Of a stretch of DNA of 64,000 nucleotides, positions 1-64,000 are shown piece after piece. The position numbers and the translations under genes are program-made. This stretch comes from an uncultured Chloroflexia bacterium (GTDB lineage Bacteria > Chloroflexota > Limnocylindria > Limnocylindrales > CSP1-4). The notes below the pieces were generated by a model. That model was not told the DNA's origin and ran no database searches. It saw only the letters and a program-made list of their open reading frames with translations. Numbering within the stretch: the stretch's first letter is position 1; every line of letters begins with the position of its first letter. The stretch covers positions 262,285 through 326,284 of the forward strand of contig CAWBQM010000001.1 in NCBI GenBank assembly GCA_963790955.1, in the 5' to 3' direction.

Positions 1-497
1 CCCCGTTGCCGACCGGCCTTCGGGCGGAGCGCGAGCTGGTCGACGTGCTGCTCGAGCGGCGCATCGCCGTCCACGAGCTGCGCGACAGCCTCGAGGCCGT
101 GCTGCCATCGGGGCATCGGCTGGTGGCGGCGTGGGACGTGTGGCTCGGCGCGCCGGCGCTCCAGGCGTCGGTCCTGGCGGCCGTGTATCGGATGCCCCTT
201 GCGGACGAGCCCGACCGGGTGAGGCTCCGGGCGGCCGTTGGTCAGGTGCTGGCCGCGCAGCACCTGCCGCGCGAGCGGCGGCGAGGCGACCGAACGGTCG
301 AGTACGACCTGCGGCCGCTCATCGCGGCAATCGACCTCGACGAGGTGCCGCTCGGTCTGCGCATTCGAGCCCGAATCGACCCGAGCCGGGGCAGCGGTCG
401 ACCCGAGGAGATCCTCGCCGTCCTCGCCGAACGGTCCGCCATGGACCTGGTCCCCGTCGAGACGATCCGCGAGCGCCTCGTGCTCATCGACGACTGA
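1..497 (+). CDS. TIGR03936/DUF2344 radical SAM-associated protein, 5'-truncated by window edge
   Basis: C-terminal half typical of the family: 'SLEAVLPSGHRLVAAWDV', 'RRGDRTVEYDLRPLI', 'GSGRPEEIL'. Stop TGA at 495-497. Confidence 0.75.
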   Translation, partial: PLPTGLRAERELVDVLLERRIAVHELRDSLEAVLPSGHRLVAAWDVWLGAPALQASVLAAVYRMPLADEPDRVRLRAAVGQVLAAQHLPRERRRGDRTVEYDLRPLIAAIDLDEVPLGLRIRARIDPSRGSGRPEEILAVLAERSAMDLVPVETIRERLVLIDD

Positions 498-1037
498 ATC
501 TCGGTCCTCGGGGCATCTGTCCGGGCGTGGACTGTCGAAACACACGGCGCCGCCGAGGGGAAACGACTGCTCCTGCGCGCCCCCGTCGTTCACGCGGAAC
601 CGCAGGGTCAGGCGATCGAAGTCGATCCGTTCCGGGTGATCGGCCGTGAACGACAGCACGATCTGCGCCTGACCGTCGGCCCCCGACAGGCGGTAGCCGG
701 CGAGCGGGTGCGCGACCTCCGAGAACGAGGCCCCGGACGCCAGGCGATCGCCCTCCATGCCGCCGATCCCCCCGCCGGTCTCGGCCAGCCTGACGACGTA
801 CGGGGTGTACTTGCCGACGTGTGGACCGTCGAGCGTCAGCGATTCGAGCTCGACGCTGTCGCCCGGCTGGACCGCGAGATTCGCCGCGCCGAGGAGCGCC
901 GGTCGCCCGACGCTCGCCGGTCCGGAAATCCGGGCCGAGTTGGGTGCCGAGAAGTACGCGGCGGTCGGCCCCGAGCACGCCATCGCCGCGCTCATCGCGA
1001 CCGCCGCCAACGCCCCGACGCGGTCTCTAGAAATCAC
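484..1037 (-). CDS. Putative lipoprotein, not in the ORF track
   Basis: Hand translation from GTG 1037: MISRDRVGALAAVAMSAAMA-C-SGPTAAYFSAPNS...FDRLTLRFRVNDGGAQEQSFPLGGAVCF. It has a charged N-region, a hydrophobic stretch and a lipobox-like AMAC. No in-frame stop before it runs antisense into DUF2344, so the 3' end is uncertain (probable indel near 510). Confidence 0.55.
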
Positions 1038-2214
1038 TCGCGTAGATGACCCCGGCGTAGTCGGGATAGGTCGTGAGGCCGTACAGGTAGTGGTGGGCGC
1101 GGCTCCCGAACTGGTAGGCGTACTTCACGAACGAGCTCGCGCCGCTCTGTGCCGACAGGCTGGCCCCGAAGACGGACACCGCGCCGCTGATGCCCGACAG
1201 GTCGCTCGTCGAGCGCGCGTAGTCCCAGCCCGGCCCGAAGTCGTAGTAGAAGTAATCCGAATGGTCTCGGTTGTCCCAGTAGCTGATCGAGCTCGTCCCG
1301 TCCTGGCCGCCGCCGATCCAGGTGATGGCCTCGGTGTGATCCTGGTTCTGGTACACCTCGCCTTCGTAGCAGTCGGCGTACAGCCTCCACAGCCCGTACA
1401 GGAACTGCGAGAGCTCGTAGCGGTAGTAGTACGAGCCGGCCGTCTTGGTCGAGGCCGACGAGCGCGTGTTGCCGATGTGGACCGAACCGCCGATGTTCCA
1501 CGGCCCCGCGCCGTACTTGTAGCCCACGCTGATGTTGGAATCCGCGGTCCTGCCGTAGGTGAACTGGGCCTTGATCGTGTCGGCCGACGTGTGCAGCTGG
1601 CCGACCTCGGTCCATTTCCTGCTCGTGCTCACGAGCTTCCAGTGCCAGTTGCTGCAGCTCGAGCCCGCCAGCGGCCGGATCGCTGCGTTCCCGATCGCGG
1701 TCGCGCCGCCTTCGCTCGACGTCGAGATCGGTGCGAGGTCCGGCACCACGAGACGAGTGGCACCCCGGGCGTGCGCTTCCGCTGCCTGCGATCGCTCGGC
1801 CCCGATGTACATCGAAAACGCGGTGAAGGAGATCGGCGCGCCCTCGGGGCTCAGGGCCGCCGCCTGGAGATTCAGCCAGTCGCCATTCGCGCGAACGGCG
1901 GCCCGCTCGGCATGGGTGAGGCGCAGCGTCCAGGTTGCCCGGCCGTCGGCTGTCGTGACCGCCGGAATGCCCAGTGGGATGTCCTTCGGCCGCGCCTCGC
2001 CCGTTGGCAGGAGCACGAGAGCCACGCGCTCACCGCCGCGGGCGACGCCGGCGGCGTCGACCACCGACAGACCGACCCGCACGCCGGCATCGGCTGCCGC
2101 CGCGACGCCCGCCATCGGGGCGACGGCGGCGGTCAGGGCCGCACAGCACAGCACCGACAGCAGACGGATGGGGTTCAACCGGCGGCTGCAACGCGTATCT
2201 GGACCCAACGTCAT
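1027..2214 (-). CDS. Secreted hypothetical protein, Tyr/Ser/Gly-rich beta-type C-terminal domain
   Basis: Signal peptide 'RRLNPIRLLSVLCCAALTAAVAPMAGVAAAA-DAG', Tyr/Trp-rich mature region. GGAGG just upstream of ATG 2214; exact start uncertain. Confidence 0.7.
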   Translation of the reverse strand: MTLGPDTRCSRRLNPIRLLSVLCCAALTAAVAPMAGVAAAADAGVRVGLSVVDAAGVARGGERVALVLLPTGEARPKDIPLGIPAVTTADGRATWTLRLTHAERAAVRANGDWLNLQAAALSPEGAPISFTAFSMYIGAERSQAAEAHARGATRLVVPDLAPISTSSEGGATAIGNAAIRPLAGSSCSNWHWKLVSTSRKWTEVGQLHTSADTIKAQFTYGRTADSNISVGYKYGAGPWNIGGSVHIGNTRSSASTKTAGSYYYRYELSQFLYGLWRLYADCYEGEVYQNQDHTEAITWIGGGQDGTSSISYWDNRDHSDYFYYDFGPGWDYARSTSDLSGISGAVSVFGASLSAQSGASSFVKYAYQFGSRAHHYLYGLTTYPDYAGVIYASDF

Positions 2215-2426
2215 CCTCCATCCAGGCGGCATGGGTCGACGGACCGTTCCTGTGCTCGGCGGCCTCCTTCCTGGCACGCTCGCCCGGCGGAATTGCCCCG
2301 GCGACGGGAGTCACCGGGACCGATGCTCGCGGCCGGATGCCAACGATGCCGCGCCGCTCTTATCCGCGGCGTATCTGGCCCTCTCCTGCCACTCAACGTC
2401 CGGAGCGAATTCACTCGGAGCCGAGT

Positions 2427-2456
2427 TTGACGCTCGGGGCGCACGCGGCATACACT
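2427..2456 (+). promoter_or_regulatory. Sigma70-type promoter of rplU-rpmA
   Basis: TTGACG (2427-2432), 18 nt, TACACT (2451-2456). Confidence 0.6.
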
Positions 2457-2544
2457 CCCCCTTCGCGCCTCGGCGTTGCCGAGCGTTTCTTCCTGTCCAC
2501 AGACGTGCGGTCGACGCTGGCCGCCGGTCAGCTTCCGAGGATCC

Positions 2545-3309
2545 ATGTACGCAGTCATCGAGACCGGCGGTAAGCAGTACCGCGTCGAGGTCGGCACCGA
2601 GCTCGAGGTCGAGTTGCTCGAGGCCGAGCCGGGCCAGTCGATCCAGCTGGAGCGCGTCCTGCTCGTGGCCGACGGCGACGAGGCGGCAGTCGGGCGACCG
2701 GTCGTGGCCGACGCCACGGTCAGTGCCGAGGTGCTCCGCCAGGATCGCGGCGACAAGGTCATCTCGTTCAAGTACCGGCCGAAGGCGCGGCGACGGGTCA
2801 AGCACGGCCACCGCCAGGAGCTGACGATCCTGCGCATCAGCGACATCCGTTCGGTGGCAAGAGCGCTGCCGATGCGGCCTGCAAGGCCGAGGCCGATCGC
2901 CAAGACCGAGCGCGAGCGGCTCGAGGAGGCCGCGGCCCGCCAGGCCGCCGAGGACGCCGCGCTCGCGGCCCGCCTCGCCGGCCAGCAGGCGCCCGCCACC
3001 CCGGCCCCGAAGCGTGCTCGTGCCTCGAAGGCGTCGGACACGGCGGGGCCGAGGAGAAGCCGTCGACGCCGCGCCGCCGAACCGAGGCGAAGGCCGCCGA
3101 GGCGGGCACGAAGACCGAGGCGGGCACGAAGACCGAGGCGCGCAGCGAAGACCGAGTCGCGCACGAAGACCGCGGGGCGCACGAAGACGGGCACCGCCGA
3201 CAAGGGCGATGCGGGCTCCAAGACCGACGCCGGCACGGGCGCAGCCGATGCGGCCGGCACCGAGGCGAGCGCCAAGCCGCGCCGCCGCAGCACGAAGAAG
3301 GACGACTGA
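2545..3309 (+). CDS. rplU: 50S ribosomal protein bL21 with long Ala/Lys/Thr/Glu-rich C-terminal extension
   Basis: '[14 protein letters not shown]...[26 protein letters not shown]' followed by about 150 low-complexity residues; the extension probably contains indels. Confidence 0.95.
3105..3190 (+). repeat. Degenerate ~18-bp tandem repeat inside the rplU extension
   Basis: Repeated unit 'gaagaccgaggcgggcac' and variants, about 4-5 copies, encoding TKTEAG-like hexapeptides. Confidence 0.7.
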
Positions 3310-3311
3310 CC

Positions 3312-3602
3312 ATGGCCCACAAGAAAGCCGGATCGAGCTCGAAGAACGGGCGCGACAGCGTCGGCCAGCGGCTCGGCGTCAAGGTCGGCGACGGCCAGCT
3401 CGTCAGCGCCGGATCGATCATCGTCCGCCAGCGGGGGATGACGTTCCTGGCCGGGAGCGGCGCGGGCCTCGGGCGCGACTACACCGTGTTCGCCACCGTG
3501 GACGGTCACGTCCGGTTCGAGCACGCGACGAAGGACAAGAAGCGCATCCGGGTCGTACCGAAGGCCGAGGCTGCCGCCGAACCGGCGCCGCCCTCCGCCT
3601 GA
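3312..3602 (+). CDS. rpmA: 50S ribosomal protein bL27
   Basis: '[24 protein letters not shown]...IIVRQRG'. Confidence 0.97.
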
Positions 3603-3677
3603 CGCCTACCCGAAACAAGCCGGCGATCACCGGCGGGGCACAGTGACCCCGAGCGGACGACGTCGGAGGAGAGACAC

Positions 3678-3897
3678 GTGAAAGCCGACATCCATCCCAA
3701 GTACTACGAGGCCCAGCGTCCACTGCGGCTCGTGCGGCACCGAGTTCACCGTGGGCAGCACCCGCGAGGAGCTTCGGGTCGACGTGTGCAGCAACTGCCA
3801 CCCGTTCTTCACGGGCAAGCAGACCATCATGGACACGGCCGGCCAGGTCGAGCGGTTCCAGAAGCGCCTCGAGCGTCAGGTTCGGGCGGCGGGCTGA
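3678..3897 (+). CDS. rpmE: 50S ribosomal protein bL31, Zn-binding type (one indel)
   Basis: 'MKADIHPKY' then, in a shifted frame, '[34 protein letters not shown]'. Confidence 0.93.
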
Positions 3898-3928
3898 TCC
3901 GACCGCGGACCGCCTGCCGGCGACACGG

Positions 3929-3952
3929 ATGGCGGGCCTTCGGGCCCGCCGT
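3929..3952 (+). terminator. Stem-loop after rpmE (likely intrinsic terminator)
   Basis: ggcgggcc-TTCG-ggcccgcc hairpin with a UUCG tetraloop; short U-tail. Confidence 0.55.
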
Positions 3953-4010
3953 TACGATGCCCCGGCCGGCATGCGGCACGCTCTCGGCGACTCGGTAGAC
4001 TGACGCCAGC

Positions 4011-4963
4011 ATGCCCAGATTCACCTACGGTGGCCAGGCTCTCATCGAGGGCGTGCTCATGCGCGGTCGCGATGCGATCGCGGTGGCGCTGCGCCATCCC
4101 GACGGCCGCATCGTGTGGGCCACCGAACGGCTCGACTCCGGATTCCACGGCACGCGCTGGTCGAGACTGCCGTTCGTGCGCGGGCTCGTCGTCCTGTACG
4201 AGACGCTCGTCGTCGGCACGCGCTGGCTGGTCCGCTCGGCGAGCGTGGCCGCGGCCGAGGAGGGCGTGGAGCTCGGCAAGGGCTCGATCGCGCTGATGCT
4301 CGGCCTGACGCTCGCCGCCGGCGTCGGGCATCTTCTTCCTGCTGCCACTGCTCGTCGCGAGCGCGGCGGCCGGCAACGTCGAGAACGGCCTCGTCCAGCA
4401 CGCCATCGAGGGCCTCGTCCGGGTCGGCATCTTCTTCGCCTACCTGATCGTCATCTCGATGGCACCCGACGTGCGGCCGGGTGTTCCAGTACCACGGCGC
4501 CGAGCACATGACGATCCACGCCCTCGAGCATGGCGATCCGCTCACACTCGATGCCGTGCGCCGCTATCCGACCGCGCACCGCGCTGCGGGACCGAGTTCC
4601 TCGTGGTCGTCATCGCGCTCTCGATCGTGGCCTTCAGCCTGGTCGGCCGGCAGGAGGCGTTGGTCATGGTCGGCAGCCGGATCGTGCTCATCCCGGTCAT
4701 CGCCGCCGTCGGCTACGAGCTCCTTCGGGCGGGTGCGCGCTATCGCTCCAACCCGATCGTCCGGGCGATCATGTACCGCCGGCATCCTGGTCCAGATGAT
4801 CACGACCAGCAGCCGATCGACGGACATGATCGAGGTCGCGATCGTCTCGATGGAGCAGGCGCTGGTGGCCGACGGCGAGACCCTGCCGGCCGGCAGCGGC
4901 ATCCTCGAGCGCGATCCGCTCATCCTGCCCGGCGCGGCGCCGGCACCGGGCTCGGGCACGTGA
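4011..4963 (+). CDS. DUF1385 (YqhQ-like) membrane protein, frameshifted
   Basis: 'YGGQALIEGVLMRG', 'FQYHGAEHMTIHA', 'CGT(E)FL', 'QMITT...DMIEVAI' spread over several frames. Confidence 0.85.
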
Positions 4964-6081
4964 GCACCGCCACCCGGGACGGCTTCGAAGCCAAGCTGTC
5001 CGACGTCGCCCACCAGTACGACGACCTGCAGGCCGAGCTGCTGCTGCCGGCCACGAGCGCCGATCCCGACGCGCTGCGACGCCTGGGCCGGGAGCTCGCC
5101 CGACTGGAGCCGGTGGTCGCCGCCTTCCGGCGCCTCGAGGCCGTTCGTGCGGAGCTCGCCGGGGCGCACGAGATGCGGGACGCCGAGCACGACGAGGAGC
5201 TCCGGGCGCTGGCCCGTGACGAGATCGAGCGCCTCCAGGCCGACGAGGTCCGGCTGGTCAAGGAGCTGCAAGGTCCTGCTCCTTCCGCGCGACCCGAACG
5301 ACGAACGCAGCGTGGTCATGGAGATCCGGGCCGGCGCCGGTGGCGAGGAGGCGGCGCTGTTCGCCGCGGAGCTGCTGCGCATGTATCTCGCGCTACGCCG
5401 AGCGGCGGCGCTGGCACGCGGACGTCGTGAGCCGCAACGAGACCGGCATCGGCGGCGTGAAGGAGGCGATCCTCGAGGTCAGCGGACGCGGTGCCTACAG
5501 CCGGCTCAAGTACGAGGGCGGCATGCACCGAGTGCAGCGCATCCCGAGCACCGAGTCGTCCGGTCGGATCCACACCTCGACGGCGACGGTCATCGTCATG
5601 CCCGAGGCGGAGGACGTCGAGATCGACATCGACGAGGAGCACGACCTGCGGATCGAGGTCAAGCGCTCGTCCGGCCCGGGCGGCCAGTCGCGTGAACACG
5701 ACCAACTCGGCCGTGCGCATCACCCACCTGCCCGACCGGCCTCGTCGTCGAGATCCAGGACGAGCGCAGCCAGATCAAGAACAAGGCCAAGGCGCTCTCG
5801 ATCCTGCGCAGCCGGCTGCTACGAGATGGAGCTCGCCAAGCAGCGCGCGGCGCGAGTCGGCGACGCGCCGATCGATGATCGGAGCGGGCGACCGCGCGGA
5901 GAAGATCCGGACCTACAACTACCCCCAGAACCGCGTGACCGACCACCGAATCCACAAGGACCTGCACGATCTGCCGGGCTTCCTCGCGGGCGATCTGGAC
6001 GAGATGATCGATTCCCTGCGCGCCAGCGACCAGGCCGATCGCCTGAGCGAGATCGGGCAGGAATCGGGTCTTGCCGTCTGA
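4960..6081 (+). CDS. prfA: Peptide chain release factor 1, frameshifted
   Basis: '[15 protein letters not shown]', '[18 protein letters not shown]' (PxT anticodon of RF1), 'SGPGGQ', '[15 protein letters not shown]'. Confidence 0.93.
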
Positions 6082-8503
6082 CGGGCTGCGGTCGGCCGCG
6101 ACCGACGGCACCGACGCCGACGGGTCGGTCGCCACGCAGGGCGGCCGGCGCGGCAGACCGCCCGAGGTCCGACCGGCGCCGCACCGCCGCCCGGCGCGCA
6201 TGCCTGGCGTGCGCTACGTCCCGGTTCCGCCTGCCGACATCGTCGCCGCGACCGATCTCGGCTCCGTGCTCGTGCTCAAGCACGGCAATTTGTATCTGCT
6301 GACCGATCAGTTCGGCGACATCCATGCGGACTCGCGGGGGCTGGGCCTGTACCGCAACGACACGCGCACCCTGGGCGCCGCCTCGCTGCGGGTCAACGGC
6401 ACCCGCCTCGCGCTGCTCCAGGCCGCGCCCGGCGGCACCTACCAGGGCACGATCGAGATGACGAACCCGGGCCCGCTGCGCGACCTGCGCGGCAAGATCG
6501 AGCCCGAGGACGCGTCCTCCCCGTTGGCCCGGCGGACGCTCGGCATCCGGCGCGAGCGGATCCTGGCCGGCGCGCTGCGCGAGGTCGTCCATGTCGTCAA
6601 CCACGCCGAGGGCGAGGCCGAGGTCGTGCTCGACCTGCATCTCGGGGTCGACGATGCGGACATCTTCGAGGTGCGCGGCTACCAGCGCGACCGGCGCGGC
6701 GAGCTGCTGCCCGCCGCCCTGGCGCCGGACGGCGGCAGGGTGACGTTCGGCTACGAGGGCCTCGACGGGCGCCTGCGCCAGACCCACGTCGCGTTCTCCG
6801 AGCCGGCCGAGCTGTCGGCCGAGCAGCCCGATGACGATTCGCACGGACTGGCCGGCGCGAGCCTGCGGGCGACCTGGAGCTGGCGGCTGCCGGCAGGCGC
6901 CGACCGCTCGCTCGAATGGACCGTATGGGATGACACCACCCCGCCCGATCTCGAGATCCCGGGACCCGACGGCCGCGCCCACGACGTGGAGCCCGAGCGT
7001 GACAGCCTGCCCGTTCCGCCGCTGTTCCCGGACCCGCCCCTGGTTCGCGCGGACGAGGCCGCCGCGGCGTATCACGCCTGGATGCGGGGCACGACCGAGG
7101 TCGAAATCGGACAACGAGCTGTTCAATCTCGTGCTGGCCAGATCCCGCGAGGACCTGCGGCTGCTGGTCAACGAGGGGCCCGGTCCGGGCGAGCGCTACG
7201 TCGCGGCCGGCGTGCCGTGGTTCACGACGCTGTTCGGGCGCGACGCGGTCACGATCGGCCTGCAGACGCTCGCCTTCCGACCGCAGATCGCGATCGAGAC
7301 CCTCGGCGTGCTCGCCGCGCGACAGGCCACGGAGGTCGATCCGTGGCGCGACGCCGAGCCGGGCAAGATGCTGCACGAGCTGCGCACGGGCGAGATGGCG
7401 CGGACCGGCGAGCTGCCGTTCGCCCCGTACTACGGCTCGGTCGACGCGACGCCGCTGTGGCTGATCCTGCTCGGCGAGACGTTCGACTGGACGGGCGACC
7501 GGGCCCTCGTCGATCGGCTGTGGCCCAATGCGATGGCGGCCCTGCGCTGGATCGACGAATGGGGCGACCGGGACGGCGACGGCTTCGTCGAGTACGAGCG
7601 GCACAGTGAGCGCGGCCTGATCAACCAGGGCTGGAAGGACTCCGCCGACGCGGTTCGCGATCGGAACGGCGTCATCGCCCGGGCGCCCATCGCGCTGGTC
7701 GAGGTCCAGGGCTACGTCTACGACGCGAAGCGCCGCATGGCGGCCTCGCAGCGATGCGCGGCGACCACGACCTTGCCGACCGTCTGGAGCGCGAGGCGAA
7801 TGCCCTGCGCAACCGGTTCGAGGAGGCGTTCTATCGAGGACGAGCACTTCTACGCGATGGCCCTCGATGCCGACAAGCGGCGCATGCGACGCCATCGCCT
7901 CGAACGCCGGCCAGTGCCTGTGGTCGCGGCATCGTGTCGCCCGAGCGAGCGCCGCGGCGTGGCGACCCGCCTGCTCGACCGCGGCCTGTTCTCCGGCTGG
8001 GGCATCCGGACCTACGCCGCCGATCAGCCGGGCTTCAACCCGATCGGCTATCACACCGGCACGGTCTGGCCGCACGACATGTCGATCATCGCCGCCGGCC
8101 TGAAGCGGTATGGCTTCCACGACGAGGCCAACGAGCTGATCGGCCGGGTCTCCAGGCCGCCCAGCAGTTCCCGGCGTCCCGTCTGCCCGAGCTGTTCTGC
8201 GGCTTCGAGCGCGAGGAGACCGGCTTGCCGGTGCCGTATCCGGTGGCCTGCTCGCCGCAGGGCTGGGCCGCGGGCGCACCGTTCCTGTTCCTGGCCACGA
8301 TGCTCGGGCTGCATGCCCACGCCGATCGCGGCGAGCTCGAGCTCGCGCGACCGCAGCTGCCCGACTGGCTGCGCAGCATCCGCCTGCGCAACCTGCGTGT
8401 GGGCGATGCTGTCGTCGACCTGCTGTTCCATTCGTGGCGGGGGACGACGAGCGCCGAGGTCCTGCGCAAGACCGGAGACGTGTCGGTGACGATCCGCCTT
8501 TGA
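6071..8503 (+). CDS. Amylo-alpha-1,6-glucosidase / glycogen debranching family glycoside hydrolase, frameshifted
   Basis: '[15 protein letters not shown]', '[12 protein letters not shown]', '[10 protein letters not shown]', 'NQGWKDS', '[10 protein letters not shown]', 'LPELFCG', '[10 protein letters not shown]'. Start may be ATG 6200. Confidence 0.88.
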
Positions 8504-8528
8504 GGCGGTCGAGCGCCGACGGCCACCG

Positions 8529-9492
8529 ATGCCCACGATCGACGAGGTGCTCCGGAGCGCGATCGACCGGCTGCGCGCCTCGGGCTCCGAATCGCCCCGG
8601 CTCGATGCCGAGCTGCTCCTGGCCCGGGCGATCGGCACCGATCGAACCGGGGTCATCGCCCATCCGCGAGGCACCGGTCGGGAGCGACGCCGTGCGCGGC
8701 TTCGAGGCCGACGTGGCGCGGCGCGAGCGCGGCGAACCGGTCGCTTACATCCGCGGCCTCAAGGAGTTCTACGGCCTGGCCTTCGGCGCCGACCCGCGGG
8801 CGCTCATTCCCCGGCCCGAGACCGAGCGGCTGGTCGAGCTCGCCGAAGGTGAGGTCGCGGGTCGCCTGACCTCGGCGCCGCACGCCCCCGACGCGCCTCC
8901 GCTCCGGATCGTCGACGTGGGCACCGGCGCGGGCACGATCGCGATCGCGCTCGGCACGCGGCTGCGCAAACGTGGGATGGCCGACGCGGTCGACGTCCTC
9001 GCAACCGACGTCTCTGGCGAGGCGCTGTCGCTCGCCCGTGAGAACGCGGTCGGCCACGGCATCGCCGACATCGTGCGCTTCGCCGAGGCGGACCTGATCC
9101 CGCGGGATGAGGCGCCGTTCGACCTCGTGCTCGCGAACCTGCCCTACATCCCGAGCGCCGTCATCCCGGCGCTGCCGATCGCGGCGTCGTTCGAGCCGGT
9201 CGCGGCCCTCGACGGCGGCCCCGACGGGTTGGCCGTCATCCGCCGGCTCCTCGCGCGCCTGCCGGAAGTGCTCGGCCCGGGTGGCGTCGCGCTGCTGGAG
9301 ATGGGTTCGGACCAGGGCGCGGCGATCGCCCACGAGCTCGAGCGGCTGCCGGGCGATTGGGTCCTCCACGTCGAGCCCGACCTGTCGGGCGCGCCCCGCG
9401 TGGCCTCGATCGAGCGCCAGCCGACCGACGACGTCGGCGCGCCCACGGCGTCCGGTGCTCCGGCCGGGAGGGTCGAGGTCGCGGATGGCTGA
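8529..9492 (+). CDS. prmC: Release factor glutamine methyltransferase, frameshifted
   Basis: 'SPRLDAELLL', 'GEPVAYIRG', 'LIPRPETE', 'DVGTGAGTIA', 'ANLPYIP', 'ALDGGPDGL'. Confidence 0.92.
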
Positions 9493-10480
9493 TCGATCCC
9501 AGTCACCCGATGCCGGCGTACGGCCGATCCTCCCGATCCGCCTCGTCGCGCTCGACATCGACGGCACGCTCGTCGGCGACGACCTGGTCCTCGGGGAGCG
9601 GACGGTGGCCGCCGTCCGCGCCGTCGTCGGGCGGGGCGTGCACGTGTCGATCGCGACCGGTCGGATGCCCAGCTCGGCGATGCGCTTCGCCCTGCCACTC
9701 GGGCTCGTCGACCCGATCGTGTCGTACCAGGGTGGGCTCATCCGGGCGATGCCCGCGACCGCCGCGGGACAGCCCCGAGGGGCGCATGGCCGGGCGAGCG
9801 GCGAGCGGATCGGCCGGCTGCTCGTCCACACACCCCTGCCGGCGGCGGTCGCGCGCGACGCGGTTGCGTGGTGCCGGGCGCGGGGGCTCGACCCGCACGT
9901 CAACCACCTGGAGCGCTTCGTGATCCAGGCCGACGACCCGTGGATCGAGGACTATTCCTCGTTCGCGGGCTCGCGCGTCGAGGTCGTCGACGATCTGCTC
10001 GAATGGCTGCGCCATCCGGTCACGAAGGTGATCGCGGTCGGACGCGAGCCGGCGCCGGAGCGCGCCCTCGACGAGGCACGGCGCATCTTCGACGGTCGAG
10101 CGACCGCGACGATCAGTCATCCACGCTACCTGGAGTTCGTGGCGCCCGGTGTGACGAAGGGTCGGGCCGTGCGCTGGCTGGCGCGCCGCTTCCGTGTCCC
10201 GCTCGGTGCCGTGCTGGCCATCGGCGACCAGCTCAACGATCTCGAGATGCTGGTCGGGGTCGGACACGGCGCGGCGATGCCCAGCGCGCCGGCGGCGGTG
10301 CTCGCGGCGGCGCGCTACCTTGCCCCGCCGGTCGAGGCCGAGGGCGTGGCCCAGGTGCTCGAATTGCTCGTGCTCGGGTCGGACGACTCGGCCCTGCGGG
10401 CGGCCGAGGGCCTGGCGGCGGCCGCCCGGCACGGGACGCCGGTCGACGCGGGCCAGCCGGATGAGGCACTCAGCGCATGA
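9485..10480 (+). CDS. Cof-type HAD-IIB hydrolase
   Basis: 'ALDIDGTL', 'IATGR', 'GVTKGRA', '[12 protein letters not shown]'. Confidence 0.9.
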
Positions 10481-11148
10481 ACGACGTGCCCGGCCTGCCG
10501 GAGCACCGGCCCCTCGTGCTGCCGGCGGACCCGACCGGCCACCGCGCGGCCATCGAGATCCTGCTCCAGGGCGGCATCGTCGGGCTGCCGACCGACACGG
10601 TGTATGGGATCGCCTGTGCGCTCGACGTGCCGGGTGGCGTCGAGCGCCTGTTCGAAGCCAAGTCCCGGCCGCCGGACAAGGCGATCATGGTCCTCGCCGA
10701 CGGCCTCGACCAGCTCGCGGCGACGGTCGCGCTGCCGCCCGCCGCGCGTGCGCTCGAGCGGCTATGGCCGGGCGGATTGACACTCGTCCTGCCGCTGCTC
10801 GCCGGGGCGCGGCTGCCCCCCGCCCTGAGTGCGGGCACGGCGACACTCGGCGTGCGCGTGCCCGACCACCCCACACCACGTGCCATCGCGCGCGCCATCG
10901 GCCCGATCCCGACCACCTCCGCCAATCGCTCGGGCGAGCCGTCCGCGCTCGATGCGGCGACCGTCGTCGACACGCTCGGGCATGCCCTGGGGCTGGTGCT
11001 CGACGGCGGGCCGTCGGCGGGTGGCGTGGCGTCCACCGTGGTCGACTGTTCGGCCGGGCGCCCGCAGATCGTGCGCGCGGGCGCAATCGGCGCCGACGTC
11101 ATCGCGCAGCTGCTCGACGAGGCAGACGTCGCCCACGACCCGTTCTGA
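10477..11148 (+). CDS. tsaC: L-threonylcarbamoyladenylate synthase (TsaC/YrdC/Sua5)
   Basis: 'LPTDTVYGI', 'KSRPPDK', 'WPGGLTLV', 'GVRVPDH', 'TTSANRSG'. Confidence 0.92.
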
Positions 11149-11169
11149 GCTGTGGGACCATAGCCGCCC

Positions 11170-11209
11170 GAGGCGAGGTCGACGGGCTCCAGAGGCGAGG
11201 TCGACGGGC
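11170..11209 (+). repeat. 18-bp direct repeat (22-bp period) upstream of glyA
   Basis: 'gaggcgaggtcgacgggc' at 11170-11187 and 11192-11209. Confidence 0.8.
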
Positions 11210-11240
11210 CGATCCGAGTGGATCCCGGAAGGAGGAACGC

Positions 11241-12569
11241 ATGACGGTTTCCAGCGCTCGCGGCCTGGGCTGGGCGCCGCTTGCCGAGGTCGATCCCGAG
11301 CTGTGGGCGGCGATCATGGGCGAGCGCGACCGGCAGCGCGACAAGATCGAGCTCATCGCCTCCGAGAATTATGCGTTCGCCGCCGTGCTCGAGGCGCAGG
11401 GCACGTGGCTGACCAACAAGTACGCCGAGGGCCTGCCGGGCAAGCGCTACTACGGCGGCTGCGAGTACGTCGACGTCGCCGAACGCCTCGCGCAGGATCG
11501 CGCGCTGGCGCTGTTCCCAGGCGCGGAGCACGTCAACGTCCAGCCCCACTCGGGCGCCCAGGCGAACATGGCCGCGTACTTCGCGGTGCTCCAGCCCGGC
11601 GACCGGATCATGGGCATGCGCCTGGATCAGGGCGGTCACCTGACGCACGGCATGAAGCTCAACTTCTCGGGCCGCTTCTACGAGGTCCATGCGTACGGCG
11701 TGCGCCAGGACACCGAACGCATCGACTACGACGCGCTCGAGGCCCAGGCGCGCGAGGTCCGGCCCAAGCTGATCGTTGCCGGCGCATCGGCCTACCCCCG
11801 GACCCTCGACTTCGAGCGCTTCGCCGACATCGCCCACTCGGTCGGCGCCCTGCTGTTCGTCGACATGGCCCACATCGCGGGACTCGTCGCGGCGGGGCTG
11901 CACCCGAGCCCGTTCCCGCACGCCGACCTGGTCACGACCACGACCCACAAGACCCTTCGCGGGCCGCGCGGCGGGCTCACGTTCAGCCGCGCCGAGCTGC
12001 CGTCGTCGATCGACCCGGCCGACTTTCCGGCACTCAAGAGCCCGCTCGCGCAGGCGGTCGACAAGACCGTCTTTCCCGGTATCCAGGGCGGCCCGCTCAT
12101 GCACGTCATCGCGGCCAAGGCGGTGGCCCTCAAGCTCGCCGCGGACGACGGCTTCCGGCGCGATCAGCGGCGCACGCTCGACAACGCCCAGGTCCTGGCC
12201 GACACGTTGGCCTCGCTCGGCGCGCGGGTCGTGTCCGGCGGCACCGACAACCACCTGATGCTGGTCGACGTCACTCCGCTCGGCGTGACCGGCCGCGAGG
12301 CCGAGCGGCTGCTCGACGAGATCGGCATCACCGTCAACAAGAACGCCATCCCGTTCGACACGAACCCACCCAACATCGCGTCCGGGATCCGGGTCGGAAC
12401 GCCGGCGACGACGACGCGCGGGTTCGGGCCCGAGGAGATGCGAGCGATCGGCACGATGATCGTCGAGGCGATCACGACCCGCGACGAGCCCGCCGAACAG
12501 GCACGCCTGGCGGCGCAGGTCCGCGAGATCTGCGCCCGCTATCCGGTCCCGGGTCTGCCGGAGGCGTGA
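11241..12569 (+). CDS. glyA: Serine hydroxymethyltransferase
   Basis: 'IELIASEN', '[15 protein letters not shown]', '[14 protein letters not shown]', 'FPGIQGGP'. RBS GGAGG upstream. Confidence 0.97.
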
Positions 12570-12576
12570 CCGGCGC

Positions 12577-13761
12577 GTGACGCTCATCGGCGACCTGGGC
12601 GCGGCGCTGCCCCTGATCGTCGGGGCATTCCTCGCCGCGGCGATCCTGGCCCTCGCGCTGACGCCGCTCGTGCGCGCCGTGGCGCACCGGCTCGACGTCG
12701 TGGACCGGCCCGAGGAGCGTCGGGTCAACACCAGCCCGGTGCCGCGCGGCGGCGGCATCGCCGTCGTGGTCGCGTTCACGCTCGTGGCGCTGATCGCGCT
12801 CGCGTACAACGCCACGACCCGGGTCCTGCCGTTCCCGATCCTGCTCGACGGCCCGGCCATCATCGCCCTCCTGGCCGGCGGCGTCGCCGCCGCGATGATG
12901 GGCGCGATCGACGACTACCTGCAGGTCCGTGCCCGCTGGCAGCTCGCCGGCCAGCTCCTCCTCGCAGGCTGGGCGGTTGCCCTGGGCGTGACGGTGAACG
13001 TGCTCACGAGCCCCTTCTCGGACGGCACGATCCTGCTCGACGATCGGCTGGCGGCGGCGTTCACCGTGTTCTGGATCATGGGCATGATCAACGCGATCAA
13101 CTTCATCGACGGCCTCGACGGCCTGTCGTCCGGCATCGGCCTGATCGCGGCGGTCACGCTCGGTATCGTCAGCCTGACCGCGAGCGTCGGGCAGCCACTC
13201 GTGGCCGTGGTGTGCTTCGCCCTGGCCGGGGCCCTGCTCGGGTTCCTGCGCTGGAACTTCCACCCGGCGTCGATCTTCACCGGCACGAGCGGGACCATGT
13301 TCCTGGGCTACGCGCTGGCGCTGCTCTCGATCGTGGGCACGGCCAAGGTACCGATCGCCCTGCTGGTCCTGGGCGTGCCCATCATCGACACGTTCTGGAT
13401 CATCGTCCGGCGACTCGTGTCGGGTCGCATGCCGTTCAGCCCAGATCGCGGCCACATCCACCATCGCCTGCTCGACCTGGGCTTGAGCCAGCGCCAGGCG
13501 GTGCTCGTGATCTACGCGATCTGCATCGGCCTCGGCAGCGTGTCCCTGCTCCTGCCGGGCCGGACGCAGGTGTACGCGTTCGTTGGCCTCGTGCTCGCGT
13601 CGGGCCTCGTCGTCCTCATCCTCGCCCGGCGCACGATCGAGTCGTCGGGGCTGTCCGCGGAGTCGTACACGGAGCATCCGACGCGGGACGCCGGGTCCGG
13701 CGCAGCGGCGGGGCCGGACCGACCCATCGAGCACCCGATCGAGCACGCCGAGCGGCCCTGA
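12577..13761 (+). CDS. WecA/TagO (MraY-family) polyprenyl-phosphate HexNAc-1-phosphate transferase
   Basis: 'PVPRGGG', 'GAIDD', 'NAINFIDGLDG', 'FTGTSG', 'PDRGHIHHRLL'; multiple TM segments. Confidence 0.88.
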   Translation: MTLIGDLGAALPLIVGAFLAAAILALALTPLVRAVAHRLDVVDRPEERRVNTSPVPRGGGIAVVVAFTLVALIALAYNATTRVLPFPILLDGPAIIALLAGGVAAAMMGAIDDYLQVRARWQLAGQLLLAGWAVALGVTVNVLTSPFSDGTILLDDRLAAAFTVFWIMGMINAINFIDGLDGLSSGIGLIAAVTLGIVSLTASVGQPLVAVVCFALAGALLGFLRWNFHPASIFTGTSGTMFLGYALALLSIVGTAKVPIALLVLGVPIIDTFWIIVRRLVSGRMPFSPDRGHIHHRLLDLGLSQRQAVLVIYAICIGLGSVSLLLPGRTQVYAFVGLVLASGLVVLILARRTIESSGLSAESYTEHPTRDAGSGAAAGPDRPIEHPIEHAERP

Positions 13762-13849
13762 TCGGAGCCTGACGCCGGCGGCGGGCCGGGGCGGTGCTAG
13801 CATCGGCCCGATCGGGGGCGGTGGACGCCCTCGGCGCGTCGGGAGGGAC

Positions 13850-14764
13850 GTGGGCCTGGAGCTCCTGATCGGTGCGCTCGTCGACGCCGGCCTCGTCGGT
13901 TTCGTCGTCGCCGTCGTCGTGGCGTCGCGTCGACGCGACGCCCGATCCGTGGCGGCCCGCGAGCACCCGACGGACGCCGCGGCGACAGTCGTCCCGGCGA
14001 CCCTCCCGCTATCGGCCGGGCGGCGGCCCTCGCTGCCGGCCGCCGGAGCCTCGTGGCCGGCCGAGGACCATCCACCGGTCCGGCCGCCGACGCGAATCGT
14101 CGTGTCCGGCGCTCCGCGCATGTCGGCCGCGGAGCGTGCGGCCGCCGCTCGTGCGAGTGCCGCCGAGCGTGCCGCGACGTGGTCCGCCAGCGCCGAGGCC
14201 GGGCAACCCGCCGTGCTGTCCCCGGTCGCCCAGCACCCCGGCGCCGACCGTAGCGACGTGCGGGCACGCCTGTGGCGAGACTCGATGGGCGTGCTGTTCG
14301 TGGGGTCGGCCGTCGTGCTCATCGCGATCGTCGGCGGCACCGCGTTCAGCGGCGCCGGCTCCGGTGGCGTGCTCGGGGCGACGAGTGGGCCCGATCAGCC
14401 ACCAGTCACCACCGGATCGGAGCAGCCATCGGCGCCGGCCTCGAATTCCCCGGACCCCGGGACCAGCTCGCCGACACCCGCGGCCGGCGCTGCCACACTG
14501 CTGCCGGCGGCAGCCAGCCAGCCCGCCCGGACGACCGCGCCGACGCCGCGACCTGCCGCCACCCGGCGCCCGGCGGCCACGCCACGCGCCAGCGCCGGAC
14601 CGACCGCCAGCGCCCCGCCGCCATCATCGACCAACGCACCCACGCCCACCTCGGCGCCCAAGCCGCCCACCCCGACACCCGGCGCTGGATCGGCAAGCCC
14701 GTCAGCGGAACCCAGCACGGTCGATCCCACGCCGACCGCGCCCGAGGCGACGCCCGGTCCCTGA
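13850..14764 (+). CDS. Hypothetical membrane protein with Pro/Ala/Thr/Ser-rich extracytoplasmic tail
   Basis: GTG 13850 after GGGAGG; two hydrophobic segments ('LLIGALVDAGLVGFVVAVVV', 'VLFVGSAVVLIAIVGG'); PT/PA-rich C-terminus. Confidence 0.65.
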   Translation: MGLELLIGALVDAGLVGFVVAVVVASRRRDARSVAAREHPTDAAATVVPATLPLSAGRRPSLPAAGASWPAEDHPPVRPPTRIVVSGAPRMSAAERAAAARASAAERAATWSASAEAGQPAVLSPVAQHPGADRSDVRARLWRDSMGVLFVGSAVVLIAIVGGTAFSGAGSGGVLGATSGPDQPPVTTGSEQPSAPASNSPDPGTSSPTPAAGAATLLPAAASQPARTTAPTPRPAATRRPAATPRASAGPTASAPPPSSTNAPTPTSAPKPPTPTPGAGSASPSAEPSTVDPTPTAPEATPGP

Positions 14765-14913
14765 CGCTCGGATCGATCCCACGGCCCGGCGGCCCTCGGT
14801 GTGACCGTCCGTTCGAATCCGCCGAGGCCCCGTGCCTCCTGAGATGGCGGGCCAGGGCCCGGTTTCGAGGGACGAGCCGCCCGCCGGCGGCTTTGTTGCC
14901 GCGCGCCGGCAGC

Positions 14914-14922
14914 TGCTATACT
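14914..14922 (+). promoter_or_regulatory. Extended -10 promoter of the atp operon
   Basis: TGcTATACT upstream of GTG 14946. Confidence 0.55.
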
Positions 14923-14945
14923 CCCGCCGCTTTGCCAGGTCGCTC

Positions 14946-15182
14946 GTGAACGAGTTCGGTCGGGCGAGCGCATACCTTGCGCTCTTCTCCCAGATCGGAA
15001 TCACGTTCTTCGTCGCGACCGTCGCCGGTGTCTTGCTCGGCTGGTGGATCGACCAGCAGCTCGGGACCTTGCCCATCTTCGCGGTCATCGGGTCGCTGGC
15101 CGGGTTCGGTCTCGGTGGCCTGGCGGTGGCCCGGCTGATCCGCCGGTTCCTGGAGAGATTCGAACAGCCGAACAAGCCCTGA
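14946..15182 (+). CDS. AtpZ/AtpI family ATP synthase accessory protein
   Basis: 'SQIGITFFVATVAGVLLGWWIDQQLGTLPIF' is the AtpZ pattern; first gene of the atp operon. Confidence 0.85.
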   Translation: MNEFGRASAYLALFSQIGITFFVATVAGVLLGWWIDQQLGTLPIFAVIGSLAGFGLGGLAVARLIRRFLERFEQPNKP

Positions 15183-15213
15183 ACGCGCCCACGTTCAGAG
15201 ACATGGACGAAGA

Positions 15214-16227
15214 GTGTCGAGCCTTCCCGCTACCAGCGAACAGCCCACCCGGAGCGCCCCGACGGCCAGTCGCCGTCGCTGGTTGCTGCTTGCCATCGTG
15301 GCCGTCCTCGTCCTCGACGCGGTCGCGATCGTGCTCGTCGCGCCGGCCGGCTTCCCGGGCCCCAAGGAGAGCATCCTGGGCAACCTCGAGCTGATCCCGC
15401 CGACCGTGGTCTGGGATCTCGCGCCCCGAGCGAGCGAGCCGACGGGCGCGCTCGTCGTCGACTTCCATCCCAGCATCACCTCGAGCATCGCCGTGTCCTG
15501 GGTCGTGATGATCGCGATGATCGTCGTGTTCGTCGGCGGCGCGCGAAACCTGCAACGCCTGCCGGGCCGGGTCCAGAACCTGGTCGAGTGGTGCTACGAG
15601 CTGCTCGAGGACTTCGCCATGGCCCTCGGCGGCGAGGCGGCCCGACCGTACGTCGGCATCTTCGCCACGCTGTTCGTGTTCATCCTCCTCGCCAACTGGA
15701 CCGATCTGCTGATCTTCGGCGACAAGGTCAACCTGCTGCGCACACCCACGAGCGACATCAACATCACGGTCGGGCTGGCCCTGTTCAGCTTCGTCCTGTT
15801 CCACGTCGAGGGCGTCCGGCGGCTGGGCCTGGGCCGCTATCTCGGCAAGTTCTTCAACTTCCGTGGCTTCCGGCGGGGCCCGGTCGAGGGCCTCATCGAC
15901 CTGTTCGTCGGCCTGACTGAATTCCTGCTCGAGTTCTTCAAGCCGGTCACGCTCGCGTTCCGGCTGTTCGGCAACCTGTACGGTGGCGGCGTCATGCTGG
16001 GCGTGTTCACCGCCCTGCTGCTCGGCGTCCTGCCGCTGCCGTTTGTCGCACTGGAGGGCTTCATCGGCTTCGTCCAGGCACTGATCTTCTCGGTCCTGAC
16101 GCTCATGTTCACCCTGCTCGCGATCGAGAGCCACGACGAGGAGGCGCATGCCGCCCCGGCGCTGGCCAGCGAGCCCGAGGGCAACATCGGACCGCCCCTC
16201 GCCTCGGAAGGCGGGCACGCGAGCTGA
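15214..16227 (+). CDS. atpB: F0 subunit a
   Basis: 'PGRVQNLVE', 'RTPTSDINIT', 'LAFRLFGNLYGG', 'IGFVQALIFSVLT'. Confidence 0.95.
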   Translation: MSSLPATSEQPTRSAPTASRRRWLLLAIVAVLVLDAVAIVLVAPAGFPGPKESILGNLELIPPTVVWDLAPRASEPTGALVVDFHPSITSSIAVSWVVMIAMIVVFVGGARNLQRLPGRVQNLVEWCYELLEDFAMALGGEAARPYVGIFATLFVFILLANWTDLLIFGDKVNLLRTPTSDINITVGLALFSFVLFHVEGVRRLGLGRYLGKFFNFRGFRRGPVEGLIDLFVGLTEFLLEFFKPVTLAFRLFGNLYGGGVMLGVFTALLLGVLPLPFVALEGFIGFVQALIFSVLTLMFTLLAIESHDEEAHAAPALASEPEGNIGPPLASEGGHAS

Positions 16228-16309
16228 TCGAGCAGGACGTTTGACGCCGTCATCACCACATCGGGAGAGACGAGCCCCGCAGGCGCGGGGCCATTGGAGG
16301 AGCACGTAG

Positions 16310-16531
16310 ATGGAACTCATCGGGGCCGGCCTCGCGGCCATGGGCGTGATCGGACCGGGCATCGGGATCGGCATCCTGACCGGCATGTCGACCAGCGCCA
16401 TGGGTCGCAACCCGGATGCCGCCGGCGTGATCCGGGCCACGTTCATCATCGGCGCAGCGTTCGCCGAGGGGCTGGGCGTGCTCGCGTTCGTGGTCGGCGT
16501 GCTGATCATCTTCCTGAACCCGGCCGCCTGA
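16310..16531 (+). CDS. atpE: F0 subunit c
   Basis: 'GPGIGIG', 'GRNPDA', 'IGAAFAEGL' (conserved Glu). Confidence 0.96.
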   Translation: MELIGAGLAAMGVIGPGIGIGILTGMSTSAMGRNPDAAGVIRATFIIGAAFAEGLGVLAFVVGVLIIFLNPAA

Positions 16532-16554
16532 CGGCGTAGCGGAGCGGTCATCCC

Positions 16555-17135
16555 GTGGATCCCATCGCCGTCGTCGCCGGCCCGCTGCAGCACGCGAGTG
16601 TCGGCCTGAGCGCCGAATCGGGTGGCTCGGGCCTGGTCATCAACGGCTTCTGGATCATCGTCGCGGCGCTCAACTTCATCCTGCTGTTCGTGATCCTGCA
16701 GCTGTACGCCTTCGGGCCGATCAGCCGCATGCTCGCGGAGCGCCGCGACCGGATCGAGCAGGGCCTGCGCGACGCCGAACAGGCTCGCCAGGATCGCGAG
16801 CAGGCCGAGGAGGAGCGCCTGGCGGCGCTCCAGGAGGCGCGTCGCGAGGCGAACGACATCCTGGCCCGCTCCCAGCGCGTGGCACAGGAGACGCGTGACG
16901 CGGACCTGGCGGCCACGCGGGCCGAGCTCGACCGGTTGCGCGAGACGGCCACGTCCGAGATCGACGCCGAGAAGCAGCGCGCCATCACGGACCTCCGGGC
17001 CGAGGTGGCCGACCTGGCCCTCGCCGCCGCCGGCAAGGTCGTCGGCGAGACGATGACCGACCAGCGCCAGCGTCGTCTCGTCGAGGAGTTCCTGTCGGCA
17101 GTCCGCGGCCGACTCGAACGGGTCGCGCGGCTGAT
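16555..17135 (+). CDS. atpF: F0 subunit b (apparent in-frame fusion to atpH probably artefactual)
   Basis: TM 'NFILLFVILQLYAFGPI' followed by a coiled coil; TGATG overlap at 17132-17136. Confidence 0.9.
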
Positions 17136-17679
17136 GGCGCGAGCCGGCAGCGCCGCCCGGCGGTTCGCGGAAGCGGCGTTCGACCTTGCCCGCCGCGACC
17201 ATGCCGAGGACGCCTGGGCGACCGACCTCGATCTCGCCGCGAGCGTGGTCGCGGACGAGCAGGCCCAGCGCGTCATCGCCAATCCGGCGATCCCGCTGGG
17301 CCTACGCGACGAGGTCGTCCGGCGCCTGCTGGCCGACCGCATCGGGCCGCTGGCCCTCAACCTCGTGCTCGTCCTCGTCCGACGGGGCCGGGTCGAGATC
17401 GTGCCCGCGGTCGCCCGTGAATACCACCGGCTGCTGCGCGACGAGCGGGGCATCGTGGCGGCCGTCGTGACGAGCGCCGCGCCGCTGTCGAAGGACGAGA
17501 CGGACGCCGTTCGAGGCCGCATCGAGCAGCTGTCGGAAGCCAAGGTCGAGCTCGAGGCCCTCGTCGACCAGCGTCTCATCGGCGGTCTCACCGTGCGCGT
17601 CGGTGATCGGCTGCTCGACGCGAGCGTACGCGGACGCCTGGAGCGCCTGCGCAGCCAGCTCGTCACGGCCGGTAGCTGA
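17134..17679 (+). CDS. atpH: F1 subunit delta
   Basis: '[16 protein letters not shown]', 'VTSAAPL', '[22 protein letters not shown]'. Confidence 0.92.
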
Positions 17680-17759
17680 CCGCGCACAGCACGATCCACA
17701 GGACCGCGACCACCAGACACCCACCACGACCGCTCATCGCATCGCAGGGGACAGCCCGA

Positions 17760-19296
<1,537 letters not shown>

Positions 19297-19311
19297 CTGG
19301 AGCGCGAGCAC

Positions 19312-21804
<2,493 letters not shown>

Positions 21805-21809
21805 TAGGG

Positions 21810-22240
21810 ATGCCGCTGCTGCTCGAGATCGTCACGCCCGAGCGCCTTGCCTACAGCGACGAGGTCGACAGCGTGCAGCGTGCCGGGCTCGAGGGCGAGC
21901 TGGGCATCCTGCCGCACCACGCGCCGCTCGCTGACGACGCTGGGCATCGGTGAGCTGCGCATCCGCAAGGGCGGCGAGCGAGGAGATCGTTCGCGATCGT
22001 CGGCGGCTTCCTGCAGGTCCGGCCGGACAAGGTCGTGGTCATGGCCGAGACCGCCGACATGGCGTCGGACATCGACCTCGAGAGGGCGCAGGAGGCGCGC
22101 CGGGAGGCCGAGCGGGCGCTCGAGGGCGGCTACAACGAACCGGCCGACCTGGCCGCCGCCCGGGCCGCGCTGCAGCAGGCGCTGCTCCGGATCCGCGTCG
22201 CCGAGCGCCGGCACCGCGAAGGGCCCGGCACCGCGGATAG
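21810..22240 (+). CDS. atpC: F1 subunit epsilon, frameshifted (end approximate)
   Basis: 'LEIVTPER', '[11 protein letters not shown]', 'GGFLQV', '[10 protein letters not shown]'. Confidence 0.9.
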
Positions 22241-22283
22241 TGGCCGCGTTCAGCGCACCCGCGGGCCTCGAGCGGGAGCCGTC

Positions 22284-23631
22284 GTGACTGACGCGCGTCC
22301 GTTCCACTGGGAGTACCAGCCCGAGCGCCGTCGCAGCACGAGGTCTTCCGGGTCGAGGGCGGCGGCCCCTGCACGGGACGGTGCAGATCAGCGGCGCCAA
22401 GAACGCCGCGCTCAAGATGCTCGCCGCCGCGACCCTGACCGGCGAGCGATGCCGCTTCACGAACATGCCCGAGATCGAGGACGTGCGGGTCATGGCCGAG
22501 ACGCTGCGCGACCTCGGCGTCGTCGTCGACCATCCCGAGCCGAACGTCTACGAGATCGCGTCGGGCGACGTCGACTGGCTGTTCGTGCCGCTCGAGGCGG
22601 CCGCGAAGATGCGCGCGAGCTTCATCCTGCTCGGTCCGCTCCTGGCCCGCTTCGGCCGGGTCATCATCAGCAACCCCGGCGGCGACCGGATCGGCCGGCG
22701 GCCGGTCGACCTGCACGTCGACGCGATGCGCGCCATGGGCGCCGAGATCGAGTACCGCAACGGCTACTACTTCGCGATCGCGCCCGGACGCCTGCGCGGC
22801 GCCGAGGTCCGCTTCCCGTTCGTGTCGGTCATGGGCACCGAGAACGCGATGCTCGCCGCGACCCTGGCCGAGGGCCACACGGTCATCCGGCCGGCGGCCC
22901 AGGAGCCCGAGGTCGACGACCTCATCGCGTTCCTGCAGAAGATGGGCGCGGAGGTGGAGCGGACCGTACCCGGACACGATCGAGGTCGAGGGCCGCAAGC
23001 GGCTCCGCGGCGCGGAGCACGGGTCGTGCCCGACCGGATCGAGGCCGGCACGTTCGTCATCGCCGCGGCCGTCACCGGCGGCAAGCTCACCCTCGAGGGC
23101 GCGCCGTGCGAGCACCTCGGGGCGCTGATCGAGCATCCTCGGCCGGGTCGGCCTGCCGGTCGTCATGCGGCACGGACACGATCGAGGTCGACGGCACCCT
23201 CGCCAATGCCGGGGGCCTGCGCGCGGTCGACATCGAGACCGCGCCCTACCCCGGCCTCGCGACCGATCTCCAGCCGCCGACCTGCGTCCTCCTCACGCCA
23301 GGCCACCGGGACCTCGCGGATTCACGAGACCATCTTCGAGGACCGCCTCGAGTGGCTCATCGAGCTGGCCCGCATGGGCGGCGAGGCGCGCATCCTCGAC
23401 GAACACAATGCCATCATCTCGGGTCCGTCACACCTGCACGGGGCCGAGGTCGAGATCGGCGATCTGCGCGCCGGCGCATCGCTCATCCTGGCCGCCCTGG
23501 CGGCCGACGGCGTCTCGACCATTCACGGTGCGCATCACGTGCACCGGGGCTATGAGAACATCGAGCGCAAGTTCCTGGACCTCGGTGCCAGGATCGAGCG
23601 CCGCGCGGAAAACGGGAAGGGGCCGCAGTAA
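22284..23631 (+). CDS. murA: UDP-N-acetylglucosamine 1-carboxyvinyltransferase, Asp in place of the catalytic Cys; frameshifted
   Basis: 'SGAKNAALK', 'MRASF', '[14 protein letters not shown]', 'SVMGTEN', 'PDRIEAGT', 'DLRAGA', 'RGYENI'. Confidence 0.94.
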
Positions 23632-23639
23632 CCACGTCA

Positions 23640-24640
23640 TGACCAAGATCGGCATCGACCTCGGCACGGCCAACGTGCTCGTCTACATGAAGGGCAAGGG
23701 CATCGTCATCCAGGAGCCCTCGGTCGTCGCCGTCAGCGACGACAACCGGATCGTGGCCGTCGGCGAGGAGGCGCGCGAGATGATCGGGCGCACGCCCGGC
23801 AACATCCAGGCGATCCGGCCGATGAAGGACGGCGTCATCGCCGACTACGTGATCACCGAGGCGATGCTGCGCTTCTTCATCGGCAAGGCCATGAAGGGTC
23901 ACATCGGCTTCTCGAAGCCCGAGGTCATGATCAGCGTGCCGGCCGGCGTCACCTCGGTCGAGAAGCGGGCCGTCCGGGATGCGGCGCTCAAGGCCGGGGC
24001 CCGGGAGGCGTTCCTCATCGAGGAGCCGCTGGCGGCGGCGATCGGCGCGAACGTCCCGATCAGCGGCCCGTCCGGCAACATGATCATCGACATCGGCGGC
24101 GGCACGAGCGAGATCGCCGTCATCGCCCTGGGCGGCATCGTCGTGAGCAACAGCCTGCGCGTCGGCGGCAACAAGTTCGACGACTCGATCGCGACGTACG
24201 TGCGCAAGAAGTACAACCTCATGATCGGCGACCGCACCGCCGAGGAGGTCAAGATCCAGATCGGGACGGCCCTGCCGCTCGAGCGCGAGCTGCAGATGGA
24301 GGTCCGCGGCCGGGACCTGATCGCCGGCCTGCCGCGCACCATCCCGATCACGAGCTCGGAGGTCATGGAGGCCATCGAGGCCCCGCTCCAGCAGCTCGTT
24401 TCGGCCGTGCGCGTGGTGCTCGAGCAGACGCCACCCGAGCTCAGCTCGGACATCATCGACAAGGGCATGGTCATGTCCGGCGGCGGCTCGCTGCTGCGCA
24501 ACATCGACAAGCTCCTGACCCAGGTCACGGGTGTGCCTTGTCACGTCGCCGAGAACTCGCTCAACTGCGTCGCCCTGGGCACGGGCCTTGCGCTCGAGCA
24601 CTTCGACTTCTTCAAGAAGTCGCTCGTCCAGACCGTGTGA
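23640..24640 (+). CDS. mreB: Rod shape-determining protein (MreB/Mbl)
   Basis: 'IGIDLGTAN', 'DIGGGT', 'GRDLIAGLP', 'GGGSLL'. Confidence 0.95.
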
Positions 24641-24724
24641 CACCTTCGAGCGGTGCGCTCCGCCGGGCGCGCTCGGTCGTCGGTGCGCGTACGGCACGAC
24701 GACGCTGAGAGCGCGGCGCTGACG

Positions 24725-25432
24725 ATGCGGGCCTTCGTCGACCTCCACTGCCACACGAGCGCGAGCTTCGATTCGCTCGCGTCGCCGGCCGCGGTCGTCA
24801 GGGCGGCACGGGCCCGCGGGCTCACCCATCTGGCCATCACCGATCACGACACCATCGACGGGGCGCTCGAGGCGCGAGCCGCCGCGCCGGACGGGCTGAC
24901 CGTCATCGTCGGGCAGGAGATCCGGACCGCCACCGGCGACCTGATCGGCGTCCATCTCCAGACGGCCGTCCCGAGCGGCCTGAGCGGGACCGAGGCGGTC
25001 GCGGCGATACGTGAGCAGGGCGGCGTGGTCGGGGTGCCCCATCCGTTCGATCGGTTCCGCGGCTCGATGGGTCGGGACGAGGACGGCCTCGAGTCGCTCG
25101 TCGGGCTCGTCGACTGGATCGAGGGCTACAATGCGCGGCTCGTGGGCGGCGGCAACGATCGGGCCATCGCGTTCGCACACGAGCACGACCTACCGGCCGT
25201 GGCGGTTTCCGACGCGCACACGACGATGGAGGTCGGGGTGGCGTACACGGCCATGGACGGCGACCCGGCAACGCCTGCGGGTCTGCTCGCCGGGCTCGCA
25301 GGCCTGGAGCTCGTACCGGGCCACGCCTCGTATCTCGCCCGCCTGATGACACCGGTGGCAAAGCTCGTCCAGCGCTCGCGCGGCAAGGGCCGCGCTCGTC
25401 CGCGGCCCCCGACCCCGGCCGGCGGCCGCTGA
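24725..25432 (+). CDS. PHP domain metal-dependent phosphoesterase
   Basis: 'DLHCHT', 'ITDHD', 'GQEI', 'HPFD', 'SDAH'. Confidence 0.88.
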   Translation: MRAFVDLHCHTSASFDSLASPAAVVRAARARGLTHLAITDHDTIDGALEARAAAPDGLTVIVGQEIRTATGDLIGVHLQTAVPSGLSGTEAVAAIREQGGVVGVPHPFDRFRGSMGRDEDGLESLVGLVDWIEGYNARLVGGGNDRAIAFAHEHDLPAVAVSDAHTTMEVGVAYTAMDGDPATPAGLLAGLAGLELVPGHASYLARLMTPVAKLVQRSRGKGRARPRPPTPAGGR

Positions 25433-26629
25433 TGCCGGAACGGGAGGACCATCGACCGATTGCCGACCCCTCGGACGAGTCGCTAGCGTCCGAGCCCATG
25501 AGCACACTCAACCCCCCGCTCGAGCCCGCCGCGAGTGGCGGTGAGATCGAGGCCGGCATCCCGGTCGACGGTCTGGCCGAGCCCGCCGCCGACGTCTCGC
25601 CCGACCAGCTCTCGATCCGACGGCGACTGCGTCAGCCGCGCACCATCCTGTCGATCGCGGTGCCGATCGCGATCATCGCCCTGTTCGCGTGGCTCAATCG
25701 CAATTCGATCGGCCAGGTGCCGGGCCTGATCGCCCAGGCGAATCCCGTGCTCGTGCTCGTCGCGTTCGGCATCTTCTACACGGGCTTCCCGCTGCGCGGG
25801 TTGCGCTGGTCGATGCTCCTGCGGGCGACCGGCTTCCGGATCGGCACACGTGACGCGACCGAGATCATCTTCCTGTCCTGGCTCGTGAACTGCGTGGTCC
25901 CGGCCAAGCTCGGCGACGTGTACCGCGCCTACCTGCTCAAGCTCAACAGCTCGGCATCCCTGAGCCGGACCTTCGGGACCGTCTTCATCGAGCGCGTGCT
26001 CGACCTGTTCGTGATCGCGATCCTCGGTATCGCGGCCGGCTACTGGAGCTTCCGAACCGGCCTGCCACCCGCGATCCAGCTGATCTTCGCGATCGGGCTG
26101 GTCGTGATGGCGCTGCTCGCGGTGGGCCTGTTCACCCTGCGCAACTTCGGGCGGCGGATCATCGTGCGCCTGCCCCTGCCGCATACGATCCTGGAGCTGT
26201 ACGACCGCTTCGAGGAGGGCGTCTTCTCGGCGATCCGGATCCGGCGAGCTGCCCGTGCTCGGGCTCGTGACCGTCACGATCTGGGCGACCGAGGCGCTGC
26301 GCCTGTACTTCGTCGTCCGCGCGCTCGACTTCGCCGGCGTCGACCTGGGCCTGTCCGGCTCGGTGTTCGTGGCCCTGATCGGGTCGCTGCTGACGGCGGT
26401 GCCCCTCAGCCCGGCCGGTTTGGGCATCGTCGAGGCGGGCATCGTGGGCGTGCTCACGACCGCGTACGGCGTGACCTTCGCCCAGGCCTCGGCCATCGCC
26501 CTGCTCGACCGCCTCATCAGCGTGTTCTCGATCATCGTCCTGGGCTCGATCGCGTACGTCGCCTCGCCCAAGACGCGTGGCGAGGGCACGATCGCCGAGG
26601 CCGCCCCGACGCTCGACGCCCCCGCCTGA
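25432..26629 (+). CDS. UPF0104 / lysylphosphatidylglycerol synthase TM-domain (flippase-like) protein, frameshifted
   Basis: 'RGLRW', 'NCVVPAKLGDVYRAY', 'ERVLD', 'PAGLGIVEAG', 'LDRLIS'. Confidence 0.85.
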
Positions 26630-26888
26630 TCGGCCGGCCCTCGTCCGGCGAGCTCGTGCCCATCCGAGATGACGCTGCCGAACGGCGGCGCGGTACTAAT
26701 GGGTACGCGAGCTGTTGGCCTCGAATCGACCGTTCTGTGCCGCACCTCACCGGAGCCGCCTCGCAGGGCGCGTCAGGCGCCGTCGCGGGCCGGTACCAAC
26801 GGGTGATACAGGCTTGGGCCGCCGACCGAGATAGTGATGGCGTCGCCGCAACGGTCCACGACCGATCACGGAGCGCACACGCAACGAG

Positions 26889-27446
26889 ATGACCAGCCAA
26901 AACGGTCGAGCTTTCAACGAATGGCTGCGAGCCCAGCTCAAGGCCAAGAAGATGTCCCAGCGACAGCTGGCGCAGCAGTCGGGCGTGGATCACTCCACGA
27001 TCTCCCGGCTCATTCGTGGCGATCGCATGCCGTCGCTCGGCACCGCCACCAAGCTGGCCCGCGGCCTGCGGGAGCTGCGTGACGACGCCGACACACCGGC
27101 CTATCTGGGCCTGGTCACCGCGCCGACCCAGAATCCCACGGCGCGCGTCGAGTACGCGCTGCGCTCGGACGAGATCCTGAGCGAGCCCCAGGTCCGCCAG
27201 ATCATGGAGTACTACCTGGCCGTGCGGATGCGGCGCTTCGGGCGCGCATTCCAGACCGGCGACACGTCCGATCGATCGGCTGCCGGCCGGATTCACGATG
27301 CCGGGCCCGTCTCCAACGGCGGTCTCGCGACGCACACCACACCGACCACGAATCGACCACCCATTCCGGCCGGCGCCGGCTCGTTCGGGCGTGTTGGCGC
27401 ACCGCGCTTCGGCGTCCGATCCACCAGGCCGCCGAACCGTTCCTAG
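26889..27446 (+). CDS. XRE-family HTH transcriptional regulator
   Basis: 'MSQRQLAQQSGVDHSTISRLIRGDRMPSLGTATKLA'. Confidence 0.88.
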   Translation: MTSQNGRAFNEWLRAQLKAKKMSQRQLAQQSGVDHSTISRLIRGDRMPSLGTATKLARGLRELRDDADTPAYLGLVTAPTQNPTARVEYALRSDEILSEPQVRQIMEYYLAVRMRRFGRAFQTGDTSDRSAAGRIHDAGPVSNGGLATHTTPTTNRPPIPAGAGSFGRVGAPRFGVRSTRPPNRS

Positions 27447-27494
27447 CATTCCAGGGCTGACTCGGCCGCCCTCCACGTCCGGGTCTCGGGGACA

Positions 27495-27526
27495 GCGAAC
27501 GCCGGCCTACGTTGGCCGGCGTTCGC
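27495..27526. terminator. 13-bp stem hairpin between convergent genes
   Basis: gcgaacgccggcc-tacgtt-ggccggcgttcgc. Confidence 0.65.
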
Positions 27527-27536
27527 ATATCCGGCG

Positions 27537-29215
27537 TCAGCTCCCCGCGTAGACCGACACGACCGTCCGGTCGGACAGATCGAAGCGGTCGACGAGCCGC
27601 CACCCGGCACCGGGCTGGGCAGGACCGCTACCCGGCGCGAGAGCGGCCACGGCGGCATCCTCGGCCGGTCCGCCACAGTCGGCCCCGATCGCGTCCCGGA
27701 AGACCCGGTCGCACGCGATCACCAGCGAGCCGGCGGCCGAGCCGGCGACCGGCACGACGCGCACGCCGTCGCGGGTGAGCGGGAAGCCGAGCGCGTCCGG
27801 CGGCTTTGCCTCCGGCAGGCTCAGAAGCGCCAGCGGCCCGTCGCCGCTCAGCCGGCTCTCGACACGAGACGCCGCCAGGCGTGCCGCCGGCCAGCCGCCG
27901 TCCGGTGATTCGAGCGGCGGCCAGGCCGCCGCGTTCAACGCGACGAGGGCGGCGACGACCGCGACCCCGAGCAGCCGCCGATCGGGTCGGCGTTCGAACG
28001 GAGCCGCCGACATGGCATCCGGCCGGCCTGGCCACAGCCTGGCCAGCCCGACACCGGCCACCACGACGATGAGCGGGTCGAGGAACGCGTGGTACTGGTC
28101 GACCGGCAGGGCCGCGACCACGGTCGTGAGCCCGGGCGCCCCCACGACGAGGACGGCCACCGAAACGGTCAGCACGAACAGGAAGCCGCGCATGAACACG
28201 CGCACGCGCGACCCGCCGCCGAGCGCTCCCCAGAGCGCCAGCGATCCGACGAGGAGCGCTGCCAGCAGCGCGGGCAGGGGCGCCGTGGGGCCCGACGTGA
28301 CAAGGCCGGTGAGCGGCCACGATAGAGCCCGCACGAGCACGAGCAGCACGTGAACCGGCAGGTTCAGGCCGCTCGAGCCGCCGTCGGTCGCCGTCCCGCC
28401 ACCCGTCAGGAACGTCACCGCGGCGCGCGCCTCGGAGAAGTCGTGCCCGAGGTCGTACGCGAGCAGCGGCGCGTACGACAGCGCAACGACCACGACGCAG
28501 CCGAGCCCGATCAGCGCCAGCCGCCTGCGCCGCGCTCCGCGGGCCGAGCCGCCTCGCAGCATGTCCGCCGCGAACCAGCCGGCCAGGCCGACGAGCAGCG
28601 CGGCGCCCAGGACGTGGCACTGCGCGACGACGGCCCCGGCGGCGGCCGCCCCGAGCCACCAGCGGCCCCGGCCGCTCGACCACGCGTGCCAGGCGAACGC
28701 GATCGCAAGGGCCGCGGGCAGCGCGACGAATTCGGGTTCCAGATGAACGTCGACTCGCCGATGGCCGACGCGGACACGGCCAGCAGCAGTCCCGCGATCG
28801 CGCCCGCGATCGGGCCGCCGACCGAACGGGCCAGCCACCACACGGGCACGACCGCCAGCGCACCGGCCAGCGCGATCTCGGCGACGACCGCGCTGGGATC
28901 GGCGGAGGACAGGAACGCGGCCGGCGCGAGGAGCCAGTAGTACAACGCGCCGTGGTGGAAGCCGCCGATCGAGGTCTGCGGCCCGAGCAGCGGGATCCGT
29001 CCGTCTCGGACCCACGCCAGCAATGTCAGCATCTCGGTGCCCTGGTCGGCGTCCCACTGACCGCGGGCGGGCAGGTTCACGAGGCGCAACAGGACGGCGA
29101 GCGCCACGAGCCCGAGCGGCACCAGCCATGCCCGGCCGACGGCGAGCTCGCGCGCCGGGAGTGCCGACCACGGCCGCGTTCGCTCGGTCGCTGGGCCGGG
29201 CCCGGCCAGGCTCAT
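27537..29215 (-). CDS. ArnT/PMT-like GT-C membrane glycosyltransferase, frameshifted
   Basis: 'WDADQG', 'PLLGPQTSIGGFHHGALYYWLLAP', 'STFIWNPN', 'QCHVLG'; many TM helices. Confidence 0.78.
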
Positions 29216-30261
29216 TGCCGGGACGCGCTCCCCTCGGCCCGCCCGGCGACGGCGGCATCGCCCCGATCGGTAGCATCGACCCGCTCCTCGGGCGGCGGTC
29301 CGGGCGGCGGCCCGGTGCGCGCCCGGGCAGACGGTAGCGAGAAGGCGCCCGGCGGGAGCGTCGGCAGCGGCCGACCTGCGACGAGGTCCCGCGCCCGGTC
29401 CAGGTTCACCGCGTCGTAGCCCTCGCCCATGCCCGGCGTCTCGAGCATGAACGGGACGTGGCCGAGCGCCGGATGCACCAGGAACGCGCGCAACCCCGCC
29501 GCGCCGATCCTGCCCGCGGCCAGATGCTCGTGCCGGTCCTGATGCGAGCCTCGCTCGGAGCGTGTGTCGTTGAGGTGGATGAGGGCCAGGCGCTCGAGGC
29601 CGATACGGGCGTCGAACTCGGCCACCAGCGCGTCGACGCCGAGCGGGTCGTCGACCGGGTAGCCCGCGCCCCACAGGTGGGCGATGTCGAGGCAGAACGC
29701 GATCCGAGCCAGGTCGAGGCCGCGCTCGCGGGCCCGCTCCTGGATCGCCTGCAATTGCTCGAGCGTGACACCCAGCCCGTACCCGCTTCCGGCCGAGTTC
29801 TCGAGCACGACTCGTGGGCCACCGTCGGCCGGAACACGGACGTCGTCGGCCAGGGCGAACGCGAGGATCAGCCCGTCGATGAGCCGGTCGATCCCGGTCT
29901 CGGCTCCGGCTCCCCGGTGCGACCCGATGTGGACGTTCACGAGGCGGGCGCCGTACGCGTCGGCGGTCCGAAGCTCGTGCGCCATGAGCTGGACCGAACG
30001 CTCGAAGAACAGCGGGTCACCACCGGCGAGGTTGACGAGGTAGGCGGCGTGGATCACGAGCGGCTCGATCCCGAGCTCGGTCAGGCGAGCGCGGAAGGAG
30101 GGCAGCTCGGGCGGGAGCGCGGCCCTGCGTCGCCAGGCCGTCGGGTTGTCGCTGAAGATCTGGATCGCGTCGGCCCCGATGGCCGCGGCACGATCGGCGG
30201 CCTTGACCATGCCGGTGCCGAGGGGCAGGTGGGCACCGAGCCGGCGGCCGTCGGGAAGCAT
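29212..30261 (-). CDS. nfo: Endonuclease IV (AP endonuclease 2 family)
   Basis: 'GAHL', 'QIFSDNP', 'HAAYLVN', 'HIGS', 'ENSAG', 'CLDIAH', 'HLNDT', 'DRHEH', 'LETP'. Confidence 0.92.
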   Translation of the reverse strand: MLPDGRRLGAHLPLGTGMVKAADRAAAIGADAIQIFSDNPTAWRRRAALPPELPSFRARLTELGIEPLVIHAAYLVNLAGGDPLFFERSVQLMAHELRTADAYGARLVNVHIGSHRGAGAETGIDRLIDGLILAFALADDVRVPADGGPRVVLENSAGSGYGLGVTLEQLQAIQERARERGLDLARIAFCLDIAHLWGAGYPVDDPLGVDALVAEFDARIGLERLALIHLNDTRSERGSHQDRHEHLAAGRIGAAGLRAFLVHPALGHVPFMLETPGMGEGYDAVNLDRARDLVAGRPLPTLPPGAFSLPSARARTGPPPGPPPEERVDATDRGDAAVAGRAEGSASRQ

Positions 30262-30287
30262 GTGGCCATCCTAGCGGACCCACGCCC

Positions 30288-30319
30288 GATTTGACGGTCA
30301 TCAAATCGGACCCTACGAT
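30288..30319 (+). promoter_or_regulatory. Sigma70 promoter overlapped by a palindromic operator (probable ArsR autoregulation)
   Basis: TTGACG (30291) - 17 nt - TACGAT (30314). Palindrome gatttga-N6-tcaaatc (30288-30307) overlaps the -35. GTG lies 7 nt after the -10. Confidence 0.75.
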
Positions 30320-30326
30320 CGACGGC

Positions 30327-30947
30327 GTGGATCCCGAGCTGCTGGCCGTGCTCAAGGCCCTGTCCGACGCGTCCCGATTGCGGATCGTCGGACTGCTCGG
30401 CGAACGCGCCTATTCGGTCGAAGAGCTCGCGGCTGCGGTCGGCATCTCGCCGCCGACGGTCGTGCATCACCTGAAGCGCCTGCGATCGGCCGGGCTCGTC
30501 AATTCCACGCCTGACCCGCCGTACGTGCGCTATTCGCTCCGGCTGGAGCGGCTCCACGACGTCGGCCGGCGCCTGGGCGAGCTCGAGCGCGAGACGAGCA
30601 CACGGCCCGTGCGCGGCGTCGGGGCCGAAGCGGGCAAGGCCGCCGGCGGCGTGGCCCGTGACGCCGGCGATGACAAGATCCTGCACGCGTTCGTGGTCGA
30701 CGGGCGTCTGGCCTCGATCCCGGCCCAGGACCGCAAGCGCCAGGTCATTCTGCGTTGGCTCCTCGAGCGCGTCTTCGACGAGCCGCGCGAGTATCCCGAG
30801 CGCGAGGTCAACGACCGGCTCCGGGCGTACCACGAGGACGTCGCCTCGCTCCGGCGCTACCTGGTCGAGGCCGGCTTCGTCACGCGCCAGCGCGGCGTCT
30901 ACCGTCGTGCCGAGATGGCACAAGCGGCGGTTGCGCCAGAGGGCTGA
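30327..30947 (+). CDS. ArsR/SmtB regulator fused to DUF2087
   Basis: 'LKALSDASRLRIVGLL', 'TVVHHLKRLRSAGLV' plus DUF2087 'YPEREVNDRL...HEDVASLRRYLVEAG'. Confidence 0.87.
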   Translation: MDPELLAVLKALSDASRLRIVGLLGERAYSVEELAAAVGISPPTVVHHLKRLRSAGLVNSTPDPPYVRYSLRLERLHDVGRRLGELERETSTRPVRGVGAEAGKAAGGVARDAGDDKILHAFVVDGRLASIPAQDRKRQVILRWLLERVFDEPREYPEREVNDRLRAYHEDVASLRRYLVEAGFVTRQRGVYRRAEMAQAAVAPEG

Positions 30948-30961
30948 GCCCGCCGCGACGG

Positions 30962-31378
30962 TCAGCCCAGGCTGCCCGGCGGTGCGGCCCAGCGGACCGA
31001 CTGTCCCGTGATCGACGCGATCAACTCGTAGTCGGCGTCGTAGTGGACGACCGTCAGGTCGTGGCGGGCAGCAACCGATGCGGTCAGGAGATCCTGGTGC
31101 CCGACACGCCGCTGCTGCGGACCGCCATCGCGACGCAGCAACTCTCGCCATATCCGCCGGCCTTCATCCCAGTCCTGCGGCTCGACGCGATAGAGGCTGC
31201 AACCGGACAGGTCGTCCTCGATGCTGGCGTAGTCCGCGGCGTCGCGGGCGCTGTAGAGCAGCTCCATCACGATCATGTCGGTCACGCCCACGAGGCCGGC
31301 GAGGAACCGGAGCTCGAACTCCGGGAGCTCGGACTTGTGCGCCCAGACGGATGTGTCAGCGACCTCGAGCGTCAACAT
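30962..31378 (-). CDS. vapC: VapC-type PIN domain toxin
   Basis: 'ADTSVW', 'MELL', 'QDLLTASVA', 'HYDADY' supply the PIN acidic residues. Confidence 0.85.
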   Translation of the reverse strand: MLTLEVADTSVWAHKSELPEFELRFLAGLVGVTDMIVMELLYSARDAADYASIEDDLSGCSLYRVEPQDWDEGRRIWRELLRRDGGPQQRRVGHQDLLTASVAARHDLTVVHYDADYELIASITGQSVRWAAPPGSLG

Positions 31379-31616
31379 CGGCACGTGCAGCGGCCGTTTC
31401 ATCGGGCTGCGAGAGGAACGCTCGCGGCGCTCGCATCTCGTGAAAAAGACCCTTCAGATTGCTCCAATCGCGGGCCATCAGGCGGGCGCGCGCCTGCCGG
31501 GCAACAGCCTCCCGCAGGGCTGCATGGATCGTGTCGGTCGTCCGGCTCGTACCAAGCGCCGCCGCGGCCTCGGCGAGAAGGTCGCGATCCAGGTCGAGGG
31601 TAGTGTGCGTCTTCAT
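31356..31616 (-). CDS. vapB: VapB (DUF2191-type) antitoxin
   Basis: 'TTLDLDRDLLAEAAAALGTSRTTDTIHAALRE'; overlaps the PIN gene. Confidence 0.82.
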   Translation of the reverse strand: MKTHTTLDLDRDLLAEAAAALGTSRTTDTIHAALREAVARQARARLMARDWSNLKGLFHEMRAPRAFLSQPDETAAARADVDARGR

Positions 31617-31667
31617 TTGCTCATCCCGCGTGGATACGAGCATTTCGACTGCGTGACCATGTAGCCT

Positions 31668-31695
31668 ACTTTACGCAGAGGCGCCTATGCGTCAA
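31668..31695 (-). promoter_or_regulatory. vapBC promoter with overlapping palindrome
   Basis: TTGACG - 16 nt - TAAAGT on the minus strand, spanned by the dyad acgca-N-aggcgcct-N-tgcgt. Confidence 0.6.
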
Positions 31696-31812
31696 GCATC
31701 ATTGCCCAAACGCTACCCCGCCTTATCCTTCACTCGACCTGTCGGGCGCGGTGCGCCCGGCGCCAGCCGGCGATGAACTGCGACGACACGATAGCCGAAT
31801 TCGGGGCCCTGA

Positions 31813-32439
31813 TCAGCGCGTGCCGACCGTTACCGCCTTGCCGCCCTTGCGGCGCCCGTTGCCCGCCTCGCGGCCGACCGTGTAGCCGCCGCCGAGGATC
31901 GGCTCGATCAGCCCATAGTCGCCGTCGCGGCGCCGGTACAGCACGGCCATCCGCTCGTTCTCGGCGTTGACGAAGATGAAGAACGCGTGCCCGAGCTCCT
32001 CCATGCGTGCCCGGGCATCTTCCTCGAACATCGGCTCGATCGCGAAGCGCTTCGTCTTTACCACGCCGGGCTCGCGACCCGGCTCGGCCGTTCCGTCCGC
32101 GAGCGATCGCAGGAGGCGTTTCTCCTCCTCGGGGCGGTGACGAACGCGCGGGCGCTCCTTCCAATCGACGGCCTGGCGCTCCACGCGGTCGATCACGACG
32201 TCGATCGCGGCCTGGTACGTGGGGCCGGCGGCGTGGCTCCGGATCGCCTGGCCGTGCACGACCAGGGTCACGTCGGCCATGTGCGCGTCGACCGCGCTCC
32301 GGTGCTGCTCATTGGCCAGCTCGACGACGGCATCGCTGTTCTCGTCGAGCAGGCGCTCGAGCCGCCCCAGCTTGCGCTCGGCGTAGCGCCGCACGCGGTC
32401 GGGGACCTCGATGTTCTTGCCCTTGACGATCGTCCTCAC
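31813..32439 (-). CDS. hpf: Ribosome hibernation promoting factor (long HPF/RaiA)
   Basis: 'IVKGKNIEVPDRVRRYAERKL', 'AAIDVVIDRVERQ', 'VVKTKRF...PM...EEDA...MEELGHAFFIF'. Confidence 0.93.
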   Translation of the reverse strand: MRTIVKGKNIEVPDRVRRYAERKLGRLERLLDENSDAVVELANEQHRSAVDAHMADVTLVVHGQAIRSHAAGPTYQAAIDVVIDRVERQAVDWKERPRVRHRPEEEKRLLRSLADGTAEPGREPGVVKTKRFAIEPMFEEDARARMEELGHAFFIFVNAENERMAVLYRRRDGDYGLIEPILGGGYTVGREAGNGRRKGGKAVTVGTR

Positions 32440-32627
32440 GGCGAACCTCCGGGGCGTTCCGAGCGCGTGACCGGACGGGTCCGCCGGGCGCGCTTCGAGT
32501 AGACGATAGGGCCCGTCAACACCAGCCCGAGTATAGTCCCGGGTCGGCCGTCGCCCCAGCTGCCGGAGGTCCCGATCGCCTCGGCAGAAAGCTCCCGGAA
32601 GGTGACCACGCACGGCCCGGCTCGCCC

Positions 32628-33299
32628 TCATCGCTCCCGGGCGACGGTGATCGCGGACACCGCCAGGGCGCCCGCCGCGCGGAGCGCCTCCGCGCAGGCG
32701 GCGAGGGTCGCGCCGGTCGTCACGACGTCGTCGACGAGCACGATCCACCGGTCGCGGACCGCGTCGACCGGCACGCCGGCACGGAGCCCGAAGGCGCCGG
32801 TCACATTCGAGGCCCTCGCCTCGCGGTCGAGCTCGAACTGGGCGATCGTGGAGCGGCGACGCTCGAGCAGGCGCACGGCCGGCAGCCCGAGCCGCGCGGC
32901 CGCCGCGACGGCCAGAAGCTCGGCCTGATCGAAGCCGCGCAACCGTGCCCGTTCGGCGTGGACGGGTACCGGGGCGAGCCGCGAGCCGCCGGCGCCGGCA
33001 CGCGACCAGCGTCGCGCGATCGCCGCTCCAAGCGGGCCGGCAAGTCGCTGCTCACCGTCGTACTTCAGGTGATGCAGGGCCGCGCGGACGGCGCCGTCGA
33101 ACGGGGCGCACCACTCGAGCTGGACGAGCGGCGCGGGCATGTCCGACGGCAGCCCGATCGGCGTTCCGGGCGCACGCGACAGCCGCGCGTCGAGCGCGGG
33201 CTCGCAGTCGGCGCACAGCGGCGGGCCCTCTCGACCGCAGCCCGGGCACATCGCCGGCAGGGCCAGGTCGAGCACCCGCCCGATCGTCTGTCGCAGCAC
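32628..33299 (-). CDS. comF: ComF family protein (Zn ribbon plus PRTase)
   Basis: 'CPGCG...LCADC', 'HHLKY', 'PVPVH...RLRGFDQA', 'LVDDVVTTGATL'. Confidence 0.9.
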   Translation of the reverse strand: MLRQTIGRVLDLALPAMCPGCGREGPPLCADCEPALDARLSRAPGTPIGLPSDMPAPLVQLEWCAPFDGAVRAALHHLKYDGEQRLAGPLGAAIARRWSRAGAGGSRLAPVPVHAERARLRGFDQAELLAVAAAARLGLPAVRLLERRRSTIAQFELDREARASNVTGAFGLRAGVPVDAVRDRWIVLVDDVVTTGATLAACAEALRAAGALAVSAITVARER

Positions 33300-33733
33300 G
33301 GGCCCAGTGTCTGGCGGGCCGCTGCACGCGGCCTTATCCGGGATCCACCGCCATCGGCCGGCCTGCGTCGGCATGGCCTGGTCCGGGGCGACCCGGGAGC
33401 GCGCGCGCCGGCCCTTGCATGGCTGGCCGGGGCCTGGAGCGTGCGAATGTCCGCGCTACCAGCCACCCATGTGCAATGGAACTCGTGGCGCGGTTCCGCC
33501 GGCCCGCACATCCTTGCTCGTCCGTCCTACCAGCCAGCGATGTGGTATCGCCCCTGAAGCCCGGCCTCGAGCCGCCGATGAGGGTCGCCGGAGGATCACT
33601 TGGCCGGAGTACCAGCGTGGCTGGTAAATCGGCGTAGCCGCGAACGCCATGCCCCGGGGCCCCGCCATGCCCGGGCGTCCGCGCCCATACGCCGAGCCCG
33701 CGCCCATGCCCCGGGGGCCGCGCCCACGTTAGC

Positions 33734-34138
33734 TTATCGGGCGCTCACCGCCGGGTTGATCGGCTCCAGCACGATGCGATCCCCAACGTGGGTCCGCGTC
33801 GCGGCGATCGTCCCGACCGGGAGCTCGAGACAGCCGTGCGCCCGACGCACGAGCGGCACCAGGCCGCGCCACGCGGGCAGCGCTTCACGCACGGCAACGA
33901 CCTCGCGCGAGCCGTCGGCGCCGTCCGCCCGACCGACGAACACGACGTCGATCGGGAAGCGCATGAACATCATGTGGATGCCGTTCGAGTCGGGCAGCCA
34001 CAGACCGTGGCCGGCGGGCAGCGTCGGCCGGCCCATCAGGCCCATGAACTTGGCCCACAGCGACGCGCCGTTCTCGACCCGCCCGGCGAGCTCCGTCGCG
34101 CGGGTCAGGTTGCGCGCCCGCAGCGACGGCTCAGCCAC
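33734..34138 (-). CDS. DUF192 family protein
   Basis: 'AKFMGLMGR', 'IHMMFMRFPIDVVF', 'LELPVG'. Confidence 0.88.
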   Translation of the reverse strand: MAEPSLRARNLTRATELAGRVENGASLWAKFMGLMGRPTLPAGHGLWLPDSNGIHMMFMRFPIDVVFVGRADGADGSREVVAVREALPAWRGLVPLVRRAHGCLELPVGTIAATRTHVGDRIVLEPINPAVSAR

Positions 34139-34175
34139 CCCTACCGGCGCCCTCGACGAGGTCTTGGTACGTGCC

Positions 34176-35111
34176 TCAGACCTTGAGGTTCTTGACGATC
34201 AGGATGATGGCCGGGCCGAGGATGACGATGAACAGCGACGGGAAGATGCAGCCGACGAGCGGGAACAGCATCTTGATCGGCGCCTTCGCCGCCTGCTCCT
34301 CGGCGCGCTGGCGGCGCTCGATGCGGAGCTGCTCGGACTGGACCTGGAGCACCTTGCTGATCGAGACGCCGAGCTGCTCGGCCTGGATGATCGCGCCGAT
34401 GAAGTTCGTGAGGGCGGGCACCTCGGTGCGCGCGACGATGTCCCGCAGCGCCTCGCGCCGGGCCTTGCCGACCCGCACCTCGGCCAGCGCGCGCCGGAAC
34501 TCCTCGGTCAGCGGTCCCTTGAGCTTCTCGACGACCTTGGCCAGGGCGGCGTCGAAGCCGAGGCCGGCGCGCACGGAGATCGTGAGCAGGTCGAGCGAGT
34601 CCGGGACCATGAGCAGGATCAGGTGCTGGCGCTTGCGGACCCGACCGCCGAGCCAGAACTCCGGGACGGTGTAGCCGAGCATGAGCCCGACGGCGGCCAT
34701 GACGATGCCGATCGTCGGGGGCAGGCCGAGCACGCCGACCACCACGAACAGGAAGAAGAACAGCAGTCCACCGACGACCGCGCCGACGGCCTTGATGCCC
34801 AGCCAGTCGCTGACGCGCATGTCGCCCGGATTGCCGGCGAGCGCGAGTCGCTTCTCGGTCCGCTCCGCGAACGACTGGCTCGTGACGCGTGACACCGTGC
34901 CCGACAGGCGCGCAGCGAGGGGCTTGAGCGTGCGCTCGACGAACGGCGCCTGGAGCTCGAGCTCCTCGAGGTTGCGGGCCTGCATCGACCCGAGCTGACT
35001 CAGGCGCTGCTGGACGGGATCCTGCGGCGAGCTGCCGGAGAGCGACAGGAAGATCAGCAGGATCGCTCCCGCCGCGACGGCCGCGACGAGGATCGGTAGA
35101 AGGTTCTCCAT
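34176..35111 (-). CDS. tadC: Tad pilus platform protein TadC (T2SS F domain)
   Basis: 'PDSLDLLTISVRAGLGFDAAL', 'QAEQLG', 'RRQRAEEQAAKAPIKMLFPL'. Confidence 0.92.
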   Translation of the reverse strand: MENLLPILVAAVAAGAILLIFLSLSGSSPQDPVQQRLSQLGSMQARNLEELELQAPFVERTLKPLAARLSGTVSRVTSQSFAERTEKRLALAGNPGDMRVSDWLGIKAVGAVVGGLLFFFLFVVVGVLGLPPTIGIVMAAVGLMLGYTVPEFWLGGRVRKRQHLILLMVPDSLDLLTISVRAGLGFDAALAKVVEKLKGPLTEEFRRALAEVRVGKARREALRDIVARTEVPALTNFIGAIIQAEQLGVSISKVLQVQSEQLRIERRQRAEEQAAKAPIKMLFPLVGCIFPSLFIVILGPAIILIVKNLKV

Positions 35112-35115
35112 CGGG

Positions 35116-36130
35116 CTAGACCTCGATGTCCACGATCTTGCGGATGAGCATGAAGCCGACGAACATCGCGAAGCCGCCGAAGGCCAGGATGATGATGCCG
35201 GCGGGCAGCCCGCCGATGCTCACCGCGTTGTCGAACATGGGCGCCATGAAGTTGGGTGCGGCGATGAACAGGAACCCGGCCAGGCCGAAGGGCAGCAGGG
35301 CGACCACGTAGCCCGACAGGCGCTGCTGTGCGGTGAGCGTGCGGATCTCGCCCTTGATCCGGACCCGTTCGCGGATGGTGTACGCGATCGAGTCGAGGAT
35401 CTCGGCCAGGTTGCCGCCGACGGTGTGCTGGATGGCGATGGCCGTGGCCATGAGCTCGAGGTCATCCGAGCGGACGCGCCGGACCATGTTCTCGAGCGCG
35501 GTCTCGAACGGCAGGCCCAGGTTCACCTCGCGGATGACGCGGCCGAACTCGGTCGAGACCGGTGGCCGCGACTCGCGCACGACCATCTCGATGGCCTGCA
35601 GGAAGGACGAGCCCGCGCGCAGGGCGTTGGCGATGAGCGTGATCGTGTCCGGCAGCTGCCTTGTTGAACGCATTGAGCCGGGCGCTCTTGCGGCGACCCA
35701 GCCAGAAGCGCGGCAGCATGAAGCCGATGAGTGCGCCGACGAGCCAGATGAGCGGGCTGCTGAATGCGGAGATGACGAAGCCCAGGATGAAGAACAGGAC
35801 CGGGATGCCGACGGTGGCTCCCGCCCAGATCATGAGGTACTCGCTGACCTTGAGCTTGAGATCGGCCCGGGCGAGCTCACGGGCCAGGTTGGCTCCGAAG
35901 TCGCGGCCCTCGACGACCCTGTTCAGGTTGGCCAGGGCCTGGCTCTGGGCGATGAGGTCGCTGATCGGGCCCTGGCTCGCGCCCGCGGCCGCGGCGGCCT
36001 CGGGCTTGCCGGACGCGTAGCGCTCGAGGCGGGCGCTGATCCCCGAGCCGGAGCCGGCCGTGGCGATCCCGACGGCGATCAGCAGGATCGCGAGGGCGGC
36101 GATGCCTGCGATGATGATCGTTGGGTTCAT
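35116..36130 (-). CDS. tadB: Tad pilus platform protein TadB, frameshifted
   Basis: '[18 protein letters not shown]', 'VGGNLAEIL', 'LTAQQRLSG'. Confidence 0.92.
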
Positions 36131-36151
36131 GGCGCGTCTCCCACCGGGGCC

Positions 36152-37552
36152 TCAGTACGAGAAGCCGAAGAGGCCGGGCGGCAGGTGGATGCCCATGACC
36201 TCGAACTTCTCGACGAACTTCGGCCGGATGCCGGTCGGCTTGAGCCGACCCTGGATCTTGCCTTCGATGACGCCCGTCTGCTCGAAGACGAACACATCCT
36301 GCATCACGATGACGTCACCTTCCATGCCCTGGACCTCGGTGATGTTCGTGATCCGCCGGGTGCCGTCCTTGAGGCGGGCCTGGTGGACGATGAGGTCGAC
36401 GGCCGAGGCGACCTGCTCGCGAATGGCGCGCAGCGGCAGGTCGACGCCGGCCATGAGGACCATGGTCTCGAGACGGGACAGCATGTCCCGCGGGCTGTTG
36501 GCGTGGCCTGTCGACATCGAGCCGTCGTGGCCCGTGTTCATGGCCTGAAGCATGTCCAGCGCCTCGCCCGAACGGCACTCGCCGACGATGATGCGATCGG
36601 GCCGCATGCGCAGCGCGTTGCGCACCAGCTCCCGGATCGGGATGGCGCCCTTGCCCTCGATGTTCGGCGGTCGCGACTCGAGCGTCACGACGTGCTCCTG
36701 GCGGAGCTGGAGCTCGGCCGCGTCCTCGATCGTCACGATGCGCTCGTCGTTCGGGATGAACGACGACAGGACGTTGAGGGTCGTGGTCTTGCCCGAGCCG
36801 GTGCCGCCGGACACGAACAGGTTGAGCCTCGCCTCGACGCAGGCCTTGAGGAAATCGAACATGTCGGGCGTCGCGGTGCCGAACCGGATGAGGTCGTCGG
36901 TCGTGTACGGCGAGGCGGCGAACTTCCGGATCGTGATGACCGGGCCAACGAGCGACAGGGGCGGAATGATCGCATTGACGCGCGAGCCGTCGGTCAGTCG
37001 GGCGTCGACCATCGGTGACGACTCGTCCACGCGCCGGCCGATCGGGGCGATGATCCGATCGATGATGCGCATGACGTGGTCGTCGTTCTGGAAGACGACG
37101 TTGGTGAGCTCGAGCTTGCCGGAGCGCTCGATGTAGACCTGGCGGGGGCCGTTGACCATGACCTCGGTGATGCTCTCGTCGCGCAGGAGCGGCTCGAGCG
37201 GGCCCAGGCCGATGATCTCGTCGGTGATCTGCTCCAGCATCCGGACCCGCTCGGCACGGGTCAGGGCGAGGCCTTCCTCGTCGATGACCTTGCCGAAGAT
37301 CTCCTCGATCTGGCGCCGGACCTCGACCTGGTTGGACAGGTCGAGCTTCGGGTCGAGATCCTGGATCACCCGGTTCTGGATCCGGAACTTCACGTCACGG
37401 AAGGATTCCCGGACCGGCGCCGAGCTCATGAGCCGCGGCGCCGCCGGTGCCACACCACCACCGGACGGCGGCGGAACGGCCGGTACGCCGGGCGAAGCCG
37501 GTCCCGGTGCGGCGCCTGGCCGCGCGCTTTCGATTCGCTTGAGCAGGGACAT
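36152..37552 (-). CDS. tadA: CpaF/TadA pilus assembly ATPase
   Basis: 'GLGPLEPLL', 'GGTGSGKTT', 'TIEDAAEL', '[11 protein letters not shown]', 'AMNTGHDGS'. Confidence 0.96.
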
Positions 37553-37587
37553 CGCCTACACCCCTTCAGGCCCCGAGGGGCTCACTG

Positions 37588-38841
37588 CTACCGCCATGCG
37601 AACAGAGACTTGCGGGGCGCCGTCTTTGGAGCATCTTCCCGCTCGGGCGCACTGACGCGCTCGCCGGCGACGGCGGTCGCCAGCCGAAGGATGTCCTGAG
37701 AGACCTGCGCCTCGCGGTTGGAGATGAAGAACGGGACGCCACGGTTGAGGGCGTAGACCACGCTTCGACCGTCGCTCACGATGGTGTGGTTGACCTTGCG
37801 CCCGATCGACTGCTCGACGTCCGCGATACGGATGCCGAGGGCCGAATCGGCCCGGTTGAGGACGAGCTGGACCTTGCTCTGCTCGTAGCCCAGCTGCTCG
37901 GCGACCTCGAGGAACAGCCGCATGTTCTTGATGCTCGTGATCTCGAGGCTGAGCATCGTCAGGATCACGTCGGCCGTGTCGAGGATGGCCAGCGTCGTGT
38001 CGTTGAACTGGCTCGTGCAATCGACGATGACCAGGTCGTGGTCGGCCCGGAGCGCCTCGATGATGCGTTTCACGGCGTTCGTCGTGACCAGCTCGGCCAT
38101 CTCGGGCGACGGCGGCGCGAGGAGCACGCGGACGCCCGAGCTGTGGCTGATGACGAACGTGTCGAGCGATTCCGGCTCGCCGCCGGCCTCGATCTCGGGC
38201 ACGAGGTCCGCGATGGACTTGTTCTTGGGGTTGAGGTTGAGCAGGACGCCGACGTCGCCGAACTGGAACGAGGCATCGACGAGAACGACCTTCTTGCCGA
38301 TCTCCTGCGCCGCGGCGACGGCGAGGTTGACCGCGACCGTCGTCCGGCCCACGCCGCCCTTCGGGCTGAACACGGCCACGACGGTCCCGTCGTACTGGCC
38401 GCCGCCGGCCGCGGCCGAGGGGGCGGTGCTCGCCGGCGCCATGACCATGCGGCTCTGCTTCTCGCGCTCGCGCGAATACACCTGGCGGATCGACGCGGTG
38501 AGCTCGTCCGAGCTGAACGGCTTGACGAGGAACTCGCGTGCGCCCGCGAGCATCGAGCGGCGCAGGTAGTCGGCCTCGCCCTGGACGGACATCATGATGA
38601 CGGACGCGGTCGGGACCCGGGCCGAGAGCTGCTCGGTCGCGGTGATGCCGTCCATGTCCGGCATGTTGATGTCCATCAGGACGACGTCCGGTGTCAGCCG
38701 GGCGGCCATCTCGATCGCCTCCGCACCGGAGGCGGCCGCTCCCGCGACTTCGATGTCGGACTCGAAGCCGAGCAGCTTGCCGAGATGATCCCGGGTCTCC
38801 GGGATGTCGTCGACGATCAGGACGCGGATCTGGTCGGCCAT
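37588..38841 (-). CDS. cpaE: CpaE/TadZ: receiver domain plus MinD/ParA-like ATPase
   Basis: Receiver 'LIVDD...VLMDINMPDMDG...LVKPF'; deviant Walker A 'SPKGGVGRTT'. Confidence 0.9.
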   Translation of the reverse strand: MADQIRVLIVDDIPETRDHLGKLLGFESDIEVAGAAASGAEAIEMAARLTPDVVLMDINMPDMDGITATEQLSARVPTASVIMMSVQGEADYLRRSMLAGAREFLVKPFSSDELTASIRQVYSREREKQSRMVMAPASTAPSAAAGGGQYDGTVVAVFSPKGGVGRTTVAVNLAVAAAQEIGKKVVLVDASFQFGDVGVLLNLNPKNKSIADLVPEIEAGGEPESLDTFVISHSSGVRVLLAPPSPEMAELVTTNAVKRIIEALRADHDLVIVDCTSQFNDTTLAILDTADVILTMLSLEITSIKNMRLFLEVAEQLGYEQSKVQLVLNRADSALGIRIADVEQSIGRKVNHTIVSDGRSVVYALNRGVPFFISNREAQVSQDILRLATAVAGERVSAPEREDAPKTAPRKSLFAWR

Positions 38842-39000
38842 CGTGGGGCTTGTCGTTCCGCTCGTGGTGGGTGGCTCATTGGTTGACGTCCGGGTGCTGC
38901 CGGAGGAGCGGACGGGCGCGTGATCCGGTCGGATCGTCGCGCCCGTCGGGCCGCTGGTCCAGTCTCGTGCCGGGGCTCGCCGGCGTGTGTTTCTGGCTGG

Positions 39001-39909
39001 TTATCGCCTCGCGCCGGCCGGCAGGACGGTCTCGACCAGCTCCGGCGGGAGGACCTTGTAGTCGTCGACGAGCACCTTCAGCGTGATGCCCGTCGTGGTG
39101 TCGGGCGCCGGGATGACCGGGTTGCCCGTCGTCGGGTCGTGGAAATCCTTGGGCGAGCGCAGGGTCAGCGTAATCGAGCCGTCCAACTGCGCGTACTTGA
39201 TGAGCTCGGACTGCTGGGCGGTGACGGCCAGGACGACGATCTCCTGCTGGCCGTTGAGAGCCGTGGTCTGGCCGGTGGTGCCCGATGGCTGTGGCTGTTG
39301 CTGCTGCTCGGCGGTCGTGGTCGGCGGTGGCAGCAGGGTGCCGAGCACCTGTGCGCCCTGGATGAGAACCTTGATGCTGGTGCCATTCAGGCCCGCCACG
39401 GCCTGGATCGAACTGTCGGTCGGGTTGACGGTGACGACCGGGAACTTGTCCCCGGTCAGGCCGAGGACCAGATCGACCCAGTCGCCCGGCTGGATGACGG
39501 TGCCCACGCCCGAGACCTGGTCGACCTGGACCGCGATCCCGCGCAGACCCGCGGGCACGGTCAGGTTCCCGATCTGGCCGGCGCCCGAGCCGAAGTCGCT
39601 GCTGGTCAGCTGCTTACCCTGCTTGACGTCCGCGCGCACCGTCCGGCCGATCAGCAGGGACGTGTCGGCAAACGCGGTGGCGTCACGCGACGTGGGCGGG
39701 ATGTTCTTGATCTCGAGCGAGCTGGCCGCCACTGCCTGGGTGAGCTCTGTCCCGAGCGGGATGTCCGTCTTCGCGAAGACCGCGGGGACGTCCGCGACCT
39801 CGTTGCTGGGACCCGTTGAGGGCTGCTGGCTGACGAGAATGATTCCAACGAACGCGACGACCGCGAGAAAGATCCCAATGAGCAGGATCAGACGATTCGA
39901 CCGCTTCAA
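39001..39909 (-). CDS. cpaB: Flp pilus assembly protein CpaB/RcpC
   Basis: TTG start after GGGAGG; N-terminal TM, SAF domain, 'VPAGLRGIAVQVDQVSGVG..IQPGDWVD', 'ITLTLRS'. Confidence 0.9.
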   Translation of the reverse strand: MKRSNRLILLIGIFLAVVAFVGIILVSQQPSTGPSNEVADVPAVFAKTDIPLGTELTQAVAASSLEIKNIPPTSRDATAFADTSLLIGRTVRADVKQGKQLTSSDFGSGAGQIGNLTVPAGLRGIAVQVDQVSGVGTVIQPGDWVDLVLGLTGDKFPVVTVNPTDSSIQAVAGLNGTSIKVLIQGAQVLGTLLPPPTTTAEQQQQPQPSGTTGQTTALNGQQEIVVLAVTAQQSELIKYAQLDGSITLTLRSPKDFHDPTTGNPVIPAPDTTTGITLKVLVDDYKVLPPELVETVLPAGARR

Positions 39910-39929
39910 GTGATTGGCCTCCCCGAGCC

Positions 39930-39970
39930 GTGTGACAGGTGGCATCACGCGTGTGACAGGTGGCACCACG
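39930..39970. repeat. 21-bp tandem direct repeat just upstream of the cpaB RBS
   Basis: cgtgtgacaggtggcatcacg / cgtgtgacaggtggcaccacg (one mismatch). An extended -10 (TGGTATAGT, minus strand, about 39996-40004) lies further upstream. Confidence 0.8.
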
Positions 39971-40218
39971 ATAGCATCGCGACAAGGCCGCGCGACTATA
40001 CCAAAGGGCTAGTACCGCTAGGAGGAATTGGCGGGTTCCTGAGCACGCGGCAAGGTGCTCTGCAAGGTCCGGACCTCCGTGGCGTGCGGGTGGCCGGGCG
40101 CGCCCGCATTGACGCCGATTCCGGGGCCGCCAGGGACGCCTTGGGCCCGGTACCGATCGTGCTCGTCGACCGCTCGGGCATGGCCCTGGCGCCGCCCATT
40201 CGATCTCCCGGGTGACGC

Positions 40219-40252
40219 AAAACGGCCGGAGCTCAGAGGAGCTCCGGCCGTT
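40219..40252 (-). terminator. Intrinsic terminator after flp copy 1
   Basis: 14-bp stem aacggccggagctc-agag-gagctccggccgtt, with U-tract on the minus strand. Confidence 0.75.
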
Positions 40253-40272
40253 CGATCAGCGTGTCGAGGGCG

Positions 40273-40443
40273 TCAGACGGAATGCCCGACGTCGCTCAGG
40301 ATCTTCGAGACCTGGCCGCCCAGGAAGATGAGGGCGATGATCGCGACGATCGCGATGAGGGCGAGGATCAGCGCGTACTCCGCGAGACCCTGGCCTTCCT
40401 CGTCCCGACGAAGGGACGCGATGAGAGCCGAGATGAATGCCAT
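40273..40443 (-). CDS. flp: Flp family type IVb pilin, copy 1 (56 aa, not in ORF track)
   Basis: MAFISALIASLRRDEEG-QGLAEYALILALIAIVAIIALIFLGGQVSKILSDVGHSV; strong RBS GGAGG. Confidence 0.93.
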   Translation of the reverse strand: MAFISALIASLRRDEEGQGLAEYALILALIAIVAIIALIFLGGQVSKILSDVGHSV

Positions 40444-40500
40444 TGGATTCGTTTCCTCCTTTCCTCGAAACTACCACCCCGAATCGGGGGGCTCGCGGAC

Positions 40501-40530
40501 AGTAGGCGTCCGCCGTGGCTCATGTCAAGT
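40501..40530 (-). promoter_or_regulatory. Sigma70-type promoter of flp copy 1
   Basis: TTGACA - 18 nt - TACTGT on the minus strand. Confidence 0.6.
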
Positions 40531-40620
40531 CGGTGACGCTACCTAATTGCACCGCCTGGACGCGTCGGTGCACCGCATATCCGCGCCACCCCATTTCCGG
40601 GATGTCCAACCGAGAATCAG

Positions 40621-40651
40621 TGAAGCCGCCGGAGCGTGTCCGGCGGCTTCA
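40621..40651 (-). terminator. Hairpin after flp copy 2
   Basis: tgaagccgccgga-gcgtg-tccggcggcttca (13-bp perfect stem). Confidence 0.7.
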
Positions 40652-40672
40652 CCAGCGAGCGCCTCGTGGGCG

Positions 40673-40858
40673 TCAGACGGAATGCCCGACGTCGCTCAGG
40701 ATCTTCGAGACCTGGCCGCCCAGGAAGATGAGGGCGATGATCGCGACGATCGCGATGAGGGCGAGGATCAGCGCGTACTCCGCGAGACCCTGGCCTTCCT
40801 CGTCCCGACGAAGGGACGCGATGAGCCACTGAAGCATCTGCATCTCCAATCTAGACAT
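40673..40858 (-). CDS. flp: Flp pilin, copy 2
   Basis: '...LIASLRRDEEGQGLAEYALILAL...'; mature part identical to copy 1. Confidence 0.93.
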   Translation of the reverse strand: MSRLEMQMLQWLIASLRRDEEGQGLAEYALILALIAIVAIIALIFLGGQVSKILSDVGHSV

Positions 40859-40883
40859 GGGGTCCGGCCTAATCCAGGTACAG

Positions 40884-40917
40884 GACGGCCGCCGGGTTCG
40901 AGAACCGGGCGGCCGTC
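40884..40917 (-). terminator. Hairpin after flp copy 3
   Basis: gacggccgcc...ggcggccgtc stem. Confidence 0.6.
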
Positions 40918-40933
40918 ATCGTGGCTGAACCGG

Positions 40934-41104
40934 CTAGACCGAGTGGCCGACGTTGCTCAGGATCTGGCTGACCTGGCCGCCCAGGAAGATGAGGGCGATG
41001 ATCGCGACGATCGCGATGAGGGCGAGGATCAGCGCGTACTCCGCGAGACCCTGGCCTTCCTCGTCCCGACGAAGGGACGAGAGAAGCGTGTTGATGAGCG
41101 CCAT
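40934..41104 (-). CDS. flp: Flp pilin, copy 3
   Basis: MALINTLLSSLRRDEEG-QGLAEY...QVSQILSNVGHSV; two substitutions relative to copies 1 and 2. Confidence 0.93.
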   Translation of the reverse strand: MALINTLLSSLRRDEEGQGLAEYALILALIAIVAIIALIFLGGQVSQILSNVGHSV

Positions 41105-41308
41105 GCGGCTGCCTCCTGGAAGATGAGTACCCACCCCCGGATGAGGGCGCGGCAAAGATAGATGAGGCGCTATGCGATGGCCACTAGCCAGATGGTACCG
41201 GCGCCTGGCGGCCGAGCAGCCATCCCCAACAACGGTCCGGCCGCCCTGTGTTGATTGCGGTGGACTTCCGAGCTTGCCGTCGCGGCGTCCTGGCCGAGTC
41301 GAGCAGAC

Positions 41309-42403
41309 CTACGCGGTGGGCGAGACGATCTCGCCCTGGGCGGGCGTCCTCAGCAAGCCCGGGCCCAGAACGTAGTAGCGACCGCGCTTCTCGCCGGTCG
41401 CCAGCAGCCAGCCGCCCGTCACTGCGGCGTCGAGGTCGCGGGTGGTGCTCTGGGGAGAGCGACCCGTCAGCTCGATGTAGTCGCCGGCTCGTATGTGTCG
41501 ATTGACCCAGGCGTAGGCCAAACCGTCGATCATCGCCGACGGGAGCGATCCATCGGCAATCGCCCGGCGGATCTCGACCATGACTTGGCCGAGACCGCGG
41601 ATCCGCTCCAGGACGTCGTCGGCAGACCGTGTCAGCGAGGTCACGAAGTAACGGGCGAAAGGCGTAGCGTCATATCCGGGGGCGTAGTCCTGGCCCACGG
41701 CAGCGCGAATCGCCGCGAAGTAGGCGGAGCGATCGAGATCGAGCTGGGCATCGAGCGACACCAGGCCGCCGAGGGCGTAGCCGTGCTCAACGAGGATCAG
41801 TCTCGCGATCGCGCGGGCCGTCCGCCCATTGCCATCGTTGAACGGGTGGATCGCGACGAACTCGAGGTGCGCCAGGGCGGCAGCGACCGGAGGAGCATGT
41901 CGCTTGGTCGCTGTCCCAAGCCAGGCCGCGAACTCGTGCATGAGCTCGGGAACGTCGCCGGAGGGTGGCGTGCTGAAGATCGGATTGCCATCGGCGTCCA
42001 CCACACGGTTCTCCCCGCGGCGATACTCCCCGGAGGTGAGGAGCGGACTCTGGTTCCAGAGCACCCGCCGGTGAAGCTCCCTGATGACGGCTTCATCGGG
42101 TACGACGCGACGGGCGGCGAGCTCGTCGGCCAGAATGAGGGCATCCCGCGTGCCGATGATTTCGCGGGCTTCCTTGTTGCTGACCTTCGTCGAACCGTCG
42201 CCCGCAAGCAGTGCCTCGACCTCGACATCAGAGGCTGTGTTCCCCTCGATCCGCGCCGTGCCGCGAATGGTTCGCACCCATGCGCGACGACGCAGCCACC
42301 CCGCGTGGGTGGGGTCGATAGGCAGGTTGTCGAAGAGCCAGCGCCGCTGGTCGAGCTCGACGAGTGGTTTGGTGAGGGCTCGGCCCCGTAGTCGATACCG
42401 CAC
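41309..42403 (-). CDS. Class II Fic protein with C-terminal winged helix
   Basis: Catalytic 'HPFNDGNGRTAR', N-terminal autoinhibitory 'TARIEG', C-terminal 'QSTTRDLDAAVTGGWLLATGEKRGRYY'. GTG 42403 is the probable start. Confidence 0.9.
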   Translation of the reverse strand: MRYRLRGRALTKPLVELDQRRWLFDNLPIDPTHAGWLRRRAWVRTIRGTARIEGNTASDVEVEALLAGDGSTKVSNKEAREIIGTRDALILADELAARRVVPDEAVIRELHRRVLWNQSPLLTSGEYRRGENRVVDADGNPIFSTPPSGDVPELMHEFAAWLGTATKRHAPPVAAALAHLEFVAIHPFNDGNGRTARAIARLILVEHGYALGGLVSLDAQLDLDRSAYFAAIRAAVGQDYAPGYDATPFARYFVTSLTRSADDVLERIRGLGQVMVEIRRAIADGSLPSAMIDGLAYAWVNRHIRAGDYIELTGRSPQSTTRDLDAAVTGGWLLATGEKRGRYYVLGPGLLRTPAQGEIVSPTA

Positions 42404-42411
42404 AGGGACTC

Positions 42412-42452
42412 CGGTAATAGTCAGCAGTATTACCGTGGGCGGTAAAATGTCA
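42412..42452 (-). promoter_or_regulatory. Fic promoter/operator
   Basis: Perfect dyad cggtaata-N8-tattaccg (42412-42435) next to TTGACA (minus strand, 42447-42452). Confidence 0.6.
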
Positions 42453-42534
42453 AGGTATTGCCGCGTCAGAGCGCTCATCAGCGAAGCGCCCACGGCAATC
42501 AACACAGGGCGGTTCCCGCGTCCGCGCGAGGATT

Positions 42535-42744
42535 TCAGCGAGTCGCCTGGTCGATCGCGTTGCCGACGAGCTGGAGCGCGTCCGAGACGGCCTGACCGAA
42601 GAACACGAGGATGACCAGGGCCAGGATCGCCGACAGGCCGAGGATGAGCCCGTATTCGACGAGGCCCTGCCCGGCGGCGGCACGACACCTGACGGGATCC
42701 AGACGCCGGTGGAGGGCCGCACGCAGGCCCGCCGCGGCGGGCAT
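42535..42744 (-). CDS. flp: Flp pilin, copy 4 (divergent), translationally coupled to the upstream pseudokinase
   Basis: 'AAG-QGLVEYGLILGLSAILALVILVFFG'; TGATG stop/start overlap at 42742-42746. Confidence 0.85.
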   Translation of the reverse strand: MPAAAGLRAALHRRLDPVRCRAAAGQGLVEYGLILGLSAILALVILVFFGQAVSDALQLVGNAIDQATR

Positions 42745-43929
42745 CAGATCTCCGGCGCCTCCGGGATGTCCGTGACGAGGCGCAGCCCGGCACCCTCGTC
42801 GAGCAGCTCGGCGGACAGCCCCAGGGTGGCCGCCCGGGCTGAGATCTCGCGCCAGACCGGTGGCGGCAGGGTCGCCTGGCTCGCGGAACGCGCCGCCTCC
42901 GCGGCCGCGACGGCGCCGGCGCGACGGTCCTCGATCATGGCGGCGAGGGCCGGTGGCAGATCCTTGTCCGGTGCGGCCACGTCGGGCGGCGCCGGTTGCT
43001 CCTCGACCTCCCGGTACGCGCGGACCTCGCATTCCAGCCGCTCGTCGGCCCAGTCCAGGCGGATCGCCACGCGATCGGGTCGGGCATCGAGATAGGCGGC
43101 CAGCGCCTCGTCGAGGATCCGGAACAGCCCGCTCTCGATCTCCATCGACAGGCGCCGGTCGGAGCCTTGCGACGTGACCTCGACCGGGATCTGGCCGCGC
43201 CGGCCGCGCTCGCGCGCCGAGCGACGGATCGTCGGCACCAGGCCGAGGTCGTCGAGGACCATCGGTCGCACGTCGAAGATGAACGACTTGGTCGCGTCGA
43301 GCGTCTGCTGGACCATCGCGACGAGGAGCTTGATCTCGGCGCGTGCCTGCTCGGCGTCACGACCCAGCATGCGATCCACGATCTCGGCCTGGAGGACGAT
43401 GTTGGTCAGGCTCTGGGCCGGTCCGTCATGCATCGCCCGGGCGATCTCGCGGCGCAGGTCCTCCTGCGCGCCGAGCATGAGGCGCGACACGGACGGTGAA
43501 AGGGGCGCGCCCGGCGCGACCGCGACCGCCGTGCCCGACTCGCCCGGGACCCCGGTGGACGGCCCTTCGGCCTGCCCGGCGGACGCGAGCGCCTCGGCGT
43601 AGCCGGCCAGGCCGTCGCGATAGCGCGCGCAGCGCCCGTTGCTTGCCATCGAGGACGTCGACCTGGGCCTCCATGACCGCGGCCCGGCGGGTGAGCGGGA
43701 CGAGCTGCGCGTTGAGCTCACCGCGTTCGCCCTGGTCGGCGTCCGGCGCGAGCGCTCCCAGCTTCTCGGCGACGGCGGTCCGGCGCGTCTCGTGCCGGGC
43801 CGCCTCCGTGCGAGCCTGTGTGACGAGCATCTCGATCTCGGTCAGCTCCTTGTCGAGCGCCGCGATCTCGTCGGCGAGGCGCACGGCAAGCGCGGGAGGC
43901 GGATCGTCGGCCGAGGGTGGTTCCGTCAC
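42744..43929 (-). CDS. DegS-like HisKA_3 protein with degenerate ATP-binding domain (pseudokinase); one indel near 43630
   Basis: Coiled-coil N-terminus; H-box 'EIARAMHDGPAQSLTN' intact. N-box reads 'LFRILDEALAAYLDA'; DxGxG and G2 motifs are absent. Confidence 0.8.
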
Positions 43930-43972
43930 GGGCTCGCTCGCGGGGTCGCCGGCAGCTGGGGGCCGCGGATCG

Positions 43973-44719
43973 TCAGTCCTCCGGCATTCGGATCCAGCCC
44001 TGGCGCATCGCGTACACCACGGCCTGGGTCCGGTCGTTGACGGACAGCTTGCGGAGGATCGAGCTCATGTGGTTCTTGACCGTCTGCTCGCTGATCGACA
44101 GCGCGTAGGCGACCTGCTTGTTGGTCATGCCCTGGGCGATGTTGTCGAGGATCTCGACCTCGCGCGGCGACAGCGGCGCGAAGATCGGGGCGGCCTCCTG
44201 GCCGTACACCGCCAGCTCGCGGAACTCCTTGAGCACCCGGGACGCGACGGCGGGCTTGGCGAACACCTTGTCGTTGATCAGGTACTCGCCGTTGCTCACT
44301 CGGCGAATGATCGTGACCAGGTCGTCCGGGCCCACGTCCTTGAGGATGAACGCCGCCGCGCCGGCCTTGATCGCGTCGAACAAGGCCTCCTCGTCCTCGC
44401 TGACGGCGAGCACGATGATCCCGGTCGACGGCAGCTCGCGCTTGATGCGCTGCGTCGTTTCGATGCCGCCGGGCTGTGGCAGCGAGAGGTCCATGAGGAT
44501 GATGTCGGGCGACGTCTCGAGCGCCGCGTCGACCGCCGAGCGTGTGTCGTCCGCCTCGCCGACCACGTCGAAGTCCGGCTCGCGCTCCAGGATGTTGCGC
44601 ATGCCGACGCGGAACAGGGCATGGTGGTCGACCAGCAGGATCTTCGTCCGATCATCCACGCCGCGCCGATCCGGACCGCCCCTCCGGCGTTCCGGCCCGC
44701 TGTAGTCCACCGCGCTCAT
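43973..44719 (-). CDS. NarL/DegU-family response regulator (receiver plus LuxR HTH)
   Basis: 'IILMDLSLP', 'FILKD', 'LSPREVEIL...GMTNKQVAYALSISEQTVKNHMSSILRKL'. Confidence 0.93.
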   Translation of the reverse strand: MSAVDYSGPERRRGGPDRRGVDDRTKILLVDHHALFRVGMRNILEREPDFDVVGEADDTRSAVDAALETSPDIILMDLSLPQPGGIETTQRIKRELPSTGIIVLAVSEDEEALFDAIKAGAAAFILKDVGPDDLVTIIRRVSNGEYLINDKVFAKPAVASRVLKEFRELAVYGQEAAPIFAPLSPREVEILDNIAQGMTNKQVAYALSISEQTVKNHMSSILRKLSVNDRTQAVVYAMRQGWIRMPED

Positions 44720-45834
44720 GAGCTCTCCTCACCTCCGGTCGGGATCGCGAGCCACACCACGGTCCCTCCTTCAGGACGCGATCGTACTTCGAAGCGGGCA
44801 CCGATCAACTGCGCCCGTTCCCGCATGAACTGGAGCCCGAAGTTGCGGCGCCCGCGGGCGGCGACCGCACCGATGTCGAATCCACGCCCATCATCGCGGA
44901 CTTCGACGACCCATGCACCGTCTTCCAGCCGCGTCGTGACTCGGACGTGGCTGGCAGCGGCATGCTTGCGCACATTCTGCAGGGCTTCCTGAACGACGCG
45001 CAGGACGACCGTTTGCTCGGCCTCGCTCAAACCGGCGCTCGGCGCCTCGAGCTCGCACTCGATGGGTGTTCCGGTCAGGGCCGACAAATTCGATGCGCTG
45101 TCGCGGATCGCCCCGTCCAGCCCTAGCTCGTCGAGCAGGGGCGGGCGGAGCTGGCTGATGAAGCTGCGCACGTCGCCCAGCTCGCGACGCAGGAGCTCAC
45201 GCAGGAAGCGTAGCTCGGTGCGCGCCAGGCGTCCGTCACGCTCGAGCACGCGCTCGACGTACTCGACCTGGAAGATCGCGTTCGTGAGGGCCTGGGCGGG
45301 TCCGTCGTGGACCTCCTGGGCAAGCCGTGAGCGCTCGCCCTCCTGGGCCTCGACGATGCGCATCTGGATGTCGCCCGGCAGCACGCCGTCGGCCGGATCG
45401 GTGACGAGCGTGGCGTCGCCGCGCTCGAGGAACAGCCACGCACTCTCGAGCGTGCGGTGCGCCAGCTCGAGCTTGGACAGCTCCTGCTGGTGACGCCCGA
45501 GGTCGGCCGACAGCTCGGCCTCGTCGCGGCGCAGCAGCTTGACCCAGGCATCCTCGGCACCGGCTTCGGCCGCGGTCGCCGCGTCGGGTTCCGCGCCGGC
45601 GCGCGCCGGCGGCGATTCGAGCCGGCCGCGCTCCATGCGCTCGAGCTCGTCGCGCACGCTGTGCCAGCGGGCAAGCTCCTCGAGATAGCCCTCGCGATAG
45701 CGCTCGCGAACGGCGCGCAACGTGTTGGCGCTGGAGCCCACGGCCGATTTGGCCTCGGCGTGCAGCACGTCGAACGGCCCGGAGCGTGGGTCCGTGGCGG
45801 CGTGCGGCTCGGTCGCGGCGTGCGGCTCGGTCAT
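44716..45834 (-). CDS. DegS-like cytoplasmic sensor histidine kinase (HisKA_3 plus HATPase_c)
   Basis: 'AQEGERSRLAQEVHDGPAQALTN', 'QEALQNVRKHA', 'DDGRGFD', 'FGLQFMRERA'; no TM; ATGA overlap with the regulator. Confidence 0.92.
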   Translation of the reverse strand: MTEPHAATEPHAATDPRSGPFDVLHAEAKSAVGSSANTLRAVRERYREGYLEELARWHSVRDELERMERGRLESPPARAGAEPDAATAAEAGAEDAWVKLLRRDEAELSADLGRHQQELSKLELAHRTLESAWLFLERGDATLVTDPADGVLPGDIQMRIVEAQEGERSRLAQEVHDGPAQALTNAIFQVEYVERVLERDGRLARTELRFLRELLRRELGDVRSFISQLRPPLLDELGLDGAIRDSASNLSALTGTPIECELEAPSAGLSEAEQTVVLRVVQEALQNVRKHAAASHVRVTTRLEDGAWVVEVRDDGRGFDIGAVAARGRRNFGLQFMRERAQLIGARFEVRSRPEGGTVVWLAIPTGGEESS

Positions 45835-45896
45835 GTCGCCGGGAGTATACGGTCGGCCCTGCGCCGCATCGGGACCAACCGACCCTCCGGGTTCGA

Positions 45897-47561
45897 TCAC
45901 GGACATGCGATGTCCCACACGCGGACGTCGGCGATCGCCTCGCGCTCGGTCGCGTCGCTCGGCTGGGGCAGGGCCACGGGCCGGAAGCAGGCGGCCTTGG
46001 CCGTGTCGGTCTGTAGGATCGCGGGCCAGCGGCCTCGCTCGGGCGACAGCAGCACGAGCAGATGGGCGCCGAATCGATCCGCGAGGTCGGCGACGTTCGC
46101 GGGCGGCTCGTTCGGGAGCGCGAGCGCCGGCTGGCGCTCTGCCTCGGCCATCCAGATCGGGAAGTCCGTGATGACCGGCGTCCGACCGTCGAGCGGATGG
46201 CCCGCGTCGGCGAGCGCGGAGCGAAGAACCCGGTATTGCGTCGCCGCCGCCTGCGAACCGCCGCCGAAGCTGGGCAGGAGCGCGACCGAGAACAGCAGCG
46301 AGCCGAAGATCGCCAGTGCCGGCCCGAGCCAGGCGACCGGCCGGGTCCAGCCCCGACGCCGGCCCACCGCGCCGATGAGCCGGTCCAGGGCCAGCAGGCA
46401 GCTCACGACGAGGAGCACGTGCACGGGGCCCGCCGCGTGGAGGAACGTGCCCCACGTCGTCGCGACCGGGAACAGAAGCGTGGTCGCGATGAACGTGACC
46501 AGCGAGAACACGAGCAGCGGCCGGAGCGTGCGCCCGCGGGCCGTCCAGGGCAGCGCCACGAGCCCGATCACGGATACCGGCAGGCCCAGGAACAGGAGCA
46601 CGTTGAGCAGGTTGTGCACGAGGCCGTCGACCCTGCTGCCGACGATGAAGCCCGGACCCTGGGCGAGGTAGCGCGACAGCGTCGGTGGATCGAGGTACGC
46701 GAAGATGTCGAAGCCGGTCACGGACAGCGCGTTCGCGGCGGCCTGACCGGGCAGCGGGCTGCCGAAGACGGCCCAATCGCGCACGGCCCACGGTGCGAAG
46801 ACCGCGACGGCGACGATGCCCGGCACGGCGATGGCGGCGATGCGCCGCCCGACAGACCCGATTCCTCCGCGCAGGGCGGGCGCGGTCCAGGCCACGAACG
46901 CCCATGTCAGGCCAAGCCACGCGGCCTCGTTCCGGGTCAGCGCGGCGAGGCCGATGACGAGACCCAGGCCCAGCAACCGGGGATCGCGGACGGCCGACGC
47001 CGCGGGCGCCCGGGCCACGCGAACCATGAGCAGGCAGGCCGCGAGGGCCAGGACGGCGAACGGCATCGTGGAATCGGGTAGGGCGGACAGGAGCAGGAGC
47101 GGCAGGTACAGGGCCGTCGTCAATCCGGCACCGAGCGCGAGGGTCCGCGCGCGGCCGAGCGACAGGTGAAGCTCGGCGGCCACGTCCGCGGCCAGGCGCC
47201 AGGCGAGGACCGGCACGAGCGCGCCGACGAGGACGCTCTCGATCTGCGCCGCCCGGAAGACACCCGCGAGGTCGTCGTGGCCGAACGGGCCCAGTAGCGC
47301 GATGGGGACCGCGGCCAGCAGGGATGGCAGCGGCAGCCACACCTCGAACGCCGGTCGGGGGAAGACGAGCGGCGGCGTCTGGTAGCTCCACAGCGCGTCG
47401 GACACCAGGCCGCGACCCTCGACGAGGTTGCGCGCCACGCCGACGTAGTACGCGGTGTCCTCGGGTTGCGGGAAGACGATCGCCTGGGCGACCATCGCGC
47501 GCGCGACGAGCGCGACGACGAAGATGGCCACGGCGCTCAGCCAGGCCTCGCGGCGGGTCAT
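45897..47561 (-). CDS. ArnT/PMT-like GT-C membrane glycosyltransferase
   Basis: 'PQPEDTAYYVGVARNLVEGRG', 'WLPLPS', 'LPDSTMPF', 'LTRNEA'; many TM helices. Confidence 0.78.
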   Translation of the reverse strand: MTRREAWLSAVAIFVVALVARAMVAQAIVFPQPEDTAYYVGVARNLVEGRGLVSDALWSYQTPPLVFPRPAFEVWLPLPSLLAAVPIALLGPFGHDDLAGVFRAAQIESVLVGALVPVLAWRLAADVAAELHLSLGRARTLALGAGLTTALYLPLLLLSALPDSTMPFAVLALAACLLMVRVARAPAASAVRDPRLLGLGLVIGLAALTRNEAAWLGLTWAFVAWTAPALRGGIGSVGRRIAAIAVPGIVAVAVFAPWAVRDWAVFGSPLPGQAAANALSVTGFDIFAYLDPPTLSRYLAQGPGFIVGSRVDGLVHNLLNVLLFLGLPVSVIGLVALPWTARGRTLRPLLVFSLVTFIATTLLFPVATTWGTFLHAAGPVHVLLVVSCLLALDRLIGAVGRRRGWTRPVAWLGPALAIFGSLLFSVALLPSFGGGSQAAATQYRVLRSALADAGHPLDGRTPVITDFPIWMAEAERQPALALPNEPPANVADLADRFGAHLLVLLSPERGRWPAILQTDTAKAACFRPVALPQPSDATEREAIADVRVWDIACP

Positions 47562-49220
47562 GGGCTCGACGCCGAGGACGCCGTGCAGCGGGCGTCGTCG
47601 GACGAGATGCAGACCGGATAGAGGCCGACCCGCACGGCCGAGGCCGATGCACCGGTCTCCGGGTCGACCGGCTCGGCCCAGACCGGCGGCCCGATCCACG
47701 CCGGCCGATCGCCGTCGAGCACCGGCCCGACTGCCGGCACGCCGTCGTCGCGCTCGAGGACGAGCCAGCGGATGTCGTACGCGCGCGACGACCTGCTCGA
47801 TCGTGTCGAGCGGATCGTTCACGAGCACCACGCCCGGATGGCCGGTCCAGTATTTCGTGCCCGACGCGTCGATCGACATCACGCGCTCGTCCGGCGCGGC
47901 ACCGGCGGCGCCGAGCGCGGCCGCCACGGACTCGAAGCGATCGCGCGTGGCCGACCACGTCGCATGGACCGACAGCGTGGCGGCAACGGCGACCGCGGCA
48001 AGGAACGCGATCGTGCCCCCGGCAAACGCGCGCCCGGCCTGGTCGGCCTGCCACGTCCGCCGGCGGGCCGCGATCCAGGCGGTGGCCGCGAACACGCCCT
48101 CCAGGCCCAGCACGTAGCCGTGCGGCGCGAGGGCGACCGCCGAATGGATGAACGTGCCGCCCGGGACGTGGACCGCGGAAACGATCGCCGAGAACGCGAA
48201 CAGGATGACCGCGTACGTGAGATACGGTCCGAAGTCGCGCGAGCGTCGCCGACGCCACGCCCCGATGAGCATGAACGGCACGAGGACGACGCCGCCGACG
48301 AGCACGGAGAAGATGACGATCGCCGAGACGAGGCCGTCGACCCGGCTCGCGAGCAGCGGGCCGATGCCCTGGCCCAGCAGCCAGTCGAGGTTGGCCGGCG
48401 TGGAGATGCTGTTCCATTCGCCGATGTTGCGGATGAAGAGGACCTTGCCCGAGGCGGTCGACGGGCTGAGCGAGCCGAACACGGACAGCTGCCGGGCGAA
48501 CCACGGCGAGACAACGACGAGCGAACAGCGCCGGCGCAGGCGACCGCGCTCCAGAGCGGGATGGCCGGCCGCCGACCGCCACCGGAGCGCCACGCATGCC
48601 AGCGATCCCACACGAACGTCAGCCCCAGCACGCCACCGACGAGCACGCCGTCGTTGCGCGACAGGGTCGCCAGGCCCACGAGGAGCCCGGCCACGGCAAA
48701 GCCCCGCGCGTCGCCCCGCAGCCCGCGGGCGCCCAGCCACAGCGCGGCCGCCACGAGCGGCTCGTACAGCCCGAAGTTGTCCGGCTGGGACAGGAACGGC
48801 GTGACCGCGGCCGGGATCGCCGCGAGGATGCCCGCGCCGACGGCCACGAACGGCCGCGCACCCGCGTCGCGGCCGATCGCCCAGGCCAGGGGTGCCACGA
48901 GGGCACCGCTCAGCGCGAACGGCAGATCCGCGATCAGCTGGCTGCCGCCGGAGATCGCCAGGAACGGCACCTGGATGATCGACGCCAGGGGCATCCAGTG
49001 CGCGTTCGAGGGAATCGGCAGGACCGGGTTCGGCGGGGATCCGGCCGCCGACCTCGGCGAAGATCCAGACCAGATCGATGTTGAAGCCGTGGCCGGCCTG
49101 GAGCGATCGCGCGACGTCGGCGTAGTAGAAGGAATCGGGGTAGGCCGGGTCCGGGAAGTGGGCGGCCACGACGACCCGGACGACGAGGGCGAGCCCGTAC
49201 AAGAGCAGCGGGGTCCACAC
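47558..49220 (-). CDS. ArnT/PMT-like GT-C glycosyltransferase, paralogue of the downstream gene; frameshifted
   Basis: 'PAYPDSFYYADVARSLQAGHG', 'WMPLAS', 'QPDNFG', 'LSRNDG'; ATGA overlap with the next gene. Confidence 0.78.
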
Positions 49221-49332
49221 GGCCGGTGCAGGGTAGCACCGCCCTTGCACCACTCCGACCGGTACGGACGGGCTACCCGGCTAGTCCCACCCGCGGCCTG
49301 CGGGCCGCCCCGGGCGCACGTAGCATGCGGTC

Positions 49333-50211
49333 ATGGGCCCTGCCGAAACCGTCAGCCCGGCCGTGGCGCGCCGGCCCTCGCCGCTGGCGCGCTCGGTGCG
49401 CGACGGGCTGGGTGTCGCCGGGCTGCTCTTTGCCGGGTATCTGTTCGCGATCGTCGCACCCGTGGCCGGTTCGTTCGGCTTCGACGCGTTCGCGTACTGG
49501 TCGCTCGATCCGTCGCAGCCCTATGCCCGGACCGCAGGCGCCCTGGGTGCGTTCACGTACTCGCCGGTCATCGCCCGCCTGTTCAGCCCGTTCTCGGCGC
49601 TCTCGTGGCCGGCGTTCCTGTGGCTGTGGACGGCCGTCCTGCTGGCGACCGCGATCTGGCTCGGCTGGCGTCACGCCCTGTTCGTGCTCGCCTTCCCGCC
49701 GGTCGCCCTCGAGCTGTACCACGGCAACGTCCACCTGCTCATGGCCGCCGCGATCGCGCTCGGCTTCCGCTACCCCGCGACGTGGGCCTTCGTCCTGCTC
49801 ACGAAGATCACGCCCGGCGTCGGGCTGGTGTGGTTTGCGGTCAGGGGCGAGTGGCGGCGGTTGGCGATCGCGCTGGCGGTGACCGCGGTCCTCGTCGCCA
49901 TCTCGGTCGCGGTCGACGCGGGGCTGTGGCGGGAGTGGATCACGGACAGCCTCGGCGCCACGGCGGGCGGCGCCCCGCTCAACCAGTTCTCTCTGCCGAT
50001 CCCGCTCTGGATCCGCGTCCCGCTCGCCGCCCTGCTCGTGGCCTGGGGCGGGCGGACGGATCGGCCGTGGACGGTGCCGGTGGCGGCCACCCTCGCGCTG
50101 CCGATCCTGTGGCCGACGGGCCTTGCCGTGCTCGCCGCGTTGTGGCCGATCTACCAGCGCCGCCGTGGGCTGACCGACGCCGCGACCCTCGGCCTGACCC
50201 CCACGCCGTAG
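49333..50211 (+). CDS. GT87-like (DUF2029) GT-C glycosyltransferase
   Basis: 'FDAFAYW', 'FTYSP', 'LYHGNVHL', 'TKITPG'. Confidence 0.8.
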   Translation: MGPAETVSPAVARRPSPLARSVRDGLGVAGLLFAGYLFAIVAPVAGSFGFDAFAYWSLDPSQPYARTAGALGAFTYSPVIARLFSPFSALSWPAFLWLWTAVLLATAIWLGWRHALFVLAFPPVALELYHGNVHLLMAAAIALGFRYPATWAFVLLTKITPGVGLVWFAVRGEWRRLAIALAVTAVLVAISVAVDAGLWREWITDSLGATAGGAPLNQFSLPIPLWIRVPLAALLVAWGGRTDRPWTVPVAATLALPILWPTGLAVLAALWPIYQRRRGLTDAATLGLTPTP

Positions 50212-51336
50212 CCGGGCCCCGGCTCCATCGTCTTCGCCCAGCCGAGCTCGCCTGCCACGAAGCCCCCGGCCACGATCGCGATCCCGATCCAGAAGCCGGC
50301 CTCCGTGTACGTCGAGACGAAGAACGCGGCGAGCAGGGCCAGCTCGCGACGGATTGCGAGCGCCGCGGGCAGCATGAACAGCAACCCGAACGTGTGCAGG
50401 GACGGCGCCCCGAGCACCGACACGAGCCCGACCCACCAGCCCGCCCGAGCGCGCGGCACGAAGGCCAGGGCCAGGATCGACGCCGCGGTGATCGCCAGGC
50501 CGATCGGCTGGCCGACGTAGCGGCCGAGGCTGATGCCGGCCAGCGCCCAGGTCGGGTCGGCCGCCCGGCGGGCCTGGTCGAGCCAGTCGCTCCAGATCCC
50601 GACGCCGGTCAACGGCAGGGTCAGCAGGAGCAACACGCCGATGATCACCGGCGCCGATCAGCGCCGAGCGCCTGCGGTGGAGCGCGAGCCACGCCCAGGG
50701 ATGGAGCTGCGACACCTTGAGCGTGGCGATGAGCGCGCTGAGGACGCCCTCGCGGGTCTCGTCGGACAGGCTCGACAGCGACGGCTGGGCCCGGGGCCGG
50801 AGGTCCGAGCCGCCCGCGCCGGCCCTGAAGAAGACCGCGACGTACGCGGCGAACAGGAGCACCTGCACGTTTCCGCCCACGATGCCTTCCGCGAAGGGCG
50901 GCCAGATGACCAGGGCCGGAACCAGCCACCACGGAGCTCGCAGCCGCCGGCAGGTCCAGATCGCCGCGATCAGGCACAGGCCGCACCAGGCCAGGAGCAG
51001 CGGCGTCCTGGGCAATGCCAGGAGCGGTGTCAGGATCGGGAGGAGTGCCGGCGGGTAGAGGTACGGCAGGTCCGGCCCGGCCGGCGCGCTGAAGCTCTGG
51101 GCGAGATACGGCTGACCGCCGTGCAGCCAGCGGTCTGCAGCCCGGAGCGGGATCTCCAGGTCCACGCCGGGCACGCGAAACGCGTCGACGAGCTCGACGA
51201 CCGCGACCGCGGTCATGCCCAGCGCCAGGGCCGCGAGCGCCAGACGCAACAGGTTGTTCGGTCCGCTGCCGACCCGGAACGCGGCGCCGAGCGCACCTCC
51301 GGTCGAGGGGCGCTCGAGCCCCGAGACAGACGCCAT
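50151..51336 (-). CDS. GT87-like glycosyltransferase, frameshifted
   Basis: 'VDLEIPLRAA', 'YLYPP', 'GGNVQV', 'LKVSQ'. Confidence 0.78.
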
Positions 51337-52352
51337 CAGGGCGGCGCCGCGCCAGCCGGATCCAGCGCCCACTGCCCGGGACGTCGCTCGATCGGCCCGT
51401 CGATGGCCCGCCACGCCTCGCTCACCGGCGAGCCGCGGCGAGCCCGGAGGATGACCGCGATCCGGATCGCGGCGAAGGCGCCGATGGCGACGGGCAAGAT
51501 GCCGTGCGTCGGCACGGCCAGCAGCGCGGCAAGCAACGGCGAGGCGACCGGCAGTGCCAGGACCGAGTAGTGAAGTTCGCTGCTCGGCCACAGGGCCGGC
51601 ACGACGAGCCACGCGGCGGTCTTGCGATCGAGCAGCGCGAGGACGCCCAGGAGCCCCGCGACCGGAATCAGGAGTGGCGTGCCCCAGGCCGAGTAGCCGC
51701 CCGCGGATTCCGAGGCCAGGCGTGCGGAGATCTCGCCGAATCGGTCGATGTACGCCGACCACAGACCGGGCGCGACGAGCACCGACACGGCGACCACCGC
51801 GAGTCCCACCACGACGCCACGGATCCGGCCGAGCAGGACGAGCGGGACCAGCGCGTACACCTTGAGTCCGACCGCGATCCCGTCCAGGATGGGGTGTGAG
51901 GCGACGAGCAGCGCCATGAGCACGATGCCCGGGTTGCCACTCCACGTTCCTTCGAGCAGGGGCGGGAACATGAGCCACCATATCGGCAGGCCCAGGCGGC
52001 GCACGATGAAGATCGCCGAGGCCGCGCCCAGGAGCAGCCACGCCCCGACGAACGCCGCCTCGGGCAGGAGCGTCGCGGGGGCCATCAGCACGGTCGTGGT
52101 CGGCAGACCGGCGTAGTGGTAGTAGTTGGTGCCGTACGACACGTCGTAGCTCGCCACCGCGCTCCACGGGTCACCCCCGGCGAGCCACGCGGCGACACCC
52201 CGGTAGTAGATCCGCGCGTCGACGCCCAGGGCGCCCGGCCCGATGACGAGCGCGAGGTAGCCTGGGCCGAGGATCGCGAACCACACCGGCAGGAGCACGT
52301 TCTCTGCGACTCGACGCATGCGCTCGACGCCGCGCCCGCTCATGGTGACCAT
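51336..52352 (-). CDS. GT87-like glycosyltransferase
   Basis: 'VDARIYYRG', 'YAGLP', 'SGNPG', 'LKVYA'. Confidence 0.75.
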   Translation of the reverse strand: MVTMSGRGVERMRRVAENVLLPVWFAILGPGYLALVIGPGALGVDARIYYRGVAAWLAGGDPWSAVASYDVSYGTNYYHYAGLPTTTVLMAPATLLPEAAFVGAWLLLGAASAIFIVRRLGLPIWWLMFPPLLEGTWSGNPGIVLMALLVASHPILDGIAVGLKVYALVPLVLLGRIRGVVVGLAVVAVSVLVAPGLWSAYIDRFGEISARLASESAGGYSAWGTPLLIPVAGLLGVLALLDRKTAAWLVVPALWPSSELHYSVLALPVASPLLAALLAVPTHGILPVAIGAFAAIRIAVILRARRGSPVSEAWRAIDGPIERRPGQWALDPAGAAPP

Positions 52353-52442
52353 GCGCACCGGAGGGTACGCGCCCGGCGCGGCAGCGATCCACTGGGTCGA
52401 AGGTCCTAGAGACGCGTTCAGCGGAGCGACTAGCATGCCCGC

Positions 52443-53504
52443 GTGCTCGACGATGCTGTGGACGGCCTGACCGTGGCCGCGCCCGCGCGCTCGCCGGCCG
52501 GGAACGTACGCGTCGTGGCCGGCAGCTCCGCGCGCCGCCGGCAGGGCCTGCTGGCGGTCGCCATGGCGTCGGCCATCGTCGGCGTTTCGGTCGGGATCGC
52601 GATCGCGCCCGATGCGTGGACCGTCGACGCCCAGCGCAACCTCGCGGCCGCCCGCGCGCTCGTCGCCGGCGCGTTCGGCTCGGACCACGGCTACGTGTAC
52701 TCGCCGGCCGCGGCCGCGCTCACCGTTCCGTGGACGTGGCTGCCCGAGAGCGTGGCGATCGGCCTGTGGCTGGTCGTGCGAGCCATGGTGCTCGGGATCG
52801 GGGTCCTGCTCGCGACGCGCGGCTGGCCGCCGCTGGACAGGCTGCTGGCCGGCATCGCGGTCGTCTCCTTCGTGCCGGTCCTGTACGACCTCATGCTCGG
52901 CAACGTCTCGATCCTGCTCGCGGCCGCCGTGGCGCTCGTGGCCTGGCGGCGCGACGGTTGGTGGAGCGGCATCCTGCTGGGTGTCGCGCTCGCGACGATC
53001 CCCAAGCCGCAACTGGCGCCGGTGCTGCTCTGGATGCTCGTGTACCGGCCGCGCAGCCTCCTCTCGAGTGCCGCGACGGCCGGCGCGGTCACCCTCGTCG
53101 GGCTGGCGCTCCTCGGGTCGGGTCCGTACGCGGCGTGGATCGGCGTGCTTCGGTCGGTGGACTATCTGTCGAGCCCGATGTACGGCAACCTCTCACTGCT
53201 CGCCTTCGTGCCGGGCGGGCTGGGCCTGGTCATCGCCGCCGTGGCGTGCCTCGCGACCCTGGCCGCGCTGGCGCGCGGTTCGCTACCGGGCCTCGTCGCG
53301 TGCCTCGCGCTGGGCATGCTCGTGGCCCCGTACACGCTCGCCTATGCGCCGGTGCTGCTGCTCGTCGTGGCCCGCCAGCTCGCCGAGCGGCGTCCGGCAG
53401 AGAGCCTCGTGCTGGCCCTGAGCACGTCCATCGGCGTGATCGTGGCCCTGCCCGTGTGGCTGGCGGGCGTGCTCGTGACCGCGCTTCGCCTTCGGGCCGG
53501 TTAG
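52443..53504 (+). CDS. GT87-like glycosyltransferase
   Basis: 'VDAQRN', 'YVYSP', 'LGNVS', 'IPKPQ'. Confidence 0.75.
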   Translation: MLDDAVDGLTVAAPARSPAGNVRVVAGSSARRRQGLLAVAMASAIVGVSVGIAIAPDAWTVDAQRNLAAARALVAGAFGSDHGYVYSPAAAALTVPWTWLPESVAIGLWLVVRAMVLGIGVLLATRGWPPLDRLLAGIAVVSFVPVLYDLMLGNVSILLAAAVALVAWRRDGWWSGILLGVALATIPKPQLAPVLLWMLVYRPRSLLSSAATAGAVTLVGLALLGSGPYAAWIGVLRSVDYLSSPMYGNLSLLAFVPGGLGLVIAAVACLATLAALARGSLPGLVACLALGMLVAPYTLAYAPVLLLVVARQLAERRPAESLVLALSTSIGVIVALPVWLAGVLVTALRLRAG

Positions 53505-53606
53505 GACTATCTGGGGAGCCACGGCCTTGCTCGTCGCGCTCACAATGCTCGGTGCGGTCCGGCACCACCCGCAGCCCGCCCAGGAGGGAGACCCACGAAC
53601 CGGTCG

Positions 53607-54423
53607 TTGACGATCGTCCTGCCCGCGTACAACGAGGCCGAGCGGATCGGTCCCGCGCTCGACGAGCTGTTCGGCTACCTGCGCCGGCGCGGCCAGGCCG
53701 CCCGCGAAGGGGAGCGCGGCGCCGCGTTCCTGCCCGAGGAGATCGACGTGCTCGTCGTGGACGACGGCAGCACGGACGCCGACCCTGGCCCTCGTGCAGG
53801 CCCGACTGGAAGCGCTCGAGGATCCCGCCATCCACGGCGGCCGCCTGCACGCGATGAGCGTGGCCCACGGGGGCAAGGGCGCCGCGGTGCGTGCGGGCAT
53901 GGTCGAGGCGACCGGCGAGATCGTGGTCTTCGCCGATGCGGACATGGCCACCCCGCCGGACGAGCTCGTGCCGCTCGTGGACGCCCTGACCAGCGCCGAC
54001 GTGGCGCTCGGCAGTCGCATCCAGCCCGACGGCTCGGACATGCGCAAGACCCAGCCCGCGTATCGGCGCCTGCTCGGGCGCGCGTTCCACGCCCTCGCGT
54101 CGGTGTGGGTCGTGGGCCCGGTCAAGGACACCCAGTGCGGGTTCAAGGGCTTCCGCCGTGAGGCCGCGCACGACCTGTTCGCGCGCCAGCTCATCGAGAG
54201 CATCGTGTTCGACGTCGAGATCATCTACCTGGCCCGCCGCCGCGGCTACCGGATCGCCGTCGTGCCGATCACCTGGCTCGATCGGGCCGGCTCGCGCATG
54301 CGGCCTCGACCGTCGCTCGCCCTGCGCGTCGCGTGGGACCTGTTCCGGATCCCGTTCCTGCATCGCCGCGTCGAGCGGCACACCGCCACGGCCAGTGTCG
54401 ACCCGGGTCCAGGCGGTTCCTAG
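53607..54423 (+). CDS. GT2 polyprenol-phosphate hexose synthase (DPM/DPG synthase-like), frameshifted; start approximate
   Basis: 'LPAYNEAERI', 'VVDDGSTD', 'GKGAAVRAG', 'FADADMAT', 'DTQCGFKGF', 'FDVE'. Confidence 0.85.
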
Positions 54424-55525
54424 GACCGGGACGATCCCGGGCGGCCTGCTCCTGCCCATCGTGGCGCTGGGCGTGTTCGCGCTGTTCGTGGGCGCCACGC
54501 TGGCGGTTGCGGGCGACACGCTGGGCTACGACTTCCTCGCCTACCGCGCCGCGGCCGACCGGATCCTCCACGGGCAAGCGCTATACGACACCTCGTACAC
54601 CGCGGCCGGCGGTTTCGGGCTGTTCTACTACCCACCGCCGTTCGTGCTGCTCGCGCTGCCGTTCGCGCTGCTGCCGGCGAGCGCGGCCACGTGGCTGTGG
54701 ATCGGCGTGCTCGGCGCCTGCATGGCGCTCGGAACCGCCGTCCTGCCCGTTTCCCGTTCCGTGCGCTGGACGATCGTCCTCCTGGCCGGCCTGTCGTGGC
54801 CCGTCGCGTACGCGTTCAAGCTCGGGCAGGTCGGCCCGATCCTGTACCTGGCCTTCGCCGTCGGCTGGCGGTGGCTGGACCGGCCGGGACCGCTCGGGCT
54901 CTCGGCCGCGGTGGGCACGATCATCAAGCTCCAGCCCGGGATCGTCATCGCGTGGTGCGCGATCGTCGGCCGCTGGCGTGCGGTGGCGGTCGCGGTCGTC
55001 GCGCTCGCCGTCGCGGCCGTGCTGGCCACCCTGGCCGCGGGTTTCGGCGCCTGGACCGACTACGTGTCCCTGCTCCGGGGTCTGGCCGACCCGATCACGA
55101 CCGACCACAACTTCACGCCCGGCGCGATCGCCTTCCAGGCCGGCATACCGGCCGCGCAGGCCGCGCTCGTCCAGCTGGTGTCGTCCGTCGGGGTCGTCGC
55201 GCTCGTGCTGGCCGGTATCCGCTGGGCGCGACCCGAGGCGTCGTATCTGTCGCTCATCCCCGCCAGCCAGCTGATCTCGCCGGTGCTGTGGGATCACTAC
55301 GCCCTGCTGCTGCTCATCCCGGTGGCGTGGCTCCTGGGCCGGCGCCAGTGGTGGGCCGCGCTGGTGCCCCTGGCCACGATCACGCCGCTGGTCGGGATCA
55401 CGCCGCCGGTGGCCTACCCGGCCGCCTTCGCGGTGACCCTCGTCGGCGTCCTGATCGTGGGTCTGCGAACCGACCCGAGCGGCGAGGCTGTCGCGGCGGC
55501 GACGGAGAGCGCTCGATGGAGCTGA
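54395..55525 (+). CDS. GT87-like glycosyltransferase
   Basis: 'YDFLAYRAAA', 'FYYPPP', 'LGQVG', 'IKLQP', 'WDHY'. Confidence 0.82.
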   Translation: MSTRVQAVPRTGTIPGGLLLPIVALGVFALFVGATLAVAGDTLGYDFLAYRAAADRILHGQALYDTSYTAAGGFGLFYYPPPFVLLALPFALLPASAATWLWIGVLGACMALGTAVLPVSRSVRWTIVLLAGLSWPVAYAFKLGQVGPILYLAFAVGWRWLDRPGPLGLSAAVGTIIKLQPGIVIAWCAIVGRWRAVAVAVVALAVAAVLATLAAGFGAWTDYVSLLRGLADPITTDHNFTPGAIAFQAGIPAAQAALVQLVSSVGVVALVLAGIRWARPEASYLSLIPASQLISPVLWDHYALLLLIPVAWLLGRRQWWAALVPLATITPLVGITPPVAYPAAFAVTLVGVLIVGLRTDPSGEAVAAATESARWS

Positions 55526-56430
55526 AGAGCGTCAGCCGGCCCGCCGGCGGGCTGCCACCTGCGCTCTCGAGCCGGCTCGCCGTCCTCACCCGACCGATCG
55601 ACATCGGTGAGCGCACGCTGCCGCCGCTCGGGATCACCGTGCTGGCCGCGATCGGTTCAGTGCTGCTCATCGTGGACGCGTTCTATCGCTGGGCCACGCC
55701 GAGCGACGAGCACGCGTACTGGCTGGCGGCGCAGCGGCTGCTCAGCGGCGCCCCGCTGTACGACCCGACCGCGACACCGGTCACGCCGTACGCGTACTGG
55801 TATCCGCCGATCGTCGCCCAGGTGCTCACGCCGATCGCGGCCGCCTTGCCGTCGCTCGTCTTCACCGCCGCCTGGACCATCGTGCTCCTGCTGTGCCTGT
55901 TCTGGCTGGCCGACCGGAACGTGCTCATGGCGCTTGCCCTCGTCGCCTTCCCACCGGTCGCCGTGGAGCTCTGGTTCCGGAACATCCACCTCATCCTGGC
56001 GGTGCTCCTCGTGCTCGCGATCGAGCGTCGAGGCGAGGTGTTCGCCATCGGCGCGGCGATCAAGATCTCGCCCGGATTGGGCATCCCGTGGCTGGCCGCC
56101 GCCGGTCGCTGGCGGGCGGCCGCGGTGGCATCGGTCGTGGGCCTGGTGCTTCTCGTGGCGAGCGTCGCCATCTCGCCCGACGCGTGGCGTCAGTTCCTCG
56201 ACGTCGTCGGCGCCCGCGGACCGGGTGACGTGTCGGGCTTCCTGCCGATCCCGTACGCCGTGCGCGCCGCGGCCGGTCTCGTCCTCGCGATCGTCGCCGG
56301 CCGGCTGTCCGGCCGCGCCTCCGGGATCCTGCTCGTCCTTGCGGTCACGATCGCGCTCCCGACGCTGTGGTTCACGGCCCTCAGCACGCTCGTGGCGATC
56401 GTTCCGCTCGCCCGACGAGCCGAACCATGA
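55516..56430 (+). CDS. GT87-like glycosyltransferase
   Basis: 'SDEHAYWLAA', 'YWYPP', 'FRNIH', 'IKISP'. Confidence 0.8.
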   Translation: MELKSVSRPAGGLPPALSSRLAVLTRPIDIGERTLPPLGITVLAAIGSVLLIVDAFYRWATPSDEHAYWLAAQRLLSGAPLYDPTATPVTPYAYWYPPIVAQVLTPIAAALPSLVFTAAWTIVLLLCLFWLADRNVLMALALVAFPPVAVELWFRNIHLILAVLLVLAIERRGEVFAIGAAIKISPGLGIPWLAAAGRWRAAAVASVVGLVLLVASVAISPDAWRQFLDVVGARGPGDVSGFLPIPYAVRAAAGLVLAIVAGRLSGRASGILLVLAVTIALPTLWFTALSTLVAIVPLARRAEP

Positions 56431-56453
56431 GCTCGAGGTCCGAGGGGCTATCC

Positions 56454-57589
56454 ATGGACGCCACGACGTCGCCCTCCGGACGGGCGATGGGCGTCGCGAC
56501 GGCGATCGTCCGGCGCTATGGCGTGGTCGCGGCGGCGTTCGGTCTGTCGCGGCTGCTCATCCTGGCCGCAGCGGCCCTGGCCGAGGCATGGCCCGGCCGA
56601 AATCCGGCCCTGACCAGCGGCTCGAGCGGGCCGCTGCTCACGAGCCTGACCAGCTGGGACGGCTGGTGGTACCTCGGGATCGCACGCGACGGCTACCACG
56701 CGGCGGCCGTGACCGGCCCCTATCACGACTACGCCTTCCTGCCGCTCTACCCGGCGCTCGTCCGTGTGCTGTCGCTGCCGTGGCCGGCCTTCGATGGGCT
56801 GGTCGCGGTGATCCTCTCCAACGTCCTGTTCCTCGTCGCCCTCGTTCTCCTGGTCGAGCTCGGCGAGCCGTACCTCGGACGGGAGCGCTCGGAGCGGGCG
56901 GCCGTGCTGCTCTCGTTCGCGCCGTTCGGCGCCGTGTTCGGCATGGCCTACGCGGAGAGCCTGTTCCTCGTGCTGTCCATCGGAGCGTTCCTTGCGGTCG
57001 AGCGCCGAAGGCTCGCGCTCGCGGGCGCGCTGGTCGCCCTGGCCGCGCTCGACCGGTTGCAGGGCGCCCTGCTGATCCTGCCGCTGGCCATCCTCGCCAG
57101 CCAGCGCATGGGACGCCCGACCATCCAGCTTGCCTGGCTCCTCCTGGGGCCGCTGGCCGCGCTCGGTTTCGTGGCGTACGTGGGCGCACTCACCGGCACG
57201 CCGGGCGGCTTCTCGGGCGCGCAGGCCGGCTGGGGCCGCGCGGGCATCGAGCGGCGGACGCCTCGCAGAGTCTCGGTTCCAACCTCACGCCGCAAAACCT
57301 GGTCGCGCTCGTCACCCTGTGCGTTGCCTTGTTCCTGCTGCTCAGTCTCGGTCGGCGCAGTCGGCTGCCTGTCGCCTACCTGCTCGTGCCGGTCCTGTAC
57401 CTGGCGTCGGTGTTCTTCAGCGGCATCCTGGAATTGGTCGGGAGATATGCGGTGGTGGCGTTCCCGCTGGCCTGGCTGCTGGTCGAGCGGTCCCGGAACG
57501 GCGACCGATGGCGAATGGTCGGCGCCCTCGCCGCACTCGGCCTTGCGTTGACCGCCGGCGCTTCGTTTGCCGGGCAGCTCGTCCCGTGA
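56454..57589 (+). CDS. PIG-V/GT76-like mannosyltransferase, frameshifted
   Basis: 'SWDGWWYLGIARDGY', 'AFLPLYP', 'YAESLF'. Confidence 0.82.
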
Positions 57590-57628
57590 GCTCCGCCGCG
57601 GCTGGGGGCCGCGCGTAGGATGGCGCCC

Positions 57629-58165
57629 ATGCAGCCGACCGCGTCGACCTCCTCGAACCGGTATGAGCACCGCCTCGACCGGTTGCGCGAGCATCGAACG
57701 CTGGGACGCCCGGTGAGGTTCTACTTCCGACGGCGGGAGCAGCTGCTGTACCTCGTCGTCGGCGCCTGGAACACCGTCTTCGGCTATGGCGCCTGGGCTG
57801 TCCTGCAGCTCGTCCTCGGCGGCCGCGTGCACTACCTCGCCATCGTGCTGCTGTCGTGGCCGATCGCGGTGCTGAATGCGTATGCCGGATACCGCCTGGT
57901 GGTGTTCCGGAGTCGGGGCTCGATCCTTCGCGAGCTGCCCCGCTTCTCGCTCGTCTACGTGGCGACGCTCGTCGTGAACCTCGCGCTGCTACCCGTCGCT
58001 CTGCAGGTGCTGCCGTTCACGATCTACGTCGATCAGGCGCTCTTCCTTGGGGTCGTCGTGGTCTGCAGCTATCTGGCTCACAAGTACTACAGCTTCGGCG
58101 GCGCGCATCGCAGGGACGCGGCTGTGCCGCGCATCTACGATCCGCATACCGGGACTAAGGACTGA
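57629..58165 (+). CDS. GtrA family putative flippase
   Basis: 'YLVVGAWNTVFGY', 'NAYAGYRLVVFRS', 'SYLAHKYYSF'. Confidence 0.85.
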   Translation: MQPTASTSSNRYEHRLDRLREHRTLGRPVRFYFRRREQLLYLVVGAWNTVFGYGAWAVLQLVLGGRVHYLAIVLLSWPIAVLNAYAGYRLVVFRSRGSILRELPRFSLVYVATLVVNLALLPVALQVLPFTIYVDQALFLGVVVVCSYLAHKYYSFGGAHRRDAAVPRIYDPHTGTKD

Positions 58166-58194
58166 CCGGTGCCCAAGCGTCGAGGGGAAGAGTC

Positions 58195-59295
58195 GTGCCA
58201 CTCCTGACCATCCTTACGCCCTGCTACAACGAGGAAGGCAACGTCCGCGAGGTCTACGAGCGCGTCAAGGCCGCCATGGCGACGCTGCCCGCCTACGACT
58301 ATGACCACCTGTTCATCGACAACGCCTCGACGGACGGGACGGTCCCGATCCTGCGCGAGCTCGCGGCTGGCGATCGGCGCGTGAAGGTCATCGTCAACAC
58401 GCGCAACTTCGGACACATCCGCTCGCCGTATTACGGCTTCCTCCAAGCGCGAGGGGATGCCGTCATGACCTGCGTCGCGGATCTGCAGGACCCGCCTGAG
58501 CTCATCTCCCAGTTCGTGCACAAGTGGGAGGAAGGCTACAAGGTCGTCATCGGCGTCAAGAACGGCAGCCACGAGTCGTGGCTGATGTCGAGGGTCCGAA
58601 GAGCCTACTACTGGCTGGTCGCAAAGCTCTCGTCGGACGTCGAACTCGTTCACAATTTTACTGGGTTTGGGCTATACGACCGCGAGGTGATCGAGCAGTT
58701 TCGCGCCACCGACGAGCAATATCCATACTTTCGTGGCCTTGTTAGCGACTTGGGGTATGAGCGCGCAGAGATTACATACGTTCAACCCGCGCGATCGAGC
58801 GGACGCACGAAGAACAACTTCTTCACCCTGTACGACATGGCGATGCTGGGAGTGACCAGCCATTCGAAGGTTCCCTTGCGCCTTGCGACCATGGCCGGGT
58901 TTGCGCTCTCAGTTCTCGCGTTGTTCGTGGCTGTTGCGTACCTTCTGTTGAAGCTCGCCTGGTGGCAGACCTTCAATCTTGGTCTGGCTCCGTTGGTTGT
59001 TGGCGTGTACTTTCTTGGCGCCGTGCAGTTGTTCTTCATCGGGCTGCTCGGCGAGTACATCGGCTCGATCCACACCCAGGTCCACAGGCGGCCGATCGTG
59101 GTGGAGCGAGAACGCATCAACTTCGAGGAGTTCACGGTGGTGGCCCCTAACCCATCCCGACACCCCTCGCCGGCCTTGCCTTCGAAACGCTATCGGCAAG
59201 GCGCCTTGATTTCCGAGGGGGACTCGAACAACGGCGGAGTGTCCGGGCAAGGCCCCACTCCGTCTTTGGCTCGGTCGCGTCCGCGAACCGAATAG
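58195..59295 (+). CDS. GtrB-like GT2 glycosyltransferase with two C-terminal TM helices
   Basis: 'PCYNEEGN', 'IDNASTD', 'NTRNFGH', 'DLQDPP', 'FRGL', 'GEYIG'. Confidence 0.9.
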   Translation: MPLLTILTPCYNEEGNVREVYERVKAAMATLPAYDYDHLFIDNASTDGTVPILRELAAGDRRVKVIVNTRNFGHIRSPYYGFLQARGDAVMTCVADLQDPPELISQFVHKWEEGYKVVIGVKNGSHESWLMSRVRRAYYWLVAKLSSDVELVHNFTGFGLYDREVIEQFRATDEQYPYFRGLVSDLGYERAEITYVQPARSSGRTKNNFFTLYDMAMLGVTSHSKVPLRLATMAGFALSVLALFVAVAYLLLKLAWWQTFNLGLAPLVVGVYFLGAVQLFFIGLLGEYIGSIHTQVHRRPIVVERERINFEEFTVVAPNPSRHPSPALPSKRYRQGALISEGDSNNGGVSGQGPTPSLARSRPRTE

Positions 59296-59405
59296 CGGCT
59301 CTCGCACGGCAGGCAGCGAATTCTTGCTGGCTGACGTGTCTGGTCATCGTTCTGGCAGGCAATAAGCGGCCAGGTTGCCCAGTCTCTCAAGACGGAGATG
59401 AGTCG

Positions 59406-60362
59406 ATGCGCCTTCCCGCTGGCCTTGGCGCCTGGCTTACAAGGAGACCCGGCTTGATGTTCGTGGTTCTCCGCGTGTACGCACTGGTTCATGGATGCCA
59501 TCTGCTGGCACATGGCGAGTCGATATTGATTAGCAAGGGCGCGCGGACGATGCGCCTCAGTATGGGACATGCTCCCTACGTTCGGGACATCGTGGAGGAG
59601 TTTGAAACGTACTTCGGAGCAGTTGAGTCAGAGCCGGGTCCCGATGGCACTGATGTAGTGGATTGTTCGGGTCGGCGCGAGCATCTCCTTGAGGGCTGGA
59701 ATTTGTTTCCGATCCTGCTCCCTGGCCTTCCTGAACCTATGGTGACGGTCCGCCAATACGTCGCTCTGACTGCGATGTCGTCGGGCGACAACGTGATCGA
59801 TCTTGGCGCCTATGCCGGTGTGACAGCGATGGCTTTTCAAGAGGTCGTTGGACCTTCGGGCCGTGTTGTCGCTGTTGAAGCGGATCCCGAAAACGCGGCG
59901 TGCGCACATGTCAACATCGGGCACTACATCAAGCGTCGCGGGTATGGCCCGACATTGATCAACGCAGCGGTCTGGTCTGCGAGCGGTTCCGTGGATTTCG
60001 TCGCTGAAGGAACCCTCGGATCAGCCGTCGCTCAACTGCTACCGCGTTCACATGCCATCCCGGTGTCGGTCCGCACCCTCACGCTCTCGGAGCTCGTGGT
60101 GATAGCCTCTATGGAGCGTGTTGACATCATCAAGGCGGACATTGAGGGCGCGGAGTTCAAGGCATTTTCCGATGCCTCGTTCTTTGCCACCCGGCACCCG
60201 GTTCTCATCTTCGAGCCAGTCGGTACAACGGTACACGAGACTCAGCTCGAGGCGATCGAGACACTCCTTGCGGGATACGGCTACACCTTCGAGGTCGTCC
60301 GTCAGCATGGGTCGCGGTTGCCCCTTGTAGTGTGCCGGCACCCAACAAGCACTGTCTGTTGA
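59406..60362 (+). CDS. FkbM family methyltransferase
   Basis: 'IDLGAYAG', 'AVEADP', 'KADIEGAE'. Confidence 0.85.
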   Translation: MRLPAGLGAWLTRRPGLMFVVLRVYALVHGCHLLAHGESILISKGARTMRLSMGHAPYVRDIVEEFETYFGAVESEPGPDGTDVVDCSGRREHLLEGWNLFPILLPGLPEPMVTVRQYVALTAMSSGDNVIDLGAYAGVTAMAFQEVVGPSGRVVAVEADPENAACAHVNIGHYIKRRGYGPTLINAAVWSASGSVDFVAEGTLGSAVAQLLPRSHAIPVSVRTLTLSELVVIASMERVDIIKADIEGAEFKAFSDASFFATRHPVLIFEPVGTTVHETQLEAIETLLAGYGYTFEVVRQHGSRLPLVVCRHPTSTVC

Positions 60363-60404
60363 GCAACCACGGACGCGGCAAATCGGCCGAGGCCATCGCA
60401 GCGG

Positions 60405-61617
60405 TCAACCCTTGGGGAATCGCGAGGATGGGTCGGCGGGCATGGCGTACAGCACCGTATCAAAGCCTTCTCCGGCGTGAGGCCGGATGAAGAGTCGATA
60501 GTCTGCTCGCATTTCGTGCACCAGGAGGGGTAGATCCCAGAGATCCGCCTGGTTGTGATACGCCGCAATCGCGAGAAGGGGCTCGCCTTCGCTGATTACA
60601 CGCCTCGATCCCTGTAGGGCGGCAGCCTCTGCCCCCTCGATGTCCATCTTCACTTAACGTCGGGGCGTCGATGGTTACTTCGTCGATCGTGACGCAATCG
60701 ACCTCGTACTGCCCGACGGTCGACAGCTTCGCCGAAGCGAGGCCAGTCGCAGTGAAGTCCGCGGTGCCGCGGCGGTCGGCAGTGGCGGCCCGATGTAGGT
60801 GCACTCGTTGGGCGAGCTCCGGCGGAAGCGACTCTGCGGCCGCCTGTAAGGCGGTAAACGAGGCCGGATCTGGCTCAAACGCATAGTACGTGCGCCATGA
60901 CCCGACGCGATTGGCGATGTCAAGCAGTGTGTCACCGGTGAATGCGCCGCAATCGACGAACACCTCGTCCGGGCCGACGCGGACGACGCCATCGGCGAAG
61001 TACTGGTTCGGCTCTGGATGCGAAAGTGCCGCGAAGTCGGCAGAGAGCCGCCATTCGATCTGACCAACGAACTCGCGGAGTGAGCGGTCATCCGACCAGA
61101 GGTTGGCGGCCCTCAGAACGTCGGCCTGAGCATGGAGAACGCTGGACGGACGGTCGATCGTGATGTATGGCAGTGCATCCGCGCCATATCCCCAGAACAA
61201 CGGAATGAAGGACTCGACCCACCGCCACCCGTGCGCCTGCAGCGCCGCCCGTGTCAGCGAGAAGTCATGCCCGCCCTCCGCGCGCCAGATCGTCACGATG
61301 GCCAATCCATCCGCCGCGAACCGGGAGCTGGCCTCCGAGGGTGACAGGACGGGAACCCGCTCGATGAAGGTCCCCCATAGCCGCTCGTCGTTATCCACGA
61401 AAGCGACTGCGTCTTGTCCGTGGTCACGGAGAAGCTCGAGCGTGCGCCTGCCAAGGTTGCCGGCTCCGAACAGCACGATGGGTAAGCTCGCACGCCCCGC
61501 GATCTCCGCGGCGAGTCTCAATTCGCGTTCGGAGGCCGACGAGGGGGCCTCGGCGAGCAGCTGGCGGAGGCGGTCGGTCAGAGCGCCTCGCGACGCAGTT
61601 CGGCCGGCACTGATCAC
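60405..61617 (-). CDS. FkbM family methyltransferase with N-terminal Rossmann-like extension, frameshifted near 60655
   Basis: 'LFGAGNLG', 'VDCGAFTGDT', 'AFEPDP', then 'KMDIEGAE...AYH..DLW'. Confidence 0.85.
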
Positions 61618-62693
61618 AGCCCGCGCTCCACGATCACGCGCTTCAGGTTGTCATTGTTCGCGTATGGGCTGTCGATGTCGTCAATGCGGATAGCCTCATC
61701 GGCCCGCACGTCCCGCATGAGGACCTCCCCTCGCATGAGTTCCCGACAGGAGATCTGGCCCTTCTGGAGCGGGATTGCAAGATAGACATCTTCATCGCCG
61801 AGGGCATGGCCCGCTGGCAGATCGCGTGACGCGTACACGCCGCGAACGAGCGCATCCAGATACTCGATCTCTCGTTGCGAGCTCACCCTCCATCCCTCGC
61901 CTGGCGCGCCGCACATCTCCTTGGCGTCCTGCCAGGCTTTGAACCACGTGTCTACTTGCTCCGGCAGGGAGCAATATGGCGACACGGGCACGCCAGCGTC
62001 ATCGATGTCGATGTGCCGCTCGAAGGTTCGCGCTCCCTTCGCATACGCGATTGTGATCGACCGAATCCAGTCGCGATATTCATGAGAAGAGAATCCGATC
62101 GTGTGATTCGGATACCGACGACAGAGGAAATCGATCTGGTTTAGCTGCAGATCACTGTTCTCGCTCGGGTATAGTGACACACAGTGGTTGATCGCCAGGG
62201 GGATGTTCCGGTGTTCGAAGAAGGTAACCAGGTCGTCGATATCCTTGAGCGAGCTACCACCTGTGGATACGATGACCGGCTTGCGAGTGGTCGCGATCTT
62301 CTCGATGAGCATCCAGTCATTGCCATCCGAGCTGGCGATCTTGAGGATCTGCACGCCAAGTTCCTGGCATAGGTCGACAGACGCTTCGTCGAATGGGGAG
62401 GCCATCGTCACGCACCCCGCCTTGCGCGTGGCATCCACGAGCGTGCCGTAATCATCCGCGCTCATGCGGGTGTCCATCGTCTTCTTGATGTATCGAATGT
62501 CGGTGCGATCGCGGAAGTCACGGTGGATGAAGCGATCCACATCGCGGAACTGAAGCTTCAGCGCAGCTCGCACATTATTGAACCGTACAACTCGGGAGTA
62601 GGCGGTGATGATCTTGAGGCCTCGCTCCACGCTGCCCCAGTGATTGTTCGCCACCTCGAGAACGAACAGATCTTCGAAGATGTCGCAATTCAC
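61614..62693 (-). CDS. NeuB/SpsE-like ulosonic acid synthase with C-terminal SAF domain
   Basis: 'LEVANNHWG', 'KLQ', 'SPFD', 'KIAS', 'VSTG', 'HCVSLYP', 'GFSSH', 'ERH'. Confidence 0.88.
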   Translation of the reverse strand: MNCDIFEDLFVLEVANNHWGSVERGLKIITAYSRVVRFNNVRAALKLQFRDVDRFIHRDFRDRTDIRYIKKTMDTRMSADDYGTLVDATRKAGCVTMASPFDEASVDLCQELGVQILKIASSDGNDWMLIEKIATTRKPVIVSTGGSSLKDIDDLVTFFEHRNIPLAINHCVSLYPSENSDLQLNQIDFLCRRYPNHTIGFSSHEYRDWIRSITIAYAKGARTFERHIDIDDAGVPVSPYCSLPEQVDTWFKAWQDAKEMCGAPGEGWRVSSQREIEYLDALVRGVYASRDLPAGHALGDEDVYLAIPLQKGQISCRELMRGEVLMRDVRADEAIRIDDIDSPYANNDNLKRVIVERGL

Positions 62694-63379
62694 AGTTTCT
62701 CTCCCCGCGCGCGGCTCAGCACGTAGTCGGTGACGTCCGCGAGACTTGACAGTTCTACCCGGTTCTCGCTTGGGGCCGCATGACCCAGTGGTCCTGCGCC
62801 GGTGGTTACCGCCGCGAAGACGATCCCCCAAGCTGATGCTGCGAGCGCGTCCTGGTCGGAGTCTCCAACGACGACAGTCACCGTGGGATCGAGCCCCCCG
62901 CGCTGAAGACACTGCCCAATCAGGACGGCCTTCTGGGTCGGTTCCGCAGAGTCCGATTGCGCTAGAACGGCCTCGAGCAGGCCGGCAAGTCCGAAGTGCT
63001 CGAGGAGCCACCTGGTCGGCGTCGCTCTCTTGTTCGTGGCGACGAAGGCGCGAATGCCTCCGGCCCTCAGGGCGCGCAGGCATTCATGGGCGCCAGGGTA
63101 GAGCTCGGCTGACCGCCAGTGGTCCAGGTCATAGTGCCTACGGAATGAGGCGGACACTTCGCGACGCTGAACCTCAGATAGCATCGGCCCGAGACGGCCG
63201 ATCATCTCGTCCAAGGGCAGGCTCAGGTTCGCCTCCTCGGCGACAACGGTCCCAACGGCATGCTCCGCAAACGCAGCCGTGATGGCTGCCCGGATGCCGG
63301 GCCTCGTGTCCAGAAGGGTGCCGTCGAGGTCGAAGATTACGGCCTCGAGAAGACCCGACGGTGGTCGCGCCAAGGTCAT
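62690..63379 (-). CDS. HAD-IA hydrolase (phosphatase)
   Basis: 'FDLDGTL', 'ATNK', 'VVGDSDQD'. Confidence 0.87.
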   Translation of the reverse strand: MTLARPPSGLLEAVIFDLDGTLLDTRPGIRAAITAAFAEHAVGTVVAEEANLSLPLDEMIGRLGPMLSEVQRREVSASFRRHYDLDHWRSAELYPGAHECLRALRAGGIRAFVATNKRATPTRWLLEHFGLAGLLEAVLAQSDSAEPTQKAVLIGQCLQRGGLDPTVTVVVGDSDQDALAASAWGIVFAAVTTGAGPLGHAAPSENRVELSSLADVTDYVLSRARGEKL

Positions 63380-64000
63380 GGATCCAGCGGCTCGACTGCT
63401 TCGACCGCGCTTGACGGCATGTTGCGGGCAATCTCCGCAGGCTCCAGGAAGGGGTACATATCCTCCAGGGCTGGCGAGACGATGCTGCCGTCGGCCATGA
63501 CCCGCGACTTGATACGGGGCTCGAACTCCTGCTCAGGATCGAGCAGAACATGGCACACGACGGGCCCGTCGGTTTTGAGCACGCGCGTGATCGTGGCATC
63601 GAGAGAGGCTGGCTCGGTCATTCGCACCGACTGAATCCCATATGCAGACGCGATTGCGCCATGATCCGGAAATGAAACGCCGTCATCGGGCCCCGAGCCA
63701 ATCGTCGCACCGAAGAAGTTCCGCTGAGTGCTGCGGATGGACAGATACCCGCCATTGTCCAGAACAAAGAGTTTCACTGATAGTTGGTGATGGCGCACGG
63801 TCTGCAGTTCCTGGATATTTAGCTGGAGGCTGCCGTCGCCGGCAAGGCAAATCACTCGCCTGCCGTCTCGAGCCACGGCGGCGCCCACGGCCGCCGGCAG
63901 GTCGTAGCCCATGCTCGCTGATCCGGAGTTGGAAATCAGGCGTTGGCCTCGCTGCAGGCCGGCCACCTGAAAGGGCACAATCGTCGCGGTCGCATCGCCG
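63376..64000 (-). CDS. Thiamine pyrophosphate-binding enzyme (acetolactate synthase-like), 5'-truncated by window edge
   Basis: TPP motif 'GDGSLQLNIQEL...LDNGGY', 'SMGYDLPAAVGA'. Confidence 0.88.
   Translation of the reverse strand, partial: GDATATIVPFQVAGLQRGQRLISNSGSASMGYDLPAAVGAAVARDGRRVICLAGDGSLQLNIQELQTVRHHQLSVKLFVLDNGGYLSIRSTQRNFFGATIGSGPDDGVSFPDHGAIASAYGIQSVRMTEPASLDATITRVLKTDGPVVCHVLLDPEQEFEPRIKSRVMADGSIVSPALEDMYPFLEPAEIARNMPSSAVEAVEPLDP

Follow-up and report, generated by a model that had tools for sequence, protein, structure and literature searches.

A class II Fic gene inside a Limnocylindria pilin cluster is probably the cargo of an old, transposase-less cassette with diverged terminal repeats

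Mobile elements that carry passenger genes between inverted repeats (IRs), with no transposase inside, are known as mobile insertion cassettes (MICs) from derivatives of TnXax1 in Xanthomonas (PMC4337579) and from the IS231-derived MIC231 of the Bacillus cereus group (PMC6199540, PMC6542083), and copies with shortened or solo IRs, with duplications in some copies only, are documented among them (PMC4337579). SoFic, with Shewanella structures 3EQX and 3ZCN, is a single-gene anti-phage defence (PMC12249575). The stretch of DNA analysed here, the window, comprises 64,000 nt (GCA_963790955.1, contig CAWBQM010000001.1, positions 262,285-326,284, forward strand) from an uncultured Chloroflexota bacterium (Limnocylindria), the assembly of which is 2.44 Mb long and only 53% complete. 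Within a pilin cluster it holds an IR-bounded segment of 1,272 bp carrying a fic gene (Table 1), and we consider it likely that this segment is a transposase-less, MIC-like cassette which landed after the flp4-type gene and before the flp3 promoter.

Table 1. Features of the fic segment and its surroundings (window positions), followed by the target duplications of related arm pairs in other genomes
Feature	Position	Strand	Description
fic	41309..42403	-	class II Fic with C-terminal winged-helix domain, 364 aa, GTG start
fic promoter	42426..42453	-	TTGACA (42453-42448), 16-nt spacer, AATACT (42431-42426)
two operator-like palindromes	42412..42463	.	CGGTAATA-N8-TATTACCG (42412-42435); CGGTAAAA-N8-TATTGCCG (42440-42463)
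flp4-type pilin gene	42535..42744	-	GQGLVEYGLIL type; immediately upstream of insertion
flp3 pilin gene	40934..41104	-	Pfam Flp_Fap 4e-5, below cut-off; motif GQGLAEYALIL
flp3 promoter and 5'UTR region	41105..41217	-	GGTACCATC..CTAGTG ... CCCTC..GGGGG .. AGGAGG
left inverted-repeat arm	41241..41263	.	CCGCCCTGTGTTGATTGCGGTGG; downstream cassette end on coding strand
right inverted-repeat arm	42490..42512	.	upstream (promoter-side) cassette end on coding strand
arm X, possible solo third arm	41218..41244	-	weak, ambiguous
G252			8-bp direct repeats abutting tips: CGGGACGG 8/8; GTGTTGTT 8/8
G216			8-bp direct repeat abutting tips: GGGCGGCG 8/8
G095			8-bp direct repeat abutting tips: CGACGGGG/CGACGAGG 7/8

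The repeat is as the preliminary description of this DNA gave it, its two 23-nt arms being complementary at 22 of 23 positions, perfectly so over the first 18, with 1226 nt between them and an imperfect inward extension to about 30 nt (41241-41270 / 42482-42512). These two are its only copies in the window at up to three mismatches, where 100 shuffles give an expectation of 0, and its only copies in the assembly even at up to six. A 15-mer of the repeat, searched with one mismatch through this genome and 400 family genomes, returned the two arms and chance singletons only, the exact 18-mer gave 10 chance singletons only in ~186,000 species genomes, and a single 17-mer match in G353 is lone and intergenic. 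With two copies in the genome and chance singletons elsewhere, a dispersed palindromic element of the REP/REPIN type, which the preliminary description had kept in view, is ruled out. ORF and domain searches likewise bear out its statement that transposase, recombinase and obvious target-site duplication (TSD) are lacking: neither enzyme is encoded in the segment, no recombinase occurs among the named genes from 37.5 to 44.7 kb (tad genes, pilins, an HK-like gene and a LuxR-type regulator), and the tips, read directly, show no direct repeat at any offset. Just beyond the CCTGTG tip stands CCGC/GCGG, inverted rather than direct.

Family support within the segment is confined to fic, the other ORFs being overlapping frames typical of GC-rich DNA, so ORFs, domains and motifs agree with the earlier view that it holds only a class II Fic-wHTH gene and its promoter/operator. 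The GTG start is backed by orthologues opening MRYRL, the Fic domain matches Pfam Fic at 8e-18 (65.5 bits, cut-off 24), and the motif HPFNDGNGRTAR at residues 186-197 fits the active-site pattern HxFx(D/E)GNGRxxR. Because the same polypeptide carries an inhibitory motif, TARIEG (residues 49-54), on the N-terminal side of its Fic core, it belongs to class II, which is said to have been defined by this arrangement by Engel and colleagues in 2012. Its closest solved structures are Fido/FICD/SoFic chains, and the PADLOC SoFic model covers residues 37-345, near full-length, at 5.2e-40; the NCBIfam SoFic equivalog model, whose cut-off is 550 bits, gives 43.9. Among the candidates scored, 454 homologues reach E<=1e-40, the best 70-91% identical and nearly all 364 aa long. 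From these resemblances fic is a candidate SoFic-type abortive-infection/defence toxin.

The fic gene is preceded by the sole promoter-like site within 41100-42760, where 0.2 would be expected; its TTGACA-16-AATACT organisation is kept in all aligned fic loci, and it shares 90% identity with G028 over 40 nt, compared with 78% in the coding sequence. Two operator-like palindromes, also kept across fic loci, lie across the -35 box and the region of transcription start and are presumed to be bound by the winged-helix domain of Fic, which may thereby regulate its own gene. No terminator-like site was found within the segment. The distance is only 45 nt from the fic stop codon to the left arm, and 22 nt from the flp4-type stop codon to the right arm.

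Gene order confirms that the segment splits the flp4-type pilin from flp3, flp2 and flp1, flp3 being the first gene 3' of the cassette. That it is more AT-rich than its flanks, as first described, is true relative to the right 5 kb (71.9% GC) and the genome contigs (70-71%), but not to the pilin block, which at 64.2% GC lies below the segment at 66.4%; the left 5 kb has 67.0%. Forty related metagenome loci keep the order HK-like gene, flp4-type, flp, and in them the spacer between the flp4-type and flp genes has a median length of 124 nt (range 96-224), against 1430 nt in the window, and the excess matches the segment. Three family genomes that have fic elsewhere (G407, G401 and G182) also have short flp spacers (~90-225 nt) without it, and none of the 80 metagenome loci scanned yielded a fic. 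The segment, which the preliminary description proposed to compare in relatives, is thus missing from them, with fic at the flp site in none, and relative to these related loci it is an insertion. These empty-site relatives are of family level only (scanning metagenomes with the HK-like neighbour gene gave 65% identity at best), and no alignment is obtained between family-genome intergenic spacers and that of the window; the site is therefore not defined to the nucleotide, no close relative with a nucleotide-exact empty site having been found among the metagenome scan and the family genomes. The flp3 promoter and 5'UTR region, conserved in the intergenic DNA of 40 relatives, is intact, and neither the pilin genes nor their promoter were damaged by the insertion. 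An otherwise odd gene order, with a toxin-type gene in the middle of a Tad pilin cluster, would be explained by ordinary mobile-element insertion.

The fic unit recurs in 38 of 401 family genomes, spread over 17 of 49 genera and in single copy every time, and its 39 loci fall into 31 context groups, with four contexts in genus g7 alone and four in g36. Homology between loci begins at the promoter block and ends shortly past the fic stop codon. In other genomes this single-gene Fic module sits among TA and defence genes. The 83-91% identity of Fic is not anomalous and was rejected as an argument for horizontal transfer, since the CpaF/TadA ATPase of G000 reaches 91-95% identity to those of the same genomes. 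G000 is without the ask region in which fic sits in G028, and a joined-flank query from the G407 cassette, run on 30 genomes of its genus, recovered the right flank alone, the sequence to the left being a variable island.

Homologous arms enclose fic in G158, G407 and one ENA contig, and the architecture of the window segment recurs in G158, G407 and L126. The same-locus IR z-score is 6.8 for the window, 6.4 for G158 and 6.2 for G407, and upstream arms aligned with reverse-complemented downstream arms of other loci score as high as 26, where the null maximum is 16. These matches indicate that the arms originate in the element and not in its target. The arms define a family of ~36-40-bp terminal IRs with the tip CCTGTGCGGCAGGAGG... 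and the consensus CCTGTGCGGCAGGAGGTGTTGTTGGTGGTGGCTTC. Searches with two arm models, R1 and R2, revealed inverted arm pairs around HipA+HTH (hipBA), HAAS and glyoxalase genes and a 95-aa ORF, and GNAT, nucleotidyltransferase and SRPBCC genes adjoin further arms. Target duplications of 8 bp are present at four of five non-fic arm pairs (Table 1), the second in G252 (GTGTTGTT) arising from an insertion nested in the arm of the first element. With duplications that are clean and 8 bp long, and with one element nested in another, the ends of this family are marked as transposition substrates. No target duplication was detected at any fic cassette, one or both arms are lost in ~26 of 32 fic loci, and CCGC just beyond the canonical tip is common to several of them. 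A strict arm pattern applied to 25 fic-bearing genomes recovered the known arms and one solo copy in G151, and no further arms were detected in the 53%-complete genome of the window. Some genomes (genus g15) have the arms in multiple copies, often at contig ends.

The weakest step in our argument is the proposed link between the arms of the window and this family. Matches of R1 to the window arms are circular because that model included them, and R2, built without them, scores the left arm at only 5.4 bits (E 2), no score being reported for the right; with scores this weak, membership rests on position and pairwise similarity. In position relative to the promoter block and stop codon the window arms coincide with those of G407, G158 and L126, and between the right arm and the upstream fic-cassette arms of these three there is homology of position and, in part, of sequence. 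The left arm with its flank scores 17 against the inner arm of G252 (null maximum 15.75 in 500 shuffles), and is much like GTGTTGTTCGTGGTGGCTTCG, the downstream arm in G401; its similarity to the family is significant (p<0.002), that of the right arm is not (p 0.2). Window and family arms have in common the CCTGTG tip and an inner CTTCG/CGAAG motif; the window arms align to the consensus with a gap of 8-12 nt. Arm X, oriented towards flp3, would meet the left arm tip-to-tip in a quasi-palindromic region; it is the second-best R2 match across the 64-kb window (7.7 bits, E 0.35) and matches the arm family with a score of 15 (p 0.004), and an nhmmer run on the genome missed it.

A partner transposase was sought with R1 and R2 in the 401 family genomes, and none was found between arms in these sampled collections. 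ISAzo13, considered as the cognate enzyme, was rejected, the copy in G216 being nested in a cassette and having different ends of its own; the intact ISAzo13 copies in G401 and G252 also have ends that differ from the arms. No transposase domains emerged from the ORFs next to solo arms, those inside broken g15 contigs among them. The sampled collections contained no autonomous IS or transposon parent with arm-family ends.

How the arms came to lie around fic can be read in other ways. They may be cassette-derived while the copy in the window arrived by recombination, in horizontal transfer or beside an older solo end, or they may have been kept for some non-transpositional role such as insulating a toxic gene. 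The missing duplications at the window and all fic cassettes, the possible third arm, the CCGC common to several fic loci and the missing transposase partner all speak for readings of this kind; we nonetheless consider them unlikely, since non-fic members of the family do behave as transposition substrates, old MIC copies commonly lose their duplications (PMC4337579), and the arms cannot pair inside the fic transcript, the upstream one being 5' of the promoter. It is decidedly improbable that the repeat is unrelated to the family, having arisen locally by chance or template-switch duplication around an island gene, and that the positional match is a coincidence. The weak R2 score and the insignificant right arm would fit such an origin, but the arm positions, the left-arm similarity, the common tip and inner motif, and segment boundaries that coincide with the DNA that is extra relative to 40 relatives do not.

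The preliminary description also raised an invertible switch that changes read-through into flp3. Here a trans-acting site-specific recombinase would flip the 1.27-kb segment, turn the fic promoter round with respect to flp3 and flp4 and so alter read-through into the pilin genes. A 23-bp IR around a promoter-containing, terminator-free segment in an operon-like pilin cluster invites this idea, yet it is very improbable: a recombinase is absent in and beside the segment, the arm family encloses genes that are unrelated to one another, in equally unrelated contexts and with 8-bp duplications, a signature of transposition and not of inversion, and relatives miss the whole segment at the flp site. 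We see hardly any likelihood that a palindrome or terminator hairpin already stood after flp4 and was split into the two arms when fic inserted into its loop. Minus the insert the arms would indeed give a perfect long hairpin 22 nt past the flp4 stop on the pilin-coding strand, hairpins of 14-16 bp follow each of flp1-3, and several relatives have hairpins in the flp spacer. Against this, a similar palindrome is found in the spacer of no relative, the 18-mer occurs otherwise as chance singletons, and the arms are homologous to fic flanks in other contexts (G401, G407, G158) and to the G252 inner arm; hairpin-loop insertion, an earlier leading idea, was dropped once this homology between loci emerged.

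The evidence thus favours a non-autonomous mobile cassette, one of the possibilities first listed, given a site empty in relatives, 31 contexts, homologous arms and 8-bp duplications elsewhere; the related suggestion of remnant IS ends is partly right in that the copy is diverged and without duplication, but the same evidence prefers the cassette. The cassette would have entered the variable spacer between the flp4-type gene and the flp3 promoter, presumably by transposition, bearing as cargo a self-contained module, a predicted SoFic-type class II Fic AMP-transferase that contains its own inhibitory helix. The gene is expressed from a sigma-70-type promoter of its own and is probably repressed by the winged-helix domain of Fic at the two operators. 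Its 23-bp arms would be a diverged form of the ~36-40-bp terminal IRs that bound the fic unit and other small accessory genes in other Limnocylindria genomes, and the 8-bp target duplications point to a DDE-type transposase supplied in trans. Single, without duplication and without a detectable partner transposase, the window copy is most likely an old and now immobile insertion. The element is of an ordinary kind and probably of a new family.

A wider reading, somewhat less likely than not, is that the arms belong to an undescribed Limnocylindria family of promoter-equipped single-gene or TA-pair cassettes (ends ~36-40 bp, tip CCTGTGCGGCAGG, 8-bp TSD), which may serve as a general shuttle for SoFic, HipBA, nucleotidyltransferase, GNAT and glyoxalase genes, mobilised in trans by a rare, unassembled or unrecognised transposase. 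If true, this would be an integron-independent cassette system, not occasional IS debris, moving single defence or TA genes with their own promoters among uncultured Limnocylindria; the literature searched contained no published description of such cassettes for this class. With its partner transposase identified, the family would become a compact natural example of gene-by-gene defence spread. A caution for annotation is that short unique IRs around accessory genes can be the worn ends of a cassette family, which show up only once many loci are compared.

Compared with known systems, the locus resembles invertons of the Hin/Gin and Fim types in its short IRs around a promoter-containing segment beside pilin genes, and differs from them in having no invertase nearby, in transposon-like ends that elsewhere have target duplications, and in the absence of the segment from relatives. 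The protein resembles SoFic and other class II Fic proteins in HPFNDGNGRTAR, the inhibitory (S/T)xxxE(G/N) helix and the C-terminal winged-helix domain, and SoFic in its near full-length PADLOC match and single-gene organisation; unlike SoFic it falls far under the NCBIfam equivalog cut-off, and unlike E. coli Sofic it has no small downstream antitoxin gene like AS1. IS families making 8-bp duplications include ISL3, IS1595 and IS256, and the family is like MITEs and non-autonomous derivatives of such families in its 20-40-bp terminal IRs and 8-bp TSD, and like MITEs in being multi-copy in some genomes (genus g15); unlike gene-less MITEs, these cassettes carry promoter-equipped genes. From known MICs the family differs in its host, an uncultured Chloroflexota class, and in that no parent IS or transposon with the same ends was found in the collections sampled, from Tn3-type MICs in a TSD of 8 rather than 5 bp, and the window copy further differs in being strongly diverged and without TSD. 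The features that it has in common with MICs are passenger genes between IRs with no transposase inside, mobility evident from varied contexts and empty sites, the same ends around different passengers, frequent solo and shortened ends, duplications in some copies only, and copies that are nested and clustered.

By the source names of close homologues of its Fic protein, the genome belongs to Limnocylindria (Chloroflexota). The 1,272-bp segment (41241-42512) is part of a minus-strand Tad/Flp locus, in which the genes run LuxR-type regulator, HisKA_3 kinase-like gene, flp4-type pilin, segment, flp3, flp2, flp1, cpaB, cpaE. With the kinase-like neighbour as query, a scan of metagenomes returned 80 loci (52-65% identity, none closer), none of which contains fic. 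Forty of them have both pilin types and retain the order kinase-like gene, flp4-type, flp; in these the spacer from flp4-type to flp measures 124 nt at the median (range 96-224), versus 1430 nt in the window, so that the excess is the segment. Spacers are also short at the pilin site of G407, G401 and G182, family genomes whose fic is elsewhere and whose CpaF is 93-95% identical to that of the window, and the flp promoter/leader (GGTACCATC..CTAGTG..AGGAGG) is unbroken to the left of the left arm. The segment between the flp4-type pilin and flp3 is an insertion. The leader is itself strongly conserved in the window and 40 related loci (L033-L109), and may be regulatory.

The insertion is bounded, as the preliminary description claimed, by a 23-bp inverted repeat, its arms complementary at 22/23 positions and separated by 1226 nt. 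With up to three mismatches the 64-kb window matches at these two arms only (0 in 100 shuffles), and no other arm was found in the window's own assembly (2.44 Mb, 10 contigs, 53% complete) even with six mismatches, when matches are at the level of shuffled patterns. The segment, said to be more AT-rich than its flanks, is so (66.4% GC) compared with the genome (70-71%) and right flank (71.9%) but not the left flank (67.0%).

The single credible gene of the segment is fic, its GTG start backed by orthologues (MRYRL...). The protein matches Pfam Fic at 8e-18, has a C-terminal winged-helix region, and is class II because its inhibitory motif TARIEG is N-terminal. It matches the PADLOC SoFic model over nearly its full length (5.2e-40) and falls far under the cut-off of the NCBIfam SoFic equivalog; Fido, FICD and SoFic chains are its closest solved relatives. 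SoFic-type proteins are reported to be AMPylating abortive-infection defence toxins (PMC12249575). The sole sigma-70-like site of the region lies upstream of fic and is overlapped by two palindromes, at which we infer that Fic would repress its own gene via the winged-helix domain. This promoter/palindrome block is kept in all fic loci aligned, and is 90% identical to that of G028, versus 78% for the fic coding sequence.

Homologues of the window Fic number in the hundreds, the best 70-91% identical, and nearly all are 364 aa long. The fic unit occurs in 38 of 401 family genomes and 17 of 49 genera, always as a single copy, and homology between loci runs from the promoter block to shortly past the stop codon; G158 and G401, from different genera, have only 1187 bp in common, at 90.7% identity. 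By flanking context the 39 fic loci make up 31 groups, and genera g7 and g36 each show four different contexts; adjoining genes include IS5-like, PIN, TacA and AlkZ. The fic unit is thus a discrete module of patchy distribution. Its identity alone is no proof of transfer, given that the same genomes show 91-95% identity in CpaF; the window CpaF/TadA ATPase shows this identity to orthologues of other family genera, and G401 carries two identical copies on separate contigs. The fic orthologues of G147 and G394 (L147 and L149, genus g9), 74% identical, each contain one in-frame TAG and are probably pseudogenes with one common context.

While the window arms seemed unique a split hairpin was a plausible origin; this was dropped after a survey of fic flanks found arms at other loci. 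The flanks of fic form a perfect 18-bp inverted repeat in G158 (TCGTGGGTGGTGGCTTCG), a G158-type repeat at 16/17 positions in an ENA contig, and one of about 24-30 bp in G407. In all three the upstream arm directly precedes the promoter block, and its downstream partner begins a few nucleotides past the fic stop codon. Same-locus repeats score 39 bits in the window and 35 in G158, against 27.6 for the best of 150 mismatched upstream/downstream pairings, and gapped z-values are 6.8 (window), 6.4 (G158) and 6.2 (G407). Upstream arms also match downstream arms from other loci in reverse complement, scoring as high as 26 (null maximum 16), and CCGTGCGGCAGGAGG, upstream of fic in one contig, is downstream in G399 as its reverse complement. 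Many fic copies have one arm left, or none. The arms are thus of element origin. A solo canonical arm in G151, followed by a TTGAC-containing stretch, stands between ABC permease and GntR-type regulator genes on a different contig from that genome's fic, and may be what remains of a lost cassette.

Two arm models built from sequence alone, R1 and R2 (the latter made without the window arms), were run over the 401 family genomes and found new inverted pairs without fic: one each in G229, G095 and G216, and two in G252. GNAT, nucleotidyltransferase and SRPBCC genes adjoin solo arms, and multiple arm copies, frequently at contig ends, occur in genus g15 only. Four of the five pairs have 8-bp direct repeats touching the tips, and in G252 a 2-kb cassette has the 0.6-kb glyoxalase cassette inserted in its upstream arm. 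Such duplications and nesting are characteristic of DDE transposition, whether cut-and-paste or replicative. Elsewhere, arm tips form short tandem or close repeats (L219, L218), with up to three tips within 80 nt, an indication that insertions in genus g15 were clustered or repeated.

Features of the window and of related loci
Feature	Position	Strand	Sequence or detail
Left arm	41241-41263		CCGCCCTGTGTTGATTGCGGTGG
Right arm	42490-42512
fic	41309-42403	minus
Fic catalytic motif	residues 186-197		HPFNDGNGRTAR
Fic inhibitory motif	residues 49-54		TARIEG
fic promoter	42453-42426		TTGACA-16-AATACT
Palindromes	42412-42435, 42440-42463		CGGTAATA-N8-TATTACCG
flp4-type pilin	42535-42744	minus
flp leader	41105-41217		GGTACCATC-N3-4-CTAGTG, then TATAGTGGCGCAGCCCTC..GGGGGTGAGTACTCATCCAGGAGG, small hairpin
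Arm-like sequence	41218-41244	minus	GCGGCCGGACCGTTGTTGGGGATGGCT
CpaF/TadA ATPase	36152-37552	minus
ISAzo13 (PF07592) fragment, own genome	C10 end, 356796-356948
fic, L147	G147:C42:12045-13124
fic, L149	G394:C1:2522-3601
Solo arm, L166 (G151:C18:20600-32700)	~6013-6060
Arm pair, G229			HipA and Xre-type HTH protein
Arm pair, G095			HAAS-domain protein; repeats CGACGGGG/CGACGAGG, 7/8
Outer arm pair, G252			repeat CGGGACGG, 8/8
Inner arm pair, G252			glyoxalase; repeat GTGTTGTT, 8/8
Arm pair, G216			95-aa ORF; repeat GGGCGGCG, 8/8
G252 arms, L207 (G252:C7:261700-266900)	1552-1574, 1691-1727, 2273-2309, 3561-3597
Arm tips, L219	G274:C255:346-427
Arms, L218 (G169:C178)	1452-1492, 3300-3317, 4046-4105
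ISAzo13-family IS, L208 (G216:C57:4000-8600)	771-2052		inside cassette 422-2324; ends AAGGTCTTGTCAGGTAATAAC / GTTATTTCCTGACGGTCCCTT

The weakest link of the argument is whether the window copy belongs to this family. Its arms occupy positions homologous to those of other fic cassettes and have the CCTGTG tip and inner CTTCG/CGAAG motif in common with the family, and an alignment of the left arm plus its flank to the inner arm of G252 scores 17, more than any of 500 shuffles. Relative to the consensus, each window arm is missing about 8-12 nt; R2 scores the left arm at only 5.4 bits, and the right arm is not among its hits; and there is no target duplication at this copy. For these reasons membership is likely but not certain. 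The arm-like sequence next to the left arm, tip-to-tip with it and facing flp3, is the second-best R2 match in the whole window (E 0.35), a weak signal in a quasi-palindromic region. It could represent a third, solo end left by an earlier insertion, which would explain why the 'emptied' spacer is about 30 nt longer than the median of relatives.

ISAzo13 was considered as the cognate transposase and rejected, as the fragments in G216 belong to a nested IS that has ends of its own. The transposase of this IS is broken across three frames, and the IS shows 77-82% identity to intact copies, which do not have the ends of the arm family; intact relatives occur in G407, G401 and G187. No transposase domain was found in other ORFs between or beside arms in the 401 family genomes, and the window's own genome has only an ISAzo13 fragment. 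The window element is probably no longer mobile, and this copy is of less importance than the cassette family and the transposase that the family lacks.

The cassette reading of the preliminary description is supported. A parent IS with matching ends, one of the defining features of mobile insertion cassettes (MICs), was sought in the family genomes and not found, so 'MIC-like' is the safe label. As in MICs, which are mobilised in trans, passenger genes lie between IS-type inverted repeats and the transposase is absent; in Xanthomonas MICs solo or shortened ends are frequent and only some copies have duplications (PMC4337579). The element is a diverged, new member of this known MIC-like kind.

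Follow-up and report, generated by a model that had tools for sequence, protein, structure and literature searches.

We report a pseudokinase (psHK) encoded directly before the Flp/Tad pilus genes of an uncultured member of the Limnocylindria (Chloroflexota) which, judging from its phylogeny and motifs, derives from an older lineage of tad-linked, DegS-like kinases and has lost its catalytic activity. The window analyzed here, i.e., the whole stretch of 64,000 nucleotides, carries on its minus strand a histidine kinase (HK1), a NarL/DegU-type response regulator (RR), psHK and a Flp pilin, followed by cpaB-cpaE(REC)-cpaF-tadB-tadC, so that the HK1-RR-psHK trio lies directly upstream of the pilus genes. 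We propose, with our confidence evenly divided, that the trio forms a module placed before these genes, in which psHK would dock onto the RR and set RR~P without ATP, and would probably remove or relay phosphate rather than generate it.

44716..45834, minus strand: HK1, soluble HisKA_3 histidine kinase of 372 aa (Pfam HisKA_3 and HATPase_c)
43973..44719, minus strand: NarL/DegU-type response regulator, REC plus GerE HTH, 248 aa (Pfam Response_reg, E 4.7e-24; GerE, E 1.4e-22)
43630..43929, minus strand: N-terminal part of psHK, a DegS-like helical hairpin starting at GTG 43929 (frame 0; GC3 frame plot)
42744..43628, minus strand: DHp and CA-like part of psHK (Pfam HisKA_3 only)

HK1 matches HisKA_3 at residues 167-233 (E 3.7e-14) and HATPase_c at residues 277-366 (E 3.5e-14), and it would be 24 aa longer if translated from another ATG at 45906. 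The original prediction described its boxes as intact, and H, N, G1 and G2 are indeed all readable, with QEALQNVRKHA, DDGRGF and FGLQFMRERA as quoted there. Both kinases had been called cytoplasmic, in agreement with the lack of transmembrane segments in either (maximum KD19 of 0.5-1.1; the Flp and TadC controls reach 2.9-3.2). The stop codon of HK1 overlaps the start of the RR (ATGA), and this regulator, with its Response_reg and GerE domains, does lie between the two kinase-like genes as had been described. Its best NCBIfam matches are NarL and NarP, its identity to relatives is 84-91%, and its phospho-Asp is invariant (84/84 orthologues); the window reads VDHH where 75 of 84 orthologues read VDDH.

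The following motifs of psHK were located in the sequence:

43430-43428, minus strand: His codon of psHK (MHDGPAQSLTN)
~43112-43080, minus strand: N-box remnant DEALAAYLDAR
~42962-42921, minus strand: conserved helix DLPPALAAMIEDRR in place of the ATP lid
~42854-42831, minus strand: G2 remnant WREISARA

MHDGPAQSLTN, DEALAAYLDAR and PVWREISARA thus occur as originally quoted. The protein matches HisKA_3 (PF07730, E 1.2e-12), and no Pfam match to HATPase_c was obtained even at E<=10. In all members of the psHK family, DEALA-AYL stands at the N box, a Pro/Ala loop takes the place of G1 and G2 reads WREIxxRA, while the ATP lid has become a conserved helix, DLPPALAAMxEDRR, with a lid insertion of ~20 aa. 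What psHK shares with active HisKA_3 kinases is a DHp with the phosphorylatable His and the phosphatase motif H-D-x-x-x-Q (DxxxQ), together with the CA fold; a HATPase_c domain with N, G1 and G2 boxes is missing. A BLASTP comparison of psHK with HK1 gave 36% identity in 126 aa (E 3e-19); the significant similarity starts at the DHp and ends where the N box begins, and colinearity past that point is based on multiple alignment and predicted structure. Three strongly conserved features are new in psHK, namely the RRxxRERGRR linker, the LPPALAAM helix and WREI, and they hint at a function acquired since the ancestor that falls outside our model.

The proposed architecture of a DHp plus a dead CA domain is supported by the AF2 model and by Foldseek, with the CA fold kept. 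The exact window translation of psHK was modeled with a pLDDT of 85.8 as a DHp hairpin followed by an alpha/beta domain, and a full-length homologue with a pLDDT of 82.6; pLDDT exceeded 90 across the CA-like domain, which is of the Bergerat-type alpha/beta fold. The best Foldseek match of the window model was DesKC (3ehf_D, TMt 0.67, rmsd 4.8), the top matches to psHK were to the DHp plus CA of DesK (E 1.6e-07), and the isolated CA domain of VraS aligned with a TMt of 0.70. A PDB profile search with psHK found only the DHp of DesK. Sequence and model together give psHK the layout of ChpT/Spo0B-type proteins, i.e., a DHp with His and a predicted non-ATP-binding CA-like domain. ChpT and Spo0B were absent from the top 50 Foldseek matches, which consisted of DesK, other true kinases and DivL. 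We conclude that psHK is an analogue and not a relative of ChpT/Spo0B, with an independent origin in HisKA_3.

In the phylogenetic tree, the psHK clade (support 100/100) lies inside the clade of active HK2/DegS-like kinases, apart from the HK1 clade, and within the clade that includes the kinases carrying the Pfam DegS domain (P0254, P0258 and P0261, the last being the HK2 of locus L105), all of which are active and pass the Pfam cut-off. Active HK2 kinases with intact boxes fill the identical tad-adjacent slot in other Chloroflexota. As psHK is nested within active DegS-like kinases of one such slot, catalysis was lost once. The same genomic slot holds a series from an active HK2 alone, through HK1 with an active HK2, to HK1 with a dead HK2. 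HK1 and psHK are ancient paralogues whose duplication is older than the catalytic loss, both being active in locus L105. A recent or tandem copying of HK1 as the source of psHK was considered and rejected, given the position of psHK among the active HK2 kinases. In one lineage, it is the other paralogue that is dead. The tblastn matches of psHK span residues 18-310 (N-terminal coil plus DHp), with E down to 1e-41. The DegS affiliation of psHK is one of descent and soluble architecture; PF05384, the Pfam DegS N-terminal domain, gave no match in HK1, in the psHK homologues P0007 and P0094 or in the N-terminal piece from the window.

The original prediction anticipated a conserved His, a consistent loss of the N and G boxes, a lasting linkage to tad genes and a gene other than a decaying duplicate, and the relatives bear this out. 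The His of HDGPAQ, the Asp at +1 and the Gln at +5 are invariant in 91/91 orthologous loci, with DHp alpha1 almost invariant. The N, G1 and G2 boxes are absent in all 103-112 aligned psHK members, as an explicit alignment with active kinases also showed. Selection on psHK is purifying and not relaxed: from nine close pairs (dS 0.22-0.44), dN/dS was 0.036 for the DHp, 0.107 for the CA-like domain and 0.15 for the N-terminal coil, compared to 0.139 for HK1 and 0.007 for the RR in the same pairs; the DHp and the CA-like domain are constrained at least as strongly as HK1. The linkage to tad genes is kept in all 91 related loci to the extent of their flanks, and as far as these flanks allow, the order is HK1-RR-psHK-Flp(n)-CpaB-CpaE-CpaF-TadB-TadC-DUF192 throughout. 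psHK is encoded in 531 GTDB species genomes and, among the matches listed, only in Limnocylindria/Chloroflexota. Apparent absences inside the family are contig breaks, and a sister family has neither psHK nor CpaF.

The window's own copy of psHK is interrupted by a frame break:

43621..43632, minus strand: frame break within ctgCGCGCGCta (all homologues space ...QRAL-x-RYRD... with one base fewer)

The surplus base sits in a CGCGCGC run at ~43629, and the gene (43929..42744) counts 1186 nt, i.e., 3x395+1. The translation upstream of the break, VTEPPSADD...LADEIAALDKELTEIEMLVTQARTEAARHE...VDVLDGKQRAL, matches the N-termini of full-length homologues, which read ...VDVLDGKQRALxRYRD... in one frame, and tblastn with the relatives' proteins against the window passes from fr-2 to fr-3. 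The earlier description of psHK as colinear to its C-terminus without a frameshift holds from the DHp onward but not for the N-terminal coiled coil, which lies in the other frame. Since other conserved genes of the window are also broken (at least five frame breaks within ~17 kb), an assembly indel is likely at ~43629, and the break is probably not biology. A true pseudogene, yielding a 5'-truncated product or none, seems quite improbable to us. It would fit the presence of the break in the deposited sequence, in this one copy of 92 (psHK is a single ORF in 91/91 relatives), and the odd VDHH variant of the RR and a Fic insertion in the pilin array could be taken as signs of a decaying locus. 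Against it, the sequence past the break is fully conserved with a GC3 of ~0.9 and folds with the high pLDDT given above, and the break falls in a (GC)n run. Moreover, frame breaks relative to orthologues also affect TadB and a nearby, unrelated gene for a membrane protein, and the genome is a MAG of 10 contigs with a completeness of 53%, its relatives including many long-read MAGs with split matches.

Downstream of psHK, we identified the following features of the pilus locus:

42535..42744, minus strand: Flp4, a divergent Flp-type pilin (GQGLVEYGLIL motif; weak Pfam Flp_Fap match)
41104..41199, minus strand: conserved region before the first Flp1-type pilin, with promoter-like elements and the 5' UTR (from the sequence)
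40273..41103, minus strand: three Flp1-type pilin genes (41103-40934, 40858-40673 and 40443-40273; translations)
39001..39969, minus strand: CpaB/RcpC (Pfam RcpC, E 3.5e-14, plus SAF)
37588..38841, minus strand: ATPase of the CpaE/TadZ type carrying a canonical receiver at its N-terminus (Pfam AAA_31/CbiA; Response_reg, E 8.2e-29)
34176..37552, minus strand: block of CpaF/TadA, TadB and TadC (Pfam T2SSE, and T2SSF twice)
36152-37552, minus strand: CpaF/TadA ATPase (Pfam T2SSE, E 7.4e-64)
35116 to ~36073, minus strand: TadB (Pfam T2SSF), with a frame break near 35660-35700 relative to orthologues
34176-35111, minus strand: TadC (Pfam T2SSF)

With Flp pilin(s), CpaB/RcpC, CpaE/TadZ, CpaF/TadA, TadB and TadC all present, this is a Tad/Flp (type IVc) pilus locus. 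The overlap predicted between the stop of psHK and the start of a Flp pilin amounts to one shared base (TGATG at 42746-42742), the ATG of Flp4 sharing it with the psHK TGA, and couples the two translationally. Most related loci have a Flp4-type gene next after psHK, and in at least 49 of 86 a Flp start lies <=30 nt from the psHK stop. Flp1-type pilins occur in every related locus in one to five copies; their Pfam Flp_Fap match (E 5.4e-05) is under the gathering score, and the Flp genes, all scoring below that threshold, carry G-x-x-x-x-EY motifs. In the genome of the window, a Fic gene is inserted into the pilin array. The receiver said to be nearby is a full domain within CpaE, whose residues DD11-12, D57, S85 and K107 are invariant (62-64 orthologues). 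The promoter-like region contains a GGTACCATCTGGCTAGTGG box, a -10-like element, a UTR hairpin and GGTACTCATCTTCCAGGAGG. The consensus CgGTACCATCgtcctAGTg...TAtagTG...CCCtc recurs at the equivalent relative place in 46/84 loci, with a chance expectation of ~2% per 110 nt, and is not a feature of the region upstream of HK1 (3/68 loci); we infer that 41104..41199 is a candidate regulator site.

In our model, HK1 would be the sole ATP-using kinase and the source of phosphate, and the RR the transcriptional output, with RR~P driving the downstream pilin promoter(s). psHK would be incapable of autophosphorylation, but its DHp would still dock a receiver, most likely that of the neighboring RR, since the contact residues of psHK (T at +8, L at +12) are those of active HK2s paired with this RR family. 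It may act as a signal-regulated phosphatase, with the Gln at +5 placing a water molecule as in NarX and DesK, or take phosphate back reversibly onto its own His, and the retained N-terminal helical hairpin may serve as the input domain. HK1 likewise retains HDGPAQ, and the module could therefore do without a separate phosphatase. As the DHp helix is frozen throughout, an invariant His alone does not tell phosphotransfer from phosphatase activity or pure binding. CpaE may still be the real partner of psHK, as some active HK2s have no DegU-like RR nearby and CpaE is then the sole local receiver (L110).

An unlikely explanation, drawn by analogy, is a forward phosphorelay, in which psHK~P, loaded in trans by the CA of HK1 or from RR~P, would pass phosphate to the CpaE/TadZ receiver, so that one signal would switch pilin transcription via the RR and pilus assembly via CpaE. 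It would account for the invariant psHK His and for a CpaE receiver that has every phospho-acceptor residue, no kinase of its own and a constant place in one operon with psHK; in L110, an active HK2 lies directly before cpaB-cpaE(REC)-cpaF, with no DegU-like RR within 9 kb, and ChpT, Spo0B and PhyT illustrate that degenerate kinases can turn into phosphotransferases (PMC5898713). However, the DHp contacts of psHK are those of RR-linked HK2s (LTN...L12) and not of orphan flp-adjacent HK2s (MSN/MAN), its likeness to ChpT/Spo0B is that of the generic kinase fold only, and the known dimeric phosphotransferases are fed by a stand-alone receiver or by that of a hybrid kinase, neither of which is present here. 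In its specific form, with psHK as a HisKA_3/DegS-derived phosphotransferase loaded by HK1 or RR~P, phosphorylating the CpaE/TadZ receiver and docking through its remodeled CA, the idea is rather unlikely; the new docking surface would be the LPPALAAM helix together with the basic RRxxRERGRR linker.

We also doubt that psHK works as a heterodimeric modulator, i.e., that its DHp pairs asymmetrically with that of HK1 around one working CA, so that a signal from the N-terminal domain of psHK would tune the kinase/phosphatase balance of HK1. Both are soluble coiled-coil HisKA_3 proteins of one operon, and the paralogues ChrS and HrrS do heterodimerize, CA-dead ChrS altering the signaling output (PMC9491836). 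Yet HK1 and psHK had split before catalysis was lost, and their DHp helices differ at the family-fixed positions +10, +12, +14, +16, +39, +51, +53 and +56. Such family-fixed differences are the usual signature of paralogues insulated against cross-dimerization.

Under the preferred model of an ATP-independent partner of the RR, the locus offers an unusually clean and testable evolutionary series for the splitting of a bifunctional kinase into a kinase and such a partner. In a limited literature search, we found no description of a natural, conserved HisKA_3/DegS-type pseudokinase, and no paper on the regulation of Tad pili in Chloroflexota. To our knowledge, only a small number of kinase-derived pseudokinases retain the phospho-His, and these (ChpT, Spo0B, PhyT) belong to other families of DHp. 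Members of the psHK family are encoded by hundreds of species in a class of uncultured bacteria that abounds in soil and freshwater, and they probably determine when these cells make adhesive or DNA-uptake pili. If the phosphotransferase reading were true, one cytoplasmic signal would couple pilin transcription to pilus assembly and a ChpT-like relay would have arisen independently in Chloroflexota. The small size and solubility of all four proteins put the mechanism within reach of ordinary biochemistry on synthetic genes.

Among known systems, DegS-DegU of Bacillus subtilis likewise consists of a soluble kinase with an N-terminal helical domain and HisKA_3, paired with a NarL-family REC-HTH regulator, although neither kinase of the window gives a match to the Pfam DegS domain. 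The active DegS-like HK2 of other Chloroflexota, which shares the flp/tad-adjacent slot, has an H-box and a FIFDxRPMxLDDLGL stretch nearly identical to those of psHK; compared to DegS and HK2, psHK lacks the N-box Asn, DxGxG, G2 and a HATPase_c match, and has the lid insertion. DesK of the B. subtilis DesK-DesR system is the best structural match to both psHK models and the best PDB sequence match (DHp only). Its Gln193 positions a water molecule and its Ser196 and Leu200 contact DesR (PMC5231405), corresponding to Q+5, T+8 and L+12 of psHK, and HisKA_3 phosphatase activity depends on DxxxQ (PMC3510030). Unlike psHK, DesK senses temperature in the membrane and has a functional ATP site.

ChpT (Caulobacter), Spo0B (Bacillus) and PhyT/PhyP (Sphingomonas) share with psHK a DHp His and a degenerate CA-like domain, which in psHK is predicted not to bind ATP. 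PhyT, initially regarded as a phosphatase, proved to be a bifunctional phosphotransferase (PMC5898713; PMC3433190). psHK differs from ChpT/Spo0B in its HisKA_3/DegS origin, in the absence of any specific similarity detected and of a stand-alone or hybrid-kinase receiver at the locus. ChrS_CA-fs of Corynebacterium glutamicum is a CA-dead protein acting with the paralogous kinase HrrS on one RR (PMC9491836). It resembles psHK in being of the HisKA_3 family and CA-dead, with a paralogous kinase that phosphorylates a shared regulator, as HK1 presumably does here. ChrS_CA-fs arose by a frameshift in laboratory evolution, and ChrS and HrrS are membrane sensors, whereas the dead CA of psHK is natural, remodeled and conserved over hundreds of species. 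PprA-PprB of Pseudomonas aeruginosa is a two-component control of tad/flp, i.e., Flp (type IVb/c) pilus genes, with a different kinase family, in another phylum and with no known pseudokinase partner. Finally, DivL (Caulobacter), found among the Foldseek matches (4q20), is a kinase-fold pseudokinase acting as a signaling adaptor, in which the His is lost (Tyr) and the CA kept as a sensor, whereas psHK has kept the His and lost the ATP site.

Since the window has a G+C content of about 70%, raw ORF lists are noisy; genes were called with a GC3 filter, a frame plot and translations, all on the minus strand.

Genes of the locus
44716-45834, minus strand: HK1, kinase with HisKA_3 and HATPase_c; four kinase boxes all readable
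43973-44719, minus strand: RR, response regulator with REC and GerE; top NCBIfam matches NarL/NarP
42744-43929, minus strand: psHK, pseudokinase with HisKA_3 only
42535-42744, minus strand: Flp4, divergent Flp pilin
41309-42400, minus strand: Fic, Fic/DOC family (Pfam Fic, E 7e-18)
40273-41103, minus strand: three Flp1-type pilins
33734-39969, minus strand: CpaB, REC-CpaE/TadZ, CpaF, TadB, TadC and DUF192

The stop codon of HK1 and the start codon of RR overlap (ATGA), and one base is common to the Flp4 ATG and the psHK stop. Domains, boxes and overlaps bear out the kinase, regulator, pseudokinase and pilin arrangement of the original prediction. No hydrophobic segment was found in HK1 or psHK (maximum KD19 of 0.5-1.1; controls Flp and TadC, 2.9-3.2), and neither protein matched the Pfam DegS domain.

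The psHK of the window has at least 3892 relatives at E<=0.001 in a word-indexed search, in which the scored candidates were the 8000 sharing most words, and PF07730 is the sole domain in all of the best 120 of these 3892. An exhaustive search at E<1e-30 yielded about 130 clusters at 50% identity. The stretch MHDGPAQSLTNI is essentially invariant across alignments of 40, 103 and 112 members, and an explicit alignment with active kinases revealed the same replacements at the catalytic positions in every member.

ATP-site boxes in the psHK family
N box: ESGLFRxxDEAxAAYL, no Asn
G1: variable loop rich in Pro/Ala
ATP lid: conserved helix DLPPALAAMxEDRR plus an insertion
G2: (P)xxWREIxxRA

Even P0212, at 40% identity the most distant of the examined members, is a pseudokinase. 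The expectation that orthologues would keep the phospho-His while consistently losing the N and G boxes was confirmed, as H, D+1 and Q+5 are each present in 91/91 orthologous loci and the boxes are replaced alike in all aligned members. The linker from DHp alpha2 to the CA-like domain (~43220-43190) is strongly basic and nearly invariant (RRxARERGRRAG); at the same position, the linker of active HK2s, the DegS-like kinases of other Chloroflexota, is neutral (e.g., RRYIQTFQDNSG).

In a GTDB scan, the family was found in 531 species genomes, and all 80 loci among those listed belong to Limnocylindria/Chloroflexota MAGs. Using tblastn with the window proteins, the order HK1-RR-psHK-Flp4-Flp1(xn)-CpaB-CpaE(REC)-CpaF-TadB-TadC-DUF192 was recovered, within the reach of the flanks, in every one of the 11 + 80 related loci, and to that extent the proposed linkage to tad genes holds. 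Apparent losses of psHK in four genomes of the same family were rejected, two being contig breaks (G002, G006) and two incomplete MAGs (G011, G019). A sister family, whose genomes measure 1.0-1.4 Mb, has neither psHK nor CpaF. A second CpaF paralogue (62-72% identity) lies at another locus in several family members (L096/L100 in G011, L098 in G001, L101 in G006); neither psHK, nor pilins, nor other tad genes resembling those of the window were detected beside these paralogues, and L101 has an unrelated HK-RR pair ~10 kb away.

The original prediction described psHK as free of frameshifts, which stands except for the N-terminal part, joined to the rest via an overlooked frame break in ctgCGCGCGCta (43632-43621). 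By GC3, the coding frame is frame 0 from ~43930 to ~43690 and frame 2 thereafter. Frame 0, from a GTG at 43929, reads VTEPPSADD...LADEIAALDKELTEIEMLVTQARTEAARHE...VDVLDGKQRAL, an N-terminal coiled coil, and in all full-length homologues (about 400-413 aa) the same coiled coil is in frame with the remainder (...VDVLEGKRRALGRYRDALA...). The gene length of 1186 nt equals 3x395+1, and one base is therefore surplus. Further frame breaks were seen in TadB (~35660-35700, against relatives' proteins) and, about three of them, in the upstream membrane glycosyltransferase-like (GT-C-like) gene(s) (~47785, ~48540 and ~49030-49057); with that of psHK, there are at least five within about 17 kb. Because both parts of psHK form a single ORF in 91/91 related loci, other frame breaks lie nearby, and the source genome is a 10-contig MAG with a completeness of 53%, the break is very probably an assembly indel. 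It is rather improbable that the window's copy is a true pseudogene, a question separate from the function of the family.

Ratios of dN/dS over all pairs (0.15-0.55) were inflated, because dS, at about 0.7-0.9 with GC3 near 90%, was saturated; these ratios were set aside. The estimates were restricted to 9 pairs with unsaturated dS (0.22-0.44).

dN/dS over the unsaturated pairs
psHK N-coil: 0.15
psHK DHp: 0.036
psHK CA-like domain: 0.107
HK1 (DHp + CA): 0.139
RR: 0.007

Purifying selection on psHK matches or exceeds that on the real kinase. Relaxed selection, which the original prediction had named as the mark of a decaying duplicate, was not found (0.036-0.15 across psHK), and such a duplicate is ruled out by selection, invariance and synteny.

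An AF2 model of a full-length psHK homologue, built with 103 sequences (pLDDT 82.6), consists of a long helical hairpin (18-124), a DHp hairpin (151-231) and an alpha/beta domain (236-398), and the C-terminal frame of the window's psHK was modeled with the same DHp and alpha/beta layout (pLDDT 85.8). Against the PDB, Foldseek placed the cytoplasmic regions of DesK first (E 1.6e-07; 3ehf_D, TMt 0.67, rmsd 4.8 A), and also matched isolated CA domains (VraS 4gt8, TMt 0.70) and the pseudokinase DivL. Similarity of psHK to HK1 by BLASTP alone ends at the N box, and when the family profile was searched against PDB sequences, the DesK DHp alone matched, with no match for the C-terminal domain. The kinase-fold matches of the models support the reading of the C-terminal domain as a dead CA domain, and with it the predicted DHp plus dead CA architecture.

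A phylum-wide search with psHK was bimodal, with full-length matches in one family (E 1e-62 to 1e-118) and matches at about 1e-31 to 1e-41 in many other Chloroflexota families. The weaker matches cover the N-coil, DHp and CA start in open frames of ~370 aa; these are the HK2s, in which the N, G1 and G2 boxes are all intact and the H-box differs very little from that of psHK. HK2 occupies the same genomic slot as psHK, as RR-HK2 in L103 and L104, HK2-Flp(n) in L106-L108, HK2-CpaB-CpaE-CpaF... in L110, and HK1like-RR-HK2 upstream of CpaE-CpaF-TadBC in L105. In the ML tree, psHK forms one clade (100/100) with a long stem; this clade falls within the active HK2/DegS-like kinases, with the active kinase P0241 as its sister (95/92), while HK1 and the HK1-like gene of L105 form a separate clade (100/98). 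Considering the slot occupancy and the tree placement, the HK1/HK2 duplication is old, and catalysis disappeared from the tad-adjacent partner a single time, at the root of this Limnocylindrales family. A recent tandem duplication of HK1 is ruled out by the tree and the HK2 orthologues elsewhere.

P0241, a metagenome protein and the closest active relative of the psHK clade, has already weakened boxes (QGVLSN with Glu->Gly, ENDAKG for DxGxG), with HATPase_c still detected by Pfam (E 7.7e-10), and may be an intermediate toward the pseudokinase. In L109, from another Chloroflexota family (G237:C5, 10689-11300, minus strand), the upstream HK1-like paralogue is degenerate (LSDGPGQ for HDGPAQ, no N-box Asn) and the tad-side HK2 intact, a reciprocal outcome of the kinase-RR-kinase trio.

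A conserved promoter-like region precedes the first Flp1-type pilin (41104-41199, minus strand), with a GGTACCATC-N-CTAGTG box, a -10-like TATAGT/TATCTT, a UTR hairpin and GTACTCATC..CCAGGAGG. The region recurs at the equivalent position in 46/84 loci, versus 3/68 upstream of HK1, and represents a putative DegU-like RR binding site; the regulator-site search at the locus gave a single conserved box, that of the main pilin promoter, and no tie to RR. Between Flp4 and the Flp1-type pilins, the Fic/DOC gene has a promoter-like site immediately upstream (42453->42426), the sole sigma-70-like match and the only promoter found in a 6.4-kb promoter/terminator scan of the locus. The Fic gene is absent from 91/91 related loci and is therefore a recent insertion into the pilin array.

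psHK is a real, conserved feature; its function is a predicted one. By its boxes, it should be unable to form His~P from ATP while probably keeping all the features by which a HisKA_3 DHp engages a receiver, including the DxxxQ phosphatase motif, which is established for NarX and DesK (PMC3510030, PMC5231405). Its +8/+12 positions carry DesK-like contact residues identical to those of RR-linked active HK2s, and these DHp residues are suggestive of RR as the partner receiver; the DHp and the alpha1 helices of RR and of the CpaE receiver vary too little for covariation analysis. The phospho-Asp of RR is invariant among orthologues. At 44636-44628 (D-H-H codons), the window's RR reads VDHH versus VDDH in 75/84 orthologues, with the second acidic-pocket Asp replaced by His; non-Asp residues (G, N, S...) also occur there in 9/84, and the conserved Thr/Ser switch position seems to hold Ala in 83/84, in an alignment judged by eye.

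We give about an even chance to our preferred reading, in which psHK would act on the adjacent RR without ATP, either as a signal-regulated phosphatase or as a reversible phosphate sink, and HK1 would be the phosphate source. A forward relay from psHK to the CpaE receiver, in which DD, D57, S85 and K107 are invariant (62-64 orthologues), seems unlikely, and a heterodimer with HK1 quite unlikely; the remaining probability falls to some other function of the family. Neither the phosphatase or sink reading, nor the relay, nor the heterodimer accounts for the features newly acquired and strongly conserved in the CA-like domain.

In the literature searched, we found no description of a natural HisKA_3/DegS-type pseudokinase family or of Tad regulation in Chloroflexota, and no paper linking Limnocylindria and pili. 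The split kinase of M. tuberculosis (Rv0600c/Rv0601c-TcrA) was rejected as a precedent, since it is mentioned only in a review, as two kinases and one regulator. ChpT, Spo0B and PhyT are known kinase-derived pseudokinases carrying a His, which psHK likewise keeps. ChrS_CA-fs, a known CA-dead HisKA_3 kinase working with its paralogue, is laboratory-evolved, whereas psHK is natural.

Follow-up and report, generated by a model that had tools for sequence, protein, structure and literature searches.

The window, the whole stretch of 64,000 nucleotides analysed here, carries nine GT-C genes within 13.4 kb (Table 1). Between 49,333 and 59,295, Pfam identifies six GT87/DUF2029-like GT-C genes, one PIG-V-like GT-C gene, a DPMS-like GT2, a GtrA gene and a GtrB-like GT2. 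This is the content and extent given by an earlier, sequence-only reading, and both the gene count and the coordinates are upheld by the Pfam matches together with the likeness of C to B: A, B (joined), D, F, G and H lie above the PF09594 or PF04188 cut-off, and C is borderline. The upstream pair K1 and K2 (45,897–49,253) are further GT-C genes, outside the coordinates first noted. A six-frame scan of the 2.44 Mb genome with PF09594 gives 10 GT87 matches, six of them inside 6.8 kb; since only about 0.03 would be expected in 6.8 kb by chance, the clustering is not accidental. Genes D-E-F-G-H-I-J form a single-strand operon whose junctions either overlap or measure 30 nt (the start of G overlaps the end of F, and H starts in an ATGA overlap with G); the start of B likewise overlaps the stop of C. 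The G+C content drops from ~72% to ~60% exactly at the I/J junction, J being the first gene of the lower-GC block, and a CDP-sugar, aminotransferase and NeuB-like block lies downstream of the operon.

Table 1. Genes of the GT-C cluster, in window coordinates. Pfam cut-offs: PF09594, 25 bits; PF04188, 22.4 bits; PF04138, 26.1 bits.
Feature	Position	Strand	Basis or remark
K2, GT-C, 543 aa	45897-47528	-	AlphaFold model; ArnT/AglB/AftA-like fold, small C-terminal extracytoplasmic domain
K1, PMT_2-type GT-C, K2 paralogue	~47530-49253	-	PF13231 37.8 bits on middle piece
A, short GT87-like GT-C, 292 aa	49333-50211	+	PF09594 51.9 bits
B, GT87-like GT-C, ~396 aa	50151-51336	-	PF09594 30.5 bits on N-terminal part, 37.5 bits with frames joined
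C, GT87-like GT-C, 338 aa	51336-52352	-	PF09594 19.7 bits alone, 25.1 in six-frame genome scan
D, GT87-like GT-C, 353 aa, first in D-to-J operon	52443-53504	+	PF09594 71.3 bits
E, GT2, soluble or peripheral, DPMS/Ppm1-like	~53570-54423	+	PF00535 on both pieces
F, core GT87 GT-C, PimE-like, 372-376 aa	54407-55525	+	PF09594 83.8 bits
G, short GT87-like GT-C, 304 aa	55516-56430	+	PF09594 52.8 bits
H, PIG-V-like (GT76-type) GT-C, ~386 aa	56427-57589	+	PF04188 41-42 bits
I, GtrA-family small membrane protein	57620-58165	+	PF04138 54.8 bits, full profile
J, GtrB-type GT2, two C-terminal membrane helices	58195-59295	+	PF00535 92 bits

Four of the genes are interrupted in this assembly. B, E and H have one frame break each (~50655, ~53775 and ~57230), and K1, which was read piecewise from the frame plot and translations, has about three (~47600, ~48400 and ~49000). 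Taken at face value, the breaks would mark pseudogenes and the cluster would be a functionless relic of duplication, a decaying array of paralogues. However, the essential gene rpoB is itself split over at least four frames within 3.4 kb of the same assembly (10 contigs, CheckM-type completeness 53%), and orthologues in relatives run uninterrupted across every break of B, E, H and K1, so the breaks are assembly indels. Codon-position G+C is strongly coding on either side of each break and the catalytic residues are retained, which also argues against decay; we regard that explanation as highly improbable and close to refuted.

The GT87 paralogues were compared with PimE. AlphaFold modelled F, the one GT87 paralogue so treated, with a pLDDT of 92.2, and the closest fold in the PDB is PimE (9DM7/9DM5, TM 0.68, E 4e-8), followed by ALG3, PIG-U, PIG-M and ALG6; a profile of the F family also finds PimE (E 1.1e-12). 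Residues D42, Y46, Y75, Q141, K174, W295 and H297 of F align with D58, Y62, Y92, Q163, K195, W319 and H321 of PimE. Mutation of the first six in PimE abolishes activity completely, whereas H321A merely reduces it (PMC12041525). The first-loop Asp (D58 in PimE) is present in all six paralogues (A, B, C, D, F and G) and is invariant among the 33 sequences of alignment A1. The equivalent of Y92 is kept in all six as well and that of K195 in five (A, B, C, F and G), D having a Lys two residues off in the alignment. Equivalents of W319 and of Y62 are found in A, C, F and G; at the latter position, where the Tyr of PimE hydrogen bonds to the catalytic Asp, B has Pro and D has Asn. A, which is closest to G, thus retains the D58, Y62, Y92, K195 and W319 equivalents, and C has these and H321. 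C is the weakest family match, sub-threshold for PF09594 alone, and shares 38% identity with B across 119 aa. From their sequences all six paralogues look active. The earlier classification of these proteins as polyprenyl-phosphate-sugar-dependent GT-C types could have foundered on a missing first-loop Asp or on a fold other than GT-C; the Asp was found in each of the six, and the predicted fold of F is GT-C and PimE-like. The paralogues are about as distant from one another as they are from PimE, with identities of at most 38% among themselves against 40–70% to their orthologues in relatives. Such deep divergence, and the existence of separate orthologues for each paralogue in other genera, fits the proposal that each would form a different linkage. 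Homologues of F number over 1400 and carry the name Candidatus Limnocylindrales.

Two genes of the operon encode candidate donor synthases. The best PDB match of E is the DPMS of P. furiosus (5MLZ, E 5e-11), its best NCBIfam match is a dolichyl-phosphate hexose transferase and it has a D-x-D type motif, FADADM. J matches the Synechocystis GtrB sll0501 over its full length, membrane helices included (E 8e-50), and ArnC (E 3e-31), as well as the NCBIfam models for PgfS and ArnC. Every NCBIfam match of E and J falls under its equivalog cut-off, and we assign type only: E would be of the polyprenyl-phosphate hexose synthase type and J a GtrB-type polyprenyl-phosphate glycosyltransferase. A flippase role for GtrA proteins is a proposal in the literature, and I may correspondingly be a flippase or accessory protein for polyprenyl-phosphate sugars. 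That one operon holds a GtrA gene as well as two GT2 genes of donor-synthase type bears out the suggestion that the cluster has its own lipid-sugar donor synthases. H matches PF04188 over profile positions 51–199 of 443 only, with weaker overlapping matches to PMT_2 and GT87, and has the first-loop motif W-D-G-W-W-Y-x-x-I-A.

K2 gave no match in Pfam and PDB sequence searches. Its AlphaFold model (pLDDT 83.4) has a GT-C fold, all of the top 33 PDB fold matches (33/33) being GT-C proteins, and the first loop holds an invariant P-E-D-x-A-Y-Y. K2 is 57–62% identical to its orthologues in relatives, some of which match PF13231 and which NCBI names 'glycosyltransferase family 39'; K1 is 28–29% identical to K2, and its pieces are 46–70% identical to the uninterrupted genes of relatives. 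Both lie on the minus strand with a kinase, a regulator, a pseudokinase and pilins, in an order that recurs in five of eight relatives. GT39-type enzymes glycosylate proteins, and this link, taken with the shared orientation of K1, K2, kinase, regulator and pilins, would point to a protein acceptor: the locus, or K1–K2 with some of the GT87 enzymes, would O-glycosylate exported proteins (Flp/Tad pilins, S-layer or adhesins), the GT87 paralogues extending the glycan or partnering the GT39-like enzymes. The PMT_2 match of K1, the resemblance of J to PgfS of a streptococcal protein-glycosylation system and a giant GT87-propeller-PMT fusion protein encoded on the same contig are consistent with this, as is the pairing of the GT87-like Rv0051 with mycobacterial Pmt (bioRxiv 10.64898/2026.07.15.738315). 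Rv0051, however, lacks the catalytic residues, whereas the Asp is present in all six paralogues here. The D-E motif in the form usual for Pmt is absent (K2 has E-D, K1 has D-S), the neighbouring Flp pilins are only ~40 residues long when mature and contain few Ser/Thr, and in relatives L001, L004 and L007 the E-F pair is found apart from K1-K2 and the pilins. On balance we think protein glycosylation rather unlikely.

The host is an uncultured member of the Limnocylindria (Chloroflexota) of soil or freshwater. Comparison of eight related loci divides the locus into a family-wide core (two-component system, K2, K1, E and F) and a variable set of GT87/PIG-V genes. The core synteny (RR-HK-K2-K1 / E-F) is found in five to seven of the eight relatives; E and F are adjacent in seven, and E is 66–70% identical. 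Orthologues of A (37–62%), B (45–47%), G (55–57%) and H (36–56%) were identified, and J was not found in any of the eight loci. At the level of the class, where the sequence-only reading had proposed a check of conservation, GT87 occurs in 78 of 81 genomes, and the median copy number within the same family is 11. Expanded GT87 sets are thus typical of the class, and they are common in the Chloroflexota at large. Our literature search found no characterization of such GT-C arrays in this lineage. The arrays are the rule in the class and not specific to this genome.

A PIM-type operon lies 110 kb upstream on the same contig (G000 C1:197300-203100), in the order PIP-synthase-like, Ino1, PatA-like, PHP and PimA-like. 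The PimA-like protein has PimA as its best PDB match over the full length (E 1e-55). The putative PIP synthase scores 114–123 bits against cut-offs of 170–180 and the PatA model 129 bits against 209; matches under equivalog cut-offs such as these identify candidates only. Relative G008 has the operon without interruption, and the PimA-like gene occurs in 79 of 81 class genomes. The statement that the GT-C cluster stands outside a mycobacterial-type gene context is thus half right: the two loci are not linked, being 110 kb apart, but a PIM-type operon is present on the same contig. As a class-wide feature, it is one candidate source of a lipid anchor. Among 151 Chloroflexota genomes, 91 have both GT87 and a PimA-like gene, 28 GT87 only, 24 the PimA-like gene only and eight neither; there is no association (odds ratio 1.08, p 0.82), and therefore the GT87 enzymes of the phylum cannot all need a PIM anchor. 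No report of PIM, LM or LAM from Chloroflexota was found in the searchable literature.

The 28 genomes with GT87 and no PimA-like gene would also suit a wall polymer, with the GT-C enzymes building or decorating a peptidoglycan-linked secondary polysaccharide, either arabinogalactan-like or through Gtr-type decoration as in teichoic acids. The arabinan-branching wall enzyme AftC belongs to GT87, and Gtr-type three-part modules, with which H-I-J may be compared, decorate wall polymers in Firmicutes. The CDP-sugar/aminotransferase/NeuB-like block after the operon points the same way, and mannose and xylose have been reported as wall sugars of cultured Chloroflexota (PMC12453558). Against this, the 45.9–59.3 kb stretch has no initiating phosphoglycosyltransferase, LCP-type ligase, Wzx/Wzy or ABC exporter, and we consider a wall polysaccharide improbable.

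We give about an even chance to the locus encoding those steps of a surface-glycan pathway that take place outside the cytoplasm, with GT-C enzymes using lipid-linked sugars; its most likely product is a glycolipid or glycan of the cell surface, assembled beyond the membrane much as in the mycobacterial envelope pathway. Within that pathway we infer the donor sugars, the order of steps and the acceptor. The DPMS/Ppm1-like E and the GtrB-like J would charge polyprenyl phosphate from nucleotide sugars on the cytoplasmic side, and the lipid-linked sugars would then cross to the outer side of the membrane, perhaps aided by I. There the nine GT-C enzymes (A, B, C, D, F, G, H, K1 and K2) would each add a sugar to the growing acceptor, the first-loop Asp presumably serving, like that of PimE, as the catalytic base. 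Our tentative choice of acceptor, at somewhat less than even confidence, is a glycolipid or lipoglycan anchored in the membrane, for which the PIM-type operon offers a phosphatidylinositol-mannoside anchor. K1-K2 and E-F would constitute the conserved core of the pathway and the remaining GT87/PIG-V genes an accessory set; as that set varies between genera, it probably supplies lineage-specific branches or linkages. H-I-J may be a Gtr-type three-part module joined to the lower-GC sugar-synthesis block. The sequence-only interpretation is thus supported in part: the enzyme types and donor synthases stand, and the divergence of the paralogues fits one linkage for each; its mycobacterial-context argument holds by half, and the arrays prove to be class-wide.

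Parts of this arrangement have counterparts elsewhere. As in Gtr systems (GtrA/GtrB/GtrC, CsbB-YfhO and PgfS), H, a GT-C protein, is encoded adjacent to and co-oriented with I and J; the GT-C partner here is, however, PIG-V-like rather than GtrC or YfhO, and the module sits inside a larger GT87 operon. With eukaryotic PIG-V (GPI mannosyltransferase II, GT76) H shares a match above the Pfam cut-off and the first-loop W-D motif, and both would use a polyprenyl- or dolichyl-phosphate sugar on the side of the membrane away from the cytoplasm, the acceptor perhaps being an inositol lipid. The match of H is partial, though, and GPI pathway context is lacking here; we know of no activity for bacterial PF04188 members. 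The actinobacterial PIM/LM/LAM pathway (PgsA1, Ino1, PatA, PimA; Ppm1; MptA/MptB/MptC, AftC) follows the same logic, with a cytoplasmic GT4 acting on phosphatidylinositol, a GT2 making polyprenyl-phosphate-mannose and GT87-type GT-C enzymes working outside; candidates for PIP synthase, Ino1, PatA and PimA share one operon that is near-universal in the class. It differs in that the present system belongs to another phylum with a single-membrane (monoderm-type) envelope, and its PIM-type operon is unlinked to the GT-C locus and scores under the NCBIfam equivalog cut-offs.

The mycobacterial Pmt and Rv0051 (bioRxiv 10.64898/2026.07.15.738315) combine a GT39-type with a GT87-type protein, as do K1/K2 beside the GT87 genes and the fused GT87-propeller-PMT protein of this contig. 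Unlike the catalytically dead Rv0051, all six paralogues here have the Asp, and K1/K2 are not close homologues of Pmt. PimE (GT87; 9DM5/9DM7; PMC12041525) resembles F in its GT-C(A) fold, in having its catalytic Asp where the first juxtamembrane helix ends in a tip, and in size (~370–415 aa); F also retains the Tyr, Gln, Lys and Trp by which PimE holds the polyprenyl phosphate. Identity to F is only ~20%, H322 of PimE is Tyr in F, and the positions of Y62, W319 and H321 are variable among A, B, C, D and G. PimE acts on Ac1PIM4 as acceptor. Six paralogues are gathered in one locus here, while the mycobacterial genes are scattered.

The window has a G+C content of ~72%, which crowds raw ORF lists with spurious frames; coding frames were chosen by codon-position G+C and translations were read from stop to stop. 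This frame map and Pfam agree with the inventory and coordinates of the sequence-only reading, namely six GT87-like GT-C paralogues (A, B, C, D, F and G), a PIG-V-like GT-C (H), a DPMS-like GT2 (E), GtrA (I) and a GtrB-like GT2 (J), and the Pfam check it proposed returned the expected families PF09594 and PF04188 (table). The stop of C and the start of B overlap, and D to J form a tight plus-strand operon in which the junctions overlap or measure ~30 nt. Counting the upstream GT-C genes K1 and K2, nine GT-C genes occupy 13.4 kb; of ten GT87 matches in the genome scan, six lie within 6.8 kb, a concentration far beyond chance. A search for promoters and terminators between 45.5 and 60.6 kb gave none exceeding the shuffled expectation.

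Features of the glycosyltransferase locus (window positions) and of related gene groups on the same contig (prefix G000 C1, contig C1 of the source genome)
Feature	Position	Strand	Assignment or remark
Response regulator	43973-44719	-	
HisKA_3 kinase	44716 to ~45750	-	
K2	45897-47528	-	GT-C by model
K1	~47530-49253	-	PF13231 (PMT_2)
A	49333-50211	+	PF09594 (GT87), above cut-off
B	51336-50151	-	PF09594 (GT87), above cut-off
C	52352-51336	-	PF09594 (GT87), just under cut-off
D	52443-53504	+	PF09594 (GT87), above cut-off
E	~53570-54423	+	PF00535 (GT2)
F	54407-55525	+	PF09594 (GT87), above cut-off
G	55516-56430	+	PF09594 (GT87), above cut-off
H	56427-57589	+	PF04188 (PIG-V)
I	57620-58165	+	PF04138 (GtrA)
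J	58195-59295	+	PF00535 (GT2)
PIM-type operon	G000 C1:197300-203100		In order: CDP-alcohol phosphatidyltransferase (PIP-synthase-like), Ino1, two PatA-like acyltransferases, PHP protein, PimA-like GT4
GT87	G000 C1:338432-339391		Second glycan group
PIG-V-like gene	G000 C1:339395 to ~340500		Second glycan group; 31% identical to H
IS630-type transposase	G000 C1:346134-347246		Second glycan group
Further GT87	G000 C1:347182-348216		Second glycan group
E-like GT2	G000 C1:349402-350211		Second glycan group

Frame switches occur once each in B, E and H and about three times in K1. The source assembly (2.44 Mb, 10 contigs, estimated completeness 53%) spreads rpoB (G000 C5:31854-35173) across four or more frames within 3.4 kb, the B, E and H orthologues of relatives align as single continuous segments spanning the break positions, and the coding signal in codon-position G+C persists on either side of every break. 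The breaks at the locus are therefore assembly errors and B, E, H and K1 were treated as intact; in view of the rpoB fragmentation and the uninterrupted orthologues, a pseudogene reading was rejected. Single-base indels are frequent throughout this assembly, and pseudogene or broken-gene calls anywhere in it need rechecking against relatives.

When a profile built from F orthologues and the paralogues in the window was searched against all PDB sequences, the mycobacterial GT87 enzyme PimE was the sole match (E = 1.1e-12). In the profile alignment D42 of F corresponds to D58 of PimE, and Y46, Y75, Q141, K174, W295 and H297 correspond to Y62, Y92, Q163, K195, W319 and H321. These PimE residues are the catalytic base (D58) and the holders of the polyprenyl phosphate; activity is lost on mutation of D58, Y62, Y92, Q163, K195 or W319 and lowered by H321A (PMC12041525). 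AlphaFold gives a confident model of F (pLDDT 92.2, pTM 0.90), whose best matches among PDB folds are the two PimE entries (TM 0.68), with other GT-C enzymes ranking next. The sequence-only reading depended on a first-loop Asp and a GT-C fold: the model gives F a PimE-like GT-C fold, and alignment with the PimE fragment places the Asp (D58), as well as Y92, in all six paralogues. The Q163 position holds Q or N in all six and the K195 position Lys in five (in D the Lys is two residues off), while the Y62, W319 and H321 positions vary.

The K2 sequence has no match in Pfam or the PDB and was placed by its structure model alone, as an ArnT/AglB/AftA-type GT-C; its first-loop motif P-E-D-x-A-Y-Y is invariant. 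With more than 2,300 homologues K2 makes up a large, well-conserved GT-C family that Pfam nearly misses (PF13231 reaches some members only) and for which an NCBIfam model is absent. Close homologues of both F and K2 carry the NCBI names 'Candidatus Limnocylindrales bacterium' or 'Chloroflexota bacterium'.

The GT87 paralogues are ancient. Recent tandem duplication is ruled out, since paralogues share at most 38% identity (tblastn) whereas each has orthologues in other genera at 40-70%. Single-sequence phmmer among the paralogues and the PimE fragment detects only the pairs A-G, F-G and A-F, so a simple tree against PimE is not meaningful. At eight related loci the stable units are E-F, adjacent in seven, and regulator-kinase-K2-K1, in five; the presence of A, B, C, D, G and H varies. 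The proposed survey of conservation across the class found GT87 in 78 of 81 genomes; members of the same family have 3 to 18 copies (median 11), those of the 1.1-Mb family 0-1. Across the phylum 119 of 151 genomes carry GT87, often clustered. Being so widespread, GT87 arrays are a lineage trait and no oddity confined to the source genome.

On the donor side, the nearest solved relative of E is the Pyrococcus dolichyl-phosphate mannose synthase and its top NCBIfam match is dolichyl-phosphate hexose transferase; J has a full-length match to Synechocystis GtrB (E = 8e-50) and also matches ArnC. All NCBIfam matches of E and J fall under the equivalog cut-offs, and no sugar is therefore assigned. 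At least three more E-like GT2 genes occur elsewhere in the genome. Very probably, E and J would make lipid-linked sugars that the nine GT-C enzymes add stepwise outside the membrane.

Precisely at the junction of I and J, the G+C content falls from ~72% to ~60%. The lower-GC block (window 58100-64000 and G000 C1:320400-332500) holds J, two FkbM-type methyltransferases, a NeuB-like synthase, a TPP enzyme, an epimerase, a DegT-type aminotransferase and CDP-glucose 4,6-dehydratase-like and glucose-1-phosphate cytidylyltransferase-like genes. I and J are absent from all eight related loci, which suggests that this sugar module was acquired and is strain-specific. After the operon come CDP-sugar, NeuB-like and methyltransferase genes, an arrangement that would suit a wall polysaccharide, a possible product.

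Of the possible products of stepwise extracytoplasmic transfer, a lipid-anchored one is the most likely, a proposal made tentatively. A candidate anchor is offered by the PIM-type (phosphatidylinositol-mannoside-type) operon ~110 kb upstream on the same contig. The best solved relative of its PimA-like GT4 is M. smegmatis PimA (E = 1e-55, full length; next match 3e-11). The operon is intact in a well-assembled relative (G008, L010:1646-7400), where the PIP-synthase model scores 114-123 bits and the PIM-acyltransferase model 129 bits, full length. A single copy of the PimA-like gene occurs in 79 of 81 class genomes and in 115 of 151 Chloroflexota genomes, among them complete 1.4-1.9 Mb genomes without GT87. 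Phosphatidylinositol is a major lipid of cultured Chloroflexota (PMC12453558), and the operon fits a membrane in which a phosphatidylinositol-mannoside lipid is a general constituent.

It is rather unlikely, in our estimate, that Limnocylindria, and perhaps much of Chloroflexota, make phosphatidylinositol-mannoside-anchored, lipomannan-like lipoglycans. In such a pathway E and F, the conserved pair, would correspond to Ppm1 and PimE. The variable GT87/PIG-V array would carry out species-specific elongation and branching, giving a cell with a single membrane something akin to an O-antigen locus. GT87 and the PimA-like gene show no association across the 151 Chloroflexota genomes (odds ratio 1.08, p = 0.82), and the PIM anchor was therefore given less weight.

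Adjoining the PIM-type operon is a giant membrane protein of ~1,850-1,890 residues (G000 C1:203404-211373; L010:7603-14468). It combines a GT-C module at the N terminus, a soluble domain in the centre and a PMT-type module bearing the motif H-F-D-E-V-Y-H; downstream lie a 526-541-residue GT-C and another DPMS-like GT2. This fusion of GT87, propeller and PMT is one of the points that make protein glycosylation a serious rival for the function of the locus. In mycobacteria a GT87-like protein partners Pmt, and K1 and K2 are GT39/PMT_2-like and share the orientation of kinase, regulator and pilin genes. The minus-strand stretch 40219-49253 comprises K1, K2, the HisKA_3 kinase, the LuxR-type regulator, a kinase-like gene and Flp pilin genes. 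This co-orientation, and the order regulator-kinase-K2-K1 at five of the eight related loci, hint that K1 and K2 may be tied to the Tad pilus or its regulation.

A second glycan group lies 12-24 kb past the window end (G000 C1:338432-350211) and also includes a FemAB/GNAT-like gene, another large membrane protein and an epimerase.

Soils and lakes contain abundant Limnocylindria, of which to our knowledge there are no described cultures. Their GT87 density is probably higher than that of mycobacteria; some ten GT87 genes per 3 Mb genome class-wide point to a major undescribed surface glycoconjugate. No paper characterizing such arrays in the lineage turned up in our literature search, which covered Limnocylindria glycosyltransferases, Chloroflexi PIMs and DUF2029/GT87. 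The paralogues, small (290-370 residues) and deeply diverged relatives of PimE, would be of use in relating structure to function in an enzyme family relevant to tuberculosis research. If the glycan rests on a PIM-type anchor, PIM/LM-like chemistry would originate outside Actinomycetota, and a PIM-anchored lipoglycan would mean that this envelope chemistry is no actinobacterial speciality. Both the enzyme families and their logic have precedents in the actinobacterial PIM/LM/LAM pathway and in Gtr systems; the novelty lies in the setting, where an uncultured Chloroflexota class combines a conserved core with a variable array of minimal PimE-like enzymes.
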